From a virus: DNA of 64,000 bases. The notes below the pieces were generated by a model. That model had not been told where the DNA came from, ran no database searches, and was given only the letters and a program-made list of their open reading frames with translations. The translations under genes were made by a program, and so were the position numbers. Shown here piece by piece: positions 1-64,000 of the stretch. The stretch lies in IMG/VR virus record IMGVR_UViG_3300047471_000729, positions 28,967 to 92,966 of that record; one strand, written 5' to 3'. Every line of letters begins with the position of its first letter. The first letter of the stretch is position 1.

Positions 1-2
1 TT

Positions 3-1811
3 GGACAGACCAATAACGGCTGGTTCTATACCGGAATTAACTCGCCAGCTTACCCGACTAGCTTTGGTGGTCTCGCAATTTCATGGAACTTTAACGTAGG
101 ACAGGGTGACGTAGATTTCTGGAATTGTTACACCAGTGGTAGCGGTTACACTTCATTCTTTTGGTATCAACTGACGACTGCTGGCTCAGCAGCAACAAAA
201 GTGATGCAGGTTGGTCCAAGCGGTCTTCTGGTTCCATCTACGTTTCTAAAAACCGGTGGTGGGGCGAGCTACCGCATGTCGCCCAACGCCAACAACACCG
301 GCATCGGCTCGTTTTGGTACACCGACACCAGCACCATGTACTTGTTGCTGACCGCGAATAATGACGCTTGGGGTAGCTTCAACGGGCTGCGTCCTTTCGC
401 GGTGGACCTCGCCACTGGCGTCGCGACATTCGGTCACCGGGTGACATTCAACCAAGGCGTGACGATCAGCGGTATCGGCCTCAACGCCTTGACTGTGACT
501 GGCTGGAACATCGTCCTGCAAAACAGTGCGTCCAACAATTACATCATGGCGCAGAACTCCGGCGGTTCCAACGTCAAGATATACGATGACGGCAACAGCC
601 ACATCGAAGCTAGTGCCCAGCTTTGGATTAACAACGCCACCGGAGCTTATACTCAGATCGGCGGCGGGATGACTGTTGCCGGTGCGGTGCAAATCAACGG
701 CGCCTCCAACACAAACGGAAACGCCACCTGTCAGGGGAACATCTACACCAACAGCATCGTGATGAACAACACTTGCTTACTGTATGGCAGGGACACTGCC
801 GGAACTCAGCAGTGGTTGATCGGATGTTGGAACGATAACACTATCTATGTCGGTGACAATTCCCGCACATTGCATCTGCGCGGCTCAGTAAACGTATTCG
901 ATAACCAAGTTCAATGCCCCACCATCACTGTTGGGGGCCTCCTTTGGCAGAACTACAACAGCGGCTGGTGGTGGACCGGAAGCCCGATCCACACCGACAG
1001 CGCGGTTCAGGCTGGTTTATGGATAACCGCCGGAACTGACATCAGTGCTGGCGGTCAGCTCAGTTGCAGCGGCAATTTGAACGTCAGTGGGACATCGTAT
1101 TTGAATGGGAATCAGACCCGCGTTCACGGCACCGATGCCAACGATAGCCTTACCGTCACCTGTTCCGACTATAGCAGGTTTCTCACTATCAAACCCCAAT
1201 CTCCCCAGAATAACTGGTGTCAGATGGGCTACTATTGTGGTGGCGCCGGGTGGGGAACCCTCGAAATAGTCGGGCAGCTTTACTGCGACGGCTCGATGCA
1301 TTGCGGCGATCTAACCGCCACCGGCTGGATTTACGGTGGTGGCAACGGAGGAGCGCAAATTAGATGTTGGGCGGGTGATTGGGGCGCGATGTCCTACGCC
1401 ATGAGCGGCGGCTACTTTGAGATTAGCCCGGATCAAGGCGTGTCCGGTTTCTACTTTCCCAATGCAGGAAACTGGTCCGACGCACGACTGAAGCTCAACA
1501 TCCGCGACAGCGAGATTGATGCCCTGGCGGTGCTTGGCAGGATACCGGTGCGCGCCTTTGAATGGAACGATCACGGTCGCAAGCTAATGCCCTATCGGGA
1601 CAGATCAGTAACATGCGGCCTCGTCGCGCAGGAAGTAGAGGAGCTAATACCCAGCGCGGTAGACATCCCGCCCCTTATCGGTGACGACATGAAGGCCATC
1701 CTTTATGAGCAGTTCCACCCCTACTATATCCGCGCTATCCAGCAACTAAAGGCAGAAAATGATGAGTTAATGGAAAGATTAACTAGGTTGGAGCAATCAA
1801 TTGTCCATTAA
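3..1811 (+). CDS. Tail fibre 1 (5'-partial) with C-terminal peptidase S74 chaperone
   Basis: Frame is open from base 3, so the gene starts before the window. Gly/Asn/Thr-rich; fibre motif YLLLTANNDAWGSFNGLRPFAVDLATG; S74 signature WSDARLKLNI...GLVAQEVEE...RAIQQL with terminal coiled coil. Confidence 0.9.
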   Translation, partial: GQTNNGWFYTGINSPAYPTSFGGLAISWNFNVGQGDVDFWNCYTSGSGYTSFFWYQLTTAGSAATKVMQVGPSGLLVPSTFLKTGGGASYRMSPNANNTGIGSFWYTDTSTMYLLLTANNDAWGSFNGLRPFAVDLATGVATFGHRVTFNQGVTISGIGLNALTVTGWNIVLQNSASNNYIMAQNSGGSNVKIYDDGNSHIEASAQLWINNATGAYTQIGGGMTVAGAVQINGASNTNGNATCQGNIYTNSIVMNNTCLLYGRDTAGTQQWLIGCWNDNTIYVGDNSRTLHLRGSVNVFDNQVQCPTITVGGLLWQNYNSGWWWTGSPIHTDSAVQAGLWITAGTDISAGGQLSCSGNLNVSGTSYLNGNQTRVHGTDANDSLTVTCSDYSRFLTIKPQSPQNNWCQMGYYCGGAGWGTLEIVGQLYCDGSMHCGDLTATGWIYGGGNGGAQIRCWAGDWGAMSYAMSGGYFEISPDQGVSGFYFPNAGNWSDARLKLNIRDSEIDALAVLGRIPVRAFEWNDHGRKLMPYRDRSVTCGLVAQEVEELIPSAVDIPPLIGDDMKAILYEQFHPYYIRAIQQLKAENDELMERLTRLEQSIVH

Positions 1812-4593
1812 CTTTCCTAATACCCCTCAACCGGGGGATGAGTGGACTGATTCTGGTGCGTCTTGGACGTGGGATGGAGCCAAGTGGGAAGCAACTACCT
1901 TTGCTAATGATGGTCCTTACCTGCCACTAGCTGGTGGTATGATGGCAGGTATGTTGACTTTGTTTCATACTGCACCAACTGCTGCCTATCATGCGACACC
2001 AAAAAATTACGTTGATTTGTTTGCCCCACTTAATAGTCCTATTCTTACTGGTAATCCAACAGGGCCTACCAGGCCGGTCGGTGATAACAGTGCCAGCCTT
2101 GCTACTACAGCCTTTGTCAGCTCGTACGCACCATTAGCTTCGCCCATCTTTATCGGCAACCCACGAGCGCCTACGCCGGCTTTAGGCGATAATACGACCA
2201 CTATCCCAACGACAGCCTGGGTTAAGTCACAGGGATATGGTACTGCATTGGCGTTTCTGCCGTTGACTGGTGGGACTTTAACTGGATTTCTATATATATC
2301 CACAGGTGGATCACCTGTACACGGTTCTACAGCGGCAGGGTTTGGTGCTACACGTTGGAGTTTTGCTGTAGCTCCTAGTGATGAAATTAGTACCGGAACA
2401 ATTGATTATCGTGGTTTCGACACTGGAGCACTCAGTATTATTGGTGCAGGGACGGATGGTAGCAATCGTCGGATTCGTCTCTGGGACAATGTGTTGGTAA
2501 GTAATACTTTAACTGTTGGCGGTGGAGGTATATCGGCTGCAAATACGATTGCAAGCACCGGTGGCAATGCGATCATTACTTGGACGGATCGGACCAGTGG
2601 AGTGACATGGGGATGGTATGCTTCTGGCGGTTTGTGTCGATTGTGGGATGCCAATATTGGTGACATGCTCTCAATGTCCAATACTGGTAATCTGACACAT
2701 ATTGGTAACTATCACTATTTCTCTAACAGTGGTGGAAATGTTAATAGTTCAGGTGGTAATTTTATCTATTCTGATCCAAACTGGACGATATTCCATATAG
2801 GCACTGGTAATCAAGGAGTTCAGGTTCAAGATACTAATGGTAATGCTCGTCACTTATTTTATAGTGGTGGTAATGCTTATCATGGAGGTCCTCTTAGCAT
2901 ACAAGGTAATAATGCAGTCGATAGTCTACTTATCTATAGGAGTGGTGGTACTGCTTATATGACGTTTAAGCCTGAGACTGGTGGTAACTGGTCTCAGATT
3001 GGTTACTACGGATCAAGTTTTGGCTGGGGTGGTATTGAATTCCCGGGTCCGGTACAGTTTGATTCTGGCTTCACCACGTTAGGTAACCTTCAAGCCAATG
3101 GGTATGTGGTTACTAACAATTTATATCTGTGGCAAAGTTACATCTTTTTTATGGGTCAGACTAGCGCTGGACCCAATCACTGGGCTAACAATACAGATAT
3201 GGGGTTCCGTTTAGGATCAGGGAATGGCACCTTCTATTTTCAGAATGTCAATGCTGCCAATAACTGTTTTATTGGTTCAGGTGGTGACATCTATGGTGCA
3301 ACACTTCGAACATGGGGTGGTGGTGACTGGGGTGCAAGTACAGGTTTTGCATCTTTTTCCCAGCATATCTGGCGCTTTGCGATAAGTGGGGGTGATGGAG
3401 GTGCATCGGGTACAGTTAGTTACCGCGTTTACGATTCCACCGCACTTTGTATTGTTGGGGCAGATAGTGGAGGGGTTCGACATGTTCATTTATGGGATGA
3501 TGTAGTTATAGATCGTAATTTACAAGTCAATGGTGGGAATATCTATTTACCAAATAGTTCAGGAACCGGCGTAAATATTGTTAATGCAGGTGGTAATTGG
3601 TTGCATGTCTTTGATGATGGAAATGCTCATCTCGAAACTAACACCAGACTTTGGGTCAATCAGCAAACTGGTACTGATGTTTGGTTTGGTGGACCAGTTA
3701 TTACAAATAGCAACTATTTTGTTTGGGTAAATGGTAGTGCAGGTATTGGTTCCGGTCAAGGTCCTTGCATGTATGGAGACAATAACTGGATTATTGCCAA
3801 GTTGGGTAGTGGGAATTCGGGATTTGCTGTCGCAGATTGGTATGCCAATTGGAATTTTCGAGTAGACTCTGCTGGATCAGTTAGTTGTGCGAATGTTACT
3901 GTTAGTGGAAGTCTCTTTGTCGGGGGATTACAGATTTATAACAACGGCGGCTGGGTATTTGTTGCCAATTCCCTACAGGCCGGTGGCTTGTATTCACGCG
4001 GCGATATCTGGAACGCGGGGAGCATTAATTCCGGCAATCAACTGAACTGTCCTAACGCCTGCACCGCTGGTTATCTTCACAGTACCAGTGATGTTAAGGC
4101 AAATGGCTGGTTCACCAGTGGCATCGGTAATGGTGGCGCTCAAGTTAGATGTTGGGCGGGTGATTGGGGCGCAATGTCCTTCGCTATCAGCAACCAGTAT
4201 TTCGAGATCAGCCCAGACCAAGGGCAATCGGGCTTTTACTATGCCCCGGCTGGTAATTGGTCGGATGCACGACTGAAATATAATATTCGAGATACTGAAG
4301 TTGATGCTCTAGCTGTCATCTGTGCAACACCTGTCCGTCGATTTGAATGGAACGAACGGGGACGCAAATTGATGCCTAATTCTGGATCGGACGTACTGTG
4401 TGGTTTCGTCGCGCAAGAGATTGAGGAAGTAATATCCATTGCAGTAGATGCCGTTCCCCTTCTAGGCGGTGGTATGAAACGTGTCGTTGATGAACATCTC
4501 ACACCATATCTTTTCCGTGCGATCCAACAGTTGACTAAACGAATTGCAGTGTTGGAGGATCGGCTTGCTTCTACAGGTAATACAACGCTATAA
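1801..4593 (+). CDS. Tail fibre 2 with C-terminal peptidase S74 chaperone
   Basis: YLPLAGG/FLPLTGG and APLxSPxxxGNP..PT...GDN fibre repeats; internally duplicated modules; WSDARLKYNI...GFVAQEIEE S74 domain. Confidence 0.9.
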   Translation: MSINFPNTPQPGDEWTDSGASWTWDGAKWEATTFANDGPYLPLAGGMMAGMLTLFHTAPTAAYHATPKNYVDLFAPLNSPILTGNPTGPTRPVGDNSASLATTAFVSSYAPLASPIFIGNPRAPTPALGDNTTTIPTTAWVKSQGYGTALAFLPLTGGTLTGFLYISTGGSPVHGSTAAGFGATRWSFAVAPSDEISTGTIDYRGFDTGALSIIGAGTDGSNRRIRLWDNVLVSNTLTVGGGGISAANTIASTGGNAIITWTDRTSGVTWGWYASGGLCRLWDANIGDMLSMSNTGNLTHIGNYHYFSNSGGNVNSSGGNFIYSDPNWTIFHIGTGNQGVQVQDTNGNARHLFYSGGNAYHGGPLSIQGNNAVDSLLIYRSGGTAYMTFKPETGGNWSQIGYYGSSFGWGGIEFPGPVQFDSGFTTLGNLQANGYVVTNNLYLWQSYIFFMGQTSAGPNHWANNTDMGFRLGSGNGTFYFQNVNAANNCFIGSGGDIYGATLRTWGGGDWGASTGFASFSQHIWRFAISGGDGGASGTVSYRVYDSTALCIVGADSGGVRHVHLWDDVVIDRNLQVNGGNIYLPNSSGTGVNIVNAGGNWLHVFDDGNAHLETNTRLWVNQQTGTDVWFGGPVITNSNYFVWVNGSAGIGSGQGPCMYGDNNWIIAKLGSGNSGFAVADWYANWNFRVDSAGSVSCANVTVSGSLFVGGLQIYNNGGWVFVANSLQAGGLYSRGDIWNAGSINSGNQLNCPNACTAGYLHSTSDVKANGWFTSGIGNGGAQVRCWAGDWGAMSFAISNQYFEISPDQGQSGFYYAPAGNWSDARLKYNIRDTEVDALAVICATPVRRFEWNERGRKLMPNSGSDVLCGFVAQEIEEVISIAVDAVPLLGGGMKRVVDEHLTPYLFRAIQQLTKRIAVLEDRLASTGNTTL

Positions 4594-4635
4594 TTTGGGT
4601 TATTATCACCACACTACAACCTTAGGGGTTCGGCT

Positions 4636-5217
4636 ATGACTGATTATGCAGATGTTCCAACTATAACAACTCTTCATCAGGAAAGTCAAAACATTCAGAA
4701 TGCTCTGAATCTACTTAATGCTGGCGGTACTATGTCGAATTTCACAGTCGCGCCCCCACCTCCGCCTACTGACGGATCTGGTATACCGTCCAGTACTATG
4801 TATATGTCGGTTAATATTTCGGTACCGGGTCCGATCTCACCTGATATGACTCAGGCACTTATTGATACATTAACAACTAGACAGGCTGAAGTAGTATCGG
4901 AGTTAGCCGACTTAGGTGTTGGTCCCCCGCCACCACCAATAACTGACCCGCCTGTAAACACGACGGCTCCCGTTGTCACACAGGTCGATACTAATCTTAA
5001 TTCTACAACAGGTGTTTGGGACAATACACCAACTAGCTATACGTATTCTTGGCTTAGGGAAGATGGAATAATGGTCGGAACTCTATCGACTTATCCTATT
5101 GCCTTTGCTGATGTTGATCTCTCGTTTACCTGTACTGTTACAGCAACAAATAATATTGGAACGACACAAGGTCCACCATCAAATAGCGTAGTTGTAGTCA
5201 GTCCACCCGCACCCTAG
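4636..5217 (+). CDS. Tail-fibre-associated protein with C-terminal Ig-like domain
   Basis: PPVNTTAPVV...GVW..TPTSYTYSW...TCTVTATN Ig-like pattern; N-terminal ~95 aa resembles 12298..12639. Confidence 0.65.
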   Translation: MTDYADVPTITTLHQESQNIQNALNLLNAGGTMSNFTVAPPPPPTDGSGIPSSTMYMSVNISVPGPISPDMTQALIDTLTTRQAEVVSELADLGVGPPPPPITDPPVNTTAPVVTQVDTNLNSTTGVWDNTPTSYTYSWLREDGIMVGTLSTYPIAFADVDLSFTCTVTATNNIGTTQGPPSNSVVVVSPPAP

Positions 5218-5228
5218 GAGGATGTATA

Positions 5229-5468
5229 ATGGGTTCGCCTATGCCTAGTAGTGGTACACCTGTTCCTGCAACTCAACCGTTTACCATTAGATTGGAAGCG
5301 CAACAGTGGAATGCTGTATTGGCTGCGCTTGGTGAAGCACCCTATCGGGTTTCTGCACCATTGATCCAAGCGATTGGTGAACAACTTCAGACCCAGGCGA
5401 ATCAGGCAGGTACCTCTGCCCCAAATGGGCTTGATGTTGATATTGTGACATCTTCTCCGCCCAACTAA
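5229..5468 (+). CDS. Small conserved phage protein
   Basis: GGAGG RBS; QQWNAVLAALGEAPYRVSAPLI; coupled to the next gene. Confidence 0.6.
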   Translation: MGSPMPSSGTPVPATQPFTIRLEAQQWNAVLAALGEAPYRVSAPLIQAIGEQLQTQANQAGTSAPNGLDVDIVTSSPPN

Positions 5469-5965
5469 TGAGATACCGCAAGCTTGACCAAAACGGCGAT
5501 ATGCAGTTTGGTCATGGGGCTGGTGACTTTTGGAAAGACCAACCGGAAGCGGTTGGTCAATCCATCAAGACTCGGCTGCTCTTGTTTGCTGGCGAGTGGT
5601 ATCTTGATACTTCTGCGGGAACTCCCTGGGGTGGGTTCCCACTAAACCAGTCTGTTGTTCAGCAAGGTAAGATACTGTCTGAGCATACACAGTTCTCAAG
5701 GGATGCGGCAATTCGTGAGAGAATTATTACAACTGATGGAGTGATGACATTAAACAATTATGGAAGCGCGTTTAATGCTAATTCCCGCGCGTTTTCAGTT
5801 GGCGCACAAGTAGATACAGTTTATGGTGGTCCTATTTCTGTAATTATCTCTCAAGTATTAGGTGCACCACCGGTTATTCAGTTTGGAGTCCCTCTTGCTC
5901 AAGAGAGACGTCCTGTAGCTCCCGTTTATAGATCCTTGCCAAGACCATCAACAAGGGCTAGGTAG
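5468..5965 (+). CDS. Baseplate wedge/sheath-initiator-like protein
   Basis: MRYRKLD.NGD..FG...PEAV.Q.IKTRL.LF.GEW.LDT..GTPW pattern, directly upstream of baseplate J. Confidence 0.75.
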   Translation: MRYRKLDQNGDMQFGHGAGDFWKDQPEAVGQSIKTRLLLFAGEWYLDTSAGTPWGGFPLNQSVVQQGKILSEHTQFSRDAAIRERIITTDGVMTLNNYGSAFNANSRAFSVGAQVDTVYGGPISVIISQVLGAPPVIQFGVPLAQERRPVAPVYRSLPRPSTRAR

Positions 5966-5967
5966 AA

Positions 5968-7158
5968 ATGGTTGCTCCCGTTGCAGTAATTGACTCGAAT
6001 GGTATAACGATACCACTATATACTGATGTGCTTGCTTATCTGCAAGAACAATATCAATTGATTTATGGTAGTGATGTCAATCTGGATCCTGATACTCAAG
6101 ATGGTCAGTGGATTGCGGTAACCGCATCAGCAATTCATGATGCCAATCAGACTATGGTTGCAGCTTATCTATCCTATAGTCCAACCTTTGCACAAGGTGT
6201 AGGTCTATCAAGTATTGTAAAGATTAATGGTATTCGACGTCAGCGTCCCAGTGTTAGCAATGTAATAGTGCAATGTGTTGGTGTTGCAGGTACCGGTATT
6301 GGTGGTGGTATTGTAGGTGACCAGTTTAATCTTGGTACTCAGTGGGTTTTACCACCCGAGGTTACTATTCCACCGACTGGCTTAATTGAAGTAACAGCGA
6401 CTTCTAATGTTGAAGGAGCAGTTACAGCAGATGTGAATACATTAACACACATTCTGACACCAATACCTGGTTGGCAGACAGTTACTAATCCAAGTGCTGC
6501 GGTACCTGGTCAACCAATTGAGACTGATGCAGCATTACGCAGAAGACAAACAATCTCGGTAGCAAATCCTTCACAAACAGTGGTTGTTGGTATTCAAGGT
6601 GCGATTGAGGAATTAGCAGGTGTCGTCCGGGTTATGGTCTATGAAAATCCAACTGCTGTTACTGACGTAAATGGTACACCACCCTATTCAATGGCTATAG
6701 CTGTTGAGGGTGGGGACATTAACGATATTGCCAATGCTATAGCGTTAAGAAAGACACCAGGCAGCCCAACCTATGGTACCACTTCGGTTATGGTCTTTGA
6801 TAGTCGTGGTATACCTTCGGTGATTAATTTCTTTGAGTTGACTATAGTGCCTGTAACGGTTGGTATTACACTGAATGCCCTTCCTGGATTTACTTCGGTA
6901 ATTGAAACGGAAATCATTGATAGTGTTATCGCCTATATGAATTCTCTGCCTATTGGTTATGATTCCTATCAGTCTAAACTAGTAGCTGCTTGTCAGGTGA
7001 CTGAGCCTGATGGATTAACTTATGATGTTACTTCAGTTAGACAATCAAGAGATGGGAACCCTCTTGCTATCCAAGATGTGACAATTTCTTATATTGAAGC
7101 GGCAACCGCTGATCCCACTACGGTTACAATAACCGTCAATCCTCAGCTTAGGAGGTAA
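5968..7158 (+). CDS. Baseplate J/gp47-like protein
   Basis: DPDTQDGQWI, KINGIRR, VTNPSAAVPG..IETDAALRRR, VEGG motifs typical of baseplate J. Confidence 0.88.
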   Translation: MVAPVAVIDSNGITIPLYTDVLAYLQEQYQLIYGSDVNLDPDTQDGQWIAVTASAIHDANQTMVAAYLSYSPTFAQGVGLSSIVKINGIRRQRPSVSNVIVQCVGVAGTGIGGGIVGDQFNLGTQWVLPPEVTIPPTGLIEVTATSNVEGAVTADVNTLTHILTPIPGWQTVTNPSAAVPGQPIETDAALRRRQTISVANPSQTVVVGIQGAIEELAGVVRVMVYENPTAVTDVNGTPPYSMAIAVEGGDINDIANAIALRKTPGSPTYGTTSVMVFDSRGIPSVINFFELTIVPVTVGITLNALPGFTSVIETEIIDSVIAYMNSLPIGYDSYQSKLVAACQVTEPDGLTYDVTSVRQSRDGNPLAIQDVTISYIEAATADPTTVTITVNPQLRR

Positions 7159-7160
7159 TC

Positions 7161-7820
7161 ATGACTGGACTAACCGATCGCACGGCTCAAGGGCTCCTCG
7201 GTCACATCACTGGAAAGTTAGCAATCTTTCCTATACCAACAGTCTTTATTGGTTTATTTACAGCTGTTGGTAGTGATGCGGGGGTCGGGTTTACCGAAGT
7301 TGCCGGTGGGGCTTATGCTAGGTCGCCAACTACTGCAGCAACTTGGAATTCGGCAGCCGGGTCAGGACCTAGTGCAATCTCGAATGCGAACCCAATCACT
7401 TTTGCCATCTCTACGGCAGACTGGGGGACAGTCACTGCCTTTGGCTTGTATGATGCAGTTACTGCGGGGAATCTACTTGCCTGGGATTACTTTGGTAGCT
7501 ATACCTGGTTGCCAACACAGATTAGTGCAGCCTCGCCTGCGATCCTGTCGGTATCACGACATGGTTTCCTTACTGGTGACAGTGTTGTCTATTCTGCAGA
7601 ATATGGCGGGAGTCCCCCGACTTTCCTGCAAGGTAACTTTACAGGACTTCTTGCTGTTACTAACCCACTGACAGATTCTTTCTCTGTCACATCCACAGGT
7701 TCGGCAGTCAACACTAATACCTCTGGTAATGGAATGGTTCGTAAGGTTGCTTCGCAGCACATTGGTGTTGGTGTACAACCAACATTCCCATCGGGATCCT
7801 TGCTCATCACCTCTGCGTAA
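7161..7820 (+). CDS. Tail/baseplate structural protein
   Basis: IGLFTA...TEV.GG.YAR...ISN..ITF..TADWGTVTAFGLYDA.TAGNLL, a common phage tail-protein pattern. Confidence 0.65.
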   Translation: MTGLTDRTAQGLLGHITGKLAIFPIPTVFIGLFTAVGSDAGVGFTEVAGGAYARSPTTAATWNSAAGSGPSAISNANPITFAISTADWGTVTAFGLYDAVTAGNLLAWDYFGSYTWLPTQISAASPAILSVSRHGFLTGDSVVYSAEYGGSPPTFLQGNFTGLLAVTNPLTDSFSVTSTGSAVNTNTSGNGMVRKVASQHIGVGVQPTFPSGSLLITSA

Positions 7821-7848
7821 CTACTGTTTTGTAGGGCGTGGATGATCG

Positions 7849-9618
7849 ATGGATCTCTCTGGTCAGATAACGACCACATGCACAGCCAGGAATGATTATT
7901 CTGGCCAGATTCCTAACATAGCGTATACTCTATCTGGTCAAATAACCACTACAATCTCGGCTAGAAATGATTATTATGGTGGTGGTCCTCTTTACATATC
8001 CGGTCAGATCACCACAACTACTACAGCTAGTAATCTCTATACTATTGGGCCAGCAAATCTAACAGGTAGGATTGTAACTGCCGCTAAAGCTTGGGGTGGT
8101 TTTACTGCTCCTTCTGGTACTGTCTTATCCGGTCGGATCACAACTATTAGTAGTGCTAATAGTTGGATTATTACTGGTCCACTCAATTTAACTGGTCAGA
8201 TTTCTTCAACCAGTGCAGTTACAGGATACTTCTTTCAAGGATCATTTAATTTAACCGGTCGAATTACATCTACTAATCGTCTTCAAACTAGTGCCTTTAT
8301 TCTAGGTCAGTTTTCTGGTCGCATTACTTCCACTAGCTCGGCTAGTGGATCACCATTTGTAATGGGTAGTCTTTCTGGTACAATAACCTCTACCACTACA
8401 ACGAGTTCCTGGGCTAGGTTTGGTTTCCCCTTATCTGGTCAGATTACTTCTATTAGTTCAGCCTCTACTCAATTCCAACCTACGGTTCTATTATACGGTA
8501 CGATTAGTACGAGCGTTTCGACACTTGCTTCTTGGCCACCTTTTGTTACTTTATCTGGTCAGATTACTTCGACCTCATCCGTTCGAACGGATGGCGTATT
8601 CCCAGTAATAGCATTTGTTGCTGGTACAATTACTACAACTGTATCAGCAGGACTATGGGGTAATTTTCCGGAGTTTCTATCTGGTGTAATACTTTCGACA
8701 AGCTCAGCTTATGCAGAGACCGTACTTGATACTTATGTATCCGGTCAGATCACCACTATTGCTACAGCTCAAAGCATTCCACCACAACCGATAATAAATT
8801 TGATTGGTGGTAAGATCACCACCACAGTTACTGCCTCGTTTGGTGATCAGGTTGGGGCTGAGTTAGTACCACCACGTCCGCCTTATCCTGCTCCTTTCCC
8901 AACACAACCCGTAGAACATTATCTAGAATATATAACTTCTGAGCATAATCAGAAGCCAAAATACATGGATACTATTGCCATAAGCGTTGATACTTGGGTT
9001 CAGGATCAGTTAATATCGGCAGGATTACCAGGGTTATTTGATATTGATTACGCTGTTGGGGAGCAACTGGACTTTGTTGGGCAGTGGATTGGTAAGACTC
9101 GATGGATTCAAGTACCTAATGCCTTCTTTAGTTGGGACGAGGAAGGACTAGGTTGGAACCAAGCGAATTGGAAAGGCCCAGCAGATTCTGATGATCATCT
9201 TCAGCGTCTTGATGACTATCATTATCGTATACTGCTATTTGCGGCTATAGCTGCCAATCACTGGGATGGTTCTGTACCATCAGCTTATGCTGCCTGGGAT
9301 GCGTTGTTTCTCTATAGTGGTGTAACAGTGGTTATTCAAGACTACGGTAATATGTCTATGATGTATGGGGTATTGTGGGCGACTGAACCGGATACCGTTC
9401 TGATCTCTATGCTTATAAACGGACATATGGATCTAAAGCCTGAAGGCGTTAAAATATTAGATTATATCTTTCAAGTCGAGCCTAATGTCGCATTCTTTGG
9501 CTTTGATGCCCAGAATGACACAATAGCTGGATGGGAAGCTGGATCTTGGGGTATCCTTGTGCCGCCTGGCTCGGGGTACGACCCGCTGCAACCAACAGGG
9601 ATTACACCCAATGAGTGA
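7849..9618 (+). CDS. DUF2612-like baseplate protein with N-terminal Ser/Thr-rich repeats
   Basis: About 16 LSGQITTT-like repeats, then YLEYITSEH..KPKY...AVGEQLDFVGQWIG...LDDYHYR..AANHWDGS (DUF2612-like). Confidence 0.75.
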   Translation: MDLSGQITTTCTARNDYSGQIPNIAYTLSGQITTTISARNDYYGGGPLYISGQITTTTTASNLYTIGPANLTGRIVTAAKAWGGFTAPSGTVLSGRITTISSANSWIITGPLNLTGQISSTSAVTGYFFQGSFNLTGRITSTNRLQTSAFILGQFSGRITSTSSASGSPFVMGSLSGTITSTTTTSSWARFGFPLSGQITSISSASTQFQPTVLLYGTISTSVSTLASWPPFVTLSGQITSTSSVRTDGVFPVIAFVAGTITTTVSAGLWGNFPEFLSGVILSTSSAYAETVLDTYVSGQITTIATAQSIPPQPIINLIGGKITTTVTASFGDQVGAELVPPRPPYPAPFPTQPVEHYLEYITSEHNQKPKYMDTIAISVDTWVQDQLISAGLPGLFDIDYAVGEQLDFVGQWIGKTRWIQVPNAFFSWDEEGLGWNQANWKGPADSDDHLQRLDDYHYRILLFAAIAANHWDGSVPSAYAAWDALFLYSGVTVVIQDYGNMSMMYGVLWATEPDTVLISMLINGHMDLKPEGVKILDYIFQVEPNVAFFGFDAQNDTIAGWEAGSWGILVPPGSGYDPLQPTGITPNE

Positions 9619-12298
9619 TGATAAAAATTCTCCAACCGAACAAGACGATCTTGTTCCTGTTCCATATGCAGGTGTAGTTGGGACTGATTTTCTAACGTTT
9701 GCTGTTGGGATTGGGGCCAATGTTGAAGCCCAGTCTGATTACTTAGCTGACCCTCAGCGTCCATCAGGAAACCTTCCTGGTATTGCGCGGTCAAATTTCA
9801 ATAACAAGGCAATAAGGCAAGGTACCTTTGTTGCTCATAGCCTTTGTCTCTGGGTCAGTCAGCAGATACAGGCATACATCCCTGACGACGGAGATGACAT
9901 TCACTGGATTGCCGAGTTTAGTCAGGCTCTCGCTGACTTTATCATGATCACTATTCCGCCACCGCCTAATCTTGGTGCATATTTGCCACTAGCCGGTGGC
10001 ACAATGACTGGTAATATTTCCTTTGTAGCAGGTATTAGCACGATTCTGGCTAATAACACTTGGTACTATGGTAAGGATACTACTGGTCAGGCTCGTGGTC
10101 TTATCGTTAGGGGTGCTGATGATAACGTATTCATCAATGATGGTTCCGCAACTTACGTTCATATTAACGGAACACCACTTCTCAATAACAACTTTATCTA
10201 CTCCGGCAGAGACACTTTAGGGAACACTCAGAGGGTTATTGGCTTCCTGAGCGATAACGCTGTGCATGTTGGTGGTTCAGGTAATATCTGGCTGGATAGC
10301 ATTGGTGGTTCAGTATACGCTGCAGGTAATATCGCTATTCCGAATAACAGCTACTACTACTGTCAAGATACAGCGGCAAACGAGAGAGCGGTACTGGGAA
10401 TTAACACAGCCAATTCCCTAATGATTGGTAGTGGTGGTGTAGGTTCAACCGACATCTATGCGGGTGGGGCTAATACTATCAATCTTCACAATAATACACT
10501 TGCCCTTGGTCAGCTTCAGACCAATGGTTATTTCTACTGTCAGGGTGGTGAGCGAATCTATATCCCTGGTGGTAATGATCCGCTGCAAATCTACGCGGAC
10601 AATGGGTACTACGCGCGCCTGCATTATGTGGTCGGTGGTACCCGAGACTGGAGCGAGGGCTGCCTTAGCAATGGTCACTGGGCTGTTGCTGATGAGAGTG
10701 CACACGTGGTCCGGATCGAGATTGATTTCAATGGGCAGTTCCACTGCTACAACAACGTGCAGATTGATGGTAGTTTAAATATTAGTGGTAGTGTGGGTGT
10801 TGGTAATCTTACAGTATACGGTGCTGCGCAAGTCAACGGTGGTATGAATGTCTATGGTGGGTTGACCGTTCAGACTGGCAACTTTAACGTAAATGGTGCC
10901 TCAGGATTTGGTGGTGGTGTGACCATGTACAATGGTCTCAACGTCGCCGGTGGTGGTACCACAATGGGATCACTCACTTGTGGCAACTTTGGAGCGGGAG
11001 GCTCAGGTCAGATCAATGGTGGTCTGACAGTCTATAATGGTCTCAATGTTGCGAGTGGGAATGCTAGTGTTGCGGGTACGTTGACAGTTGGTGGTGTCAC
11101 TTCGATTGGTTCCACCCAAGTTAATGGTAACCTCACCGTAACCAACACTCTTCAAGTCAACAACTGGGCCAGCATCTATAATGGCCTGACTATTCAGAGT
11201 GGCAACTTTGGTTGTGCTGGATCGGGGCAGGTCAATGGTGGTCTGACAGTCTATAACGGAATCAATATTGCCTCTGGTGGTGGTTATATTGCCGGTAGTT
11301 GGACCAGTGGTGGAAGTATGACTTGTGGGAATTTCTTGCAGGTCAATGGTGGGGCACAGATCAACGGTGGTCTCACCCTATACAATAGTATCTATGTTGT
11401 ATCGGGTGGTGGCACGATTAACAGTTACTTGAATGTCAATGGTACCACCGGTATTAGTGGCTACTGTCAAATCAATGGTTCGGCAGTCATCTATAATGGT
11501 TTGACTGTTGCTAGTGGTGATTGCAATGTTTCTGGTAATGTGAGTGGTGCTTCCTTCTCAACTGGTGGTAATGCTTATTTTGGTGGTCTTATCCACGTCG
11601 GTCAGATTCAGGTAGGTGGTCTGGCACCTATGTATGATAATGGTGGTAATGTCTTAAATATCAGTAGTTCTGTCCAGATCCATGGCTCGCTTACAACAGA
11701 CTACTTCAGAAGCTTGGGTGCGGTCGATTGTGATCACGTCTACTCCTACAATTACTTACACGCTGACAACTATCTAGATGTTGATGGCTGGGCATATCTG
11801 CGTAGCGGTATACAAATATGGGGCGACGTATTCCAATATGCTGCTAATTTCCAAACTTATGGTCACATCTTCCCCGTTCCTAACGGGTCGCAGGAATGCG
11901 GAACGTGTCAGCACCAATGGCGTAACGTGTTTTCGTACAACTTTGCGACTGAAAGCGACCCCGATAAGAAACGCGATATTGCACCAATTCCGGAAGTTTG
12001 CCTTAGCCTGGTTAACGCCATCAAGCCGTCGACTTTCAAATGGCGAAACGCGGGTGAATTTGACGATCATGGTCGGCCAATGACTGAAGACCACCCATAT
12101 GCAAATACCCATTGGGGGTTTATGCAGCCCGATGTCATGAGCGTTATGAACGACCGTGAGCGGAAACTGCCAGTTTTTGGTGGTGCCTACGAAGACATGG
12201 GAGTAAAGTTACTTCAGTACAATGAGCTTGTCGCGGTGTTGTGGCAGGCGGTGAGAGAACTTTCGTCTGAAGTTGAAGCCTTGAAGAGGAGAGCATAA
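9611..12298 (+). CDS. Tail fibre 3 (baseplate-anchored) with S74-like chaperone
   Basis: ATG at 9611 overlaps the previous stop. N-terminal DFLTFA...ANV..Q...ARSNFNNKAIRQ anchor; many GQ(I/V)NGGLTVYNG repeats; C-terminal SDPDKKRDI...HWGFMQ...YNELVAVLWQAVREL. Confidence 0.88.
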   Translation: MSDDKNSPTEQDDLVPVPYAGVVGTDFLTFAVGIGANVEAQSDYLADPQRPSGNLPGIARSNFNNKAIRQGTFVAHSLCLWVSQQIQAYIPDDGDDIHWIAEFSQALADFIMITIPPPPNLGAYLPLAGGTMTGNISFVAGISTILANNTWYYGKDTTGQARGLIVRGADDNVFINDGSATYVHINGTPLLNNNFIYSGRDTLGNTQRVIGFLSDNAVHVGGSGNIWLDSIGGSVYAAGNIAIPNNSYYYCQDTAANERAVLGINTANSLMIGSGGVGSTDIYAGGANTINLHNNTLALGQLQTNGYFYCQGGERIYIPGGNDPLQIYADNGYYARLHYVVGGTRDWSEGCLSNGHWAVADESAHVVRIEIDFNGQFHCYNNVQIDGSLNISGSVGVGNLTVYGAAQVNGGMNVYGGLTVQTGNFNVNGASGFGGGVTMYNGLNVAGGGTTMGSLTCGNFGAGGSGQINGGLTVYNGLNVASGNASVAGTLTVGGVTSIGSTQVNGNLTVTNTLQVNNWASIYNGLTIQSGNFGCAGSGQVNGGLTVYNGINIASGGGYIAGSWTSGGSMTCGNFLQVNGGAQINGGLTLYNSIYVVSGGGTINSYLNVNGTTGISGYCQINGSAVIYNGLTVASGDCNVSGNVSGASFSTGGNAYFGGLIHVGQIQVGGLAPMYDNGGNVLNISSSVQIHGSLTTDYFRSLGAVDCDHVYSYNYLHADNYLDVDGWAYLRSGIQIWGDVFQYAANFQTYGHIFPVPNGSQECGTCQHQWRNVFSYNFATESDPDKKRDIAPIPEVCLSLVNAIKPSTFKWRNAGEFDDHGRPMTEDHPYANTHWGFMQPDVMSVMNDRERKLPVFGGAYEDMGVKLLQYNELVAVLWQAVRELSSEVEALKRRA

Positions 12299-12639
12299 TG
12301 CCTACTATTGCACAAATTCCAGATGCTCATGCACTGCACACCCAATTGGATGCAGTCAACAAAGCGGTTGCTTTGCTTCAATCTGGAGCACCGGTTACCA
12401 ATTTGACGGTGACCCCTGCTACTGATTTAACAATTCCCACGATGGCTCCTCCTCTACCTGCAGCAGGAGCTATGGAAGCACCGCCAGTAGTGACACCTAC
12501 GGTATATCAGCCACCAGTGACTATCATTCTTGATCCACCAATCACTGATGCTGCGACGATTGATACCTTGATTACTGCGCTTCAGGTGCGCGCGGGCGAG
12601 ATCACGCAAACTCTAATCGACAATGGGTATTCGTCCTAG
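12298..12639 (+). CDS. Tail-fibre-associated small protein (paralog of the 4636..5217 N-terminus)
   Basis: Coupled TAATG junction; pattern shared with 4636 (LH......A..LL..G....N.TV.P ... LI..L..R..E). Confidence 0.6.
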   Translation: MPTIAQIPDAHALHTQLDAVNKAVALLQSGAPVTNLTVTPATDLTIPTMAPPLPAAGAMEAPPVVTPTVYQPPVTIILDPPITDAATIDTLITALQVRAGEITQTLIDNGYSS

Positions 12640-12739
12640 CTGCACCAGCCCAGAGATCGGCCTCCAGGCGATTCTAGCGGTATGTAATCGACTTCGTGGC
12701 ACCATATAGCGCAGGCTTCCTTCCCTGCAATGTACACGC

Positions 12740-12769
12740 AAAAAAAGGCCCCTACGAAAGGGGCCTTTT
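12740..12769. terminator. Bidirectional intrinsic terminator
   Basis: AAAAGGCCCCT-acgaa-AGGGGCCTTTT with A and T tracts, between convergent late and early units. Confidence 0.9.
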
Positions 12770-12775
12770 CAGCGT

Positions 12776-13834
12776 CTACTCAATCGTGGGTGCTACGAAT
12801 GCTAAGGTCCCCTTCTCGGTGCGGACGATCCGGTAGGTGGTGGTTGCCTCAATCCGTCGAACCTCTGCAAGTGCAGTCCGCATTTCCTCTTCTGGACTGA
12901 TCTTGAATTCTCCGGCGGTGGCGGTGTGGACTCCGGAAACAATGTGAGGTCCGGAACGAATTATTTCTGGTAATGCCACTTTTTCCTCCTCTAATGGTTT
13001 GACAATTGCAGGTGTTGTGGGAACCTCAGTCACACCAACCCAAACTTGGGGTTGAACGACCCGAGGTGGTACTGGAGTCAGACGATTGGCTGGGGTATTA
13101 CCGTGAGGTTGGACCTGATCCAGCAAAAGCCTGATCACAATGGTGTTGTCAACTACTAGAAACTCTGCAGGGCTTGGGCCGCATATTGGAAGGTCACCGC
13201 GAAGTTTCTCTCCTGTAGTACCGTAATAAGATAAGGTACGATCACTTAGGATCCTAGGTGAGGCTGCCTTGTGCAGAGTCCATTGGTCAGGACCATCACG
13301 TTCAGCCCGATACCCATTCCCTATCCCGACGTTACCCAAGTTACGAGGAACGAGAAACTTTATTCGATCCTCATAGATAGCAACCCGTCCTATTACCGGA
13401 TCGGGTGCTGGCTTTGTTTTAGGTACAAAGACCTTATTAGGTTCAACTGCTGGCATTTCGGGCTCCTTTACTTCTGGAGCTGTAGGTTCAGAGGCATATT
13501 CGATCCTGGGTATGTCCGGAATATTGTATTTCTCCGGTTTAGGTTCATATGGTGTAGGCAGTGGACCCAACATCTCTTCAAGTTTCTGCCTTGGCTTGGG
13601 TTCAGGTTTGGGCGGAGGCGGACCAAGTAACTGGACAATGTCACGCTTCTTAATGTCAAGGTCCTTAGCACCACCGGACACTGAGTTGTGTAAGGTAATA
13701 TCCCGCACCTTCCCATTATACAAGAACCTTCCGCGCGGGTGCCTGCTTTTTCGCAAGATGTCTACATGTTTGATCCCATAAGTCTCGCGCAGGAAGTCCT
13801 TGATTGCACTGTAATAGTTTGATGTTTGACTCAT
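12776..13834 (-). CDS. Hypothetical early protein (Pro-rich)
   Basis: 352-aa ORF with GAGGAG RBS and its own promoter. Confidence 0.7.
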   Translation of the reverse strand: MSQTSNYYSAIKDFLRETYGIKHVDILRKSRHPRGRFLYNGKVRDITLHNSVSGGAKDLDIKKRDIVQLLGPPPPKPEPKPRQKLEEMLGPLPTPYEPKPEKYNIPDIPRIEYASEPTAPEVKEPEMPAVEPNKVFVPKTKPAPDPVIGRVAIYEDRIKFLVPRNLGNVGIGNGYRAERDGPDQWTLHKAASPRILSDRTLSYYGTTGEKLRGDLPICGPSPAEFLVVDNTIVIRLLLDQVQPHGNTPANRLTPVPPRVVQPQVWVGVTEVPTTPAIVKPLEEEKVALPEIIRSGPHIVSGVHTATAGEFKISPEEEMRTALAEVRRIEATTTYRIVRTEKGTLAFVAPTIE

Positions 13835-13892
13835 ATCTACTCCTCATTTTGTCCCCCTATGCTCCCTTTTACGTTTTCCTTAAGTGATCTAG

Positions 13893-13921
13893 ATCATATT
13901 GTATTTTGCGATACATTGCAA
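13893..13921 (-). promoter_or_regulatory. Sigma70-type promoter TTGCAA-N17-TATGAT overlapping a TTGC-N8-GCAA palindrome
   Basis: Read directly from the sequence; 17-nt spacer; upstream of 12776..13834. Confidence 0.8.
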
Positions 13922-13924
13922 GCT

Positions 13925-13970
13925 AAAAAAGCAAAAAGAGGAGGCTGCGCCCGATCAAAACACAGCCTCC
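13925..13970 (-). terminator. Terminator after the PEP-CTERM genes
   Basis: GGAGGCTG/CAGCCTCC stem followed on the minus strand by TCTTTTTGCTTTTTT. Confidence 0.7.
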
Positions 13971-13989
13971 TTAAAGTTTTTTGTGTAGG

Positions 13990-14793
13990 TTAGGCTACTG
14001 CACCACCACCAAAGTTGCCTTTGCGGCGACGATACCAACCGACCAGACCAAATCCGAGAATTGCTGAACCAAAGATGGTCAGCGAACCCGGCTCCGGGAC
14101 TGCTGCTGCTGGCGCGGCTTCGACAAAGAACGAGTCTGGACCATCGTTCAACCCTGACATTCTCGCGAGGAACAACACCGTGTCGCCCACATGAATGTCG
14201 TTGTTGGTCAGGCTGAAACCAGAGATCGTGTAATCGGGAAAGCCCGTGCCATTGTTGACATCCGGCACGTTACCAGTAGTACCGCCCGTGAAGCTGTCGA
14301 GTACAGTGTGTGTCGTCAGGTTCAGGAACCAGAAGCTATTCAGCGTCTCAGCGACGTTGGTTGAGTTGATATCGACGCCAATGCTGAACCTCAGATTGTT
14401 GGCAGCATCACCATTGGCAAGCAAGAATGCCAGGAGAGGACTACCTGAACCAACTTGATAACCAGTGGCGAACGTGTCATCGGCGAGCGTGTTGCGCCCA
14501 CCGTTGCCTTGGTCCGAGAACGCTGAGATTGCGCTTAGATTACCTGCGTTGCTGTAATCGTTATATCCGAAATTCGCAGGCTGCTGTGGCTGGTTTTCCC
14601 CGCAGATCACGCATGGCGCGTTCTGCGGTTGATTACCGCCAGGAACGAAATTACCAAGCGATAGGCTGCCTGAGTTAGTGGTGTTCCATTGCACCCCACC
14701 CAAGGTGACAAACGTGTCAGCCTTAGCCGGTGTCATTGAAAGCAGAGCGCCGCAAGCGACACCTGCCATCAAAAGTTTCATTACAGTTTTCAA
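13990..14793 (-). CDS. PEP-CTERM exosortase-target protein 2
   Basis: Signal peptide (MKLLMAGVACGALLSMTPAKA); C-terminal VPEPGSLTIFGSAILGFGLVGWYRRRK. Probable TTG start at 14793 after GAAAGG, or ATG at 14781. Confidence 0.92.
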   Translation of the reverse strand: MKTVMKLLMAGVACGALLSMTPAKADTFVTLGGVQWNTTNSGSLSLGNFVPGGNQPQNAPCVICGENQPQQPANFGYNDYSNAGNLSAISAFSDQGNGGRNTLADDTFATGYQVGSGSPLLAFLLANGDAANNLRFSIGVDINSTNVAETLNSFWFLNLTTHTVLDSFTGGTTGNVPDVNNGTGFPDYTISGFSLTNNDIHVGDTVLFLARMSGLNDGPDSFFVEAAPAAAVPEPGSLTIFGSAILGFGLVGWYRRRKGNFGGGAVA

Positions 14794-14815
14794 CGTACTA
14801 ACCTTTCTATAGTAA

Positions 14816-14841
14816 TTGGTGGGGCCCCAAGACCCCACCAA
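14816..14841. other. Intergenic stem-loop between the PEP-CTERM genes
   Basis: TTGGTGGGG-N8-CCCCACCAA, perfect 9-bp stem. Confidence 0.6.
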
Positions 14842-14846
14842 ACGTG

Positions 14847-15596
14847 CTAGGCAGAGGCGAGATTGCCCTTGCCGTTCTTCCGGCGACGCAGCTTACCCAC
14901 GACACCCATACCAATAAGCGAGGTGCCAAAGATAATCAGCGAAGCAGGTTCGGGCACCGCTTGCGTAGTGACGATTGATTGGGTACGCCCAACCAACGAC
15001 GCACCAGCGATCAGCGTACCGGTGGTCCCTTCCGACAGGGAGTAGGGACCGGTGCTGTCGAACACACCTGAAAAGTTCTGCGAGAACGAGTCAGGATCGA
15101 CCACGGCAGCGTGCGTCAGGGTTGCAAGCAAAGTCCCCGGCAGATCAGTCGGGGTGTCCGCGCCTTGCGTGTTCGCCGCATCACCAAAGAACGTCTCAGT
15201 GACGCTGGAGCCGATACCGGATTGGAACGTCCCGGCGCCACTAGCGGTGAACGCCGTGACCGGACCCAAGAAGCTGGTCCCACTCACGGCAAGCTGAATC
15301 GAAACCGTACCCGTGTTATTGTTGATCACCTGAAACGAGGAGGTGTTCAACGAGTTTGACGGTCCGATTACCTGAGTCTGTGCTGATCCGAGGAACTGCA
15401 CACCGGCGATCGTCTGATTGGCAATTTGCAACTGACCAACTGCGTTGTTGGTGTCGCAAGCTGCCTGATCTGCGCAGACGAATGAAGTACCGTTGATGTC
15501 TGCGGCGATCTGTAGTGTCGCGTTAGCCGAACCTGCCAACGCCAACCCACCCGCAAGGATGGTGCTGGCTAAGGCTAGGTTTTTGAGCTTACTCAT
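14847..15596 (-). CDS. PEP-CTERM exosortase-target protein 1
   Basis: Signal peptide ending GSANA; C-terminal VPEPASLIIFGTSLIGMGVVGKLRRRK; GAGGT RBS. Confidence 0.93.
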   Translation of the reverse strand: MSKLKNLALASTILAGGLALAGSANATLQIAADINGTSFVCADQAACDTNNAVGQLQIANQTIAGVQFLGSAQTQVIGPSNSLNTSSFQVINNNTGTVSIQLAVSGTSFLGPVTAFTASGAGTFQSGIGSSVTETFFGDAANTQGADTPTDLPGTLLATLTHAAVVDPDSFSQNFSGVFDSTGPYSLSEGTTGTLIAGASLVGRTQSIVTTQAVPEPASLIIFGTSLIGMGVVGKLRRRKNGKGNLASA

Positions 15597-15632
15597 ATTT
15601 ACCTCACTTTGCTAGTCTAGCTAGCAGAGCAT

Positions 15633-15648
15633 TGCAATAGCTATGCCA
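15633..15648 (-). promoter_or_regulatory. Sigma54 (RpoN) -24/-12 promoter
   Basis: TGGCATAGCTATTGCA fits TGGCAC-N5-TTGCW with exact GG-N10-GC spacing; about 35 nt upstream of PEP-CTERM gene 1. Confidence 0.8.
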
Positions 15649-15665
15649 CTAGTGTCTTTGTTTGT

Positions 15666-15742
15666 TTTCAAGAGGTTAGGTGTTCGAAGGGGTGCAAAGT
15701 GTAAAGTTTAGGCGACACTTTCATTGTCGGATTTTACACTTT
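15666..15742. promoter_or_regulatory. IHF-like site plus paired TGT...ACA enhancer-binding sites
   Basis: TTTCAAGAGGTTA (15666-15678) has one mismatch to WATCAA-N4-TTR. TGTAAAGTTTAGGCGACA and TGTCGGATTTTACA form an inverted pair (AAAGTGTAAA 15696-15705 / TTTACACTTT 15733-15742). Confidence 0.6.
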
Positions 15743-15917
15743 TTAGTGGGTTCTTTGGGCAATTATCAAAGTGCCATCGAGTTAGTACTCCTCGATTGTT
15801 CTTATGCCCACAGTGAGGGCATTCACCCATGCCCTTTGATGTAAAGAACCTCTCGTTAAAACTAATCGATCGTTCAGGTCGTTTATGTAGTGATCTAATC
15901 TCAGACGATTTTGTCAT
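15708..15917 (-). CDS. Small Cys/His zinc-finger-like protein
   Basis: CPHCG...RWHFDNC; overlaps the upstream gene by ATGA. Confidence 0.55.
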   Translation of the reverse strand: MTKSSEIRSLHKRPERSISFNERFFTSKGMGECPHCGHKNNRGVLTRWHFDNCPKNPLKSVKSDNESVA

Positions 15918-16369
15918 TGTACTTGATCCTTTTCACGAAGCCACGTAGTAATATGTCGCTTGATGATCTTGGGATTGATATTTGGTGGTTCATCATGTGC
16001 CAAGATGAACTTGCCAACCAGCTCAACAGGGTCCGAGTCCACTGGAGGTAATCCTGTTTCAAGCCAATTCTTGACCAGTGGGAGTATATCAGGTGCAGTT
16101 ATGATTAGTTCTTTGAATACATCACTAGCTGGGATCGAGTTGGATGTGGAGGATCCAACCCTTAAAGCCCCATTGTCACCGATATAGTAGTTCTTCTCCC
16201 CATCTTTTTGATAGACTGCATAACGTTGTGATCTGGTTTGCTGTTTTGTATAACCCATCACTTCAAAGCCAGCGATATACTTTTCACGAAGTGTAGTGGG
16301 ATTACGATGATTAACATGGCGACGTCGGACCGTACGACGCCTAGGAGTAGTAAATTGTAAAGGCATCAT
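15914..16369 (-). CDS. Hypothetical protein
   Basis: Coupled ORF in the minus-strand early operon. Confidence 0.6.
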   Translation of the reverse strand: MMPLQFTTPRRRTVRRRHVNHRNPTTLREKYIAGFEVMGYTKQQTRSQRYAVYQKDGEKNYYIGDNGALRVGSSTSNSIPASDVFKELIITAPDILPLVKNWLETGLPPVDSDPVELVGKFILAHDEPPNINPKIIKRHITTWLREKDQVQ

Positions 16370-16566
16370 GCTTCTCCATCTTTGAATAACCAGGACCTAA
16401 CTGCGCAATCCTTGGCCTCCAATAGTTTACGAAGGCAAGTGGTCTTCTCAGGGTTGTTTGGGTATGTGTCAATACCCGCTGCAAACTCCTGAAAGCTTTT
16501 GGATACAGGTTGCAGGTGCTCAGGCAGATGTTTGTACTCGAAAAACTGCATTAGGTAGTGAGGCAT
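16366..16566 (-). CDS. Conserved small helical phage protein
   Basis: GGAGG RBS; QFFEYKHLPEHLQPVSK...PEKTTCLRKLLEAKDCAVR, a widespread phage family pattern. Confidence 0.7.
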   Translation of the reverse strand: MPHYLMQFFEYKHLPEHLQPVSKSFQEFAAGIDTYPNNPEKTTCLRKLLEAKDCAVRSWLFKDGEA

Positions 16567-16594
16567 TGCGACCTCCTGCAAGTATCAACACAGC

Positions 16595-16630
16595 ATTTAG
16601 GCCGGATTGGAAACACCATCCGGCCTAAAT
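16595..16630. other. 13-bp perfect stem-loop (terminator or processing site)
   Basis: ATTTAGGCCGGAT-N10-ATCCGGCCTAAAT immediately after the XRE gene stop. Confidence 0.65.
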
Positions 16631-16631
16631 C

Positions 16632-16955
16632 TTAGGCTACTTGTTCTAGGTCCCCTCGAACATAACGAGGGACTGGAACAGGGCTTCCCCTAGTAAATTT
16701 TGCCGTCGCAAGACGCTCAAATTTTCGTAGAAAGGTCAGGTGTTGCTCGCTTTCCTGGGTTAGGTACCGAACAATCGGCTGACGCATTCTAGCCGGTAGC
16801 TTACCGATCCAATAGGTGTCGAAGGTTCGTTTGGAATTCTCTAGGCGGTTGTAAGTCCATAGGGAGATTCCAAGTGAATCAGCAACCTCTGTTTGCGTCA
16901 GTTCAGCGTTCATGCGCGCCTCGCGCAGTACACGACCAATGTTTCTGTCCATCAT
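16632..16955 (-). CDS. XRE-family HTH transcriptional regulator
   Basis: IGRVLREARMNAELTQTEVADSLGISLWTYNRLENSKR is a Cro/C1 HTH. Confidence 0.88.
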   Translation of the reverse strand: MMDRNIGRVLREARMNAELTQTEVADSLGISLWTYNRLENSKRTFDTYWIGKLPARMRQPIVRYLTQESEQHLTFLRKFERLATAKFTRGSPVPVPRYVRGDLEQVA

Positions 16956-17057
16956 TGCACCAATCCTGTGAGGCTCACTTGCCTACGTGTTATAAATAAG
17001 CATTTTTGCGTCGATTTGCAAGAACAGAAAGTGCGGCAGACGATATCGTTTCCGTGT

Positions 17058-17172
17058 AACGAACAACCCCTGGTTCCTACACTGGGGCTGGAAGGAGGAC
17101 GGACGATATCTTGTAGGACAAGCTGGCATTACTACCAGGCTTCATCCGCTCACCCGATGGAGATCCTCCTTC
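17058..17172 (-). ncRNA. Candidate structured RNA A
   Basis: Minus-strand helices GAAGGAGGA/UCCUCCUUC, CGGAUGA/UCGUCCG, CUGGUA-GUAA-UGCCAG (GNRA loop), CUUGU/ACAAG, CAGCCCC/GGGGUUG; the non-Watson-Crick pairs are G-U on the minus strand. Confidence 0.45.
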
Positions 17173-17179
17173 ACCGTAA

Positions 17180-17497
17180 CTAATGGAGCATGTGACTGGT
17201 TGGGCTGAGAGGACGCACCGCATGACCCAAACGTTTCTTTTGCACGTTCTTTGGTACCAACTTTAGTCCGTTAGTCCGTTCAACGATGTCCCTGGGCTCA
17301 TTGGCCGGTACGACTCGATAGACCATATGGGCGCCCGCTGCCCGAAGACGTCCGCGCTCGTAGTGACGCTGTGACACCTGGTCCCAGTTCTTTTCGTACT
17401 CGGGCGGGTAAGGGCGCTGGGCCAGATAGTCCTGCCATCCACGTGCGCTGTACCCGTTGGGCCTAACCTTTGGTAGGTGATTCGCATTCGAGCTCAT
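17180..17497 (-). CDS. Hypothetical early protein
   Basis: Start MSSNAN after AAGGAG RBS; own promoter at 17523-17550. Confidence 0.65.
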   Translation of the reverse strand: MSSNANHLPKVRPNGYSARGWQDYLAQRPYPPEYEKNWDQVSQRHYERGRLRAAGAHMVYRVVPANEPRDIVERTNGLKLVPKNVQKKRLGHAVRPLSPTSHMLH

Positions 17498-17571
17498 ATG
17501 GGTTCTCCTTACTGACCCCTTAAATATAAGCGGTTTGCGATGAATTGCAAGCTTTAATTTGATCTCAGAGT

Positions 17572-17739
17572 GGGCAGCTTTAGCGGCATCGGCTTCAACG
17601 GGTTTCCCCTCCATCTATCCGCTTGACGACGTGCTGCCCGACGCCGGGAATTAACCCATGCCTAGGGCTTTTTTGCGGGTAGCCGTCCCGCTTCTCATCA
17701 TGAGGGTTGCATCCTCACTAGCCGGGAGCTACCCCGGCT
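17572..17739 (-). ncRNA. Candidate structured RNA B
   Basis: Several stems: AGCCGGG/CCCGGCU, UGAGG/CCUCA, GCGGG/CCCGC, and GGGCAGC/GCUGCCC enclosing AGCGG/CCGCU and GGG-GAAA-CCC. Confidence 0.35.
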
Positions 17740-17754
17740 CGTCGGTAAGTCCAT

Positions 17755-18255
17755 TTAGGTGGCCATCAGTTCACGAGCAGCAGGACCGTCCTTCCGCCGC
17801 CTGCGCCGGCGCTTCAGAAAGGACGTCTGATCCTTCTCGTTCCAGGACCGAATGAGTGCCATGTCCAGATAGTCCAGATCGAGACCAAAGTCCTCATAGC
17901 CCTGTGCGATCACGTCCAGATAGTGCTGCCCAGGAGGCTGAACACCACCGTGGCACATCTGATACACCAGGACATCGGCAACCTTACCGGTCTTGACCAT
18001 CTTGACCTTGATGTAGATCTTCTCATAGAGACCTCCACCAACGCCCTCATACATGTCAAGCTCTTTTTCACACTCCCTGGTGATCTTCCAAAGACCACCG
18101 GGGCAGCTTTCCTTGCGGTCGTACTCGATATCGGCTACACCGCGAAACACCAGGCGTGAGTGGGTGAGATGAAACGAGCCCAGCTTCTTGGCCTTGGGGC
18201 ATCTGCGCTTCATCGCCTCGACACAGAGATTGCTTCCATAGGCGAAATACAACAT
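17755..18255 (-). CDS. Gamma-glutamylcyclotransferase (AIG2/GGCT) family protein
   Basis: MLYFAYGSNL...LDMYEG..GLY...YLDVIAQGY; AAGGAG RBS. Confidence 0.9.
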   Translation of the reverse strand: MLYFAYGSNLCVEAMKRRCPKAKKLGSFHLTHSRLVFRGVADIEYDRKESCPGGLWKITRECEKELDMYEGVGGGLYEKIYIKVKMVKTGKVADVLVYQMCHGGVQPPGQHYLDVIAQGYEDFGLDLDYLDMALIRSWNEKDQTSFLKRRRRRRKDGPAARELMAT

Positions 18256-18320
18256 GTCGGAATCTCCTTGCTGACTCCCTATATATATAAGCGCTTTGCG
18301 ATGAATTGCAAGCCCCCGCA

Positions 18321-18602
18321 TCAAAAGATTTCGTCCTTGAGTCTGGGGTTGAGGCGATCCACACCGGGACCCTTGTGCTTGATCCACGGACCCGGCGGGT
18401 CGCCCTGACCGTCCCAAACTAACGTAGCAAGGAACGCCTCGTGGCGGAGTTCGTAGCAATATCGACTGCTATAACCGGTCTCATCCAGACCTGTGAACAG
18501 ACCAGTGGTAAAGTTCATATTCATCAGGCCGATCCACCTGCCGTCCTTGAGCTGTCGAACGTTTGTGTAGCCCTCTGATAGGAGCAGCTCTTCGGTGGTC
18601 AT
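18321..18602 (-). CDS. Hypothetical protein
   Basis: GLDETGYSSRYCY...WDGQGDPPGPWIKHKG; coupled ORF. Confidence 0.6.
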   Translation of the reverse strand: MTTEELLLSEGYTNVRQLKDGRWIGLMNMNFTTGLFTGLDETGYSSRYCYELRHEAFLATLVWDGQGDPPGPWIKHKGPGVDRLNPRLKDEIF

Positions 18603-18730
18603 GATCGATCCTGAATGATGTGAATGACGATGGGTGCACGCGGCATTGAGCCGAGTTGGTACCCCAATAGTCCACACGCTGCGATGAATGTGATTAGTAT
18701 CACCGCAAGAATAACTTCAGACCAGTGCAT
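18599..18730 (-). CDS. Small membrane protein
   Basis: Single hydrophobic helix VILAVILITFIAACGLLGY. Confidence 0.5.
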   Translation of the reverse strand: MHWSEVILAVILITFIAACGLLGYQLGSMPRAPIVIHIIQDRS

Positions 18731-18731
18731 G

Positions 18732-19040
18732 TTAATCCATTCGACAAACTTCGAACTCACCACCGGGCTGCACAATGGCAACCCATGAATGATTGTAGAA
18801 GCGGATCAACTCATTCCGAAGAATGGTCTCGGCTAGCAGTTTAACCGGTGGGTCGCCTGGGTACTGCAGGTCACCATTGGCCAGCATGGTGAACCCCTGG
18901 AAAGGGACCCACCCGCCACCGTGACCATAGGACCGATCGAACTGCTCCCGCGCGGGCATAGGATTGCCCTCGTTGAGAAACAGTGGGATGTATCCGAGCA
19001 TCTCGATCGTTGCCTGTGGGTGCTTCATCGTCCAGATCAT
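18732..19040 (-). CDS. Hypothetical protein
   Basis: GGAG RBS; 102-aa ORF in the early operon. Confidence 0.65.
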   Translation of the reverse strand: MIWTMKHPQATIEMLGYIPLFLNEGNPMPAREQFDRSYGHGGGWVPFQGFTMLANGDLQYPGDPPVKLLAETILRNELIRFYNHSWVAIVQPGGEFEVCRMD

Positions 19041-19160
19041 CGGTTTCTCCAGTTATTAGATCCGTGCGCCGTTGCCGTGTGGTGTTGCTGCGCAGTATTT
19101 CGCCACCGTGTAAGGTGCGCCTTGGCGCACGGCTTGGCGTCGTGCATGTGGGTCATTGGG

Positions 19161-19418
19161 TCATCCTGGGCCATTGCTTGACATCCGTTCTATCAGTTCA
19201 TCGGCGCAGTCGAGCCAATCGGTATGCATCTCGGGGTAAGCTCCCTCTTCACCCACCTGATCCCATGGACGGCTCGTCCGCATCTCGAACATGTCGTACA
19301 AGTGTCGGGCGAGGCGCTCGCGGAACTGGCTGTTCGACAGGGCCCGATGCCAGCCTGGATTGCGGTCGAGCCATTGTTTGATGGTGGGCTGCATTGTGAT
19401 TACTCCTTGTAAGTCCAT
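19161..19418 (-). CDS. Hypothetical protein
   Basis: Abuts the neighbouring ORF; the start may be the internal MQPT after AAGGAG. Confidence 0.55.
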   Translation of the reverse strand: MDLQGVITMQPTIKQWLDRNPGWHRALSNSQFRERLARHLYDMFEMRTSRPWDQVGEEGAYPEMHTDWLDCADELIERMSSNGPG

Positions 19419-19655
19419 TCAGTGCGTGGTTTCGGTTTCGTCAACCAGCAGGCCGATCCGAACGAGGTCGGCAACGAAATCTTCTGCGCTGCCGCACCGC
19501 ACCCGCTTGCCCGTTTGTAGCAAGACTCTGCCTTGGGTCTCTTTCATAAACTTGCGATCGTTATCTGATTGCGTGAAAGAAATCTTGTGCAGTTCTTTCA
19601 CAATACCCTCTGGGGTCGTTGCCCCCAGAGGTTGTCCATCATTGGTCCGGTACAT
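19419..19655 (-). CDS. Hypothetical protein
   Basis: GAGGAG RBS; follows the amidoligase. Confidence 0.6.
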   Translation of the reverse strand: MYRTNDGQPLGATTPEGIVKELHKISFTQSDNDRKFMKETQGRVLLQTGKRVRCGSAEDFVADLVRIGLLVDETETTH

Positions 19656-19661
19656 AGCTGC

Positions 19662-20876
19662 TTATCTCCTCTCGGTGATGACACGATTGAGTTGAGCTAC
19701 CCGCGCCTGCAGGAAAGCCAACTCGTTCGCAGGGATATTAACCGTATTTGCAAAATTCTGCAAGGAATCATCTCCCTCGGGCTGCAAACCTTTCACGGCC
19801 GCGTCGTAGATGCGCAAGCAAACCCGTACCCAATGCTCTGCTTTGTCGGCATCGACCGTGCCCTGGTGCTGCCTGAACTCGACCGTTGTGTGTCGCCAGA
19901 AGGCTGCGAGATTAACCTTGAGGAACCGCTCAAGTCTATTCTCCATTTGTGCGGGATAGCTTGGCATGATGTTTAACAAGCTACCCGCATATGCCAGCGC
20001 CAGCTCGTCTATATTGGTGGCGGCTGCAATTAGAAGCGACCTGGCACCATCTTCCACCCGCGCTTTGGTCGAGCGGCAATAACTATTGTTATTTGCACGG
20101 CGCGTCTGGGAAGTGATAGAGTCAATTGCGCCTTCATAGTGACCATAAAGCTTGATCAGATTGCGGAAGAAGTTAACATCTCGGCCTTCTGCGCCGATAT
20201 GCACGTGAAAGCCTGCCTGGCGGCGAACTGTGCAGCCCTTTTCTTCCAGAAACTTCATCATCTTACGCATCTGCTGGATGCCCTCGCTGCCTTGCAGCAC
20301 TGGGGACACCACTTCAATGCCATTTCTACGATCACCAAGCGAACCGTCCTGCGTGATCTTCCACACATTAGGCCGGACGGGATCACGATAATAACCAATC
20401 ACTGCTTGAAAGCCTGCGCTGATCATGTCAGCCATAAGGCTGCGTTGACCCATATTCCGGGGCATGTAGCATTCGATCTCAACGCCGAATGTGTAATCGG
20501 TGAGGTCGGCGTCAAGCGCGGTGCTGAGTGCCACAATTGCTGTGCTGGTGTGAGGCGCCCGTGGACCGCGAGGCGTCACTGTGCCTTCGGTCAACAGCAC
20601 TTCCGGGAGCTGCTCCAGCAGGCTGGGCATCGGTAAGCGTTCAATCAGCCAGGTCCGATTTGTGTTTATCACCCGCTGGCGCAAGGCCAGCAAGCGAACG
20701 GCCCGCCACCGAACTGAGGTCCAATTGTTGGTCCACTGATTGGTGTTCCACTGGGACACGCCACTCAGATGATGGCGTACCTGTGTTGCGATGGTCCGAT
20801 ACTCATTGTGGATCTGCTCGTCCCACCAGGCCGGACCTTGGCCATTGATTGTGGGGGGTAGATTAATGCGAGGCAT
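19662..20876 (-). CDS. Phage amidoligase (COOH-NH2 ligase, Amidoligase_2-like)
   Basis: TFGVEIE, WKITQDGSL, IEVVSPVL, GFHVHIG, KVNL...TVEFRQHQGT motifs. Confidence 0.9.
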   Translation of the reverse strand: MPRINLPPTINGQGPAWWDEQIHNEYRTIATQVRHHLSGVSQWNTNQWTNNWTSVRWRAVRLLALRQRVINTNRTWLIERLPMPSLLEQLPEVLLTEGTVTPRGPRAPHTSTAIVALSTALDADLTDYTFGVEIECYMPRNMGQRSLMADMISAGFQAVIGYYRDPVRPNVWKITQDGSLGDRRNGIEVVSPVLQGSEGIQQMRKMMKFLEEKGCTVRRQAGFHVHIGAEGRDVNFFRNLIKLYGHYEGAIDSITSQTRRANNNSYCRSTKARVEDGARSLLIAAATNIDELALAYAGSLLNIMPSYPAQMENRLERFLKVNLAAFWRHTTVEFRQHQGTVDADKAEHWVRVCLRIYDAAVKGLQPEGDDSLQNFANTVNIPANELAFLQARVAQLNRVITERR

Positions 20877-20901
20877 GAGCTTGTCTCCGTTCTGACAAAG
20901 C

Positions 20902-20931
20902 TATATATAAGCTTTTTGCAGCACATTGCAA
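20902..20931 (-). promoter_or_regulatory. Early promoter with TTGC-N8-GCAA palindrome
   Basis: TTGCAA...GCTTATATATAG; near-copy of the motifs at 17523-17550 and 18282-18311. Confidence 0.75.
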
Positions 20932-21264
20932 GCTATCATGCAAAATGATTTGAATTCTTTTATTGAGCGTTGTCAAAGGCTTACGATGGGTTTATGGACG
21001 AATTTCGGGCGACTGTACGGCACCGGAAGTGGGGGTTTCGGACCCTTCGAGTACATAGCAGTGGGATACGAATACCGCGCTCCACGAGCCTTGAGGCCGG
21101 CCTTTGTGAAACGACCCTTGAATGGACTTACGCGGCCGAAAACGTAACGAATCACTAGGACGGTGAGGCCGATCACGTTCAGACCGACCCACACCGCCAG
21201 AACTATTCCAGCGGTTAGCACCCCTAACCCCCCACCCTTGAATTGAACCCAAAAAGTAGCAGCG

Positions 21265-21348
21265 TATTGCAATGCGGTGCAATAGCTAATTTCGCAGGTC
21301 AGGTATGCAAGTTTGCATATTGCAATGCGGTGCAATATCGCTTACATT
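21265..21348 (+). promoter_or_regulatory. Twin operator TATTGCA-N6-TGCAATA and rightward promoter TTGCAA-N17-TACATT
   Basis: Exact 20-bp direct repeat TATTGCAATGCGGTGCAATA at 21265-21284 and 21318-21337, at the strand switch. Confidence 0.75.
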
Positions 21349-21372
21349 TCCTGAGTCAGATGGAGAATTTTT

Positions 21373-21570
21373 ATGAAGCTCTGGATTTTGACTTTCGCCC
21401 TTGACGACGACCACTTCGTTGGGACTTTCTCCACCGAGGAGAAGGCGCAGGCAGCATCAGCTGCCTTTTCCAAGGATGCCGAGCAGGCAACGATGTGGAT
21501 ATCGATTGTCCCGGTCGAACTTGATAACGACGATCTGGTCGATATTGAATTGTGCGGTACGGGCGACTAG
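21373..21570 (+). CDS. Hypothetical protein
   Basis: GGAG RBS; first gene of the rightward unit. Confidence 0.6.
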   Translation: MKLWILTFALDDDHFVGTFSTEEKAQAASAAFSKDAEQATMWISIVPVELDNDDLVDIELCGTGD

Positions 21571-21572
21571 AC

Positions 21573-21755
21573 ATGAGTTACCTCGTTGGACGACTGATCA
21601 ACGAATACCAGATTCACGCATTCTACTACTGCCAGACCCTGGAAGAAGCAAAGTCTGTCTGTGCAGTTGAATGGGTTGGTCAACACAATATCTGGAGCGG
21701 CAAGGATTATGATGACGATACGATATACGTCATCATAAAGCGGACTCCAAATTAA
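21573..21755 (+). CDS. Hypothetical protein
   Basis: Packed ORF starting MSYLVG. Confidence 0.5.
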   Translation: MSYLVGRLINEYQIHAFYYCQTLEEAKSVCAVEWVGQHNIWSGKDYDDDTIYVIIKRTPN

Positions 21756-21814
21756 ATCTCGTCTGAATGCTTATTTCCTTTTGCAGTTTTGTGCAAAGCC
21801 TATAAGCTTGCAAT

Positions 21815-22141
21815 ATGCCCGTCAGCAAGCAAACACCGCTAACAGCTCAAGCGACTCACGAGCATAATTTTGAGCAGTCTTACGCTGACTGGGAAGCCTC
21901 GGTGTTTGATAGGGCTGCTTACTTTGCAGTGATCGAGCTGCGCTATGGTGGGCGTGGCCAGCAAAGATACACAAAGTGGACGGTTCTCCCCTGGGCACTG
22001 CGCTATGCGCGGGAACATGTGGAGACCGGTCCCTGTGTGTATGCCGTAGTAGAGTCTGGAAGGTTTACAGTTCTCGACCGCGAAAAGTGGGATGATTGGG
22101 AAACACGTTGGCGTCGGTCTAGAGAACACATCAAAGCCTGA
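21815..22141 (+). CDS. Hypothetical protein
   Basis: ORF directly after the promoter/palindrome at 21781-21808; possibly leaderless. Confidence 0.6.
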   Translation: MPVSKQTPLTAQATHEHNFEQSYADWEASVFDRAAYFAVIELRYGGRGQQRYTKWTVLPWALRYAREHVETGPCVYAVVESGRFTVLDREKWDDWETRWRRSREHIKA

Positions 22142-22145
22142 CTGA

Positions 22146-23480
22146 ATGGAGTTATTCCCTTACCAGCGGAAGGGGGTAACTTTTCTAGAACGCAGAAAAG
22201 GTCGCGCTCTAATTGCCGACGAGATGGGACTGGGAAAGACAGTCCAAGTATTAGGTTGGTTGCAGCATCGACGGTCGTATAGACCTACAATCATAATCTG
22301 TCCTACGTCTGTCAGATTACACTGGCAATCACTTATTCGCTTAATGTTGCACGAAGAGTGTTATCTGCCTTATTCTCAAACGGCTGCGGGTATAGGGTAT
22401 GAAAATCAATCTTTCATTATCATTCATTACAGTATTGTACCTTTCTGGGTTGACTGGTTAAGAGCTCTAAAACCAAAGGTTATCGTGGTGGATGAAGCTC
22501 AGGCTATAAAGACCAACAATACAAAACGCACCAACGCTGTAAAGGCTTTGGCTCGTAAAGTCCCGCATGTTATTGGCTTGACTGGTACTCCGATCGTTAA
22601 TCGACCAAGCGAAGCATTCAACATTTTGCAGATAATTGATCGCAAAACCTTTCCCAATCAACGAAAGTATGCTGAGCGATATTGTGATCGTAAGCTGACA
22701 TACTGGGGTTGGGATGAGTCTGGTGCAATCAACATTCCTGAACTCCATGAGCTCTTATCTTCGGTTATGTTGCGCAGGCGCAAGGTGGATGTATTAAAGA
22801 GTCTACCACCAAAGATACGCAGCTTCGTCCCACTTGAGTTGACCAATCGTAAGGAATACACCGCAGCTGAAAAGGACTTTATTGGCTATGTAAGGGAAAC
22901 AGAGGGTAAGGAGGCAGCGAAAAAAGCAAACAAGGCTGCGGCACTTACAAAGGTTACTTTTCTGCGTTTGTTAGCAGCTCGAGGTAAACTAGAACAGGCA
23001 ATTGATTGGATTGCTAATACAATAGAGGAACAGAAGCTAGTTGTTTTTGCAGTCCATCGTGAAATTCTTGACCCTGTTTTTAACGCATTTCGTAAAGTTG
23101 CTGTACGAGTTGATGGTAGTGTAAATGAAGCCGAGCGTGGTCGTGCTATTGATCGGTTTCAGAAGGATCCAAAGTGCAGGTTATTCGTTGGACAAACACA
23201 AGCAGCAGGTACCGGAATAACACTGACCGCAGCGAGTAATGTTGCATTTCTGGAACTGCCGTGGACTCCGGGGGACTTGTTGCAATGTGAAGATAGGTGT
23301 CATAGGATTGGTCAGGTCAATTCAGTGACAATACATTATCTTCTAGCAGCAAACACAATAGATGAAAAGATGGCGGATCTGATAGACAGGAAGCGTAGAA
23401 TTTTAGACTCCGTGCATGATGGGGAAACCTTCCCATCAATCTTAGCTGAGTTGTTAAACCATTACAATAAACGGGGGTAA
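22146..23480 (+). CDS. SNF2/SMARCAL1-like helicase
   Basis: ADEMGLGKT, DEAQ, LTGTP, GITLTAA, QCEDRCHRIGQ. Confidence 0.93.
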   Translation: MELFPYQRKGVTFLERRKGRALIADEMGLGKTVQVLGWLQHRRSYRPTIIICPTSVRLHWQSLIRLMLHEECYLPYSQTAAGIGYENQSFIIIHYSIVPFWVDWLRALKPKVIVVDEAQAIKTNNTKRTNAVKALARKVPHVIGLTGTPIVNRPSEAFNILQIIDRKTFPNQRKYAERYCDRKLTYWGWDESGAINIPELHELLSSVMLRRRKVDVLKSLPPKIRSFVPLELTNRKEYTAAEKDFIGYVRETEGKEAAKKANKAAALTKVTFLRLLAARGKLEQAIDWIANTIEEQKLVVFAVHREILDPVFNAFRKVAVRVDGSVNEAERGRAIDRFQKDPKCRLFVGQTQAAGTGITLTAASNVAFLELPWTPGDLLQCEDRCHRIGQVNSVTIHYLLAANTIDEKMADLIDRKRRILDSVHDGETFPSILAELLNHYNKRG

Positions 23481-23482
23481 CT

Positions 23483-23950
23483 ATGGAAGTAGCGATACCA
23501 ACTAAGCTAGCGATTAAGTTCGCATACAGCACAGGTATTGAGGTCGGATACCTGTTTTCCGAAGCGGTGGAAGCCTATTGGAAGGCCACAATTGATCCCA
23601 AATATGACCCGCGCAAAGCATCTTTCAAGACTTACGCCACCACCTGTGTCTATCGTCATCTCTGCAGTGTGATTGCGGAGTACAAGCGTAAGTATCCTGA
23701 CTATGATCAGATTAGCGAAGACATGGTTAGTCAGGAACCTAGCCCCGAGGATGTTTACTATTTCAAGGAGATAGTGAGTCAGTTACCGGATGATGGTAAG
23801 TATGTGATCCATTTGGTGTTGGAAGTGCTGGATGGTATTCCTGCTTATCGGGCCCGTGCGGCAATTCGTAAAATGCTAAAGGGACAGTGGGCCTCTGTTC
23901 GGATTGACACAGCATTTCACTCTGTTAGCCTGATGCTGAAAGAGGCGTAG
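23483..23950 (+). CDS. Sigma-factor-like protein (region 2-like)
   Basis: EAYWKA....YDPRKASFKTYATTCVYRHL resembles sigma70 region 2; region 4 is not clear. Confidence 0.55.
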   Translation: MEVAIPTKLAIKFAYSTGIEVGYLFSEAVEAYWKATIDPKYDPRKASFKTYATTCVYRHLCSVIAEYKRKYPDYDQISEDMVSQEPSPEDVYYFKEIVSQLPDDGKYVIHLVLEVLDGIPAYRARAAIRKMLKGQWASVRIDTAFHSVSLMLKEA

Positions 23951-24877
23951 TTGGACATCCTTGAAATCTACCGTAGGCATGGTGTGCACTATCAGACGGA
24001 AGGTGATAGGCATACCACGCGCGGGTGGGTCAATTGTCGCTGCCCGTTCTGCACGGGCAGCCCCGGCCTGCATTTAGGCTTTAACTTACAACACAAGTTC
24101 TTTAGATGCTGGCGCTGCGGTTGGCACAGCACCGTTGATACATTGATTGAATTATGCCGCGTCTCATCCGAACAAGCTCGTCAACTGTACTATGAGCTTG
24201 GTGCCTCCGGTGGACCTTTTGTCCCGCGAGTGGACAAGACATCAAGGCTAATCAATCTATCTCGGTACAAGCGGCCTACAGATGTTGGCCCCTTACGTCC
24301 TTCTCACAAGCGATACTTGGCTGGTAGAGGCTTTGATCCTGAGAAGATTGAAGCAGAATGGCATGTATGCAGCACGGGACCTTTAGCCTATCTTGACAAT
24401 ATCGACTACCGGTACAGGCTGTTCATTCCTATCGTGTGGAATGATAGAGAAGTGTCCTTTCAATGCAGAGATGTCACAGGCAAGTCAGACATCAAGTACC
24501 GAGCTTGCCCACTGGATCGCGAGGCTATGCACCACAAGAATATCTTGTATGGCAGGCCGGATTGCTGGGGTTCCAGGGTCGGTATAGCGGTGGAGGGTGT
24601 CACGGATGTCTGGAGGCTGGGTGCTCAAGCCTTTGCCGTGCTTGGCATTGAGTACAAAATAGAGCAAGTGGTCCTAATCAAGAAGTTTTTTGATCGGATT
24701 GCCATTGTATTTGATGGGGATAGGCAAGCGCAGAGGCAGGCAAGAGAGCTGGGCTCTAGGCTGGATGCTATGGGAGTCGACACCTTTATTTACAAGCTTG
24801 ATAAAGGCGTCGATCCCGGTAGCATGTCAGATGATGATGCGAAGCATCTAGTTAAGACGCTTCAAACTCCGCGGTAA
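23951..24877 (+). CDS. DNA primase (Zn finger + TOPRIM)
   Basis: CPFC...CWRC; AVEGVTD; FDGD; DPG. Confidence 0.88.
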   Translation: MDILEIYRRHGVHYQTEGDRHTTRGWVNCRCPFCTGSPGLHLGFNLQHKFFRCWRCGWHSTVDTLIELCRVSSEQARQLYYELGASGGPFVPRVDKTSRLINLSRYKRPTDVGPLRPSHKRYLAGRGFDPEKIEAEWHVCSTGPLAYLDNIDYRYRLFIPIVWNDREVSFQCRDVTGKSDIKYRACPLDREAMHHKNILYGRPDCWGSRVGIAVEGVTDVWRLGAQAFAVLGIEYKIEQVVLIKKFFDRIAIVFDGDRQAQRQARELGSRLDAMGVDTFIYKLDKGVDPGSMSDDDAKHLVKTLQTPR

Positions 24878-24981
24878 GCACCTCTCGAGGCAGGGATGCA
24901 AGTCGTGCATCACGCATAAGGTCCAACTATCGTCGCTGTGAGTTGTATTAATTCACTATACAACGTTTGTTTTGGATCCAT

Positions 24982-26277
24982 TTATGTTACTCTTAAGTTA
25001 TACTTAAGAAATCTTTTGACCAAAGTTGTTGACTTTATTCTACGTCGAGTTAATGCAGAAAGCATCATCATAGTTACTCCAACTATCACTATTGAAACTT
25101 TGTCGTTCATATCTCCCACAATGAAAATTGGTTGTAGAATTAATGTCATCAAAACTCCAGTACAAAATGTAACAAGAGAATTCTGACCTAAAAGAATGAC
25201 TGGCTTGGAAACAGTCCATCTTAAGAATTCACTCTCTCGACTGACAAAGCTATTAATAACAATCACCACTGCTAGAAAATTAGCTAGTCGGACTGGTGCT
25301 AGAAATTCTTTACTTTGAAATAGTCTCCATGGCAAACCACCAGGAAAGATGAGTTCATTTACCGATGGTATGCTAAAAATTGCGCATCCTATAACAATAG
25401 TCCAAGCTCCAATAGTTATCCAATTCCATTTATTAACTATATAAATTTCTCTGTTCTTAATCGGAATAAACTCTGGAATTAGAATTCTTCTTCTATGAGT
25501 TTGAAGATGTCGAATTGATGCACCTATGACAAATAGGAATTGCCATGACAAAGGATTTACCCAATGAGCACTGTTAAAATATGGAATATCCCACAATATA
25601 ATTAAAGTCGAAAAGTAAATTGAAAAGGAAACTAGTAACGTTACCAACACATTCTTCCTAAGAGCATATAGAATAATCGGAAGAATTGCTAGGAGCATCA
25701 TATATACTGGCAAAACTCCTAGAAATGGTACCTTAAACTTAAAAGAAACTAGCGCATCGATAGCTTGCTGAAAGACAGTATCAATTGAGATATAAGGAGA
25801 TGACTCACCAGAAATTACTACATACAAAAAGTAGAATAAGAAAATCAGAAAGTTGGCTATGTATAGCTTACCAACTCGTTTGTAAATTTTAGTAGCTGTT
25901 GGTCGTATTCCATAGTTATTCAACATACTTCCATAGACCAAATAAGAAATGTATCCTGAGATACAAATGAAAACCTCCGATGCATCGAAGAAAGTGAAAT
26001 AGCGAAGGAGTAGCGGTGATCCATGAACATGATCATAAAAGATCAAAATGAGAGCGATTCCTCGAAAGAAATCTACTCTGGGATCACGAGAGCTAAGGTA
26101 GTCAGCCGGCATCATTACACCGGTGGTACCGCGCCGATTCTCTTCAATCGGCAAAGTGTCGATATGACTTCCCTTCTGAAAATCAGCGCGTGGTTTTGGG
26201 AGACGGGACAATCTATGCTCCCAACGATACATCATTTCGGCGTAATCCATAACAGTTCCTTTCATCTCATAAACCAA
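24982..26277 (-). CDS. opgC: OpgC-family membrane acyltransferase (true start may lie downstream)
   Basis: RDPRVDFFRGIAL..IFYDHV, DASEVF..ISGY, LPVY, NPLSWQFLF, LGQNSL.TFC.G; many TM helices; visibly AT-rich. Confidence 0.8.
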   Translation of the reverse strand: MVYEMKGTVMDYAEMMYRWEHRLSRLPKPRADFQKGSHIDTLPIEENRRGTTGVMMPADYLSSRDPRVDFFRGIALILIFYDHVHGSPLLLRYFTFFDASEVFICISGYISYLVYGSMLNNYGIRPTATKIYKRVGKLYIANFLIFLFYFLYVVISGESSPYISIDTVFQQAIDALVSFKFKVPFLGVLPVYMMLLAILPIILYALRKNVLVTLLVSFSIYFSTLIILWDIPYFNSAHWVNPLSWQFLFVIGASIRHLQTHRRRILIPEFIPIKNREIYIVNKWNWITIGAWTIVIGCAIFSIPSVNELIFPGGLPWRLFQSKEFLAPVRLANFLAVVIVINSFVSRESEFLRWTVSKPVILLGQNSLVTFCTGVLMTLILQPIFIVGDMNDKVSIVIVGVTMMMLSALTRRRIKSTTLVKRFLKYNLRVT

Positions 26278-27518
26278 CGACTAATCACTTGCTTCACTCC
26301 TTTCATTGGGGAACCCCACCTTTGCCTTACTTCTTTGGCTTGTTTTTGTACTGTTATCTTTAATGGTGGATTGTGTCTTTTATGTAGTTCTTCAATTACA
26401 GCAGTGATGTCTCCTAACTTTCCATCAAAACCTACCTCAAGAACAGCTAGTGACGCAATCGAATAGGCTTCAAGCAGACGTGGTACCCATTGTGTTCTCC
26501 GCTTTAGATCCATTGGAAGGATCTTTTTCCCCACATTATTTTCAAGATTCACCCAGTTTATTGCCCGGATTTTCAGCGTTTCCATAGTTAGAAGAGCATC
26601 ATTCGGATAACCAAGTATTTTAATTTCATGTATCTTATTCCAAAACATCTGTTTATATTCATTAATCAAGCCCATTTCAAAGGTATAGCGCATGGCTCGG
26701 TGAAGTTTTTGATTACCTCGCTGTCCATGTTCCAAGTGGGTTAGTATGTGAAACCATGCGTCCTCAAACGGATCTCTACTGGGCTTCAGTCTAGGACGAC
26801 GATACTTGGTGATGGATGAAGGTGTAACTTCCACCACTTCCTTAACTTTGGGTAACGGTGCGGGTGGAGGCAACACAGGAGGAGTTAATAACTTAGGTGG
26901 TGCTTCCGGGTATACCTTGGGTGCACGTTTGCGCCTGGCCGCACCCGCGCGAGGTAGAGTAGATTTCTCAGGTGGAGCCTGAATTATCTCTGGTGGGATT
27001 GGTGGTACCTGCGCAGCATATGTCGCCGCTTCTGCTTCCCGACATCCGTTAATAAGTGCTGCAACCTTATCCAAATTAACCCCATTACCATTGGATTGCG
27101 GATTAGTTACAGAGACTTCGTTATTACAGGTAGGACATGTATAAGCAGGTTTTTGATTGGAAGATGGCCAATGGGATAGATAACGTTTATTCCCACAATC
27201 TACACAAGCAGTCGTATCAGGCTTAAGCCGAATAAAATCAGAACGTTGCAGACGGGGAATATTTCCCCGACTGTTTTTTCCCTGATCATCTTGACGCTCA
27301 ATGAGTGGGCGGACATATGATATAAATAACCGCCATCGGGCAGTATGCAAACCTACATCAATCGGTGAATCTCCTCTGCCATTAATCCGGGAGGATCGGC
27401 GGAGGGCTAGATGGGGTGGAATTGATTCTTCCACCCCAGCAAAGAGCCCTCCTAACCGAACCCAAGACTCTGGGTTCGCCGCTAGATTAGCGACGGTTTG
27501 TTGTCGCCAGGTTAGCAT
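26262..27518 (-). CDS. Hypothetical protein with CxxC...CxxC zinc ribbon
   Basis: CVDC...CPTC; overlaps both neighbours. Confidence 0.6.
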   Translation of the reverse strand: MLTWRQQTVANLAANPESWVRLGGLFAGVEESIPPHLALRRSSRINGRGDSPIDVGLHTARWRLFISYVRPLIERQDDQGKNSRGNIPRLQRSDFIRLKPDTTACVDCGNKRYLSHWPSSNQKPAYTCPTCNNEVSVTNPQSNGNGVNLDKVAALINGCREAEAATYAAQVPPIPPEIIQAPPEKSTLPRAGAARRKRAPKVYPEAPPKLLTPPVLPPPAPLPKVKEVVEVTPSSITKYRRPRLKPSRDPFEDAWFHILTHLEHGQRGNQKLHRAMRYTFEMGLINEYKQMFWNKIHEIKILGYPNDALLTMETLKIRAINWVNLENNVGKKILPMDLKRRTQWVPRLLEAYSIASLAVLEVGFDGKLGDITAVIEELHKRHNPPLKITVQKQAKEVRQRWGSPMKGVKQVISRWFMR

Positions 27519-28531
27519 ATCGGCGAGGCAGCCTGTGCTAACCCTGAGGATGCGGAACCACCCTGCATCCGAATGATCCTCTCGAGTTCGGCTTGCACCT
27601 TGTTGAGATGATCCTTCAAATCCAGAATCGCATTAAGGGAATCACGGGGATTTACCAATGCGGATAGATGCAGATGCTCAACTCCCTTGCTGGCCTGCCT
27701 GCTCAATCCACGGCAACCACCAATAAACTTTGTTCCCATAGTGGAGGAGGTCTTACCAACCCGGGACTTGATGCGACGCTGCTCTTCCTCGGCCTGATCG
27801 TGATACTTCTTAACCACGGCCATCTCAGCATCCTGTCCCTTGGTCTTTACGGCATTGACATCACGAACCATATTCTCAACCGTTCTGCCCGTGACGGAGT
27901 AGTAATGGGGCAGTTCGGCCGCCTTCTGATAGACGATATCTGAGCCGATTTTATTGAGAGCAATGATTGTGTTCTGGGGTTGATTGCCATTATCGAAGTC
28001 GAACCCCAGCTTCGATGCACGCTTAATCCCCTGATACTCATTCCAAGCACTCAATGCTGTGGCGGCGGGAATGTGGAACATCTTCGCCAGCTCAGGAATG
28101 GTAGTATTGGGAAACTTTTCGTGCATCGAGAAGATATGATGCGTGACATCTTGCCTGGTATCACGCTTGCCTTCGATACCGTTAAGCAAGCGCAGCAACA
28201 GCTCCTGACGATACTGATCAGGCTCAGTCACGATATAAGCATCATGCCAGTCGAGTTTGCAGTCCTTGGTCGCCTTAATCCGGTGCATTCCTGTACCGAC
28301 AAGGTATTTGGCTTGATCGACTGCAAAGACAACAATCGCCGGAAATGGAGCGCCCTCAAGCATGGCTAGGCCATACTCGTTGACGAGCAAATCATCAATT
28401 TTTCGCCTTAGACGAGCTGGATTTTCCTCACTCGCCTTGAGATCAATATCGCTGAATAGCAGTTTCTCCACATAGCGAAACTTGTAGTTACCCTGCTTAA
28501 ATAGGGCTTCAGTTCCTGCGTGTTTTGTCAT
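27512..28531 (-). CDS. ParB/Srx-like domain protein
   Basis: YGLAMLEGAPFPAIVV...YLVGTGMHRIKA is a ParB N-terminal box; own promoter (TTGCAA-N17-TATATA, 28565-28593). Confidence 0.65.
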   Translation of the reverse strand: MTKHAGTEALFKQGNYKFRYVEKLLFSDIDLKASEENPARLRRKIDDLLVNEYGLAMLEGAPFPAIVVFAVDQAKYLVGTGMHRIKATKDCKLDWHDAYIVTEPDQYRQELLLRLLNGIEGKRDTRQDVTHHIFSMHEKFPNTTIPELAKMFHIPAATALSAWNEYQGIKRASKLGFDFDNGNQPQNTIIALNKIGSDIVYQKAAELPHYYSVTGRTVENMVRDVNAVKTKGQDAEMAVVKKYHDQAEEEQRRIKSRVGKTSSTMGTKFIGGCRGLSRQASKGVEHLHLSALVNPRDSLNAILDLKDHLNKVQAELERIIRMQGGSASSGLAQAASPIC

Positions 28532-28621
28532 AATCCTTTCCTTTCAATGTACGTCAGCAGTTAGTATATATATGCTCGCGCAACACATTGCAAGCTATTT
28601 TTGCGACGGCTTGCAATTCAT

Positions 28622-29506
28622 TCATTCTTCCTCTATTAGTCCAGCTTCTCGTAATGCAGTTATATACGATTCGAGGTATGGAATCATTAGTTTCAACCGA
28701 TTGACTAATTCGGTTGCAGATCGACCAAAATCAATCTGTTCACCATTATCCGCCTCCCGACGTATATTATGTAAAAGTGCTTCTTGTATGGCAGTTACAA
28801 GTTTTCCAGGACTGTAATGTCGCGAATTCATAAAGTTTGAGATACTCAGTAGTCGGTCATCAATTAGTACCTTATCTCGAAGTAAGTTTGTAATTCTGGT
28901 GGGGTGTAGATGGACTCTACCATATTGTTGGGTAAAGGCTAGATGGTCCTGAATTGGTGCGTCTATTGGTGGACGTTCAACTTCACCCGGTTGTGTCCAT
29001 GGTGTTAGGGTCATTGGTGGTATAACAATAGGTGTTCGCCTAACTGGTGCTTGGCGAACAGGTGTTTGTCTGGTTAATGGTGGGGTGGTAGATCTTTGGG
29101 GTCGATTTTGTCTTAATTCCTTTATTTTGGCTGTTTGTTGAGTTTTGGTCATTCCTATGAAACGGTGTTGTTCAGGAATAGGTAGATCTCGAGCGATGAA
29201 CACAATTGAACCAATTGCAAATTCTTTTCGATCCATAAGCTCTATTATTTCTGGAATACCTTTCTCAACGACAGTCACTGCTTCATATGCTGTGCTTCTA
29301 TTACTAAGACCAACTCGTTTTGCTGCATCATCTGGACTTAGAAAAGCAACTCCAGTATACTGCAGTTGCTCTTGACGGTGGTCCCCACCATGCGGTCTCA
29401 CAATCTTCTTGAACCAACCGGCTCGTTCACTGATCTTGTAACCGTCTCGCATTTCGTTCTCGTCTATTTCAGGTATTATGATTTCATCGATGTTTATACT
29501 TGTCAT
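28622..29506 (-). CDS. ParB-related HTH protein
   Basis: INIDEIII, HGGDHR, AAKRVGLS.RST...A..VVEKGIPEI, typical of ParB-associated HTH segments. Confidence 0.45.
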   Translation of the reverse strand: MTSINIDEIIIPEIDENEMRDGYKISERAGWFKKIVRPHGGDHRQEQLQYTGVAFLSPDDAAKRVGLSNRSTAYEAVTVVEKGIPEIIELMDRKEFAIGSIVFIARDLPIPEQHRFIGMTKTQQTAKIKELRQNRPQRSTTPPLTRQTPVRQAPVRRTPIVIPPMTLTPWTQPGEVERPPIDAPIQDHLAFTQQYGRVHLHPTRITNLLRDKVLIDDRLLSISNFMNSRHYSPGKLVTAIQEALLHNIRREADNGEQIDFGRSATELVNRLKLMIPYLESYITALREAGLIEEE

Positions 29507-29519
29507 TGTTCTATCTCAT

Positions 29520-29558
29520 AAAAGAGGAAGGCGGACGGCTGTTGCCGCCCGCCCCCTT
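29520..29558 (-). terminator. Probable terminator
   Basis: GGCGGGCGGC-aaca-GCCGUCCGCC stem followed by UUCCUCUUUU on the minus strand. Confidence 0.6.
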
Positions 29559-29569
29559 TGATCAGTTTC

Positions 29570-30559
29570 TTATTGTGCTGCTTCGGCCAGTTCTGCAGGT
29601 TCGATAAAGCGCGGGAAACGCTCATCGGTGCGCAGAAAGAGACCATTGCGACCAATTCCCTTATCCTGTTTAAACAGATTGAATGCCTTGATCAGCAGAG
29701 CGAGACGTGGACCATACTTAAGATCCATGTCGTTCTCCTGAGTAGACAACAACTTGTTACGCAGGTGCAGGATGGGATCATGTTCGTCAAGATTTGCTCC
29801 GGAACCCAGAGGACGGAAGAAATCCTCAAGCACATCGTTCCCGTAAAGCGTCAAGATCTTCGAAGCACTAAAGATCGCCGCCGGTTTGTTACCGATGACT
29901 TTGACTGCCGTAGGGTAGTTGGCCGAAACGTGATGTGCAGCGGCTCCCACCTCAGGATGCTGGCGACTATAATTCAGCACTTCAATATTAGTGAAGGGCC
30001 GAATGACAGGTTGCTTGTTGGTAACGACCAGTGCATTATGGTCGTATCGCCAAGCCAGCTTAATCGCACCCGCGACCGAAGCCGCCATGCCGTTTGCACC
30101 AGCTGTGTACAAGGCATCTGCCGCGTTCCTCGGCTTAGAATCGTCAATGAACGCAAACAGAGAGTCATGCACTGGTATATCACACACCACGTAAGTTTCG
30201 AATGTGACACCTGACATGTAGCAAGCCCATAGCCGATGCTGTGCATCCCACACTTGGCCATCAGTTGTGATCAAAATTGCCTGACCAGTCTTGATCCACA
30301 TGTCCGCAATCATGCAAGCGGCATACTTACGGATAGCTGAAAGTGAAAGCTTCCGATTTACCTTGTTACGCCGAAGGAGCTTCTCGGCGATTTCTGGTGT
30401 GATTGTGCACCAACCAGTGGTAACAGGAAGTTCGGTGGGAGGAAGTTGTGTAGCTGACCATTCATCGAACCTAGTGACCAACTCCTGAAAAGCTAGTGCA
30501 CTACAAGTATCAAGGTCGATGGTGACAGCTGGACTCCAAGTGGTATTAGGTTCTGGCAT
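29570..30559 (-). CDS. ParB-like nuclease-domain protein
   Basis: ITPEIAEKLL..N..NRKLS...KYA..M....W...GQAI.....G...DAQHRL.A; start MPEPNT after GAAAAGGG; promoter TTGCAA-N17-TACATT at 30609-30637. Confidence 0.7.
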   Translation of the reverse strand: MPEPNTTWSPAVTIDLDTCSALAFQELVTRFDEWSATQLPPTELPVTTGWCTITPEIAEKLLRRNKVNRKLSLSAIRKYAACMIADMWIKTGQAILITTDGQVWDAQHRLWACYMSGVTFETYVVCDIPVHDSLFAFIDDSKPRNAADALYTAGANGMAASVAGAIKLAWRYDHNALVVTNKQPVIRPFTNIEVLNYSRQHPEVGAAAHHVSANYPTAVKVIGNKPAAIFSASKILTLYGNDVLEDFFRPLGSGANLDEHDPILHLRNKLLSTQENDMDLKYGPRLALLIKAFNLFKQDKGIGRNGLFLRTDERFPRFIEPAELAEAAQ

Positions 30560-30718
30560 TTTTACCCTTTCTTCTGTGCGGACGACAAATTGTCTGTTGC
30601 ACGCGCTTAATGTAGCGGAGTTCAAATTCGATTGCAAGATAAAAATTTTGCGTGTACTGCAATTGCAGATTATTGCATAACAGCTATGCAAAAACGCTTC
30701 AATCAACGCATTTTCTGC

Positions 30719-30747
30719 TTGCAATGAATTGCAAAATATGCTAGGCT
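30719..30747 (+). promoter_or_regulatory. Promoter TTGCAA-N17-TAGGCT with TTGC-N8-GCAA palindrome
   Basis: Read directly; predicted start ~30753 coincides with the 5' end of a long RNA helix. Confidence 0.65.
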
Positions 30748-30752
30748 CATAA

Positions 30753-30856
30753 TGCAGCAGGTTGCTGCGACCGTGTGCACAACGGGGTTCAATAACAGGG
30801 CAATCGCTCTGCCAACTATCTGGGTAGGAATGGCGAACCAGCAGCGACTTGTTGTA
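30753..30856 (+). ncRNA. Candidate structured RNA C (~104 nt, multibranch)
   Basis: 16-bp closing helix 30753-30768/30841-30856 with 12 Watson-Crick and 4 G-U pairs; inner stems CCGU/ACGG, GGUUC/GAACC, AGGGC/GCUCU, GCCA/UGGC. Confidence 0.55.
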
Positions 30857-30879
30857 CTATCTTTGGAAAGGACAGCATC

Positions 30880-31050
30880 GTGGTATCAGCAAAAACATTA
30901 CAAGAGATTGCAAAGGTCATCTTAAGGCATGTTACACCTGAAGTGGCTGATGCGATATGCCAAGACCTGATGAAGGTTCAGGGAAACAAGAGTTATACAG
31001 ATACAGTTCATCATCTGGGAATTCTGCTTCAAAGGATCACCCTAATCTAG
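30880..31050 (+). CDS. Small hypothetical protein (56 aa, not in the ORF track)
   Basis: GGAAAGGA RBS, GTG start, MVSAKTLQEIAK...RITLI*. Confidence 0.55.
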   Translation: MVSAKTLQEIAKVILRHVTPEVADAICQDLMKVQGNKSYTDTVHHLGILLQRITLI

Positions 31051-31055
31051 CCTTG

Positions 31056-31216
31056 AATTGAGTCTTGATTTCAGGCCTTTCTAAGTCAAGACTCAATTAG
31101 CCTTTTCACTAATTCATAAAGTGATAAATAACTAAATTAACCTTTAGGTTAATGATGCGCGCGACCGTGCGTGCGCAGGCGTGCGTCATGCGCGCATATA
31201 TACGCGTACGCGCGCA
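31056..31216. other. Candidate replication origin region
   Basis: 13-bp inverted repeat AATTGAGTCTTGA/TCAAGACTCAATT, AT-rich tract, TTAACCTTTAGGTTAA palindrome, then a largely alternating purine-pyrimidine run. Confidence 0.35.
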
Positions 31217-31264
31217 AGACGATGTAAGAGTCAAGAAATTTTTGGTGCTGGCTCAAATCAGGTA

Positions 31265-31293
31265 TTGCTTTTCGTCGCAAGATCAGTTATATA
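31265..31293 (+). promoter_or_regulatory. Promoter TTGCTT-N17-TATATA with TTGC-N8-GCAA palindrome
   Basis: Read directly; upstream of 31384. Confidence 0.7.
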
Positions 31294-31383
31294 TATCTTT
31301 GGAGGTGTAGTACCTCCCAGGCCGGTTTTGATGCGTTCCGGCAACCCATCAATAAACGCACGCGGGCCAGGAGGCCCTATTAA

Positions 31384-31836
31384 ATGCCTGATGGTAACTT
31401 CAAACCACCCGCTCCACCCCTTCCAGCGACTATTGCTGATTGGGATGCAGCACGAGTCAATCGCAATTTGCCGAGGAGTCTCAATGATATTGTTGAAGAG
31501 ATTCATCGTCGGCTAGTTGTCGATGATTCAGAGACTGGTCGTGATTATCGTAAGTATCTGTTTGCTATTTGGCCAAGCGAAGCGATCGAAGGTGCGATCG
31601 TTTATGACGACGCCAAGGCAGCGATGATCATCCAGCAATTTGCGCAGGATGTTGGCATTGAAATTCCTGCGAGTAGCAACAAGATCGACCCGATCGTAAA
31701 GTCGCTGCACGTAACGCTAAGTCGTTATGAGCAGTCGAGAAAGCAACGTCGGGATGTGGTCCAAGGCATTCCTGTTACTCGTCGTCGTGGTCGTCCGCGT
31801 CGTAATCAGACCGACGATAACAACAACAACGAGTAG
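31384..31836 (+). CDS. Hypothetical protein with basic C-terminus (RRRGRPRR, AT-hook-like)
   Basis: AGGAGG RBS; followed by a terminator. Confidence 0.65.
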   Translation: MPDGNFKPPAPPLPATIADWDAARVNRNLPRSLNDIVEEIHRRLVVDDSETGRDYRKYLFAIWPSEAIEGAIVYDDAKAAMIIQQFAQDVGIEIPASSNKIDPIVKSLHVTLSRYEQSRKQRRDVVQGIPVTRRRGRPRRNQTDDNNNNE

Positions 31837-31845
31837 GTATCTTGG

Positions 31846-31874
31846 GTGAGGGGGATCAGCCCCCCTCACTTTTT
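31846..31874 (+). terminator. Intrinsic terminator
   Basis: GTGAGGGGG-atcagc-CCCCCTCAC-TTTTT. Confidence 0.85.
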
Positions 31875-31888
31875 ATAAGGATGTAACA

Positions 31889-32983
31889 ATGCCTGAGGAT
31901 AATGTCTTTCCAATGCCAACACCGTTAGATCGACTAGCTGCCTTAATCCCACGAGATCTTGAGCGGCAGAAACTTGGCCGTCAAGAATGGATTGAAGGGT
32001 CATTCAATCTTTGTATCCACCTCGCTGAAGCTAAGGCACTTCATCCAGCGACTGTTGAATTCAGTCAGTGGTGTACTGATAACGGTTTTGGTGAGACCGT
32101 TATTAGTTCTGATAAAAGAGCCGCCGCTATTAAAATGGGTCAGCAACCTGAGGCTTTACGTGTAGCATTAGAAATAACAAAACGTAGTTCGTTAGAAACA
32201 ATCTACGATAACGACTTTAGAAGCTCGACTTCGGAACGTTCCGAAGTCGATAGCCGCGCGGATAGCTCAAACGAACCAACACCAACACCAACACCAACAC
32301 CAACACCAACACCAACACCAACACCAACACCAACACCAACACCAACTAATACAACTACATCAAGACCAACACCAACACCAACTAATACAACTACATCAAG
32401 ACCAAGAACGGAGAGACCAGTGCAAGAGCCACCTCGTGATAGGGTAGACGAGGTTCTTCGTCGACTGGATGCAGGAGAACCAGTCACTAGGGTTGTAATT
32501 GCTGAAGTGTTTAATTGTGGTGAAACCGCAGCATCAAATGCAATCCTTGTAGCGCAAGTGGAACGTCGGATTAGACAGGAACCCACTCCAGTTGCTGTTA
32601 CTGAGATGCCGGAGAATATGCGACAACGTTACGAAGCCGCAGTTCGAAAGGCAAGGCGGGAGTTGAAAGTAGAAATCACTGCTGAAGTAAGAGCAGAAGT
32701 TCATGCTAATTACGATGTAATGATTTCGGGTGTGAGGAGACGACTTGAGCGGGCAGATCGACTTATTGCGCGTGATCGTGGTCTTATGCTTCGTCAGGAT
32801 TATCGAAAACTTCTCGCTGCCTTGCATGTGGATCATAATACGTATGAACATGCGCGCGAGATGTTTGAACTAGTAAAACGGCTAGAAGATGTTCTGGTAA
32901 AACCAGATGATCCACCTAGCCTAACTTTACCAACCAGTGCTGCGGGTCTTGCCGAATGGGCTAGACAACATAGAAGCAACTAG
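31889..32983 (+). CDS. Hypothetical protein with Pro-Thr linker (probable DNA-binding)
   Basis: AAGGA RBS; N-terminal LAEAKAL....FSQWC..NGF helical domain; (PT)12 linker. Confidence 0.7.
   Translation: MPEDNVFPMPTPLDRLAALIPRDLERQKLGRQEWIEGSFNLCIHLAEAKALHPATVEFSQWCTDNGFGETVISSDKRAAAIKMGQQPEALRVALEITKRSSLETIYDNDFRSSTSERSEVDSRADSSNEPTPTPTPTPTPTPTPTPTPTPTPTNTTTSRPTPTPTNTTTSRPRTERPVQEPPRDRVDEVLRRLDAGEPVTRVVIAEVFNCGETAASNAILVAQVERRIRQEPTPVAVTEMPENMRQRYEAAVRKARRELKVEITAEVRAEVHANYDVMISGVRRRLERADRLIARDRGLMLRQDYRKLLAALHVDHNTYEHAREMFELVKRLEDVLVKPDDPPSLTLPTSAAGLAEWARQHRSN
32225..32250. repeat. Perfect 26-bp palindrome inside a CDS
   Basis: TCGACTTCGGAACGTTCCGAAGTCGA is its own reverse complement. Confidence 0.95.
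32275..32400 (+). repeat. (ACCAAC)12 microsatellite plus 36-bp tandem duplication
   Basis: 12 perfect hexamers at 32275-32346; 36-bp unit at 32329-32364 repeated at 32365-32400. Confidence 0.95.
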
Positions 32984-33012
32984 CGAATGTAAGCCTTTAA
33001 TTCTTAAAGGCT

Positions 33013-33044
33013 AAAAAGGCCCCGCCTTCGGGCGGGGCTTTTTT
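33013..33044 (+). terminator. Intrinsic terminator (cUUCGg loop)
   Basis: GCCCCGCC-TTCG-GGCGGGGC-TTTTTT, preceded by an A tract and a second hairpin at 32992-33012. Confidence 0.92.
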
Positions 33045-33105
33045 ATGTCTGATTTAATAATTCTAGATTGAATAGCCGTATATTAGCTAGGCGGAGGGAA
33101 GCCTA

Positions 33106-33885
33106 GTGATCGTTAAGCATGTCGAAATTAAACCAAAACAAGTAATCAGGAAATTTGAGTTTGAGCGGACTGAACGCTTTGTTCGGAATGCTGATAAGTG
33201 GTATCGTATTGTAGCTGAAATGCTGGCTGAGATTAGACTTGATCGCGCGCATATGCGGACCAGTGATCAACAGATTGTCAATTGGGTTAAGCAGATTAAG
33301 AGGTTTTCAAAGCAGTTAGCTGGTGGGGAACCTCCTATAGTCAGACTCTACACTCTGATTAAGTGGTACAAAGATCATTATGACGATGATGAGTACATCC
33401 CTAGGGTTGAGTCTGCTACATCATTAGTCAGCAAGTTTGAGAGGCTTGAAGCTGCGATGATTCGTAGGGTCAAGTTAAAGACGGCTAACGGACATGATTT
33501 GTCAATCAAACAGGTGTTGCAGCAGAACGGTATTACACATCCTCGCATTGTTGATACAATCGAGAGGGATCTAGTTATTCCAGCCCGAAGGCTTCATCTG
33601 TCAGATATGACTAATGATGCGGTATTGACCGATAAGATTGTTGGACTGTATAACGAGATCCAGAATGAACGAGCAACGGTAAGACTCTCCCCTGCCGTTA
33701 AGCTGAACATTGGTGGCCCATTGGAAGTTATGCGCAGGTATATTAGTTGGCTAGCTGAAAAGGATTGGGATGCCAGTAGTAGAGTATTGAAATCAGACAG
33801 TCCAGCCTTTAACCAGTTTAGGCGGGATTTTCGTAATATGGAGGGTAATGACCCAGTAAACGGTAAGGAAAGGGTCTATGAATGA
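33106..33885 (+). CDS. Hypothetical protein (replication-associated?)
   Basis: GGAGGG RBS; first gene of the DnaB operon. Confidence 0.6.
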   Translation: MIVKHVEIKPKQVIRKFEFERTERFVRNADKWYRIVAEMLAEIRLDRAHMRTSDQQIVNWVKQIKRFSKQLAGGEPPIVRLYTLIKWYKDHYDDDEYIPRVESATSLVSKFERLEAAMIRRVKLKTANGHDLSIKQVLQQNGITHPRIVDTIERDLVIPARRLHLSDMTNDAVLTDKIVGLYNEIQNERATVRLSPAVKLNIGGPLEVMRRYISWLAEKDWDASSRVLKSDSPAFNQFRRDFRNMEGNDPVNGKERVYE

Positions 33886-34118
33886 GGAAGAAGATTATGT
33901 CACCTAGTCGTGGGTTTTACAAGAGAGAAGACCGGGTATTCTGTCGATGTGAATTGTGTCGCTTGCGTTTCGGTCGCTTGCTTTACCGAAGAAACTCTAG
34001 TGGTCCGGCTTTGGGTATGGGTCGAGACGGTTGGAGTGAGTACAAACATGCCTATCCTGTATCAAGATGGGGTGGGCATCGAACTCGCTTTCCTCCCAAG
34101 GAAAGGGTTTATGAATGA
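33882..34118 (+). CDS. Small hypothetical protein
   Basis: ATGA-coupled; flanked by 22-bp direct repeats. Confidence 0.45.
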   Translation: MRKKIMSPSRGFYKREDRVFCRCELCRLRFGRLLYRRNSSGPALGMGRDGWSEYKHAYPVSRWGGHRTRFPPKERVYE

Positions 34119-34309
34119 GTTATCCTGTTGCTTATGCTTTTATCTTTTACTTTGTAATGGGTGGTTTCTTTGCAAGTGGTGTTTACCGGGGAATGCGTAA
34201 GAACCCTCGCTATACTAGACGTGTGATTGTGTGGGTCACCGTTGTTATGGTTGTCTTTATTTGGCCTTATGGTATCTACCTTTTGTTGAAGGAAAGCGGG
34301 TATGTCTGA
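34115..34309 (+). CDS. Small two-TM membrane protein
   Basis: Two hydrophobic segments ending in IWPY. Confidence 0.55.
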   Translation: MSYPVAYAFIFYFVMGGFFASGVYRGMRKNPRYTRRVIVWVTVVMVVFIWPYGIYLLLKESGYV

Positions 34310-34327
34310 AAGTAGGTGGGGCGACCG

Positions 34328-34549
34328 ATGACTGAGCTGATCGGCAGCTCGACATATTCCGGCGACGCTTGCCCGTCCTGCGGCTATCGCTACGGCCATG
34401 TTGAGCAAGACCACAAACCGGTGATTACGGTCTACTACTCTGATCGTGCCGACCTCGCCATCGTCGGGTTTCGCTGCCCGCAATGTAACTACGAGTACAT
34501 GCCCAAGAGATGTTGTCCTGAAACAATTGTAAGGCGGAAGGATAATTAG
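34328..34549 (+). CDS. Small zinc-ribbon protein
   Basis: CPSC...CPQC. Confidence 0.55.
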   Translation: MTELIGSSTYSGDACPSCGYRYGHVEQDHKPVITVYYSDRADLAIVGFRCPQCNYEYMPKRCCPETIVRRKDN

Positions 34550-36148
34550 ATGTCTGAATTTATTGAGCGTAGGATAGTAACCGGACTGATCGTAAGCAAT
34601 GAATTTGCTCGAAAGATAGTCGCCTATTGGCGAGATGACTTGCTGGTCGCACCGGAATTACAGAAACTGGCTCGTTGGTGTGTAGACTTTTATGAGCAAT
34701 ACCACAAGGTACCCGATCGTGATATTGAAATGATCTTTTTTGATCACCTGCGCTCCAATCGGATATCGAAACCAGAAGGTGAGTTGATTGAACAGATTCT
34801 GACTCGTATCAGCGATGATTACGAGCGTGGTGATCAATACAATGCAGGGTATCTGTTTGACCGAGCAGTCGCCTATTTCCGCTCCAGGGAACAGGAAAAC
34901 CTAAAGGAACAACTGGAAGATCTGACAGATAGGGGAGAAGTAGAGAGGGCAGATGATCTGCTTAGGTCCTACACTCCAACCAGTTACATTACTTCACTTG
35001 GGTTGGAAGTTGGTAGTGAAGAAGGTTACCGAGCAATTGAAGAAGCCTTTTCAATTGTCTCTCAACCTGTAGTAAAGTATCCCGGTGCCTTTGGTCGGAT
35101 GGTCAATCCACATATGATTAGGGGTGGATTTGTTGCATTCTTGGCACCAGAAAAGCGTGGTAAGACTTGGTTGATGATGGATATTGCGTTTAGGGGATTA
35201 CGACAAAAGGCAAATGTGGCATTCTTTCAAGCGGGTGACTTAACCCAGTCTCAGATGCTGCGCAGAACTTGTATTTATATGTCGCGGAGATCAGATCAGG
35301 AAGAGTATTGTAAATCTTACTATCGTCCGGTGGGGGATTGTGTAAAGAATCAATTCAATACTTGTCATAGATCGGATCGTAATTGTAACTTTGGTATTCA
35401 CGATGAAGAGATAGATTCCTTTGATGAAGATCCTCGCGAGTTTGAGAATTATGATAAACTGAGCGACTTGGCAAAACGTAATTCTAAGTATCAACCTTGT
35501 GACAGTGCGACCTGTAATGAAAGGAGGGGAACTGTATGGTTGAAAAAGGAGCCTGCGCGTCAACCTTTAACGGCAAAACTTGCGGTAGAGTCTGCCCGTG
35601 GGTTCTTTGATAGGTATAAACGTCGATTCAAAGTAATGACTGTTCCCTCGGATTCGCTTAGTGCTGATGATCTGCGCGGAGCATTGGATGAATGGGAGCA
35701 CAAGGATGATTTTGTCCCTGACATTATTGTGGTGGATTATGCAGACCTGATGACGGCAAGAGTAGCTGAGTTCCGTCACAGGATAGATGCTGTCTGGAAG
35801 GGCTTGCGCGCGATCAGTCAGGAGAGACACTCTCTGGTGGTCACAGCAACTCAAGCGGATGCGAGAAGTTATGCCCAGAACACGTTAAATCTGTCTAACT
35901 TCTCAGAGGACAAGCGTAAGTACGCCCACGTTACGGCAATGTATGGGCTGAATCAAGACCCTAAGGGTCGCGAAAAGATGCTGGGTATTATGCGCATCAA
36001 CGAACTAGTCGTTCGGGAGGGCATCTTTAATGCCAATAATGACGTGATTATCTTACAGGATTTGCGGTCAGGGCGACCGTTTCTTGAGTCCTACGATAAG
36101 CTGAGCCATCACATGAGAGGACCCGCCGAAGCGGGTCCTGATTGTTAG
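34550..36148 (+). CDS. DnaB-like replicative helicase
   Basis: Walker A APEKRGKT, IVVDYAD, VTATQ, FSEDKRK.AH. Confidence 0.85.
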   Translation: MSEFIERRIVTGLIVSNEFARKIVAYWRDDLLVAPELQKLARWCVDFYEQYHKVPDRDIEMIFFDHLRSNRISKPEGELIEQILTRISDDYERGDQYNAGYLFDRAVAYFRSREQENLKEQLEDLTDRGEVERADDLLRSYTPTSYITSLGLEVGSEEGYRAIEEAFSIVSQPVVKYPGAFGRMVNPHMIRGGFVAFLAPEKRGKTWLMMDIAFRGLRQKANVAFFQAGDLTQSQMLRRTCIYMSRRSDQEEYCKSYYRPVGDCVKNQFNTCHRSDRNCNFGIHDEEIDSFDEDPREFENYDKLSDLAKRNSKYQPCDSATCNERRGTVWLKKEPARQPLTAKLAVESARGFFDRYKRRFKVMTVPSDSLSADDLRGALDEWEHKDDFVPDIIVVDYADLMTARVAEFRHRIDAVWKGLRAISQERHSLVVTATQADARSYAQNTLNLSNFSEDKRKYAHVTAMYGLNQDPKGREKMLGIMRINELVVREGIFNANNDVIILQDLRSGRPFLESYDKLSHHMRGPAEAGPDC

Positions 36149-36155
36149 CGTTTCT

Positions 36156-36470
36156 TTAGTGGATCGTATTGAGATCGACACCCTTACGATCAAGCCAACC
36201 AACAATATCTTGGCAAGCTCTGAGTGCACGATCAAGTGTCTTGAGGCTGTACACTTCACCGTTGCTCTTCCTGATCTCCTCTTGAAGATCCCCGAGATTG
36301 ATGTCGCGATTTAGTAGATAGTGCGGCATAATCTTGGCATAGCGACCATCGGGTTCCTTGGGCAGCTTCGGTTCTGGTTCCTTAACCAGTCCGAGACGCT
36401 GTTCAAGGATTTTAAGACGTGACTCAATCGATACCATCATGAGGAGGTCTTTTTCGTCTTTTTTGAGCAT
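36156..36470 (-). CDS. Hypothetical protein
   Basis: MLKKDEK...; driven by the palindrome promoter at 36566-36593. Confidence 0.55.
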   Translation of the reverse strand: MLKKDEKDLLMMVSIESRLKILEQRLGLVKEPEPKLPKEPDGRYAKIMPHYLLNRDINLGDLQEEIRKSNGEVYSLKTLDRALRACQDIVGWLDRKGVDLNTIH

Positions 36471-36565
36471 AGCATTTCCATAGGTTTGGGTGATCCAATG
36501 AGCGGAAAATTCCCGCCCGGCTGGGTTAAGTGTCGTATGTGAATTCCCATCCTCATGATAAGGTA

Positions 36566-36666
36566 CATATAAGCATTTTGCGGCACATTGCAATAGCTGG
36601 TGTGGTAAAAAAATTGCTCAAAGTAGCAATTTTGTGCTTGTCATGCGCGACAGCATCAGCTATTAT
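36566..36666. promoter_or_regulatory. Divergent promoter region with two TTGC-N8-GCAA sites
   Basis: Sites at 36578-36593 and 36614-36629; rightward TTGTCA-N17-TATTAT at 36638-36666. Confidence 0.75.
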
Positions 36667-36710
36667 CCGCTGTGTTCGCAAATTCGCAACACAGGATAGA
36701 GGAGCAAAAA

Positions 36711-37232
36711 GTGGTAACCAGAGCGCAATTGGTTGACGCGGCCAACGAGCTCAACACGGTTCTTTCGCTCGATCCAAAGATTGATCTGAAGATGGCCGTC
36801 ATTGAGCTTACAGCCAGCGTCCATGAGGCAGGTGAACTGCTGCGACCGGGAGACGATGTCTCTCCGGAAACACAGGCCATCGTTGATGCGTTGAAAGCCG
36901 GTACCGAACCGGCCGAGGCGGAACAGGAGCCCGAGCCCGAGGTCGAAGAGGAGGGTGAGGTTGTCACCAAGCCTCGTCGTACTCGTGGTGACACGGCCGC
37001 ACCCGCAACTACGCCAACTCGGCGTGGTGGTGGGTTCCGCTATGAAGGCAGTGGTGCTCAGAAGATGGACCTGGCGCTGATGCGCGGTGGGCCCATTAGC
37101 GATCTGGCCGAAGAGGCTGGTGTCAAGAAGGGAATGCTGCGCGCCCATGCAAAGTTTCGGGCGAAGAGCGGCAAGTGGTCGATGAGCGAGGATGGTGAAT
37201 ACATCCAGTTGACCAAGCTCGACGCTGCATAG
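36711..37232 (+). CDS. Acidic hypothetical protein with C-terminal HTH-like segment
   Basis: GAGGAG RBS + GTG; own promoter and terminator; host-like GC-rich codons. Confidence 0.65.
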   Translation: MVTRAQLVDAANELNTVLSLDPKIDLKMAVIELTASVHEAGELLRPGDDVSPETQAIVDALKAGTEPAEAEQEPEPEVEEEGEVVTKPRRTRGDTAAPATTPTRRGGGFRYEGSGAQKMDLALMRGGPISDLAEEAGVKKGMLRAHAKFRAKSGKWSMSEDGEYIQLTKLDAA

Positions 37233-37250
37233 CCCAATGTTGCTGAAATA

Positions 37251-37286
37251 GGGTGGGCGAAAATTTATTTTTCGCCTGCCCTTTTT
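37251..37286 (+). terminator. Intrinsic terminator
   Basis: GGGTGGGCGAAAA...TTTTCGCCTGCCC-TTTTT. Confidence 0.8.
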
Positions 37287-37338
37287 CATGTGTTCGAATT
37301 CGCGTATAATAATTTGATGCCTATTTTTGGGGGAAGCA

Positions 37339-37908
37339 ATGGTTGATTGGTTAAAGGTCAGACAAGGAGTCATTGATATTCTGGATGGTTTGGGATTGGA
37401 TGCTAGAGATCCAAACTTTTTCGATACACCGGATCGGGTTGTGCGGGCTTATCAAGAGATCTTTGCAGGTCTAGATGAACGGAATACCGTTGAAGAGATG
37501 CTTAAAAGTGTGTTCCCCTGTGAACACCAACAGATGATTTTAGTTAAACATGTTGAAGTGTTTAGTATGTGTCCTCATCATCTTCTTCCAGTCCGTTATG
37601 ATATTACGGCTGGGTACTTACCTGGTCCGGGGATTCGAGCAAAGGTCTTGGGCCTGTCAAAATTGGCTAGGATCACAAAGCTTCTAGCTGCCCGACCTGT
37701 TCTTCAGGAGCAAGTGGTTAACGATATCGCCAATACTCTAATGCGTATACCTGAATGTCGTGGGGCTGGCTGCATTGCTACTGGTGAACACTATTGTATG
37801 CGTATGCGTGGAGTCAATCAGAGTGGCTCAATTGTTGTTACCAGCGCCTTGCGTGGTGAGTTCTTATCTGATTCAATGGTCCGTGAAGAATTCATGGACT
37901 TTAGATAG
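37339..37908 (+). CDS. folE: GTP cyclohydrolase I
   Basis: DTPDRVVRAY, SMCPHHLLP, GLSKLAR, LQEQ, HYCMRMRGV. Confidence 0.95.
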   Translation: MVDWLKVRQGVIDILDGLGLDARDPNFFDTPDRVVRAYQEIFAGLDERNTVEEMLKSVFPCEHQQMILVKHVEVFSMCPHHLLPVRYDITAGYLPGPGIRAKVLGLSKLARITKLLAARPVLQEQVVNDIANTLMRIPECRGAGCIATGEHYCMRMRGVNQSGSIVVTSALRGEFLSDSMVREEFMDFR

Positions 37909-37917
37909 GAGAAGTAG

Positions 37918-38577
37918 ATGGGTATCGCTGTTGTTACTGGAGCATCTTCTGGTATTGGTAAGGCAATCTATGATCACTTTAATACAAGCGACCGGTTTGA
38001 TAGTGTTGTTGGTATAGCTAAGAACGGTCCGGATCTTGAATATGACTTGTCGAGTGAGAAGGATATTCAAGAGATTGTGGATGACCTGCGCACCGCAGGT
38101 GACATTTCTTGTCTTGTAAATTGTGCGGGAATTTTGAAGCTTGAAGAGGTTGGAAATGAAGGTCAGATATTTGACGTTAACTTTTGGGCGCCATACTACC
38201 TGACTAATGCACTAAAGCATGAGTTGATTGCTGCACGTGGTTGTGTTATCAATATTGCCTCAGTTAGTGGGATGATTGCCGAGCCTGAGATTCCGATCTA
38301 TGCCGCATCTAAGGCCGCGCTGATTTCACTGACCAAGAGTCTCGCTATTAGGTTCTCACCCTTTTTTGTTAGGGTGAATTGCATTAGTCCTGGATTTGTT
38401 AAGACGAATCTGATTCCGGGTGATACACCAATTGAACTTCTCAACGCAATCCCCTTAGGGTTTGAAGCAGAACCCGCAATGCTCCTTCCAGTCGTCGATA
38501 TGATACTTGATTGTCCTTACGTTACTGGTGCAAACTTTGTAGTTGACGGCGGGGGTTCTTGTAGAGCTGCAATGTAA
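37918..38577 (+). CDS. Short-chain dehydrogenase/reductase
   Basis: TGASSGIG, LVNCAG, NIAS, YAASK, VNCISPG, VVDGG. Confidence 0.93.
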   Translation: MGIAVVTGASSGIGKAIYDHFNTSDRFDSVVGIAKNGPDLEYDLSSEKDIQEIVDDLRTAGDISCLVNCAGILKLEEVGNEGQIFDVNFWAPYYLTNALKHELIAARGCVINIASVSGMIAEPEIPIYAASKAALISLTKSLAIRFSPFFVRVNCISPGFVKTNLIPGDTPIELLNAIPLGFEAEPAMLLPVVDMILDCPYVTGANFVVDGGGSCRAAM

Positions 38578-38610
38578 TGTGAGACACGGTGCCACGTAAG
38601 GGAAGGTAAG

Positions 38611-39681
38611 ATGTCTGAATTACACACACCACGGTACTCCTGCATATTCCAGTCGAGAATGTGCCCACGTTCTTGTTCCTATTGTCTGAGCAAAGACGTT
38701 AGAGGAGATGGGACTTTTCTGTCACCGGAGCAATGGGCAGATGGATTACACATTCTGGAGTATCATGGTGTCCAGTTCCACTTGTTTATCGGTAATGAAC
38801 TGTTTTCCTATTCCGATCCTGTTGGCTTTGTCAAGGCAATCAAACCCTTCTATGGGAGGTATGGTATCTATTCGACATTCCCACCAGGATGGACTGAAAA
38901 ATATTTTGATGACTGTATTAACGCTGGTCTGTATAACATCTCTGGTGGTGTGGACGTCCTTCCCGGGTTACATAAGACAGGTGACGTCCACATTGATCGC
39001 AAGGCTCAAGCGGTGCTTAGTTGGTTGGAGTATGCGCTGATGCGCGGTGTACCGGACGTGCAAGCGCAAATTACTATTCATCGACACAATTACGATAAGC
39101 TCTATCCATTGCTTGACTTGTGTACAGAAAAGGGGATGTGGGTTGGGTGTTCTCTAGTAGAAGCATCTGCGGATGGACTACACGATTTTTACGGTACTGC
39201 TGATACAATGACTGAATGGTTAATACCAGCAGATGAACGTAACAAGTTTAGCGATGAGATGTACAAGTTAGCGGATGAGGTTGCCACCGGCAGGTGGAAG
39301 ATGCAGTTACCACCAACATACTTTCGTGAACTAGCAGATCGTGAAGTGAGGCGTGATCCTTGGCATTGCAGTTTGCCTATGCTGATCTCAATTGAAGAGG
39401 ATGGTTCTCTGCGCGGGTGCGGGTATAGGGGACCACTATCAGAAAAATATTCGATATTCGACCTTCGTGAGGGCGGAAAGTTGCCCATGTCTGAGTATAT
39501 AAGGTTGCAGAGGGAAAAGACCAGTCAGTGCCCTGGTTGTGGAGTTGGTGGCGGGGCTTGGTCGTTCTGGTGGATGGCTGAGTATTGGTTAAAGGGTGAT
39601 GTGGCAATGGGAGACAGAATCTTCCAGACACATGCACCGGGGCATCTCTTTGAAGCGACGGTGAGACAGGATGAGCAATAA
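38611..39681 (+). CDS. Radical SAM protein with SPASM/twitch-like C-terminus
   Basis: CPRSCSYC (CxxxCxxC); WHC...IEEDGSLRGC...CPGC. Confidence 0.85.
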   Translation: MSELHTPRYSCIFQSRMCPRSCSYCLSKDVRGDGTFLSPEQWADGLHILEYHGVQFHLFIGNELFSYSDPVGFVKAIKPFYGRYGIYSTFPPGWTEKYFDDCINAGLYNISGGVDVLPGLHKTGDVHIDRKAQAVLSWLEYALMRGVPDVQAQITIHRHNYDKLYPLLDLCTEKGMWVGCSLVEASADGLHDFYGTADTMTEWLIPADERNKFSDEMYKLADEVATGRWKMQLPPTYFRELADREVRRDPWHCSLPMLISIEEDGSLRGCGYRGPLSEKYSIFDLREGGKLPMSEYIRLQREKTSQCPGCGVGGGAWSFWWMAEYWLKGDVAMGDRIFQTHAPGHLFEATVRQDEQ

Positions 39682-39928
39682 GCCAACAGTTGCTGAAGTG
39701 ATGATAAAATTTCTTGTTGAAGAAAAGATTGCCAATCCTCATTCGACATCTAAGAATGCCTCGGATGAAGAAGCGATAGCAATTTACGATAATTGTGTGG
39801 CATTTGTTGAGCGTTATTACCCTGATGTTACTACAGAAGAACTCCGCAAGGCTTTTCGTAAAGTACACAAGACTCCAGCGTCGAAGATGTGGGCTATAGC
39901 GAATAAGTACAAGGGTGGTACTGCATGA
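39671..39928 (+). CDS. Hypothetical protein
   Basis: Overlapping ORF in the modification operon. Confidence 0.6.
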   Translation: MSNKPTVAEVMIKFLVEEKIANPHSTSKNASDEEAIAIYDNCVAFVERYYPDVTTEELRKAFRKVHKTPASKMWAIANKYKGGTA

Positions 39929-40602
39929 AGTCCTATTCAAAGAAGACAATCAAGCGATTTAACCTAACCATTGAAGGTGATGAATTTAATGATGCTGAAC
40001 AGAATAAATCACTCTATGATGATCACGTGAGTGGATATGATGAGTTGACTAAGTTGTTAGACATCAATGATACAACCTATGTCTATCGTAAGGTACTCAA
40101 TGTTGGTGCAGGTTCGGGTTCTCCGTTAAAGTTTCCCCATCCAGTTGATATGTACTATCTTGAGCCCAATCCAGATCGGGTTGAAGAGATTGATGTCGAT
40201 CGTGATGATAACATAATCTCTGGTTGGTGTGAGAACATCGAGACTGAACTAAAGTTTGATATGATTATCTGTTGGGGAACATTGTGCTTTGTACGTTCTA
40301 TACCAGAAACCCTAATTCAGTTTAATGATCGTTTGTTTAAAGAAGGTATGTTGGTACTAGATGTAGTTAAATCAACATCATTCCCACTATGCCAGACTGC
40401 TGATCCTGATAGTTTTATTAGAAATGTGAGTTTGTATGGGTTTGAATTACAACATCGTATCCCCTTTGATCATTTGGGACACAATCGTGAGGGGATTCGC
40501 TTTAAGAAGGTTCGCGACTTTGACCCTAGGTATCTGCGGATGCCTCAGGCTAAGGATGGCTTGAGGAACTTCATCCCTGAGAGAGACTGGTTTCTATCTT
40601 AG
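39925..40602 (+). CDS. Class I SAM-dependent methyltransferase
   Basis: VLNVGAGSG (motif I), LEP, FDMIICWGTL, L..EGMLVL. Confidence 0.8.
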   Translation: MKSYSKKTIKRFNLTIEGDEFNDAEQNKSLYDDHVSGYDELTKLLDINDTTYVYRKVLNVGAGSGSPLKFPHPVDMYYLEPNPDRVEEIDVDRDDNIISGWCENIETELKFDMIICWGTLCFVRSIPETLIQFNDRLFKEGMLVLDVVKSTSFPLCQTADPDSFIRNVSLYGFELQHRIPFDHLGHNREGIRFKKVRDFDPRYLRMPQAKDGLRNFIPERDWFLS

Positions 40603-40612
40603 AGGAGATAAC

Positions 40613-41167
40613 ATGACACCTGGTCTAGTCGTTCTTACCAGCGGTGGTTTTGATAGTGCATTATTGTTACACATGGCAAAGCGGATGAACTATAATCCAA
40701 TCGCCCTATTGATTGATTATGGTCAGAAACACGTTCGGGAATTGGATGCTGCTGTTAAGTTGTGCGATGATCTCCAGGTTTCCTTTAAGCGGATGAAGGT
40801 TGATCTTGCTCAAGCAGTTGACTCTGGGTTGACTGGTACTTTGCAGGGTGGTAAGTATGAGGGACTGCATGAGATGCACGTCCCTGGACGCAACACTATC
40901 TTTGTTGGTCTAGCTCTGTCACTGGCAGAAGCTGTCGGTGCAACAAAGATTTGGTATGGAGCGAATTTTGAGGACCGGATAAATGAGTTTGCGGACTGCA
41001 AACAAGACTGGGTCCTCGAGATGAACAAGTCTCTAAAGATCGCGGGAAGCTACCCAGTGGAGTTGGAAGCCCCTTTGCTTGGGATGCGCAAGGACACTAT
41101 TGTGCGCATGGGTAAGCTGTACCACGATATTAAGGAAGAGGAGGTTCACAGTGGGTATGCCGTCTAA
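40613..41167 (+). CDS. queC: QueC-like 7-cyano-7-deazaguanine synthase, lacking the C-terminal Zn site
   Basis: SGGFDS PP-loop, DYGQKH..EL, VPGRN, FADC, APLL...K; ends HSGYAV* where QueC has SCY...CxxCxxC. Confidence 0.85.
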   Translation: MTPGLVVLTSGGFDSALLLHMAKRMNYNPIALLIDYGQKHVRELDAAVKLCDDLQVSFKRMKVDLAQAVDSGLTGTLQGGKYEGLHEMHVPGRNTIFVGLALSLAEAVGATKIWYGANFEDRINEFADCKQDWVLEMNKSLKIAGSYPVELEAPLLGMRKDTIVRMGKLYHDIKEEEVHSGYAV

Positions 41168-41978
41168 TAATGATAAGAAGATTCTTCACTGGAGATCCAC
41201 GGCAAACGGAGGTGATCCTTCTTCTCCTACACAACCGGATTTGCCTGATGGGTTTATCACTATAAGGGAGGCTGTTAGTCTTACAGGTTTTTCTAAAACA
41301 ACTATTCGTAAAACAAAAGTGACCCATCGACAAGAATGGCGTAGGATAGATGGGAGGGTATTTGTACGCAAAGACTTTATCTTGGAATATTGTGCGGTTA
41401 GAGCTAGGCTTAGGGCTAGACCTGAACCCAGGAGGCGGAAAAAGAAGTACCCTAATCGTGTACCTGCTCGTTTTTTACTGCCTCTTAAACCAGGTGAATG
41501 GTTTATTAGGACTGAAGTTGAGAGGAGAAAGGGAACAGAAGGTGTATACCTTCACTTTGTCTCTGGTGATGATCTTTCCGATCTGAATATCTACTCGTTT
41601 GATTGTATGTATAACGCGCTTAAAGCTGGTGGGTATTCTGAACTTAAAGGTTTACCAGAATGGACTGCAGTGACGGTTCCTAAGAATCGTAATATTCCGC
41701 AGTTAGAATTTGAACACAAGTATACAAAGAGGGAACAGGGTTTAGGTCATGTATGCCGAATTGGTACAACGGATGGTGCAGCTATTCCTTCCTGGATGAA
41801 GGCTCCTGGTTTGATGAAAGGTAAAATGGAGAGGGAATCGTTTGTAGGAAAGACTATTCTGCGAATTACGGCTACTCAAATGATCGAGATGGAGGGTTTT
41901 ACACCTGGAGAGTTTGTGGACGAACGTATAAAAGAAGAAGGAAAAGCTTACTGGGGTCCTCTTTGGGATTTAACTTGA
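41157..41978 (+). CDS. Hypothetical protein with N-terminal HTH
   Basis: ITIREAVSLTGFSKTTIR, excisionase/MerR-like HTH. Confidence 0.55.
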   Translation: MPSNNDKKILHWRSTANGGDPSSPTQPDLPDGFITIREAVSLTGFSKTTIRKTKVTHRQEWRRIDGRVFVRKDFILEYCAVRARLRARPEPRRRKKKYPNRVPARFLLPLKPGEWFIRTEVERRKGTEGVYLHFVSGDDLSDLNIYSFDCMYNALKAGGYSELKGLPEWTAVTVPKNRNIPQLEFEHKYTKREQGLGHVCRIGTTDGAAIPSWMKAPGLMKGKMERESFVGKTILRITATQMIEMEGFTPGEFVDERIKEEGKAYWGPLWDLT

Positions 41979-41982
41979 GGGA

Positions 41983-42369
41983 ATGAAAATGGAAGAGCAG
42001 ATCGCACACACTATGCTGATGAATAAGCACTATAGCCCGATGGTTGTCAGGAAGACCTCAACATGGGGCTTCCCAGTGTTTGTTGCTTTGATCACCGATG
42101 ACGACTTGGCGGATCTGGATCAGGTTATTCTAAAGTTTATGCTGGATGCAAAGGCAGTCAACGGGTGGTCAGATAATATTCAAAAGATGCGCAACCTGGC
42201 GGGAGCAATGGTTGAGATGCTCAATAATAGGTATCCGAAGGTTGAAGGATCAGCTGTGATAATTTATTCAGACAAATGCTTCATCTCTAGTTTGCATGGC
42301 GATCTGATGACACATCTTAGTTGTAAAGTTGAACTTTTCGAGCTTCTCAATATGAGTACTGGAGTTTAG
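41983..42369 (+). CDS. Hypothetical protein
   Basis: GAGGG RBS; in operon. Confidence 0.6.
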   Translation: MKMEEQIAHTMLMNKHYSPMVVRKTSTWGFPVFVALITDDDLADLDQVILKFMLDAKAVNGWSDNIQKMRNLAGAMVEMLNNRYPKVEGSAVIIYSDKCFISSLHGDLMTHLSCKVELFELLNMSTGV

Positions 42370-42371
42370 TT

Positions 42372-42521
42372 ATGTCTCGTCCACGTGGGTATAAACATAC
42401 TGAGGCTACCCGAAAGAAGCTTAGTGAAGGAACTAAATTACGTTATGAGGCTGGGATATTGATGGGGTTTCGTGCTAAACCGTTGTCTGAGGAGGCACAC
42501 GTTATGCTCAATTCCGTGTGA
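42372..42521 (+). CDS. NUMOD3-motif small protein (49 aa, not in the ORF track)
   Basis: GGAG RBS; GYKHTEATRKKLSE. Confidence 0.55.
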   Translation: MSRPRGYKHTEATRKKLSEGTKLRYEAGILMGFRAKPLSEEAHVMLNSV

Positions 42522-42970
42522 CAAAAGATGAGAAGTCATCTAAGGAATTAGCCATCTATGTCAACCATGCAGTGGATGGACACGTTTGCGCTGACTGTTC
42601 TATGTTTGATCCACCTGCCTCTTGCAATGCAGTGGCTGGTCCAATTAGTCCAGCGGGTCATTGCAGTTTCTGGACGGCCAAAGAAAACAATCTAAGAATA
42701 AGCAGTTTCCAAGGCTTACCCGTATTTATTGAGACATCTAAAGGTGAAAGACGTAGACAAGATTGGCCTATTATGCCAGCACACTATGGATTTATTACTA
42801 TGACTAACTCACCAGAAAAGAATGATGGATTAGACGTCTTTATTGGAGACAATAAAGCCTGTCGTCACTGTTGGATTATTGACCAAATCCATCCAGATAC
42901 AGAGGAGTTTGTCAATGACTTCCGAGATTCGTGGTCTTGTAACTTGCGAAATTCAAGAGATGCTCCATGA
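42518..42970 (+). CDS. HiPIP-like 4-Cys domain fused to a partial phage inorganic-pyrophosphatase-like domain
   Basis: CADCSMF....SCNAVAGPISPAGHCSFW, then GLPVFIE.SKG..R...MPAHYGFI...DGLDVFIG...IIDQ. Confidence 0.6.
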   Translation: MTKDEKSSKELAIYVNHAVDGHVCADCSMFDPPASCNAVAGPISPAGHCSFWTAKENNLRISSFQGLPVFIETSKGERRRQDWPIMPAHYGFITMTNSPEKNDGLDVFIGDNKACRHCWIIDQIHPDTEEFVNDFRDSWSCNLRNSRDAP

Positions 42971-43428
42971 CGATAGCGATATGGGCTCCCCATGCAGATG
43001 ACGAGATAATTGGTTGCTACCATGTACTTATGTCTAAAGAAAAGGTACAAGTATACTATGGGGGGATTGTTGAAGATGGCTGCAAGAGAGCCTCTAGACT
43101 ATTCGGTTTCGAATTTTACCATCTCAGCAATCTCGCTCGTCCTTGGGATGTCGTCTATGCTCCTGATCCTAATGTGGATATGCATCCGGAGCATCGCCGA
43201 TTAGGCCAGATGGCCCATCAAATGTTTAGGGCGGGCAAGATAAGGCGAGTAATTCACTATTGTACAACGATGCAGGCGCCGTATATATTTGAAGTACCAG
43301 ATCCCGAGGCAAAGCGGAATGCGTTGAATCAATGCTATCCTGAAAAGGGAGATTTATGGCGATACGAATGGAAATATGTATTATTTGAAGGATACTGGGA
43401 GGTATTAAGATTGGATCATAGAAAATGA
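42967..43428 (+). CDS. PIG-L/LmbE-family deacetylase
   Basis: APHADDEIIG and HPEHR metal motifs. Confidence 0.85.
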   Translation: MTIAIWAPHADDEIIGCYHVLMSKEKVQVYYGGIVEDGCKRASRLFGFEFYHLSNLARPWDVVYAPDPNVDMHPEHRRLGQMAHQMFRAGKIRRVIHYCTTMQAPYIFEVPDPEAKRNALNQCYPEKGDLWRYEWKYVLFEGYWEVLRLDHRK

Positions 43429-44372
43429 GACTGATAGTTGTACCCCAATATCCTGCGCAGCTACGATATCAATCCTGGTGGTTGACACGACTTGAAGATT
43501 ACTATCTGTACTTTGATAAGGTACTTATCCTCCACCCACCGCAGTTTACCAATCAAGCTCATTTAAGTGGTGAATTTGCCCCGGCAATGGCGGCAATTGA
43601 TTATGAGGTTAGACAGATCAGTTTGTATAATCAGTTAGTAATTGATGAAGAGGATGATATATTACTTCTTTGTGATATTAGCTTTCCTGGACTATTCTCA
43701 TCTGTTTTATTTCATAAGCGTCCTAAGAAATGCTTTGCCATTTGCCACGCAACATCGCTTAATAGGTATGATTACTTTGCTGCGGTGCGTCCCGGGAAGT
43801 GGAGAGTGGAAACAGGGACTAGCAAGATATTTGATAAGATTTTTGTGGCAAGTGAGTATCATAAGGAGCGGTTAGGCTGGAAGAACACGGTGGTGATCAA
43901 GTTTCCGTTACCAAAGATTGATGAATTAGTGGAAAAGCGGTTGAGTAAGGAGCAACAACATCACCATAGTAGATCGTTTATTAGTGTGGCCCGGAAAGGG
44001 GTGCAAAAGATTGATTTAGAATTGGAGAGGTTTTTTGAATGGAGTGAGAGGACTAGTATACACAGGTTTTATCAAACTAAAGGTAAGACTTGGACTGATT
44101 ACTATGGATTTGTTGAGGCTGGGCGGTTTATGATTATTACTTCCCGCGAAGAGACTTATGGCTATCAAGTCATAGACGCGTTATCAGTAGGCACTATTCC
44201 ACTTGCTCCAAGAGCATTGTCCTACCCTGAATTGTTACCAGATGAAAATTTATACGAACCCGGAAGGGCTACTGATCTGATAGATACGTATAAAAGGTAT
44301 GGAGATAAGCCCGCGCCTCCTTTGTGGGAAGACAAGTTCTTTGAGTTCACAGCAACTGAGATGAAAAGATGA
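43425..44372 (+). CDS. GT-B (GT4-like) glycosyltransferase
   Basis: IFVASEYHK; ITSREETYGYQVIDAL..GTIPLAP..LSYPELL, the ExF/YG...(E/D)A donor-binding motif. Confidence 0.75.
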   Translation: MRLIVVPQYPAQLRYQSWWLTRLEDYYLYFDKVLILHPPQFTNQAHLSGEFAPAMAAIDYEVRQISLYNQLVIDEEDDILLLCDISFPGLFSSVLFHKRPKKCFAICHATSLNRYDYFAAVRPGKWRVETGTSKIFDKIFVASEYHKERLGWKNTVVIKFPLPKIDELVEKRLSKEQQHHHSRSFISVARKGVQKIDLELERFFEWSERTSIHRFYQTKGKTWTDYYGFVEAGRFMIITSREETYGYQVIDALSVGTIPLAPRALSYPELLPDENLYEPGRATDLIDTYKRYGDKPAPPLWEDKFFEFTATEMKR

Positions 44373-45457
44373 AAAACTATGTGGTAATGTTGGATAGCGG
44401 TGCCTGGACTGCCCATACCAAGGGTATGACGATTAACTTGGATAAGTATGCAGAATTTGTTCATCAGAATAAACATCTGTTTGGTGGTGGTGTGTTCAAT
44501 TTGGACTTCATAGATCCACCGGTCTCTGCTGCATACCAGACTGAATCAGCTGAAAAGAGCTATAAGAACTGGATTGAGCTGCGCAAGCTTGGGATTGATA
44601 CCATACCTGTTCACCATATTGGCGATGATGACGAGTCATACCTAAAGAAGTATTTAGAGCAGACTGATTATATTGGAATTGGTGCAATTGCCAAACTAAA
44701 CGCTGAAGCTCGAATTTACGGACTTGATTATATCTGGAAAGAATATCTGTCAAATAAGGATGGTACGCCCAGGTATAGATGTCATGGTCTTGGTTTGACT
44801 GATATCAAGATCACGCTGCGCTATCCTTGGTTCTCTGTGGATAGTACTCGTGCGATTATGCTGGCTGCACATGGTGGTATCTTGCTGCCTAAACTTGATG
44901 GTGACAAGTTCTCCTACAGAGAGATATACCAGGTTGCGGTGAGTAATCAAGGTCGTAGTCATTATCGGGGTAAGGGTGATAGTTTTTATGGCATGTCAAA
45001 GCTCATCCAGGGTCAGATAAAGCACTATTGTACTTCGTTAGGTTATGAGTTGGATGATTCTATTGCGGGACGTACACTTAATCCCCTGATGAAGAGTCGA
45101 AAGAAGGTAGATGGTAAGTGGACGTCAGATTTTGCTTCACGTCAATTGGGGTTCCCTGAAGAAGCTGCGCTTGCTGATGCTCCTTTAGTAAGTAACAATG
45201 TAGATGAGAAGAACTTGTCGGCAAGCTGGGTTCCCAGGTTTATCTTTAATCTATATGTGTCGGATCAGTTTATCAAGTATTGGCGCACACAAGGTAAAAC
45301 GATCAGGATCTATAATGTAGTTGGTGGAGGCAATGTGTTCGACACGTTTGTTGTTGGATCACAGAGTGTCCCAGCTAATAGATGCTTGGTCAGTTATGCT
45401 AGGCTTTCCGGTTCCTTTCTTGATCGGTTAAAAGAGGTTGTCAATGGACATCACTAG
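44369..45457 (+). CDS. DpdA/TGT-like deazaguanine base-exchange transglycosylase
   Basis: MLDSGAWT, NLDFI, IPVHH, YIGIG, HGLG, YPWFSVDST form a TGT-barrel motif set; context of folE/queC/queD/queE. Confidence 0.75.
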   Translation: MKNYVVMLDSGAWTAHTKGMTINLDKYAEFVHQNKHLFGGGVFNLDFIDPPVSAAYQTESAEKSYKNWIELRKLGIDTIPVHHIGDDDESYLKKYLEQTDYIGIGAIAKLNAEARIYGLDYIWKEYLSNKDGTPRYRCHGLGLTDIKITLRYPWFSVDSTRAIMLAAHGGILLPKLDGDKFSYREIYQVAVSNQGRSHYRGKGDSFYGMSKLIQGQIKHYCTSLGYELDDSIAGRTLNPLMKSRKKVDGKWTSDFASRQLGFPEEAALADAPLVSNNVDEKNLSASWVPRFIFNLYVSDQFIKYWRTQGKTIRIYNVVGGGNVFDTFVVGSQSVPANRCLVSYARLSGSFLDRLKEVVNGHH

Positions 45458-46460
45458 AGAAGCATTAACAAAGGCAATTGGTTTAGTTGTACCAGGTATT
45501 GCGAGGAAGGAAGTCTTTGATCAGGCTAATAAACTAGCCTTTGATCAAGGTAATCTGATATCTTACAATGATCAAGTTTCGATCTTTCACCCGCTTGAAG
45601 GAAGCGAAGAACTTTCCGGTGCTCTTGATGGTCGTCGCTTGTACGACCTTCTGAACAAGACTGATTCTAGTAATGTTAAGATGATCCAAAAGGGTAACAA
45701 TATTGAAGTAAGTGTTGGAAGGACCACGGTCAGTCTAATCACAGCACCGGTGGCTTTACCCTTTGCTGAGATCGACTGGACTGGTGAGGATCAGATTTTA
45801 CCGAATGATTTTAAGAAGGGGCTAAAGTTGGTTGCTAGTACCTGTGCGCGCGACATGAGTAGGCCCGTTTTGACCTGCGTTTATATGGCGGGTGAGTATC
45901 TGACTGGGTCAGATGGGTATCGCGTAGCCCAGTTTAGGATTGAAGGGGCGGATCTTCCATCTATTCTGTTACCCGTTACTGCTGCTGAATTGTTAGAGGA
46001 TGAGGATTACGTTATCAAGACTGTTGCCGTTGGAGAGAAAGGTGAGTGGGTTAGGTTTGCTACAGAAGACAATACTGTGATTTGTGCGCGTACGTCATCT
46101 GGTACTTACCCGGATCTCTCTGCCACATTGTCTACAGAGGGAGAGGATATTACTCTACCAAAGAGGTTAACCGAAACACTGGAGCGCGCGCAGATCTTTT
46201 CCAAGCGGGATCACAGGATTGACGAAGAGGTTAGAATCACTTTAAGTGGGACTCAAATTGTTGTTGGGGCTAGTTGTGATGGTGGAACGTTTAAGGAGAT
46301 TGTGAGGGCAAGTCAAGAAGTCAGTGGTGAGTTTATGTTTAATATACATCCTGAGTTCTTGTCGAGAGCTTTAACCGAAGAGAATGCAAACTGTGTCCTA
46401 AATACTTCGAAGATTAAGTTTACCGGACCGCAATGGGAACATGTGGTAGCACTTCGATGA
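45444..46460 (+). CDS. dnaN: DNA polymerase III beta-like sliding clamp
   Basis: SRPVLTCVY...GSDGYRVA, GTYPD, FNIHPEFL; ~340 aa. Confidence 0.82.
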   Translation: MDITREALTKAIGLVVPGIARKEVFDQANKLAFDQGNLISYNDQVSIFHPLEGSEELSGALDGRRLYDLLNKTDSSNVKMIQKGNNIEVSVGRTTVSLITAPVALPFAEIDWTGEDQILPNDFKKGLKLVASTCARDMSRPVLTCVYMAGEYLTGSDGYRVAQFRIEGADLPSILLPVTAAELLEDEDYVIKTVAVGEKGEWVRFATEDNTVICARTSSGTYPDLSATLSTEGEDITLPKRLTETLERAQIFSKRDHRIDEEVRITLSGTQIVVGASCDGGTFKEIVRASQEVSGEFMFNIHPEFLSRALTEENANCVLNTSKIKFTGPQWEHVVALR

Positions 46461-46645
46461 AGAAAGCTCAAGGTAATGATTTAGTTGAGGTCTCCGGCGA
46501 AGTTCGCAGTGAAACGGAGAAAGCCTATAGGTTTTATGACGGGAAAGAATACGTTTGGCTGCCTAAATCTCTGTGTGAGTGGGATAAAGGTGCTAAGGAA
46601 ATGACAATGCCCGAATGGCTTGCGCAGGACAAAGGACTCATCTAA
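46457..46645 (+). CDS. Small conserved phage protein
   Basis: ETEKAY...WLPKS....MPEWLA.DKGLI. Confidence 0.65.
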   Translation: MKKAQGNDLVEVSGEVRSETEKAYRFYDGKEYVWLPKSLCEWDKGAKEMTMPEWLAQDKGLI

Positions 46646-46905
46646 TGCGTATACACATCTATGAAGAAGAACTAGGTGAAGGTGTCGAACTTATCCGCAA
46701 GGATAACGTTAATGGTAACGAGACTTTTTATGGTCTTCGTATATGGCTTAAATCACCAAAAGAGATACTTGAGCATTCTACACCAGAAGATGACGATCGT
46801 AATGCCGTAACTTTTTGGTGCCGCTCAAAGGATGACCTGTTTGGGATGCTGGTTTCCATGTCAGATGCACTTGGTTGTTCGAGAATCACAAGGCTCGACG
46901 GGTGA
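46645..46905 (+). CDS. Hypothetical protein
   Basis: MRIHIYEEE...FYGLR...DDDRNAVTFW; TAATG-coupled. Confidence 0.6.
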   Translation: MRIHIYEEELGEGVELIRKDNVNGNETFYGLRIWLKSPKEILEHSTPEDDDRNAVTFWCRSKDDLFGMLVSMSDALGCSRITRLDG

Positions 46906-46908
46906 TAA

Positions 46909-48144
46909 ATGCCAATACCGAGGTTATTCGGGGATAATGAACCTCCAGCTAAAGGTGGGCTGGGTAAACCTCTGTCATGTGTATCTTGTGGTCTGTATAA
47001 TGGACCAATCAACCCAAAGATGCCTCCCTTCGGGGATTTCAAGAAACAGATTATGGTTATTGGTGAAGGACCCGGTGAACAAGAGGATCGAAAAGGTAGA
47101 CCATTCCAGGGACCAACCGGTAATGCTATCAAAGAAGCATTGAGTGATCTTGGTATTGATCTATTTCGTGATTGTATAAATTTGAATGCAGTTAATTGTC
47201 GACCACCTAGTAATAGAGCACCATCTGTCCACGAGATTGCGTGTTGTAGAGCGCGGATAGTGTCCCCCGCTATAGCTGCGCATAGTCCTCGATTAATGCT
47301 GCTACTGGGCGGGAGCGCCGTTACTAGTGTCCTTGGAAGTGTGCTACCGGAAGCGCAGGACTCGAGCATTGGAAAGTGGCGTGGTTTTCACATCCCTCTA
47401 CCGGAATTAGGTGCCTGGATTTGCCCAACGTATCATCCCAGTTATGTTTCCAGGTCCAGTGATAGGCCTGAAGTAGAGACAGTTTGGAAGAATGATTTGA
47501 AACAAGCTATTGACTTGCTAAATGTATCTGTACCCAGAGTAGAGATTTTACGTAATAGGATTGTTCTTCTTCATGGTGAAGAAGAGATTCTTAGAGCATT
47601 GAATAGGGTAAAAGTACGAAAAGGTCTGTTCTCATTTGATTATGAGACTGTAGGATTAAGTGCAAAGTTACACAGTATAGTTTGTGCGTCTTTTTGTCAG
47701 TCACCTGAGCGTGCGTATGCGTTTATGTTTACTGATGCTTCCGAGGCTGTTCGTCAAGCTTGGCGGGATATTCTAGTAAACGAAGATATTGGTAAGATCT
47801 CACATAATCTATCATTTGAATATGAGTGGAGCCGCTTCCATTTTGATATTGATGAGATAAATTGGGCTTGGGATAGTATGCTTGCAGCACATGTTATTGA
47901 TAATCGTACGGGTATTTGTGGGTTAAAGTTTCAATCTTTTATCAATTTTGGTGTTGTAGGGTATGAGAATTTAATCGATCCCTATTTAAAGTCTGTAACA
48001 CCGCGAGATCCCACTGCGCCAAACCGTATACTAGAGTTTATAGAGAGGCATGGTGAAGATGAATGCCTAATCTATTGCGGGATTGACTCCCTTCTCGCCT
48101 ATAGGTTAACCATGAAGCAAATGAAAGAGATTGAAGATGGCTGA
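46909..48144 (+). CDS. Family-4 uracil-DNA glycosylase fused to 3'-5' exonuclease (N-terminal part of a split PolA)
   Basis: CVSCGL, GEGPG..ED..GRPF.G, NAVNCRPP.NR, TYHPS; ExoI FDYET, ExoII HNLSFE, ExoIII YCGID. Confidence 0.9.
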   Translation: MPIPRLFGDNEPPAKGGLGKPLSCVSCGLYNGPINPKMPPFGDFKKQIMVIGEGPGEQEDRKGRPFQGPTGNAIKEALSDLGIDLFRDCINLNAVNCRPPSNRAPSVHEIACCRARIVSPAIAAHSPRLMLLLGGSAVTSVLGSVLPEAQDSSIGKWRGFHIPLPELGAWICPTYHPSYVSRSSDRPEVETVWKNDLKQAIDLLNVSVPRVEILRNRIVLLHGEEEILRALNRVKVRKGLFSFDYETVGLSAKLHSIVCASFCQSPERAYAFMFTDASEAVRQAWRDILVNEDIGKISHNLSFEYEWSRFHFDIDEINWAWDSMLAAHVIDNRTGICGLKFQSFINFGVVGYENLIDPYLKSVTPRDPTAPNRILEFIERHGEDECLIYCGIDSLLAYRLTMKQMKEIEDG

Positions 48145-48343
48145 TGTTCACTTTGATTTTGGTATTTGGAATCAAAAGGCAGGTTGGATAGGAAAGTGCC
48201 CTAAACATGGTCCTCAGCAGAGTGGTCTTTCTATTTCCCTCCCACCCCTAATTAGAAATTATTGTGGTGAATGTTTAATTGAATTGTTAGATCAGTTTTG
48301 TCATCCTCTGGAGTACGTCAATGAAAATGATGGAAGCCTATAA
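48137..48343 (+). CDS. Small Cys/His protein between the polymerase halves
   Basis: CPKHG...YCGEC; overlaps both neighbours. Confidence 0.55.
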   Translation: MADVHFDFGIWNQKAGWIGKCPKHGPQQSGLSISLPPLIRNYCGECLIELLDQFCHPLEYVNENDGSL

Positions 48344-49700
48344 GCTGCTCCAACGAGGGGCTGAAGCTCTTACCCTTGTAGAGGAAGCGGGGATTTGTAT
48401 TGATCTTGTTTATGTTAGGGAGAAACTGGCTTGGGTTGAGCAAAAGTTAAAGCAGTCAGAATTACGACTAAAGAGCAGTGAGTTAGGCATTGCTTGGCTT
48501 GGTCGCTATGGTGATGCAATGAAGATTCAAAGTGTCCCTCAATTGAGACACATCCTTTATCAGGATATGCGAGCTAAACCATTCAAGATGTCTGAGGGTG
48601 GTGAAGAGAGTACAAACGAGGAATCCCTTCGACAGACTAATGTTGATGGTGTTGTCCATTTGTTGCGGATGCGGAGGCTGAAAAAGGCTAAAGATGTTTT
48701 GAAAGTGTTGATTAGATCTACAGTCAATGGCAAGATCCACCCATCTTTTCTGTTGCATACAGTATCAACGTATAGATCGTCTAGTGCTGATCCCAACCTG
48801 CAGAATATACCAGCCCGAGATAAAGAAATTATGGACATCTGTAGAAGGGCGTTTCTTCCCAGCCCTGGTCATATTTTGATGGAGATTGACTTTTCAGGTA
48901 TTGAAGTCGGTATTGCAGCAACTTATCACAAAGATCCTGTAATGATTAAGTACTTACAGGATGAGACAAGTGATATGCACGGGGATATGGCAGGTGAGAT
49001 TTTCTTGCTGCCCAAATTGAATACCCCTCTCAAAGAGATGGAAGGTGGGTATACATTAAGGCAGTCAGCAAAGAACGGGTTTGTCTTCCCGCAATTCTAC
49101 GGTGACTATTACGAGCCCTGCGCGCTTAATGTCGCTTGTTCCTGGTGCAAGCTACCAAAGGATGGAATGTGGAAGCCTAATCACGGTGTTGTATTTAATG
49201 GTAAACCCATAGGGGAACATTTGATATCTAAAGACATTGATTCGTTTAGTGTATTTGTTGATCACATGGAACGGGTACAAAACAACTTTTGGGGCAAGCG
49301 TTTCAAAGTATATAATGCTTGGAGAAAGACTTGGCATTCTAAGTACCAAAAGACCGGTGAATTTGAAATGAAGACCGGGTTTAGGGTCTCCGGTGTTATG
49401 GAAAAGAATCAAGTAATCAATTTCCCTGTACAAGGGGCCGCATTCCATTGTTTGTTATGGTCTTTGATTGAAATGGTAAAGCAGTTAAAGGGTTGGCAGA
49501 GTAAGGTGGTTGGTGAGATACACGACAGTATGCTGATAGATGCACATCCAGACGAGATCTCTGATATTATTCTAATGGCGCAGCAAATCTGCACGGTCGA
49601 TCTACCAAACCACTGGTCTTGGATAGATATACCTATGCGTATCGAAGTTGCTGCCTCAGAAATAGATGGTAACTGGGCTGAAATGAAAGGTGCAGCATGA
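48321..49700 (+). CDS. polA: Family A DNA polymerase, polymerase domain
   Basis: RSSSADPNLQNIP, motif A DFSGIE, motif B RQSAK...FYG, NFPVQG, motif C IHDS. Confidence 0.93.
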   Translation: MKMMEAYKLLQRGAEALTLVEEAGICIDLVYVREKLAWVEQKLKQSELRLKSSELGIAWLGRYGDAMKIQSVPQLRHILYQDMRAKPFKMSEGGEESTNEESLRQTNVDGVVHLLRMRRLKKAKDVLKVLIRSTVNGKIHPSFLLHTVSTYRSSSADPNLQNIPARDKEIMDICRRAFLPSPGHILMEIDFSGIEVGIAATYHKDPVMIKYLQDETSDMHGDMAGEIFLLPKLNTPLKEMEGGYTLRQSAKNGFVFPQFYGDYYEPCALNVACSWCKLPKDGMWKPNHGVVFNGKPIGEHLISKDIDSFSVFVDHMERVQNNFWGKRFKVYNAWRKTWHSKYQKTGEFEMKTGFRVSGVMEKNQVINFPVQGAAFHCLLWSLIEMVKQLKGWQSKVVGEIHDSMLIDAHPDEISDIILMAQQICTVDLPNHWSWIDIPMRIEVAASEIDGNWAEMKGAA

Positions 49701-50656
49701 GTTTATATCAAAAATATCGTCCCCATTCTTTTGCTGAGATGGTCGGTAATGAAACGCTTGTATCTAATCTTAAAGGGTTGTTGGCTCTTGATGATCCTCC
49801 ACATGCTTTTCTATTTCACGGACCCACTGGGTGTGGAAAAACGACACTGGGGAGGATAGTCGCAACCGAGTTAGGTTGTCATGAACAAGACTTTAAGGAA
49901 ATAGACACTGCTGACTTTCGTGGTATTGATACTGCTCGTACTATTAGGCATAACGCACACTATAAGGCATTGGGTGGCACCAGACGTGCCTGGCTTATTG
50001 ATGAGGCACATAAGCTGACTAATGATGCGCAAAATGCTTTGTTAAAGGGTCTGGAAGATCCACCAGATCATTGTTTTTATGTGCTTGCTACTACTGATCC
50101 TGATAAGCTTCTTGATACAATAAAGGGTAGATGCTCTGTTCACACGGTCAGTCCATTGACTATACCGAATATGGTCAGGTTAATGGTTAAGGTATGCGCC
50201 CGTGAGCATGTATCTTTACCAAAGAATGTACTAAGTGCTGTAGCGCTTAAGGCTTCACTTGGGTTTGACGCTGACAAAGTTGATATTGATAAAGCCGAGA
50301 TATGTTATCCCAGACACGCTCTTCAGCTTTTAGAAAAAGTCGTTGCGGCGGGTCCAGATGATTATATTAAGGTAATTGAAGCGTCCGACAATATAGCTAA
50401 GAATGCAGACAGGTTGGTGACATCGTTGCTTCAAAAACATCGTTGGCGTCAAGTTAGTTCGATTCTATCGATAATTCCTGAAGATGATGTTGAAATAACC
50501 CGTAGGCGTGTAATTGGTTATGCTCGTCAGGTTCTGTTGAATGGAGATGGGAATGACGTTGCTGCTGAAATAATTCATCATTTTTCAGCACCATTCTTTG
50601 ATAGTGGACCTCCTGGTCTAGCATTGGCATGTTATATGGTAATCAAAAGTGGGTGA
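49697..50656 (+). CDS. Clamp-loader ATPase (DnaX gamma/tau-like)
   Basis: LYQKYRP..F..MVG, GPTGCGKTT, IDEAHKL, NALLK.LEDPP, TIKGRC. Confidence 0.9.
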   Translation: MSLYQKYRPHSFAEMVGNETLVSNLKGLLALDDPPHAFLFHGPTGCGKTTLGRIVATELGCHEQDFKEIDTADFRGIDTARTIRHNAHYKALGGTRRAWLIDEAHKLTNDAQNALLKGLEDPPDHCFYVLATTDPDKLLDTIKGRCSVHTVSPLTIPNMVRLMVKVCAREHVSLPKNVLSAVALKASLGFDADKVDIDKAEICYPRHALQLLEKVVAAGPDDYIKVIEASDNIAKNADRLVTSLLQKHRWRQVSSILSIIPEDDVEITRRRVIGYARQVLLNGDGNDVAAEIIHHFSAPFFDSGPPGLALACYMVIKSG

Positions 50657-50687
50657 CGTAATCGTATAATATAGTAGGAGATGTCAA

Positions 50688-51155
50688 GTGTCCTATGAGC
50701 AAGACATTGAGATTGATGAATCCGCTCTAGATGTAGAATGGGTAGATCATTCACGTAGGATGCTTGTGTACACAACCAATGCAGCTGAGGCACATCGCGA
50801 TATGGATTTGGCAAAGGCGCAAGTTGACTATGTTAAAGCCCGACTTGATAAAGAAGTAAGAGAAGATCCCAGGGCGTTTGGTCTTGGAGATCGTATAACA
50901 GAGGGAGCAATTTCTTCTGTAATTACTATCAATGATGAATATGATGCAATTAATCGAGACTATATTGAAAAGAAGTATCAATATGAGGTGGCCACTGGAG
51001 TTGTTAAGTCGTTTGAGCATCGCAAAAGTGCCTTGGAAAATTTAGTGAGGCTGCATGGGCAAAGTTACTTTGCAGGACCCTCGGTTCCGCATAATTTATC
51101 CGAAGAGAGGCAAAAGCGAATTAATCGATCTATTAGACTACAGAGGAGAAATTGA
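50688..51155 (+). CDS. UvsY-like recombination mediator
   Basis: Helical DIEIDE..LD.EW...ITEGAI...KSALENLV; upstream of SSB and RecA. Confidence 0.6.
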   Translation: MSYEQDIEIDESALDVEWVDHSRRMLVYTTNAAEAHRDMDLAKAQVDYVKARLDKEVREDPRAFGLGDRITEGAISSVITINDEYDAINRDYIEKKYQYEVATGVVKSFEHRKSALENLVRLHGQSYFAGPSVPHNLSEERQKRINRSIRLQRRN

Positions 51156-51341
51156 TTGGAATTTGCAATCGCAATCGTGGTTGTGGGTTTAGCCGCCTTG
51201 CCTTTCTATGTTTTTGTATTGGCTAAGTGCGCAGCATCGGGTTGGGCCGCTGGGACGATATCTTATCTGTCCTATACACGGAGGAAACAATCTAATGGCA
51301 AAGAGTCGCTTCACGAGTTTCAAGGACAAGATTGTCTTTAA
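51156..51341 (+). CDS. Small membrane protein
   Basis: Hydrophobic N-terminus; GAGGAG RBS + TTG. Confidence 0.45.
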   Translation: MEFAIAIVVVGLAALPFYVFVLAKCAASGWAAGTISYLSYTRRKQSNGKESLHEFQGQDCL

Positions 51342-52446
51342 CGCTACTCAACAGCGTAACAAGGCAGCAAATTACGGTCATTTATCCATCCCGCGAGGAT
51401 TTACGGTCTTCAAGGAAGAGCCCGGTTCCCGCATTTCTATTGATATTATGTCTTATGTTGTCACAGACCCCAACCATCCAGATAAGGATGAGACAACGGG
51501 TAGTGCTGAAAAGGGTGGTCTTTGGTACCGTCGCCCTTACAAGTTGCATCGTAATGTTGGTGCTGATAAGTCATCGGTTGTCTGCCCCACAAGTATTGGG
51601 AAGAAGTGTCCGATTTGCGAGTATCGGTCAAAACTTCTTTCTGATGGTGTGGATTGGAAAGATGATGCAGTAAAGAACGCCCGTCCCAGTTCGCGGTCAC
51701 TTTATTTGATTATTCCCAAGGATAACAAGAAGTTTGAAGAGAAACCGCATCTTTGGGATATATCGGACTTTCTGTTCCAGGCTAAGTTGAATAATGAGAT
51801 TGAGGAAAACCCTGATGAGCTTGGGGATTTTCCGCATCCTGCTAATGGGTTGACGTTAAAGATCCGATTCTCTGAAGAGAAGCTTGGTGGGAACACGTTT
51901 GCGGAAACCTCGCGCATTGATTTTGAACAGCGTGGGTATGCTTACGATGATGCCACTATTGATGCACTGCCCTCACTTGACGAGGTCGTTACAATTAAGG
52001 ATTACAAGGAAATCCAAAAGATGTTCCTTGAGGGTGGGGATGATGATGAACCAGAGGAAGAGAAACCAGTTATTCAGGTTACTCGTATCTCTGCGCGAAC
52101 CGCACCCGCGCGAACTACACCAATAAGAACTGTTGTTGTACCTATAGAGGAAGAGACCGAAGAGGAACCAGAGGAGGAGCCCGAAGAGCCCGAAGAGGAG
52201 ACACGTACGCCTTCTGTTTACCGTAGGCCTACACCGGTAGCGAAACCTGCAGAAAAGCCCGCAGCAAAGCCTCTAACACGTGGAGCGCCTCCGCCTGCTG
52301 CTCGTCCTGCTAAGGTAGCGGCCCCAGCTGAAGCTGGTACTTGTCCCCACGGATTTGTATTTGGTGAGGAATGCGATAAGCACGATCAGTGCGAAGATTG
52401 TCCAGTTTGGACTGATTGCTACAATGCGAGTGGAAAAGCAGCATAA
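51295..52446 (+). CDS. gp32-like single-stranded DNA-binding protein
   Basis: Start MAKSRF after GGAGG; LHRNVG...VCP...KKCPICE; acidic/Pro-rich tail ending in a Cys cluster. Confidence 0.7.
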   Translation: MAKSRFTSFKDKIVFNATQQRNKAANYGHLSIPRGFTVFKEEPGSRISIDIMSYVVTDPNHPDKDETTGSAEKGGLWYRRPYKLHRNVGADKSSVVCPTSIGKKCPICEYRSKLLSDGVDWKDDAVKNARPSSRSLYLIIPKDNKKFEEKPHLWDISDFLFQAKLNNEIEENPDELGDFPHPANGLTLKIRFSEEKLGGNTFAETSRIDFEQRGYAYDDATIDALPSLDEVVTIKDYKEIQKMFLEGGDDDEPEEEKPVIQVTRISARTAPARTTPIRTVVVPIEEETEEEPEEEPEEPEEETRTPSVYRRPTPVAKPAEKPAAKPLTRGAPPPAARPAKVAAPAEAGTCPHGFVFGEECDKHDQCEDCPVWTDCYNASGKAA

Positions 52447-53486
52447 TGACAGCATCACCTGATCTTGCACAACAAGTAGAGGCTAGGTTAAAGAAGCCTC
52501 TTGTAAGGCGTTCCCCCTTAGCAGGTACTGAGCACGTTATCTCCACAGGATCTACTTTGCTTGATATGGCAATCTCCGGTGGTCGCTTTAAAGAAGGCGG
52601 CCTACCGGGTGGGATCCTGGTTGAGATCTTTGGTCCTTCCAGTTGTGGCAAGACTGTGATGTTGTGTGAACTTGCGGGCGCTGTGCAACGCAAGGGTGGT
52701 AGGGTAATGTTTCGTGATCCGGAGGCTAGACTAAATGCGCAGTTCGCTAAGTTGTTTGGGTTTAAGGTTGAAGATTGCGACTACAAGCAACCTGATACGG
52801 TGCCTGAATTATTTGAGCCAGTCAGAAGTTGGAATCCTGAGTCCGAGAATGGCACGATTAATGGTGTCTTTGCGGACTCGCTTGCAGCGCTATCAACTAA
52901 GATGGAAATGGAGGATGCAGATAAATACGGGATGCGTAGAGCAAAAGAATTTAGTGAAGAATGCCGGAAAACGTGTCGAATCCTGACCCAGCGCAATCTA
53001 TTGATGGTTTGTTCTAATCAGGTTAGGCAAAATATTGATACAAACCCCTTTGCCGAAAAGTATACCAGTCCCGGTGGCGTCTCCATTGGCTTTTATTCAA
53101 GTCTGAGGTTGCGTTGTCATACACCAAAAAAGATTGGGATTGAAAAAGATATTGGCAAGAGTAAGTTTAAGCGGGTTGTAGGTGTTGAAACTTCAGTTGA
53201 AGTGTATAAGAGCAGCCTGGATGTTCCATTCCGTACAGCACCATTGTATATCATGTACGACTTTGGCATAGACGACATCCGCGCTAATTTAATCTACAAT
53301 AAGTCGATAGTGGGCTCCCAAACGTATAATATTGGTGAAAGAAGGTTGCATACTGGTCTTGATAAATCTATTAGAATAGTCGAAGAAGAGGGACTTGAAC
53401 CAGAATTAAAGAAAGAGACTATTCAATTATGGCACGAAGTTGAAGAGAAGTTTAAGATAAATCGCAAACCAAAGAGGCGAGAGTGA
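52446..53486 (+). CDS. recA: RecA/UvsX recombinase
   Basis: ISTGS..LD.A...GGLP.G..VEIFGPSSCGKT, DSLAAL, NQVR, SPGG....FYSSLRL. Confidence 0.92.
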   Translation: MTASPDLAQQVEARLKKPLVRRSPLAGTEHVISTGSTLLDMAISGGRFKEGGLPGGILVEIFGPSSCGKTVMLCELAGAVQRKGGRVMFRDPEARLNAQFAKLFGFKVEDCDYKQPDTVPELFEPVRSWNPESENGTINGVFADSLAALSTKMEMEDADKYGMRRAKEFSEECRKTCRILTQRNLLMVCSNQVRQNIDTNPFAEKYTSPGGVSIGFYSSLRLRCHTPKKIGIEKDIGKSKFKRVVGVETSVEVYKSSLDVPFRTAPLYIMYDFGIDDIRANLIYNKSIVGSQTYNIGERRLHTGLDKSIRIVEEEGLEPELKKETIQLWHEVEEKFKINRKPKRRE

Positions 53487-53659
53487 GTGACCAAGGTAGA
53501 ACAACCAGATATATTTACGCGGCAGGGTCCCTGGTTGAAGCTGACTTAGGGTCCAGATATAATTACTTGTATTTCTTTATTGGAGTTTTGATCGTGGCAG
53601 CAATAGGAGGTGGATTGTATGTAGGAACTTACGTAGTGTCTGCGTGTTTTTCGAAGTGA
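53483..53659 (+). CDS. Small membrane protein (58 aa, not in the ORF track)
   Basis: GTGA overlap with the recA stop; hydrophobic FFIGVLIVAAIGGGLYVG. Confidence 0.45.
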   Translation: MSDQGRTTRYIYAAGSLVEADLGSRYNYLYFFIGVLIVAAIGGGLYVGTYVVSACFSK

Positions 53660-53670
53660 AGGAGGAATAG

Positions 53671-54102
53671 ATGGAGAAGCGTCGTCTAGATGATCTGTGG
53701 GCCTATGACAAGTTCAGTCGTGCAGTAAAGGAAGAGCACGGCCTTGATCCTAGGAGCCACATTCGTTACCTTGAAGACCGTCGCGGTTGTTGCGTTGTTC
53801 TCGTCGTAAAGAAAAGCTCTTATAGCTGGGCTATCGACGAGGGCAATTTCAATTGGCTAGTCAACCTGCAGCGTCGCAATCGTGTAGACCAGACTTATGT
53901 TGCTCTGGTTGAGGATTGGGATAATGGAGAGATCATCAACTATGACACTGCGTTGAATGTTGACAGTCGCCTTCGCAATGTCCCACCCAATAACGGTGAT
54001 GACGGAGGCACTTATTGGTGGGTGGACGAGAATTTCACCCCCAGCGGTGGTACCGGTGGTGTGCTGAGTAGGGGTCGCACCCTCACGAAGTCGCCGTTCT
54101 AA
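53671..54102 (+). CDS. Hypothetical protein
   Basis: AAGGAGG RBS. Confidence 0.65.
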   Translation: MEKRRLDDLWAYDKFSRAVKEEHGLDPRSHIRYLEDRRGCCVVLVVKKSSYSWAIDEGNFNWLVNLQRRNRVDQTYVALVEDWDNGEIINYDTALNVDSRLRNVPPNNGDDGGTYWWVDENFTPSGGTGGVLSRGRTLTKSPF

Positions 54103-54621
54103 ATGAAGGCAGGTTCCGGTAAAGGTAAAGGGGCAGCTTTCGAGCGTGAAGTCTCTCGAAGGCTGTCCCTTTGGTTATCGGAGGGTAAGCGAGATGATCT
54201 CTTGTGGCGCAGTGCTATGAGTGGTGGTCTCGCTACCTTACAATATAGAAAAGACAAGATAAATTTAACACAATCTGGAGATCTGAGTGCGGTAGGGGAA
54301 GGTGCGTACGAATTCTGTGAAAAGACCTTTGTTGAATGTAAGCACTATCAGGATTTGCAGATAGGCCGTTCCATTGTAAATAAGACAGGTGGGTTGATTA
54401 CCTTCTGGAAGATAGTGGTTAGGGAGGCTCGTAAGTATGATAAACGACCTCTGTTGATTGCAAAGCAGAATAGGTATCCCACTATTGTAGTCACTGATAC
54501 AAGGCATCCTCGTCTCTGGTTAAACCCTATTGTAACAGTGGACCACTGGGAAGTGCCTGCCTTCGTATATAATTTTGACAGTGTTACAAGTGTACGTAGA
54601 CCGCTTAGGAGAGGTAATTGA
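54103..54621 (+). CDS. Holliday-junction resolvase (Hjc-like PD-(D/E)XK)
   Basis: KGAAFEREV, GDL, VECKHY. Confidence 0.8.
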   Translation: MKAGSGKGKGAAFEREVSRRLSLWLSEGKRDDLLWRSAMSGGLATLQYRKDKINLTQSGDLSAVGEGAYEFCEKTFVECKHYQDLQIGRSIVNKTGGLITFWKIVVREARKYDKRPLLIAKQNRYPTIVVTDTRHPRLWLNPIVTVDHWEVPAFVYNFDSVTSVRRPLRRGN

Positions 54622-54622
54622 A

Positions 54623-54820
54623 ATGGATATTAACTTGAAGAATGCTTATACAAAACTTATCAATAAGCATTATTCAGCGGTTCAAACCGACACGCTTCTA
54701 GGTAATTGCGCAGATGATGATAAGTTTCTTAGACTTGAAAGAACTGCCAAACAATTCTGGGCAGACTATCACGAAGCTGAAAAAGAATTTCTCGCATTGT
54801 TGGAAGGAAAGGGTAATTGA
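54623..54820 (+). CDS. Hypothetical protein
   Basis: GAGG RBS; flanked by 15-bp direct repeats. Confidence 0.55.
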   Translation: MDINLKNAYTKLINKHYSAVQTDTLLGNCADDDKFLRLERTAKQFWADYHEAEKEFLALLEGKGN

Positions 54821-54821
54821 A

Positions 54822-55100
54822 ATGGACGACGAAAAGAAAGTAATGATTCCAGTCATTCAATTTGGTGGGATGCGCCCGCCGCGTATCCGTGGCCCCGGTG
54901 AGGAGCTAAGCCGCCGCATGGGTGAAGGCTTTTCAGAGGCAATGGGTGATGAGGCGATTCGGGCTGACTTGGTGCTGGAAGTATTGGCCGTTTGGGTCAC
55001 CGCACTGATTAAGGTACATCCGTCATGCCAGGAATATCTGGAAGGGTTCTTTATGGAGACGCTGGCGAATAGTTTATCCGAAGGTAATTCTATTCAATAG
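54822..55100 (+). CDS. Hypothetical protein
   Basis: Starts MDDEKK after GAAAGGG. Confidence 0.55.
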   Translation: MDDEKKVMIPVIQFGGMRPPRIRGPGEELSRRMGEGFSEAMGDEAIRADLVLEVLAVWVTALIKVHPSCQEYLEGFFMETLANSLSEGNSIQ

Positions 55101-55109
55101 AGTAGGTGG

Positions 55110-55346
55110 ATGATGACTGATCTAAGTGGATTCACGTTATTTAAGACAGGTGGGCGTTGGCAATTGTCAACTCGGCAGGAAGGACGTGATGGTTGGGATG
55201 TCCGATTCATAGGTAATGAGCTTGCACAGGATATTTTTGAGAAGATCGCTACTGGTGTAGAACTTCCACCGGTTGTACATAGGAAAGTATTAGCATTATC
55301 ACCGGATCCTATTGTAGCTAAGCCTAAGTTTGTTCGGGGAAACTAA
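55110..55346 (+). CDS. Hypothetical protein
   Basis: Coupled to the SbcD-like gene. Confidence 0.55.
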   Translation: MMTDLSGFTLFKTGGRWQLSTRQEGRDGWDVRFIGNELAQDIFEKIATGVELPPVVHRKVLALSPDPIVAKPKFVRGN

Positions 55347-56317
55347 TGTACCTGCTCTTTACCGACACCCATTGGGATGACAATCCTGTTAATGAATACC
55401 GGTGGCAGATCTTTGATAAAATCGAAGAGATTAAGACTCAATACCCGATTACCCACACGTTTAATCTCGGCGATGCGGTTGATCGTAAGGATAGGTTTAC
55501 TGGTGCTTTTGTCAATCGTCTGTTTGAGCATCTTAAACAAGTGGCACCCATAACAATACTTCGTGGTAATCATGATACCACGCTTCGTCCTCCTAATTAT
55601 TTTGATTTTATGTCTGAGGAGTTTCTCAGATCCAAGATCAACTATGTGGCAAAACCAGTCCCGTTCAATGATGGATTACTATTGTTACCATTCTCTGCAA
55701 AGCCAAAAGAAGATTGGAAGGGACTCAATTTTAGGGACTACAAAGCTGTATTTATGCACGCTACAGTCACCGGTGCTATCATTGAAAACGGGCAAGTAAT
55801 GGAGAACCGAGGGTTCCCAATGATACCCGGTGATGTAAAGTTTTATAGTGGTGACGTCCATGTACCACAAGACGTTCGCAATATTACTTATGTTGGTTGT
55901 CCTTACCCTATTAAGTTTGGTGATAGGTTTCCCTGCCGTATATTACTTCTTGATGAAGATACTTTTCTCATAATGGAAGAGATCAAACTAACCCCTCCAC
56001 GTAAGCTCATGGTTGATATTAGGGATATTGAAGGGTTAGAAAAGATAAGAGTAAGGCAAGGTGATCAAGTAAAGATACGATTTTCCTGCAATCCTGCTGA
56101 TATAGATTCCTTTGGACAGACCGAAGCTGCAATCTTGCGGTGGGCAAAAGAGCGTGGGGTAACGATCGCCGGTACAGAAGTGATCGTAAGCTCCACGTAT
56201 AATAGGGATGTAGACACCAATCAGACACCTGAAATGATACTTAGGCGGTTTGCCGAACATGAAGGATTGACTGATGATATGCTTGGGGTTGGATTGATTA
56301 TGTTGAAGGAGATGTAG
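55346..56317 (+). CDS. SbcD/Mre11/gp47-like nuclease
   Basis: DTH, LGD..D, GNHD, MH, GDVH metallophosphoesterase motifs. Confidence 0.88.
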   Translation: MYLLFTDTHWDDNPVNEYRWQIFDKIEEIKTQYPITHTFNLGDAVDRKDRFTGAFVNRLFEHLKQVAPITILRGNHDTTLRPPNYFDFMSEEFLRSKINYVAKPVPFNDGLLLLPFSAKPKEDWKGLNFRDYKAVFMHATVTGAIIENGQVMENRGFPMIPGDVKFYSGDVHVPQDVRNITYVGCPYPIKFGDRFPCRILLLDEDTFLIMEEIKLTPPRKLMVDIRDIEGLEKIRVRQGDQVKIRFSCNPADIDSFGQTEAAILRWAKERGVTIAGTEVIVSSTYNRDVDTNQTPEMILRRFAEHEGLTDDMLGVGLIMLKEM

Positions 56318-56551
56318 ATGTTAAAGGGGATCGCTGAAGAAAAGGACGGTCGCAAAGTTGTACTGATTGGCCTGTCACGTAAAAATCTAGAAATACTTAT
56401 GGCTGAAATGTTAGATACTCACATCAGGGTATCTGGCAAGGAAATGGGCATCCCCATGGATATACTCATTTTCTCTGGTGAGACCGAAGAAGTAATGTCG
56501 CTTATGATGACTCAGAAAAATACCAAGATGTATCTACATTCGGATGAGTAA
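56318..56551 (+). CDS. Hypothetical protein
   Basis: AAGGAG RBS; IGLSRKNL...IFSGETEE. Confidence 0.6.
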   Translation: MLKGIAEEKDGRKVVLIGLSRKNLEILMAEMLDTHIRVSGKEMGIPMDILIFSGETEEVMSLMMTQKNTKMYLHSDE

Positions 56552-56783
56552 GCAACGATGGGGAAATTACGGTATTAGATGGGAAAAGGGCTTCTGGGTA
56601 GTTCATATCATCTGGATGTATTATGGTGGTGATCGTCATTGGTGTTCCAGTAGTCGTATGTTAAAGCGCAGATCCAAATCATTGCCTCGATTGTTAGAGA
56701 AGATGTCTAATGCTGAAGCGGTGATGCTGTTTCCTACTGCGGAGAAATGTAATGTCATCGTTCAAACCGACTCTTTGCATTGA
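56544..56783 (+). CDS. Hypothetical protein
   Basis: Overlapping ORF in operon. Confidence 0.4.
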   Translation: MSKQRWGNYGIRWEKGFWVVHIIWMYYGGDRHWCSSSRMLKRRSKSLPRLLEKMSNAEAVMLFPTAEKCNVIVQTDSLH

Positions 56784-57147
56784 TTTTGATGGTGTGATCC
56801 ATCATTACTCTAGAGGTTGGCAGGATGGGGCTATCTATGATGATGCTGTCCCTGGATTCTTTGAATGGTTAAAAATAACGCAGAAGCACTTTCGGATCGT
56901 TATCTATTCTTCTCGATCGGATACACCTGAAGGTATTGAATTAATGAAAGATTGGCTAACTAAACAATACGCTGTATGGCTTCGTGGAACCGGGAATGTA
57001 GGGGTCATTGAGGAGATTGAGTTTTCTAATGTTAAGCCACCCGCTTGGTTGACTATTGATGATCGAGCAATTCACTTTAAGGGTGATTGGTCTGCACCGG
57101 AACTTAGTGTTGATGCTATGCTTAACTTTAAACCATGGAATGGCTAG
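56752..57147 (+). CDS. HAD-superfamily hydrolase-like protein
   Basis: IDFDGVI, SSR, KP, IDDRA. Confidence 0.8.
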   Translation: MSSFKPTLCIDFDGVIHHYSRGWQDGAIYDDAVPGFFEWLKITQKHFRIVIYSSRSDTPEGIELMKDWLTKQYAVWLRGTGNVGVIEEIEFSNVKPPAWLTIDDRAIHFKGDWSAPELSVDAMLNFKPWNG

Positions 57148-58932
57148 ATGAAACGGGTCGATTTAATACGAGTTGACCTGTCAAACTTTCGTTCCTTTGT
57201 GCGGGCTACTAGTATTGAGTTTAGTCCTAGTGCTGGGCTGAAGCTTATTAGTGGCAGCAATGAAATGGAACCTGCACTGGGGGCAAATGGTGCGGGCAAG
57301 TCTACTGTATGGGATGCGGTATGTTGGTGTGTATCTGATAGATCGATCAAGGGGCTTAGGACATCTGAGTTAGTTAGTTATGGTAAGGATAAGACTCAAG
57401 TAACAACGTATTGGGATATTGAAGGTATAATAGTTAGAGTGGACCGCACGGGTCCACCCAGTCATGTCTTTATTGATGGTGATCCAGCCACCACAGAAGA
57501 TGTTGAGCGTCTATTAGGATTGTCTCGGTCTAGATTTCTCAACTCAGTGATCTTTGGGCAAGCTGTACCCCTGTTTATAGACCTACCCGTACCGGCACGT
57601 GGAGACCTGCTGGACGAGGTCTTAGATCTCGAGCTATGGATGCAGGCCGCAGATAAAGCTAGTGTACAGCACCGGAGCAAGGCTGCAGAGCTGGTGGAAC
57701 TACAGAATACCATTGCAAGGGTCACTGGCCGCATAGAAGGTCTCCCAGATGTCGATAGACTAGCTGAAATGGAGGGTAACTGGGAGGATGAAAGAAAGGC
57801 TAGAGTACGTCAGTTAAAGACCAGGCTTAAGATTGTACAGGGTGAATTGAGAACATTAGGCATTCCAACTGAGGATGTAGTTGTAGATGTTGCAGCTCGA
57901 AAGAAGGAGTACGAAGCTCAGCGGTATAGGCTGCACGCATACGAAAGGGAAAGTGGAAAGCTTAGGGCAAAGTGGGATAGGTTTGTTGAGGAGATGACAT
58001 TTATTGAAGAGAATAGTGCATGTCCCGTCTGCGGGCAGGATATTGGGAAGGAGTACGCTGAAATCCATGGTCAACACCTGAAGGAAGGGTGCGAGAAGGC
58101 ATTTGAAGAGCTTGAGGCCCAGAAATCGCTGATAGAACGTGCTGCAAATCGACTAAAAGCCTTAGAATCGGCTTGGACGGCCGCCATGCAAGCAGAATCT
58201 GCAGCCAAGCAAGCATTTGCAGTGATAAAGGCTAACGTGGTAGCAAAAACCAGGGAGGTAAAAGGCCTTCAGGAACAGGTAGACCAAGCTAATGCTGAAG
58301 TAAATCCCTATACAGAACAGAAGATCAAGGCTTTACATGATAAGGATCTTCTTGAAGCTGAATTACTATTTAAGCGAGATGAGGAAAAAGCACAGGTATC
58401 CCATCTTGCAAAACTTAACTATTGGCGGCAGGGGTTTAGAAAGGTTCGCTTGTTCTGTCTTGAAAACGTATTACAAGAGTTAACAGTAGAAACAAGGAAT
58501 TCTCTGTTAGCATTGGGATTGATTGGTTGGAAGATTGCCTTTAAAACAGCAACAGAGACCAAGTCTGGATCAGTAAAGTTAGGTGTGCAGGTGGATGTTC
58601 ACCCACCAAATGCTACACATGGTAGGTTTAGTAAGTTTGATGTCTTAAGTGGTGGTGAAGGGCAGCGGGCAAGACTGGCGGGTAGTTTGGGTCTTGCCAG
58701 TCTGGTGCAAAGATGGGCAGGAGTCCACTATAACTTTGAAGTGTGGGATGAACCGACCGCGTGGTTGTCCTCTGAGGGTGTTGAGAATTTGTTGGATTGT
58801 TTGTCTTACAGGGCAGATTCACAACAAAAGAGTGTTTGGTTGTGTGATCATAGAGCATTGATGCATAGTTCCTTTGCAGAGACTTATTCAGTCGTAAAAA
58901 ATAATTTAGGAAGCCACTGGGAAAGGGTTTAG
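57148..58932 (+). CDS. SbcC/Rad50/gp46-like ATPase
   Basis: NGAGKST, CPVCGQ zinc hook, LSGGE, WDEP, DH. Confidence 0.92.
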   Translation: MKRVDLIRVDLSNFRSFVRATSIEFSPSAGLKLISGSNEMEPALGANGAGKSTVWDAVCWCVSDRSIKGLRTSELVSYGKDKTQVTTYWDIEGIIVRVDRTGPPSHVFIDGDPATTEDVERLLGLSRSRFLNSVIFGQAVPLFIDLPVPARGDLLDEVLDLELWMQAADKASVQHRSKAAELVELQNTIARVTGRIEGLPDVDRLAEMEGNWEDERKARVRQLKTRLKIVQGELRTLGIPTEDVVVDVAARKKEYEAQRYRLHAYERESGKLRAKWDRFVEEMTFIEENSACPVCGQDIGKEYAEIHGQHLKEGCEKAFEELEAQKSLIERAANRLKALESAWTAAMQAESAAKQAFAVIKANVVAKTREVKGLQEQVDQANAEVNPYTEQKIKALHDKDLLEAELLFKRDEEKAQVSHLAKLNYWRQGFRKVRLFCLENVLQELTVETRNSLLALGLIGWKIAFKTATETKSGSVKLGVQVDVHPPNATHGRFSKFDVLSGGEGQRARLAGSLGLASLVQRWAGVHYNFEVWDEPTAWLSSEGVENLLDCLSYRADSQQKSVWLCDHRALMHSSFAETYSVVKNNLGSHWERV

Positions 58933-58958
58933 TTATCGTATAAAATAAGTATTCAGCT

Positions 58959-59246
58959 GTGGGGATAGCTATGGTATGGATCCCTCCTCAAGATATTAAC
59001 CTCTCTCCACCTCCTGAAGATGGTGAAGAATTAAAGAAGACATTGATGCGTCGTCGGGAGATACGTGGCACAGGTGTATGTGCCATGTGTGAGAATTCGG
59101 TATTTGGTCGTGATTTAACACTTGATAATGATGATGGTATTTGTGAGCTCGGGGATTTTGAAGGGGGAGATATTTTGTGTTTTTGGTGCTTTGAGGATTA
59201 CGTATTTGGTGACCCTAATGACTTTACACCTGGAGGACATGCGTGA
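58959..59246 (+). CDS. Small Cys-motif protein
   Basis: CAMC...CFWC. Confidence 0.5.
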   Translation: MGIAMVWIPPQDINLSPPPEDGEELKKTLMRRREIRGTGVCAMCENSVFGRDLTLDNDDGICELGDFEGGDILCFWCFEDYVFGDPNDFTPGGHA

Positions 59247-59698
59247 TGTATCAGGTAGTCAAGCGCTACGGTCATGAAGAAGGTTGGTCTTGTACATTCC
59301 GGCAACATCGAGCAACTCACTCTCATTGCCGGTTTATACATGGTTACCCACTAGCATTTGAAATCACTTTTGAATGCGAATTTCTTGATGCTCGTAACTG
59401 GTGTATAGACTTTGGTGGACTGAAGCCACTAAAGGCTTGGCTCCAGTCAATGTTTGATCACAAGATGCTTGTTGCGGAAGATGATCCGCAGATTGAGTTC
59501 TTTAAGCTAATCGCAGACGGTGGTAATGCCATTGCCGACATTGTTATTGTACCCGATGTTGGATGTGAAAAGTTTGCTGAAATGGCCTATTATGAAGCGG
59601 ATCGAATACTTGGGGAGATTGGAGAGAAGCCTAGGGTTAAATTGAGGTCTGTGCGAGTGTCTGAGCATGGAGGCAATAGTGCCATCTTCTCAGGATGA
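59243..59698 (+). CDS. queD: 6-carboxytetrahydropterin synthase
   Basis: HSHCRFIHGY, IDFGGLK, FDHK, CEKFA, SEH..NSA. Confidence 0.9.
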   Translation: MMYQVVKRYGHEEGWSCTFRQHRATHSHCRFIHGYPLAFEITFECEFLDARNWCIDFGGLKPLKAWLQSMFDHKMLVAEDDPQIEFFKLIADGGNAIADIVIVPDVGCEKFAEMAYYEADRILGEIGEKPRVKLRSVRVSEHGGNSAIFSG

Positions 59699-59939
59699 TT
59701 TTTTTGAGTTTCGGCCGAGAGGTGTCTTAGCTCATCGAGGTGATCGATTGGAGCAGCTTCGCGAATTACGGCAAGCTGGTGCACCTCGTTTTATGGTGCG
59801 ACATAATCAATTAAGTCTGTGGGCATACAGACAAGCGTTAAAGAACCCTGCATACTTTTGCAAGGATGTAACCATTCCTGGTCTGCAAGAGAATTTCGTT
59901 AAGTTTGTTATGATACACTATACAGCGGGACGAACATAA
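59667..59939 (+). CDS. Hypothetical protein
   Basis: Between queD and queE; TAATG-coupled to queE. Confidence 0.5.
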   Translation: MEAIVPSSQDDFFEFRPRGVLAHRGDRLEQLRELRQAGAPRFMVRHNQLSLWAYRQALKNPAYFCKDVTIPGLQENFVKFVMIHYTAGRT

Positions 59940-60643
59940 TGCCCGATACGATCCTCATAGCGGAATTGTTTGGTCCTGTTCTGCAAGGGGAGGGTGCACT
60001 AGCGGGAAAGGCTAGTCACTTTATTCGCACTAGTGGTTGCAGTTACCGTTGCACTTGGTGTGACTCTATGCACGCTGTTGACCCAGATCAGATTCAAGCA
60101 AATTCTAGAAAGATGCCTATTGAAGATATTCTTAGAGAGGTAGAGGAACTACCAAAGGTTCCCTGGGTTACATTATCTGGTGGTGATCCGGTTGCTTGGG
60201 ATTTGACTCATTTATGTCTTGAATTAAAGATGATGGGTTACAAGGTTGCTGTTGAAACGCAAGGTGCATTGTGGAATGACTGGCTTGAATTTTCTACCTT
60301 TGTAACCTGTTCCCCCAAACCACCCAGTAGTGGGATGGTGGATAGGCTGGACATTGCAATCTTACAAAAGTATTCAGTTAGGTTTCATGACAATATGGTG
60401 TTCAAGATAGTTGCTTTTGATGATGAAGATCTTGACTTTGTTCAACGTATACATCGCGCCTTCCCAATGATTCCGATGTACATCACGGCTGGTACTCCGG
60501 CAGGTGAAGTGTTTGTCCGCAGGAACATTATCGAAGGGTTCCGCAAGATATCTGAATCTGTATTAAAACGTCCTCAGTTATTTGATGTGACGGTGGGTAT
60601 ACAACAACATGCCCTAATGTATGGGCGGGAGTTGGGGAGATAG
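59939..60643 (+). CDS. queE: 7-carboxy-7-deazaguanine synthase (radical SAM)
   Basis: ELFGPVLQGEG, CSYRCTWCDS, LSGGDP, VETQG, SPKPPSSG. Confidence 0.93.
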   Translation: MPDTILIAELFGPVLQGEGALAGKASHFIRTSGCSYRCTWCDSMHAVDPDQIQANSRKMPIEDILREVEELPKVPWVTLSGGDPVAWDLTHLCLELKMMGYKVAVETQGALWNDWLEFSTFVTCSPKPPSSGMVDRLDIAILQKYSVRFHDNMVFKIVAFDDEDLDFVQRIHRAFPMIPMYITAGTPAGEVFVRRNIIEGFRKISESVLKRPQLFDVTVGIQQHALMYGRELGR

Positions 60644-60808
60644 ATGGAAGAGATTCGCTTTACCGAGTGTCCGGAATGCGGTAAAGAGGTAAAGTATCTG
60701 TGGGATGGAGGAGTCATCCCAACGGAACAATACGTTTTGATTGTCGATTCGATATATCATACCAAGTGCTGGGAGAAGTTAGTTGACGAGCACCCGACAG
60801 AAGGTTAA
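60644..60808 (+). CDS. Small zinc-finger protein (54 aa, not in the ORF track)
   Basis: CPEC...HTKC; GGGGAG RBS. Confidence 0.5.
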   Translation: MEEIRFTECPECGKEVKYLWDGGVIPTEQYVLIVDSIYHTKCWEKLVDEHPTEG

Positions 60809-61202
60809 TCTATTCTGGTCTGATATTGATCACGCGAGTAATCGTTTGATTAAGAAGATGCGAGAGGATTCAATTGTAAAGCCTACAAGTATAATCATGC
60901 CGGTATATCGTGGTGGATTAGTTCCTGGTTCAATGCTTGCCTATGAGTTTGATATTAAGGAGTTGATATGTATTGATCCAAAGATTAGTTATGTTATGTC
61001 TCATTACTCTGATTTGATAGTTGTTGATGACGTTTATGACACGGGTTCGACTTTTGCAAAATTGCAAAACTTCTACCCACACGCTACTTACGTCGCATTG
61101 TTCTCCAAGATTCCTTACGGTTGTCATTACTATGGTAAGCTGGTGGATCCAGATGATTGGTTGGTGTTCCCTTGGGCAAAGAATGATGAAGTAAACAGAT
61201 GA
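60783..61202 (+). CDS. Type I phosphoribosyltransferase (xanthine-guanine PRT-like)
   Basis: RGGLVP, PRPP loop VVDDVYDTGST, WLVFPW. Confidence 0.88.
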   Translation: MTSTRQKVNLFWSDIDHASNRLIKKMREDSIVKPTSIIMPVYRGGLVPGSMLAYEFDIKELICIDPKISYVMSHYSDLIVVDDVYDTGSTFAKLQNFYPHATYVALFSKIPYGCHYYGKLVDPDDWLVFPWAKNDEVNR

Positions 61203-61402
61203 ACCGTTACGAAGACCCAAAAGATCCATTCAATAGTGACTTCTATTGGACGGGTAAAGCATGTATTGAAAAGGGTTGTGAAAAGCCTGCTGGAACGTAT
61301 TGGTCTCGGCTTTGGTGCTTTGATCACAATGTTAAAAGAATGCGTCGGATAGATAAGTCTCTTGAACCATTTCGGCATGTGTTAGATGAGAAATCCTCCT
61401 AA
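61199..61402 (+). CDS. Small Cys/His protein
   Basis: CIEKGC...WCFDH. Confidence 0.55.
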   Translation: MNRYEDPKDPFNSDFYWTGKACIEKGCEKPAGTYWSRLWCFDHNVKRMRRIDKSLEPFRHVLDEKSS

Positions 61403-61583
61403 ACCCATCCGGGTGTTCTTTAGTCCATTGTCTCGTCGCTTTTACGCGACTCGAGCATACCGTGAAGAAGAAAATGGTCTAATCATTGTCACCGGGGAGA
61501 AGTTTGATGTAACTAATGACATCGCTGGGTTGATTGAACAGCATAACGTCACATTCAAGATACGAGAAGAGGTGGAGGAATAG
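61386..61583 (+). CDS. Hypothetical protein
   Basis: SPLSRRFYA...VTGEKFDVT, a common small phage protein pattern. Confidence 0.55.
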   Translation: MRNPPKPIRVFFSPLSRRFYATRAYREEENGLIIVTGEKFDVTNDIAGLIEQHNVTFKIREEVEE

Positions 61584-61925
61584 ATGGCGTTCATTCTTGA
61601 AATTCAAATGGATAACGTAAAGCATCATCTGGTGATGCCGGATATGGACACGGCCAAATGCTGGCTTGCTAAGCTTGAACCCCATGTTGGTGTCCGCTTT
61701 AAGAATCGTGAGACCGAACAAATGCGGATACCGTCAGTGGAGGGCGAGGCCGTTATCTCTTTGGAGCACATCATCAGTGCGCGGGCGATCGACGGGAAGA
61801 TCTATCAAGACGCAGTTTCGGAAGAGAGAATCGCCGAGCGCACCGAGTTCGCCAATATATTCCGTAAGGTTGACTCTGAAATCTGGGAGAAGATCTTAGA
61901 ACGACTAGAGTCTAAAAAGGAGTAA
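61584..61925 (+). CDS. Hypothetical protein
   Basis: GGAGG RBS. Confidence 0.6.
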   Translation: MAFILEIQMDNVKHHLVMPDMDTAKCWLAKLEPHVGVRFKNRETEQMRIPSVEGEAVISLEHIISARAIDGKIYQDAVSEERIAERTEFANIFRKVDSEIWEKILERLESKKE

Positions 61926-61929
61926 ACCA

Positions 61930-63678
61930 ATGGGTCCACAAACTGAATCTGCTGATCGTCTTCATGCAATGAAGTATCGATCACCCGGTGAAGACTTTCG
62001 TGAGTCAATGAATCGAGTGGCCTTTGGTCTAAAGGACTCGGATAACCACTATCATCAGTTTAGAGAGGTTATCCTAGACCAGCGTTTCCTCACCGGTGGC
62101 AGGATTCAGTCCGCTGTGGGCTCCTCCAAGCACGTTACTGCTCATAACTGTTACGTGTCAGGGACTATAGCTGACTCCTATGTTGAAGGACCGGGCTCTA
62201 TTATGCACCGGGCGCATGAAGCGGCAGCAACGATGCGCATGGGAGGTGGGATTGGCTACGACTTTTCAACTCTACGTCCAAGAGGAGAATTGGTTGCTAA
62301 GTTGCAATCTCAGTCTTCTGGACCTGTCTCCTTTATGCACATTTATGACGCTGTATGTCTTGCCACTGCGTCCTCCGGGCACCGGAGAGGCGCTCAAATG
62401 GGAATCCTACGGATCGATCATCCCGACATCGAAGAATTCATTCATGCTAAAAATAATCGTGATAAGTTGGTGGGATTCAATATTAGCGTGGCAGTAACTG
62501 ATGAGTTTATGGAAGCGGTAGCAAAGGGTAGTGAGTTTGCGCTGCGCTGGGGTGGTAAAGTTTATCGGTACGTGGATGCGCAGGAACTGTGGGAAAACCT
62601 GATGCGGTCTACCTGGGATTGGGGTGAGCCCGGTGTAGTCTTTATCGATACAATCAACCGCATGAACAACCTGTACTACTGCGAGATCATTGCTGCCACT
62701 AATCCTTGTAGTGAACAACCCTTGCCACCCTTTGGTGCTTGTCTGCTTGGATCGTTCAACCTTGTCAAGTATCTGTCTCGGCAGCCACTAAGGTTGATGA
62801 ACTCACTTGATACTCTCCCGTCACCATGGTCATTTGATTCTGATAGGTTAAGGGCGGATGTCCCACCTGTGGTTAGGGCACTGGATAATGTTGTTGATAA
62901 GACTCGTTATCCCTTGGCAGAGCAACGTGGGGAGGCTATCACCAAGCGCAGGATGGGGATTGGGATTACAGGACTTGCCAATGCTGGTGAGGCACTGGGG
63001 TTCCCCTATGGGTCTGAAGCGTTTTGCTACTTTGAATCTGCTGTCTTGGAGACTATTGAAGAGGCAGCTTACTTGGCAAGTGCGGATCTTGCTGAGGAAA
63101 AGGGTGCATTCCCATTGTTTGATGCGGAGCGTTATCTTGAAGGTGAGCACGTTAAGCGTCTATCGGAAGAAGTTCAGTATGCCATCAGAAAGAAGGGAAT
63201 CCGCAATTCGCATCTGACCTCTATTGCACCCACAGGCACAATCTCGCTTTGCGCTGACAATGTAAGCTCTGCCCTGGAGCCTGTATTTGCCTATCGGCAA
63301 GAGCGTCCGATCAATACACCCACCGGTGCAATGATCGACGTGCTTGATGACTATGGGGCTAAGTTCTTGCAGGTGAGGGGAAAGCTGGCTGCAGATGTTA
63401 CCGCAGATGAGCATCTCAAAGTCCTGTTGGCGGCACAACCACACTTAGACTCTGCTGCTTCCAAGACAGTGAATATGGATGGTCGAAAGATGCCTTGGGC
63501 GGACTTTAAGGCGATCTATCAAACAGTGTGGGAGAATGGTGGTAAGGGCTGCGCCACATTTAACAGCGCTGGTAAGCGGGGCAGCCTGCTTAGTGATGCA
63601 GAGCGCGAGGACCCACCGGTATACGAAGGGGATTCGTGCGAGGTGGACCCACTAACTGGAAGGCGTAGTTGTGAGTAA
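61930..63678 (+). CDS. nrdJ: Class II (adenosylcobalamin-dependent) ribonucleotide reductase
   Basis: GGRI, NCYV, GGGIGYDFS.LRP, RRGAQM, GEPG, TNPCSEQPL, APTGTIS; C-terminal Cys pair; no ATP cone and no adjacent nrdB. Confidence 0.85.
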   Translation: MGPQTESADRLHAMKYRSPGEDFRESMNRVAFGLKDSDNHYHQFREVILDQRFLTGGRIQSAVGSSKHVTAHNCYVSGTIADSYVEGPGSIMHRAHEAAATMRMGGGIGYDFSTLRPRGELVAKLQSQSSGPVSFMHIYDAVCLATASSGHRRGAQMGILRIDHPDIEEFIHAKNNRDKLVGFNISVAVTDEFMEAVAKGSEFALRWGGKVYRYVDAQELWENLMRSTWDWGEPGVVFIDTINRMNNLYYCEIIAATNPCSEQPLPPFGACLLGSFNLVKYLSRQPLRLMNSLDTLPSPWSFDSDRLRADVPPVVRALDNVVDKTRYPLAEQRGEAITKRRMGIGITGLANAGEALGFPYGSEAFCYFESAVLETIEEAAYLASADLAEEKGAFPLFDAERYLEGEHVKRLSEEVQYAIRKKGIRNSHLTSIAPTGTISLCADNVSSALEPVFAYRQERPINTPTGAMIDVLDDYGAKFLQVRGKLAADVTADEHLKVLLAAQPHLDSAASKTVNMDGRKMPWADFKAIYQTVWENGGKGCATFNSAGKRGSLLSDAEREDPPVYEGDSCEVDPLTGRRSCE

Positions 63679-63964
63679 CCGATCCAATCGCAACCGAACG
63701 GCGCGCGCGGAGCGGATCGTCGACGTTGTGCTCGCCGAATTTGGGCAAGCGGTGATCCGCAAAATATCGATGCGCGACGCGATGGTGGCAGCATGTGCCG
63801 CCGCTTTGATCGATAGGGAGGGCCATCAAACGCCCTGCTTGTCGGCGCTCGCCAGCGGCGACGCGTGCCAGCCAGACGAGACGTTAAAGCGTTGCGCGAT
63901 CTGCGGCTTTGTCGTCGATACGAAATTCGCCGCTGAAAAGCCGACTGTGAGGATGCGGCCATGA
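63671..63964 (+). CDS. Hypothetical protein
   Basis: Overlaps the RNR stop; GC-rich; CAIC motif. Confidence 0.45.
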   Translation: MSNRSNRNRTARAERIVDVVLAEFGQAVIRKISMRDAMVAACAAALIDREGHQTPCLSALASGDACQPDETLKRCAICGFVVDTKFAAEKPTVRMRP

Positions 63965-64000
63965 CCAGCACGGTTGTTCATGCGAACGATTTGGATCGGG

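Follow-up and report, generated by a model that had tools for sequence, protein, structure and literature searches.

T-even phages glucosylate 5-hydroxymethylcytosine, and the T-fold is characteristic of pterin- and deazaguanine-binding enzymes. Several described systems act on 7-deazaguanines. Cap9, a minimal QueC relative, couples 7-carboxy-7-deazaguanine (CDG) to an amine (10.1101/2025.04.06.647259; PMC13329287). In the case of roseomycin, adenylated CDG is handled by a QueC-like amide synthetase, and in huimycin biosynthesis HuiG links GlcNAc to a preQ0 derivative (10.64898/2026.04.15.718813). A Campylobacter phage QueC homologue has been proposed to make ADG, and an LxxxHRHxF motif has been described in DpdL (PMC10516641). 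An earlier note on the DNA analyzed here, made from the sequence alone, knew of no described phage deazaguanine with a sugar; consistent with this, our literature search found no description of a sugar-bearing deazaguanine in DNA.

We analyzed a window of 64,000 nucleotides from the IMG/VR virus record IMGVR_UViG_3300047471_000729, a 92,966 bp genome (98% complete) of an uncultured phage with baseplate genes of the myovirus type. Positions 37339-45457 of the window hold a single DNA-modification operon in which all genes are co-oriented (+ strand). A hairpin and a promoter-like site (37250..37310) probably mark its start. Every gene named in the earlier note was found on the + strand where it had been placed, including queD and queE at 59-60 kb, and the two ATGA couplings it had read, between deacetylase and glycosyltransferase and between glycosyltransferase and DpdA, are exact overlaps. 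Its gene list had, however, overlooked three ORFs: orf128, an ORF with a helix-turn-helix (HTH)-like stretch, and a NUMOD3-like ORF. The features are as follows.

37250-37282, + strand: terminator-like hairpin with a 14-pair stem (pattern scan)
37283-37310, + strand: promoter-like site, TTTTCA-16-TATAAT (pattern scan; consensus match only)
37339-37908, + strand: FolE, GTP cyclohydrolase I (PF01227, 2.8e-51; NCBIfam NF006826, 1e-54, above cut-off)
37918-38577, + strand: classical short-chain dehydrogenase (SDR), accessory (PF00106, 6.4e-29)
38611-39681, + strand: accessory radical SAM enzyme, Cys-rich toward its C terminus (PF04055, 34 bits; cut-off 29.5 bits)
39925-40602, + strand: class I methyltransferase-like protein, accessory (weak Methyltransf_23 match, 2e-6)
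40613-41167, + strand: QueC-type PP-loop enzyme, 'QueC-short' (PF06508, 1.9e-35)
41157-41978, + strand: lineage-specific insertion, a 273-aa ORF that includes an HTH-like stretch
41983-42369, + strand: orf128, modeled T-fold protein (AlphaFold, pLDDT 85.7)
42372-42521, + strand: 49-aa ORF with a motif that we take to be NUMOD3-like (read from the translation)
42518-42970, + strand: ORF with a HiPIP-like Cys motif and an InPase (pyrophosphatase) domain (PF18823, 39.8 bits, 5e-10)
42967-43428, + strand: LmbE/PIG-L-type zinc deacetylase, CE14-like (PHADDE and HPEH motifs)
43425-44372, + strand: GT4-like GT-B glycosyltransferase (AlphaFold model, pLDDT 90.7)
44369-45457, + strand: DpdA, DNA guanine transglycosylase (phrog_887, 1.2e-33)
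59243-59698, + strand: QueD/PTPS-family protein (PF01242, 2.1e-15; TIGR03367, 2.8e-8, below cut-off)
59939-60643, + strand: QueE, 7-carboxy-7-deazaguanine synthase (TIGR03365, 7.3e-57; 192.6 bits, slightly short of the 206 cut-off)

On balance, we favor the reading that this operon directs the synthesis of an amino-sugar-bearing 7-deazaguanine, probably via a C7 carboxyl or carboxamide, that DpdA puts into DNA. FolE, QueD and QueE would make CDG, though the QueD/PTPS-family protein has CxxxHGY where CxxxHGH is expected. At the far end of the pathway, we identify the product of 44369-45457 as DpdA from its sequence: residues 6-229 share 27-35% identity with the DpdAs of 9g, Vid5, RHEph and others (tblastn). 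Its C-terminal part (about residues 230-362) is unmatched in known DpdAs, and the family profile matched no solved TGT at the sequence level. Translationally coupled to the glycosyltransferase gene, whose end its start overlaps by 4 bases (ATGA), DpdA would swap the tailored base for guanine in phage DNA, with the likely purpose of blunting restriction and other DNA-targeting defenses.

Tailoring of the base would fall to a four-gene module: a zinc-less QueC-type PP-loop enzyme, orf128, the deacetylase and the GT4 glycosyltransferase. QueC-short retains SGGFDS, YGQKHxxE, VPGRN and FADC, lacks the C-terminal zinc cysteines and terminates in HSGYAV; 25 of 28 family members end likewise. Against the PDB, its family profile matches QueC at 1e-35 and Cap9, the second-best family among solved structures, at 1e-13. 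The module does not depend on this loss, since three relatives (L003, L019 and L062) have a canonical, zinc-motif QueC next to it. The partner of this enzyme, orf128, models as a T-fold protein with the element order beta-beta-alpha-alpha-beta-beta, and VIA-align matches the model to GTP cyclohydrolase I (Z 11.9), QueF-Like archaeosine synthase (Z 9.5) and QueF (Z 9.0). The partnership is conserved, and in two proteins (P0158 and P0168) a QueC domain and an orf128 domain are joined. Conservation of a PP-loop enzyme together with a T-fold protein points to chemistry at the C7 carboxyl or carboxamide, not at a reduced handle.

The other two members of the module are predicted to handle a sugar. 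By Pfam alone the deacetylase scores 20.3 bits, under the cut-off; across its family (n=40 sequences) H9, D11, D12, H73 and H76, the full LmbE catalytic set, are invariant, and the family profile matches solved CE14/diacetylchitobiose (GlcNAc) deacetylases at 1.2e-5. The glycosyltransferase itself has no Pfam match, while PF00534 is found in its homologs. Foldseek matches its model to glycogen synthase, BshA, MshA and tetrahydrobiopterin glucosyltransferase (1e-8 to 1e-6), and BshA and MshA, both among the close fold matches, are GlcNAc transferases. Many GT4 enzymes match the model about equally well, so it is the adjoining deacetylase that suggests a GlcNAc donor. The glycosyltransferase family is nearly phage-only, with 1 match among 185,579 species genomes, on an 11.9-kb MAG contig.

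We found the module again in ~60 other phage contigs and in two cultured Xanthomonas phages, X1 and BUDD; in X1 the order is FolE, PP-loop enzyme, deacetylase, small ORF, glycosyltransferase, TGT/DpdA, DpdL-like protein and QueE. We tabulated gene content for 70 loci that have the glycosyltransferase: 64 also encode the deacetylase, 50 QueE, 46 orf128, 45 DpdA (37 plus 8 of jumbo-phage type), 40 the QueC-like enzyme and 32 FolE. Of 26 jumbo-phage records, mostly fragments, 14 contain a weakly DpdA-like gene nearby. The orf128 gene, the ORF insertions, the recurrence of the module and the glycosyltransferase-locus counts are new to this analysis.

These data bear on a rival account, which we regard as unlikely: that the DNA contains a known deazaguanine (ADG from a QueC that halts at the amide, preQ0, or a base of preQ1 or archaeosine type produced via the T-fold protein) while the glycosyltransferase and deacetylase act elsewhere, for instance on another DNA base, a protein, or an envelope or precursor molecule of the host, and are linked to DpdA only through a shared early replication module. 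The fold likeness of orf128 to QueF-Like and QueF makes a known-type product conceivable, and ADG is what the Campylobacter phage enzyme is proposed to make. In two loci (L066 and L070; records 52% and 21% complete) the PP-loop enzyme, deacetylase and glycosyltransferase are neighbors of RNR and ThyX, and the surrounding sequence shows neither que genes nor DpdA. Near the jumbo-phage module lies a gene resembling thymidylate synthase, and there the sugar may instead go onto a hydroxymethylpyrimidine. The present genome, by contrast, has no ThyA or ThyX homolog as a source of hydroxymethylpyrimidine, and the QueF profile PF14489 matches nothing in it. The earlier note had recognized no tailoring genes of known type; this stands for QueF, but is weakened by the fold of orf128. 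Linkage also argues against separate roles. Besides the 4-base overlap seen here, the glycosyltransferase adjoins DpdA directly in 29 of the 35 loci with both (median gap -3 bases), an association far beyond chance. The glycosyltransferase and deacetylase accompany DpdA and que genes through four divergent phage groups, between which protein identity is only 21-35%, and four loci (L002, L063, L067 and L069) encode the deacetylase as a fusion with a T-fold domain that is DpdL-like and contains LxxxHRHxF. Co-occurrence and fusion thus uphold the earlier assignment of both enzymes to the deazaguanine/DpdA system. The L066 and L070 loci and the jumbo-phage thymidylate-synthase-like gene also count against our preferred reading, as does a further observation: the T-fold partner is DpdL-like in two groups, and DpdL is the proposed CDG decarboxylase, which, if it removes the carboxyl, would leave no C7 handle.

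The remaining operon genes are less conserved. The HTH-like ORF has no Pfam or PHROG match, the 49-aa ORF is, from its translation, probably a remnant of the DNA-binding module of a homing endonuclease, and the HiPIP/PPase ORF matches the iron oxidase Iro (5.9e-5). All three lack counterparts in the 69 related loci; we therefore regard them as insertions outside the pathway, including the HiPIP/PPase gene that had been counted as an operon component. The SDR, the radical SAM enzyme (CxxxCxxC at residues 18-25; nearest atlas clusters radical SAM, SPASM in some) and the methyltransferase had been proposed as replacements for known tailoring enzymes. In that scheme the SDR, helped by the radical SAM enzyme, reduces the C7 substituent to a hydroxymethyl or aminomethyl handle that undergoes O- or N-glycosylation with an N-acetyl-sugar, de-N-acetylation and optional methylation. 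All three genes do lie in the operon, downstream of folE and ahead of the QueC-like gene, and T-even phages offer a precedent for a glucosylated hydroxymethyl handle. Yet the SDR occurs in 13 of the 70 loci, the radical SAM enzyme in 30 (one phage group only) and the methyltransferase in about 6, and the jumbo, DpdL-fusion and Xanthomonas-phage groups lack all three while keeping the glycosyltransferase and deacetylase. An SDR-dependent C7 reduction cannot explain the conserved module, the conserved PP-loop and T-fold pair implies carboxyl or amide chemistry without reduction, and the genome has neither a carboxylate reductase nor QueF. We consider the reductive route quite improbable; its enzymes are lineage-specific extras that may further decorate the product.

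The proteins differ in pI: 9.1 for DpdA (family median), 7.0 for the glycosyltransferase, 5.7 for the deacetylase, 5.8 for orf128 and 5.5 for QueC-short. Acidic to neutral tailoring enzymes would suit a small-molecule pathway, and together with HuiG, which joins GlcNAc to a preQ0 derivative, and the roseomycin amide synthetase, which acts on adenylated CDG, they lend something to the idea of a diffusible, huimycin-like deazapurine amino-sugar compound that might, for example, poison some host function or a rival phage. We hold this to be more improbable still. DpdA is present, basic and coupled to the glycosyltransferase, and the presence of dpdA has been taken as a mark of nucleic-acid modification (10.64898/2026.04.15.718813). 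Moreover, the module lies within the replication block of lytic-type phages, and no exporter or resistance gene is visible in the operon.

For the base that we favor, most likely with its amino sugar on the C7 carbonyl group, the contrast between acidic-neutral tailoring enzymes and a basic DpdA weakly favors tailoring of the free base over tailoring on DNA. For the sugar, its site of attachment and the sequence of reactions we infer two candidate sub-routes. In the first, which is mycothiol-like, the glycosyltransferase would transfer an N-acetylhexosamine, the deacetylase would free its amine, and the PP-loop enzyme would adenylate the CDG carboxylate and form an amide with that amine. In the second, the PP-loop enzyme would halt at the carboxamide (ADG), the glycosyltransferase would add GlcNAc to it, and the deacetylase would leave a cationic glucosamine. 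The module thus predicts a guanine substitute bearing an amino sugar, for which we found no published description. The amide joining of the first sub-route would resemble that of Cap9, QatC and RoyL, which use other amines.

The window covers bases 28967-92966 of the 92,966-base record, whose completeness is rated at 98%, and encodes tail-fibre and baseplate-wedge genes. It also holds a long + strand replication block, and the modification operon lies inside this block. All genes named in the earlier note were found in the window, the two ATGA overlaps it described are exact, and queD and queE, which it had placed away from the operon, are located at 59243-60643. It had overlooked three ORFs between the QueC-like and deacetylase genes (41157-41978, 41983-42369 and 42372-42521). 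The features of the region, with the operon in its order from folE on, are as follows.

Features of the replication block and modification operon
Replication block, + strand: DnaB-like helicase, sliding clamp, UDG-exonuclease, family A polymerase, clamp loader, RecA, SbcCD-like pair, ribonucleotide reductase
37250-37282: strong hairpin upstream of folE
37283-37310: promoter-like site upstream of the folE ATG at 37339
37918-38577: SDR
38611-39681: radical SAM protein
39925-40602: weak class I methyltransferase
40613-41167: QueC-type protein of 184 residues (QueC-short)
41157-41978: 273-residue ORF with an HTH-like stretch, between the QueC-like gene and orf128
41983-42369: orf128
42372-42521: 49-residue ORF with what we take to be a NUMOD3-like motif
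42518-42970: 150-residue HiPIP/InPase ORF
42967-43428: PIG-L/LmbE-type deacetylase
43425-44372: glycosyltransferase
44369-45457: DpdA

Directly upstream of folE is a gene for a conserved acidic 186-residue protein (36672-37232), which had no match in Pfam, the sole library searched; its family (f14) occurs in 24 loci and lies between QueE and FolE in relatives. An opposite-strand ATG ORF that overlaps it (36663-37373) is probably no gene. The family A polymerase is split into a UDG-like plus 3'-5' exonuclease gene and then a polymerase-domain gene (46909-48144 and 48321-49700), an arrangement also seen in many related loci.

To define the conserved part of the operon, an IMG/VR search with the glycosyltransferase family was used, which gave 69 loci, or 70 with the window. 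Presence was scored with family HMMs from these loci, and neighbourhoods of glycosyltransferase homologs were read in IMG/VR loci only.

Occurrence of gene families among the 70 loci
Deacetylase: 64/70
QueE: 50/70
orf128: 46/70
QueC-like: 40/70
DpdA: 37/70
DpdA-like protein of about 465 residues, jumbo-phage type: 8 further loci of the 70
FolE: 32/70
QueD: 30/70
Radical SAM: 30/70
SDR: 13/70
Methyltransferase of the earlier note: about 6 loci

Loci without any que or DpdA gene are short fragments, except L025, L052, L059, L066 and L070. We observed four gene arrangements.

Gene arrangements
Group A (including this phage): helicase, QueD, QueE, FolE, (SDR), radical SAM, (methyltransferase), QueC-like, orf128, deacetylase, glycosyltransferase, DpdA, clamp, polymerase
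Group B (jumbo phages, 220-310 kb): QueC-like, orf128, deacetylase, glycosyltransferase, large polymerase-like gene, QueE, DpdA-like gene
Group C (L002, L063, L067, L069): deacetylase-LxxxHRHxF fusion, small PP-loop protein (SGGKDS), glycosyltransferase, QueD, QueE, FolE, DpdA
Group D (cultured Xanthomonas phages X1 and BUDD): FolE, PP-loop protein, deacetylase, small ORF, glycosyltransferase, 437-residue TGT, free-standing DpdL-like protein, QueE

The group B phages encode QueD elsewhere in the genome, and no FolE was found in them. The LxxxHRHxF motif of group C is the DpdL signature (Cui et al., PMC10516641). X1 (locus L071; OQ427096, 69405-75509) and BUDD (ON758385) are 200-kb phages in which the genes form one run, mostly annotated as hypothetical; the group D glycosyltransferase is 50% identical to that of L066, and the X1 paper mentions neither these genes nor DNA modification.

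Comparison of the four groups identifies the conserved unit as a module of PP-loop (QueC-type) enzyme, T-fold protein, LmbE deacetylase and GT4 glycosyltransferase, adjoining DpdA. In 29 of 35 loci no more than 120 bases separate the end of the glycosyltransferase gene from the beginning of DpdA (median gap -3), which, with the deacetylase in 64 of 70 loci, bears out the main point of the earlier note – that sugar tailoring is tied to DpdA. The SDR on which its reduced C7 handle depended is present in only 13 of 70 loci and lies outside the conserved set, so that route is not retained. The same frequencies exclude SDR, radical SAM (30/70) and methyltransferase (about 6 loci) from the core, and the HiPIP/PPase gene, also proposed as a core member, is excluded by its restriction to this window.

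The HTH-like, NUMOD3-like and HiPIP/InPase ORFs are all absent from the 69 related loci. The first two break the otherwise conserved order QueC-like, orf128, deacetylase and look like the remains of a homing-endonuclease-type mobile element. The third combines a HiPIP-like four-cysteine motif with an InPase (pyrophosphatase) domain of the polyvalent-phage-protein kind; such an activity might drive the reaction of the neighbouring PP-loop enzyme forward, but this ORF is not conserved. The radical SAM protein contains CPRSCSYC at residues 18-25 (CxxxCxxC) and a Cys-rich tail, and scores 34 bits against PF04055, over the cut-off. It has C-terminal cysteines and no match to SPASM (PF13186), a domain found in 12-93% of atlas-neighbour members.

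Canonical QueC (PF06508 cluster 1) is defined by SGGxDS, YxQxHxxE, VPxRN and YPDC (PMC13329287). QueC-short carries SGGFDS, YGQKHVRE, VPGRN and FADC, which are conserved across its family. It lacks the C-terminal C(x)8CxxCxxC zinc site, since the protein stops at residue 184, where SCY would begin. All four zinc cysteines are missing in 25 of 28 relatives, with the same end point (…FSGYG), and the other three (L003, L019 and L062) are full-length QueC proteins with CxxCxxC. We considered whether an insertion had split the gene and left the zinc motif on the HiPIP-like ORF, and rejected this origin because those 25 relatives, which have no inserted ORFs, stop at the same point. QueC-short is a real family, and its profile matches QueC among solved structures at 1e-35, followed by Cap9 at 1e-13.

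The T-fold member, orf128, has no Pfam, PHROG or NCBIfam match, and its sequence profile returned nothing from solved structures at E <= 10. Its AlphaFold model (pLDDT 85.7) shows the beta-beta-alpha-alpha-beta-beta order of a T-fold. Foldseek matched this model weakly (E 3e-3) and to GTP cyclohydrolase I alone, so an exhaustive VIA-align search was required for a clear assignment. The top matches were GTP cyclohydrolase I (Z 11.9 and 10.5), QueF-Like archaeosine synthase (9.5) and QueF (9.0), and lower ranks to about 30 were almost all T-fold proteins (dihydroneopterin aldolases, PTPS, urate oxidases). The fold is thus that of pterin- and 7-deazaguanine-binding enzymes, and orf128 probably holds or processes the deazaguanine base. 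C114 and H111 are nearly invariant in the family. By sequence orf128 is no QueF member – the QueF model PF14489 had no match anywhere in the genome – and it does not contain the LxxxHRHxF signature, whose occurrences are confined to phage X1 and to the fusion deacetylases of other loci. A CRAL_TRIO-like identity from the atlas search (best score 0.87) fell under the trust level and was set aside.

The orf128 family is small and isolated, with 103 representatives among 1.84 billion proteins, no remote relatives, and no tblastn match in 50,697 phage records. In two metagenomic representatives (P0158 and P0168) the domain is fused to a QueC domain, and in a third (P0182) to a nucleoside 2-deoxyribosyltransferase-like domain that scores 27.8 bits against a Pfam cut-off of 28.8. 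Complex prediction for the deacetylase and orf128 families scored 0.00, which bears neither way on binding.

The deacetylase contains PHADDE and HPEH motifs and scores 20.3 bits against Pfam PF02585 (CE14), below the cut-off of 28.2. An alignment of 40 sequences shows H9, D11, D12, H73 and H76 to be invariant, and the family profile matches four solved diacetylchitobiose deacetylases (1.2e-5 to 1.8e-5). In four loci (L002:2606-3382, L063:7791-8531, L067:7406-8149 and L069:6851-7702) the LmbE-type enzyme carries at its C-terminus a DpdL-like T-fold domain (LxxxHRHxF), and this fusion links the deacetylase physically to deazaguanine metabolism.

The window's glycosyltransferase has no Pfam match of its own; its homologs at E <= 0.001 form 414 clusters (90% identity), some with PF00534. 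The AlphaFold model (pLDDT 90.7) has a two-Rossmann-domain GT-B fold, and Foldseek gave 249 matches at E <= 0.001; among the matches listed, all are GT-B/GT4 enzymes. What we take to be the GT4 C-terminal E-x7-E nucleotide-sugar motif occurs here as an Asp variant, E243-x7-D251 within EETYGYQVIDA; across the family E242 does not vary, and conservation is >= 90% at both E243 and D251. The family is almost confined to phages: a search of 185,579 species genomes gave a single match, which lies on a MAG contig of 11.9 kb. Its best structural matches are glycogen synthase, BshA, MshA, PimA and tetrahydrobiopterin glucosyltransferase. The last of these prompted us to weigh a pathway to a pterin glucoside, with FolE, PTPS, SDR and tetrahydrobiopterin glucosyltransferase as its enzymes; it is not favoured, since the SDR is accessory and the conserved neighbours are QueE, the QueC-like protein and DpdA. 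By structure the enzyme is a generic GT4, a point against the sugar-bearing deazaguanine proposed below.

Genes for synthesis of CDG (7-carboxy-7-deazaguanine) and preQ0 are present in the genome, with strong matches for FolE and QueE, a weak one for QueD, and QueC in its zinc-less variant. The QueD/PTPS-family protein (59243-59698; 2.8e-8 to the QueD model) has CxxxHGY in place of QueD's CxxxHGH, so one zinc-binding histidine is replaced; relatives such as those in L004 and L002 keep the canonical CxxxHGH-type motif. Immediately behind queE, and ahead of ribonucleotide reductase, is a xanthine/guanine phosphoribosyltransferase-like gene (60783-61202; NF006613, 6.2e-17), whose product could salvage guanine released by DpdA or act in deazaguanine-nucleotide synthesis.

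DpdA matches phrog_887 at 1.2e-33, and tblastn with its sequence found the DpdA genes of 9g, Vid5, RHEph and many other phages (E 1e-18 to 1e-28, 27-35% identity, residues 6-229), with no match to the last 130 residues. The DpdA family profile gave chance-level matches only, and no TGT, among solved structures, in a sequence search that is silent on fold. The jumbo-phage DpdA-like protein had no tblastn match in the 50,697 phage records.

FolE, QueD and QueE convert their substrates to CDG. In PP-loop enzymes the oxygen of a carbonyl or carboxyl group is activated by adenylation and then displaced by a nitrogen or sulfur nucleophile; LmbE enzymes strip the N-acyl group from glucosamine derivatives; and GT4 enzymes transfer sugars from nucleotide sugars. 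Mycothiol and bacillithiol synthesis begins with a GT4 beside an LmbE enzyme, after which an ATP-dependent ligase acylates the freed amine. We propose that FolE, QueD and QueE supply CDG here and that the product of the module would be a 7-deazaguanine with an amino sugar on the C7 carbonyl. This could arise through an amide between CDG and the amine of a deacetylated sugar, or through glycosylation of the carboxamide ADG and later deacetylation of the sugar. DpdA would then put the sugar-bearing base into DNA. Predicted pI values are acidic to neutral for the tailoring enzymes and basic for DpdA, which weakly suggests that tailoring takes place on the free base before insertion.

On balance we lean slightly towards a sugar-bearing deazaguanine in this phage's DNA; each exact route, CDG-sugar amide or ADG glycosylation, is a good deal less probable. 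We regard as evenly poised the fuller statement that the four-enzyme module builds, and DpdA inserts, a 7-deazaguanine with a C7-amide-linked or carboxamide-borne de-N-acetylated hexosamine – a phage DNA purine with an amino sugar, in hundreds of uncultured lineages and in X1 and BUDD.

Several observations count against this reading. The module is kept in relatives with canonical QueC, and L066 and L070 hold the PP-loop, deacetylase and glycosyltransferase genes with no que genes within reach. Groups C and D have a DpdL-like partner, the proposed remover of the very carboxyl that the C7 route would use; decarboxylation by DpdL has never been reconstituted, and according to its authors further enzymes may be needed (PMC10516641). 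A thymidylate-synthase-like gene near the module in jumbo phages also speaks against a sugar on deazaguanine, and raises hydroxymethylpyrimidine as the sugar acceptor. We reject that acceptor for the present phage, whose genome encodes neither ThyA nor ThyX and thus has no hydroxymethylpyrimidine handle by the usual route; the rejection does not extend to the jumbo phages. Their gene (L026:17239-18042; PF00303, 9.1e-10) has QueE on one side and the DpdA-like gene on the other, and the same family occurs in 12 other loci, chiefly of the jumbo group. It may encode a pyrimidine hydroxymethylase, in which case jumbo phages may modify a second base.

To our knowledge, the sugar-bearing bases of DNA are all pyrimidines, such as glucosyl-hydroxymethylcytosine and base J. 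If the sugar-deazaguanine proposal is true, no earlier case of a glycosylated purine in DNA is on record within the literature searched, and a guanine substitute bearing a bulky, probably cationic amino sugar would represent a new class of hypermodified DNA base. The recently found amine ligation by QueC-family enzymes would gain a new use, extending from host defence to phage counter-defence, and a function would be given to two families confined, or nearly so, to phages: orf128 and this glycosyltransferase. The proposal would also matter for defences based on restriction, CRISPR or DNA glycosylases, for how phage DNA is sequenced and handled with enzymes, and for DpdA-based tools for site-specific DNA labelling. 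With a variant of the module in X1 and BUDD, the prediction is directly testable in cultured phages.

Described phage deazaguanine systems combine FolE-QueD-QueE-QueC and DpdA1-4 with tailoring by QueF, Gat-QueC, ArcS2, DpdL, DpdM or DpdN (Hutinet 2019, PMC6884629; Cui 2023, PMC10516641). The present system shares with them the precursor pathway, a DpdA homologous to those of 9g and Vid5, a cluster beside replication genes and presumed protection from restriction, but its glycosyltransferase, LmbE deacetylase, orf128 T-fold protein and zinc-less QueC are absent from the described tailoring enzymes. The eight described DNA deazaguanines all have small C7 groups and none bears a sugar; the words 'glycosyl', 'sugar' and 'deacetylase' do not occur in that text (Cui 2023, PMC10516641). 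Literature searched for deazaguanine together with LmbE, deacetylase or glycosyltransferase yielded no paper describing such a module, and a 2026 deazapurine genome-mining preprint leaves phages unmentioned and sets dpdA-bearing clusters aside in its secondary-metabolism ranking (10.64898/2026.04.15.718813). The system is thus of the phage DpdA deazaguanine type in its core, with a tailoring module found in none of the described systems.

Sugars on 7-deazaguanine are so far known from tRNA and huimycin, not from DNA. The huimycin sugar is on the exocyclic 2-amine, where in DNA it would clash with base pairing and replication. Huimycin and dapiramicin resemble the proposed product in joining 7-deazaguanine to a GlcNAc-type sugar through a glycosyltransferase of their own, the sugar being predicted in our case, and their cluster likewise includes a methyltransferase; they differ as actinomycete secondary metabolites made without DpdA. 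HuiG of huimycin is described as using UDP-GlcNAc to glycosylate a preQ0 derivative, and the text searched reports no deacetylase with the huimycin or dapiramicin clusters (10.64898/2026.04.15.718813). The only established sugar on a nucleic-acid 7-deazaguanine is that of mannosyl- and galactosyl-queuosine in vertebrate tRNA (QTMAN, QTGAL; 10.64898/2026.06.28.735034). Unlike the phage module, QTMAN and QTGAL act in RNA, without a deacetylase, and on the cyclopentenediol of queuosine, which the phage cannot make.

A parallel in logic is with mycothiol and bacillithiol synthesis (MshA/BshA, MshB/BshB, MshC), which likewise pairs a GT4 and an LmbE deacetylase with an enzyme that can use ATP to acylate the amine so released. 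Here the ligase would be a PP-loop QueC-type enzyme rather than the CysRS-like MshC, and the acyl group would be the deazaguanine carboxylate. No MshC (CysRS-like) or BshC ortholog was found, which leaves the QueC-type enzyme as the sole ATP-dependent candidate; the resemblance is one of logic, not orthology.

For such a ligation there are precedents within the QueC family. Cap9 (type IV CBASS) and QatC (QatABCD) are reported to couple adenylated CDG with an amine of a protein (10.1101/2025.04.06.647259; PMC13329287), and RoyL of roseomycin is modelled to do so with lysine (10.64898/2026.04.15.718813). QueC-short thus has relatives that ligate adenylated CDG to amines other than ammonia, and the Cap9 authors point out that a CDG-amine conjugate leaves N9 free for insertion into nucleic acid. 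Cap9 is itself a minimal protein of about 185 residues that retains the QueC catalytic motifs (PMC13329287), as QueC-short does. Unlike QueC-short, Cap9 retains its zinc motif and acts on the N-terminus of a protein as part of a defence system, whereas QueC-short has dispensed with that motif and is encoded by a phage together with CDG-synthesis genes and DpdA.
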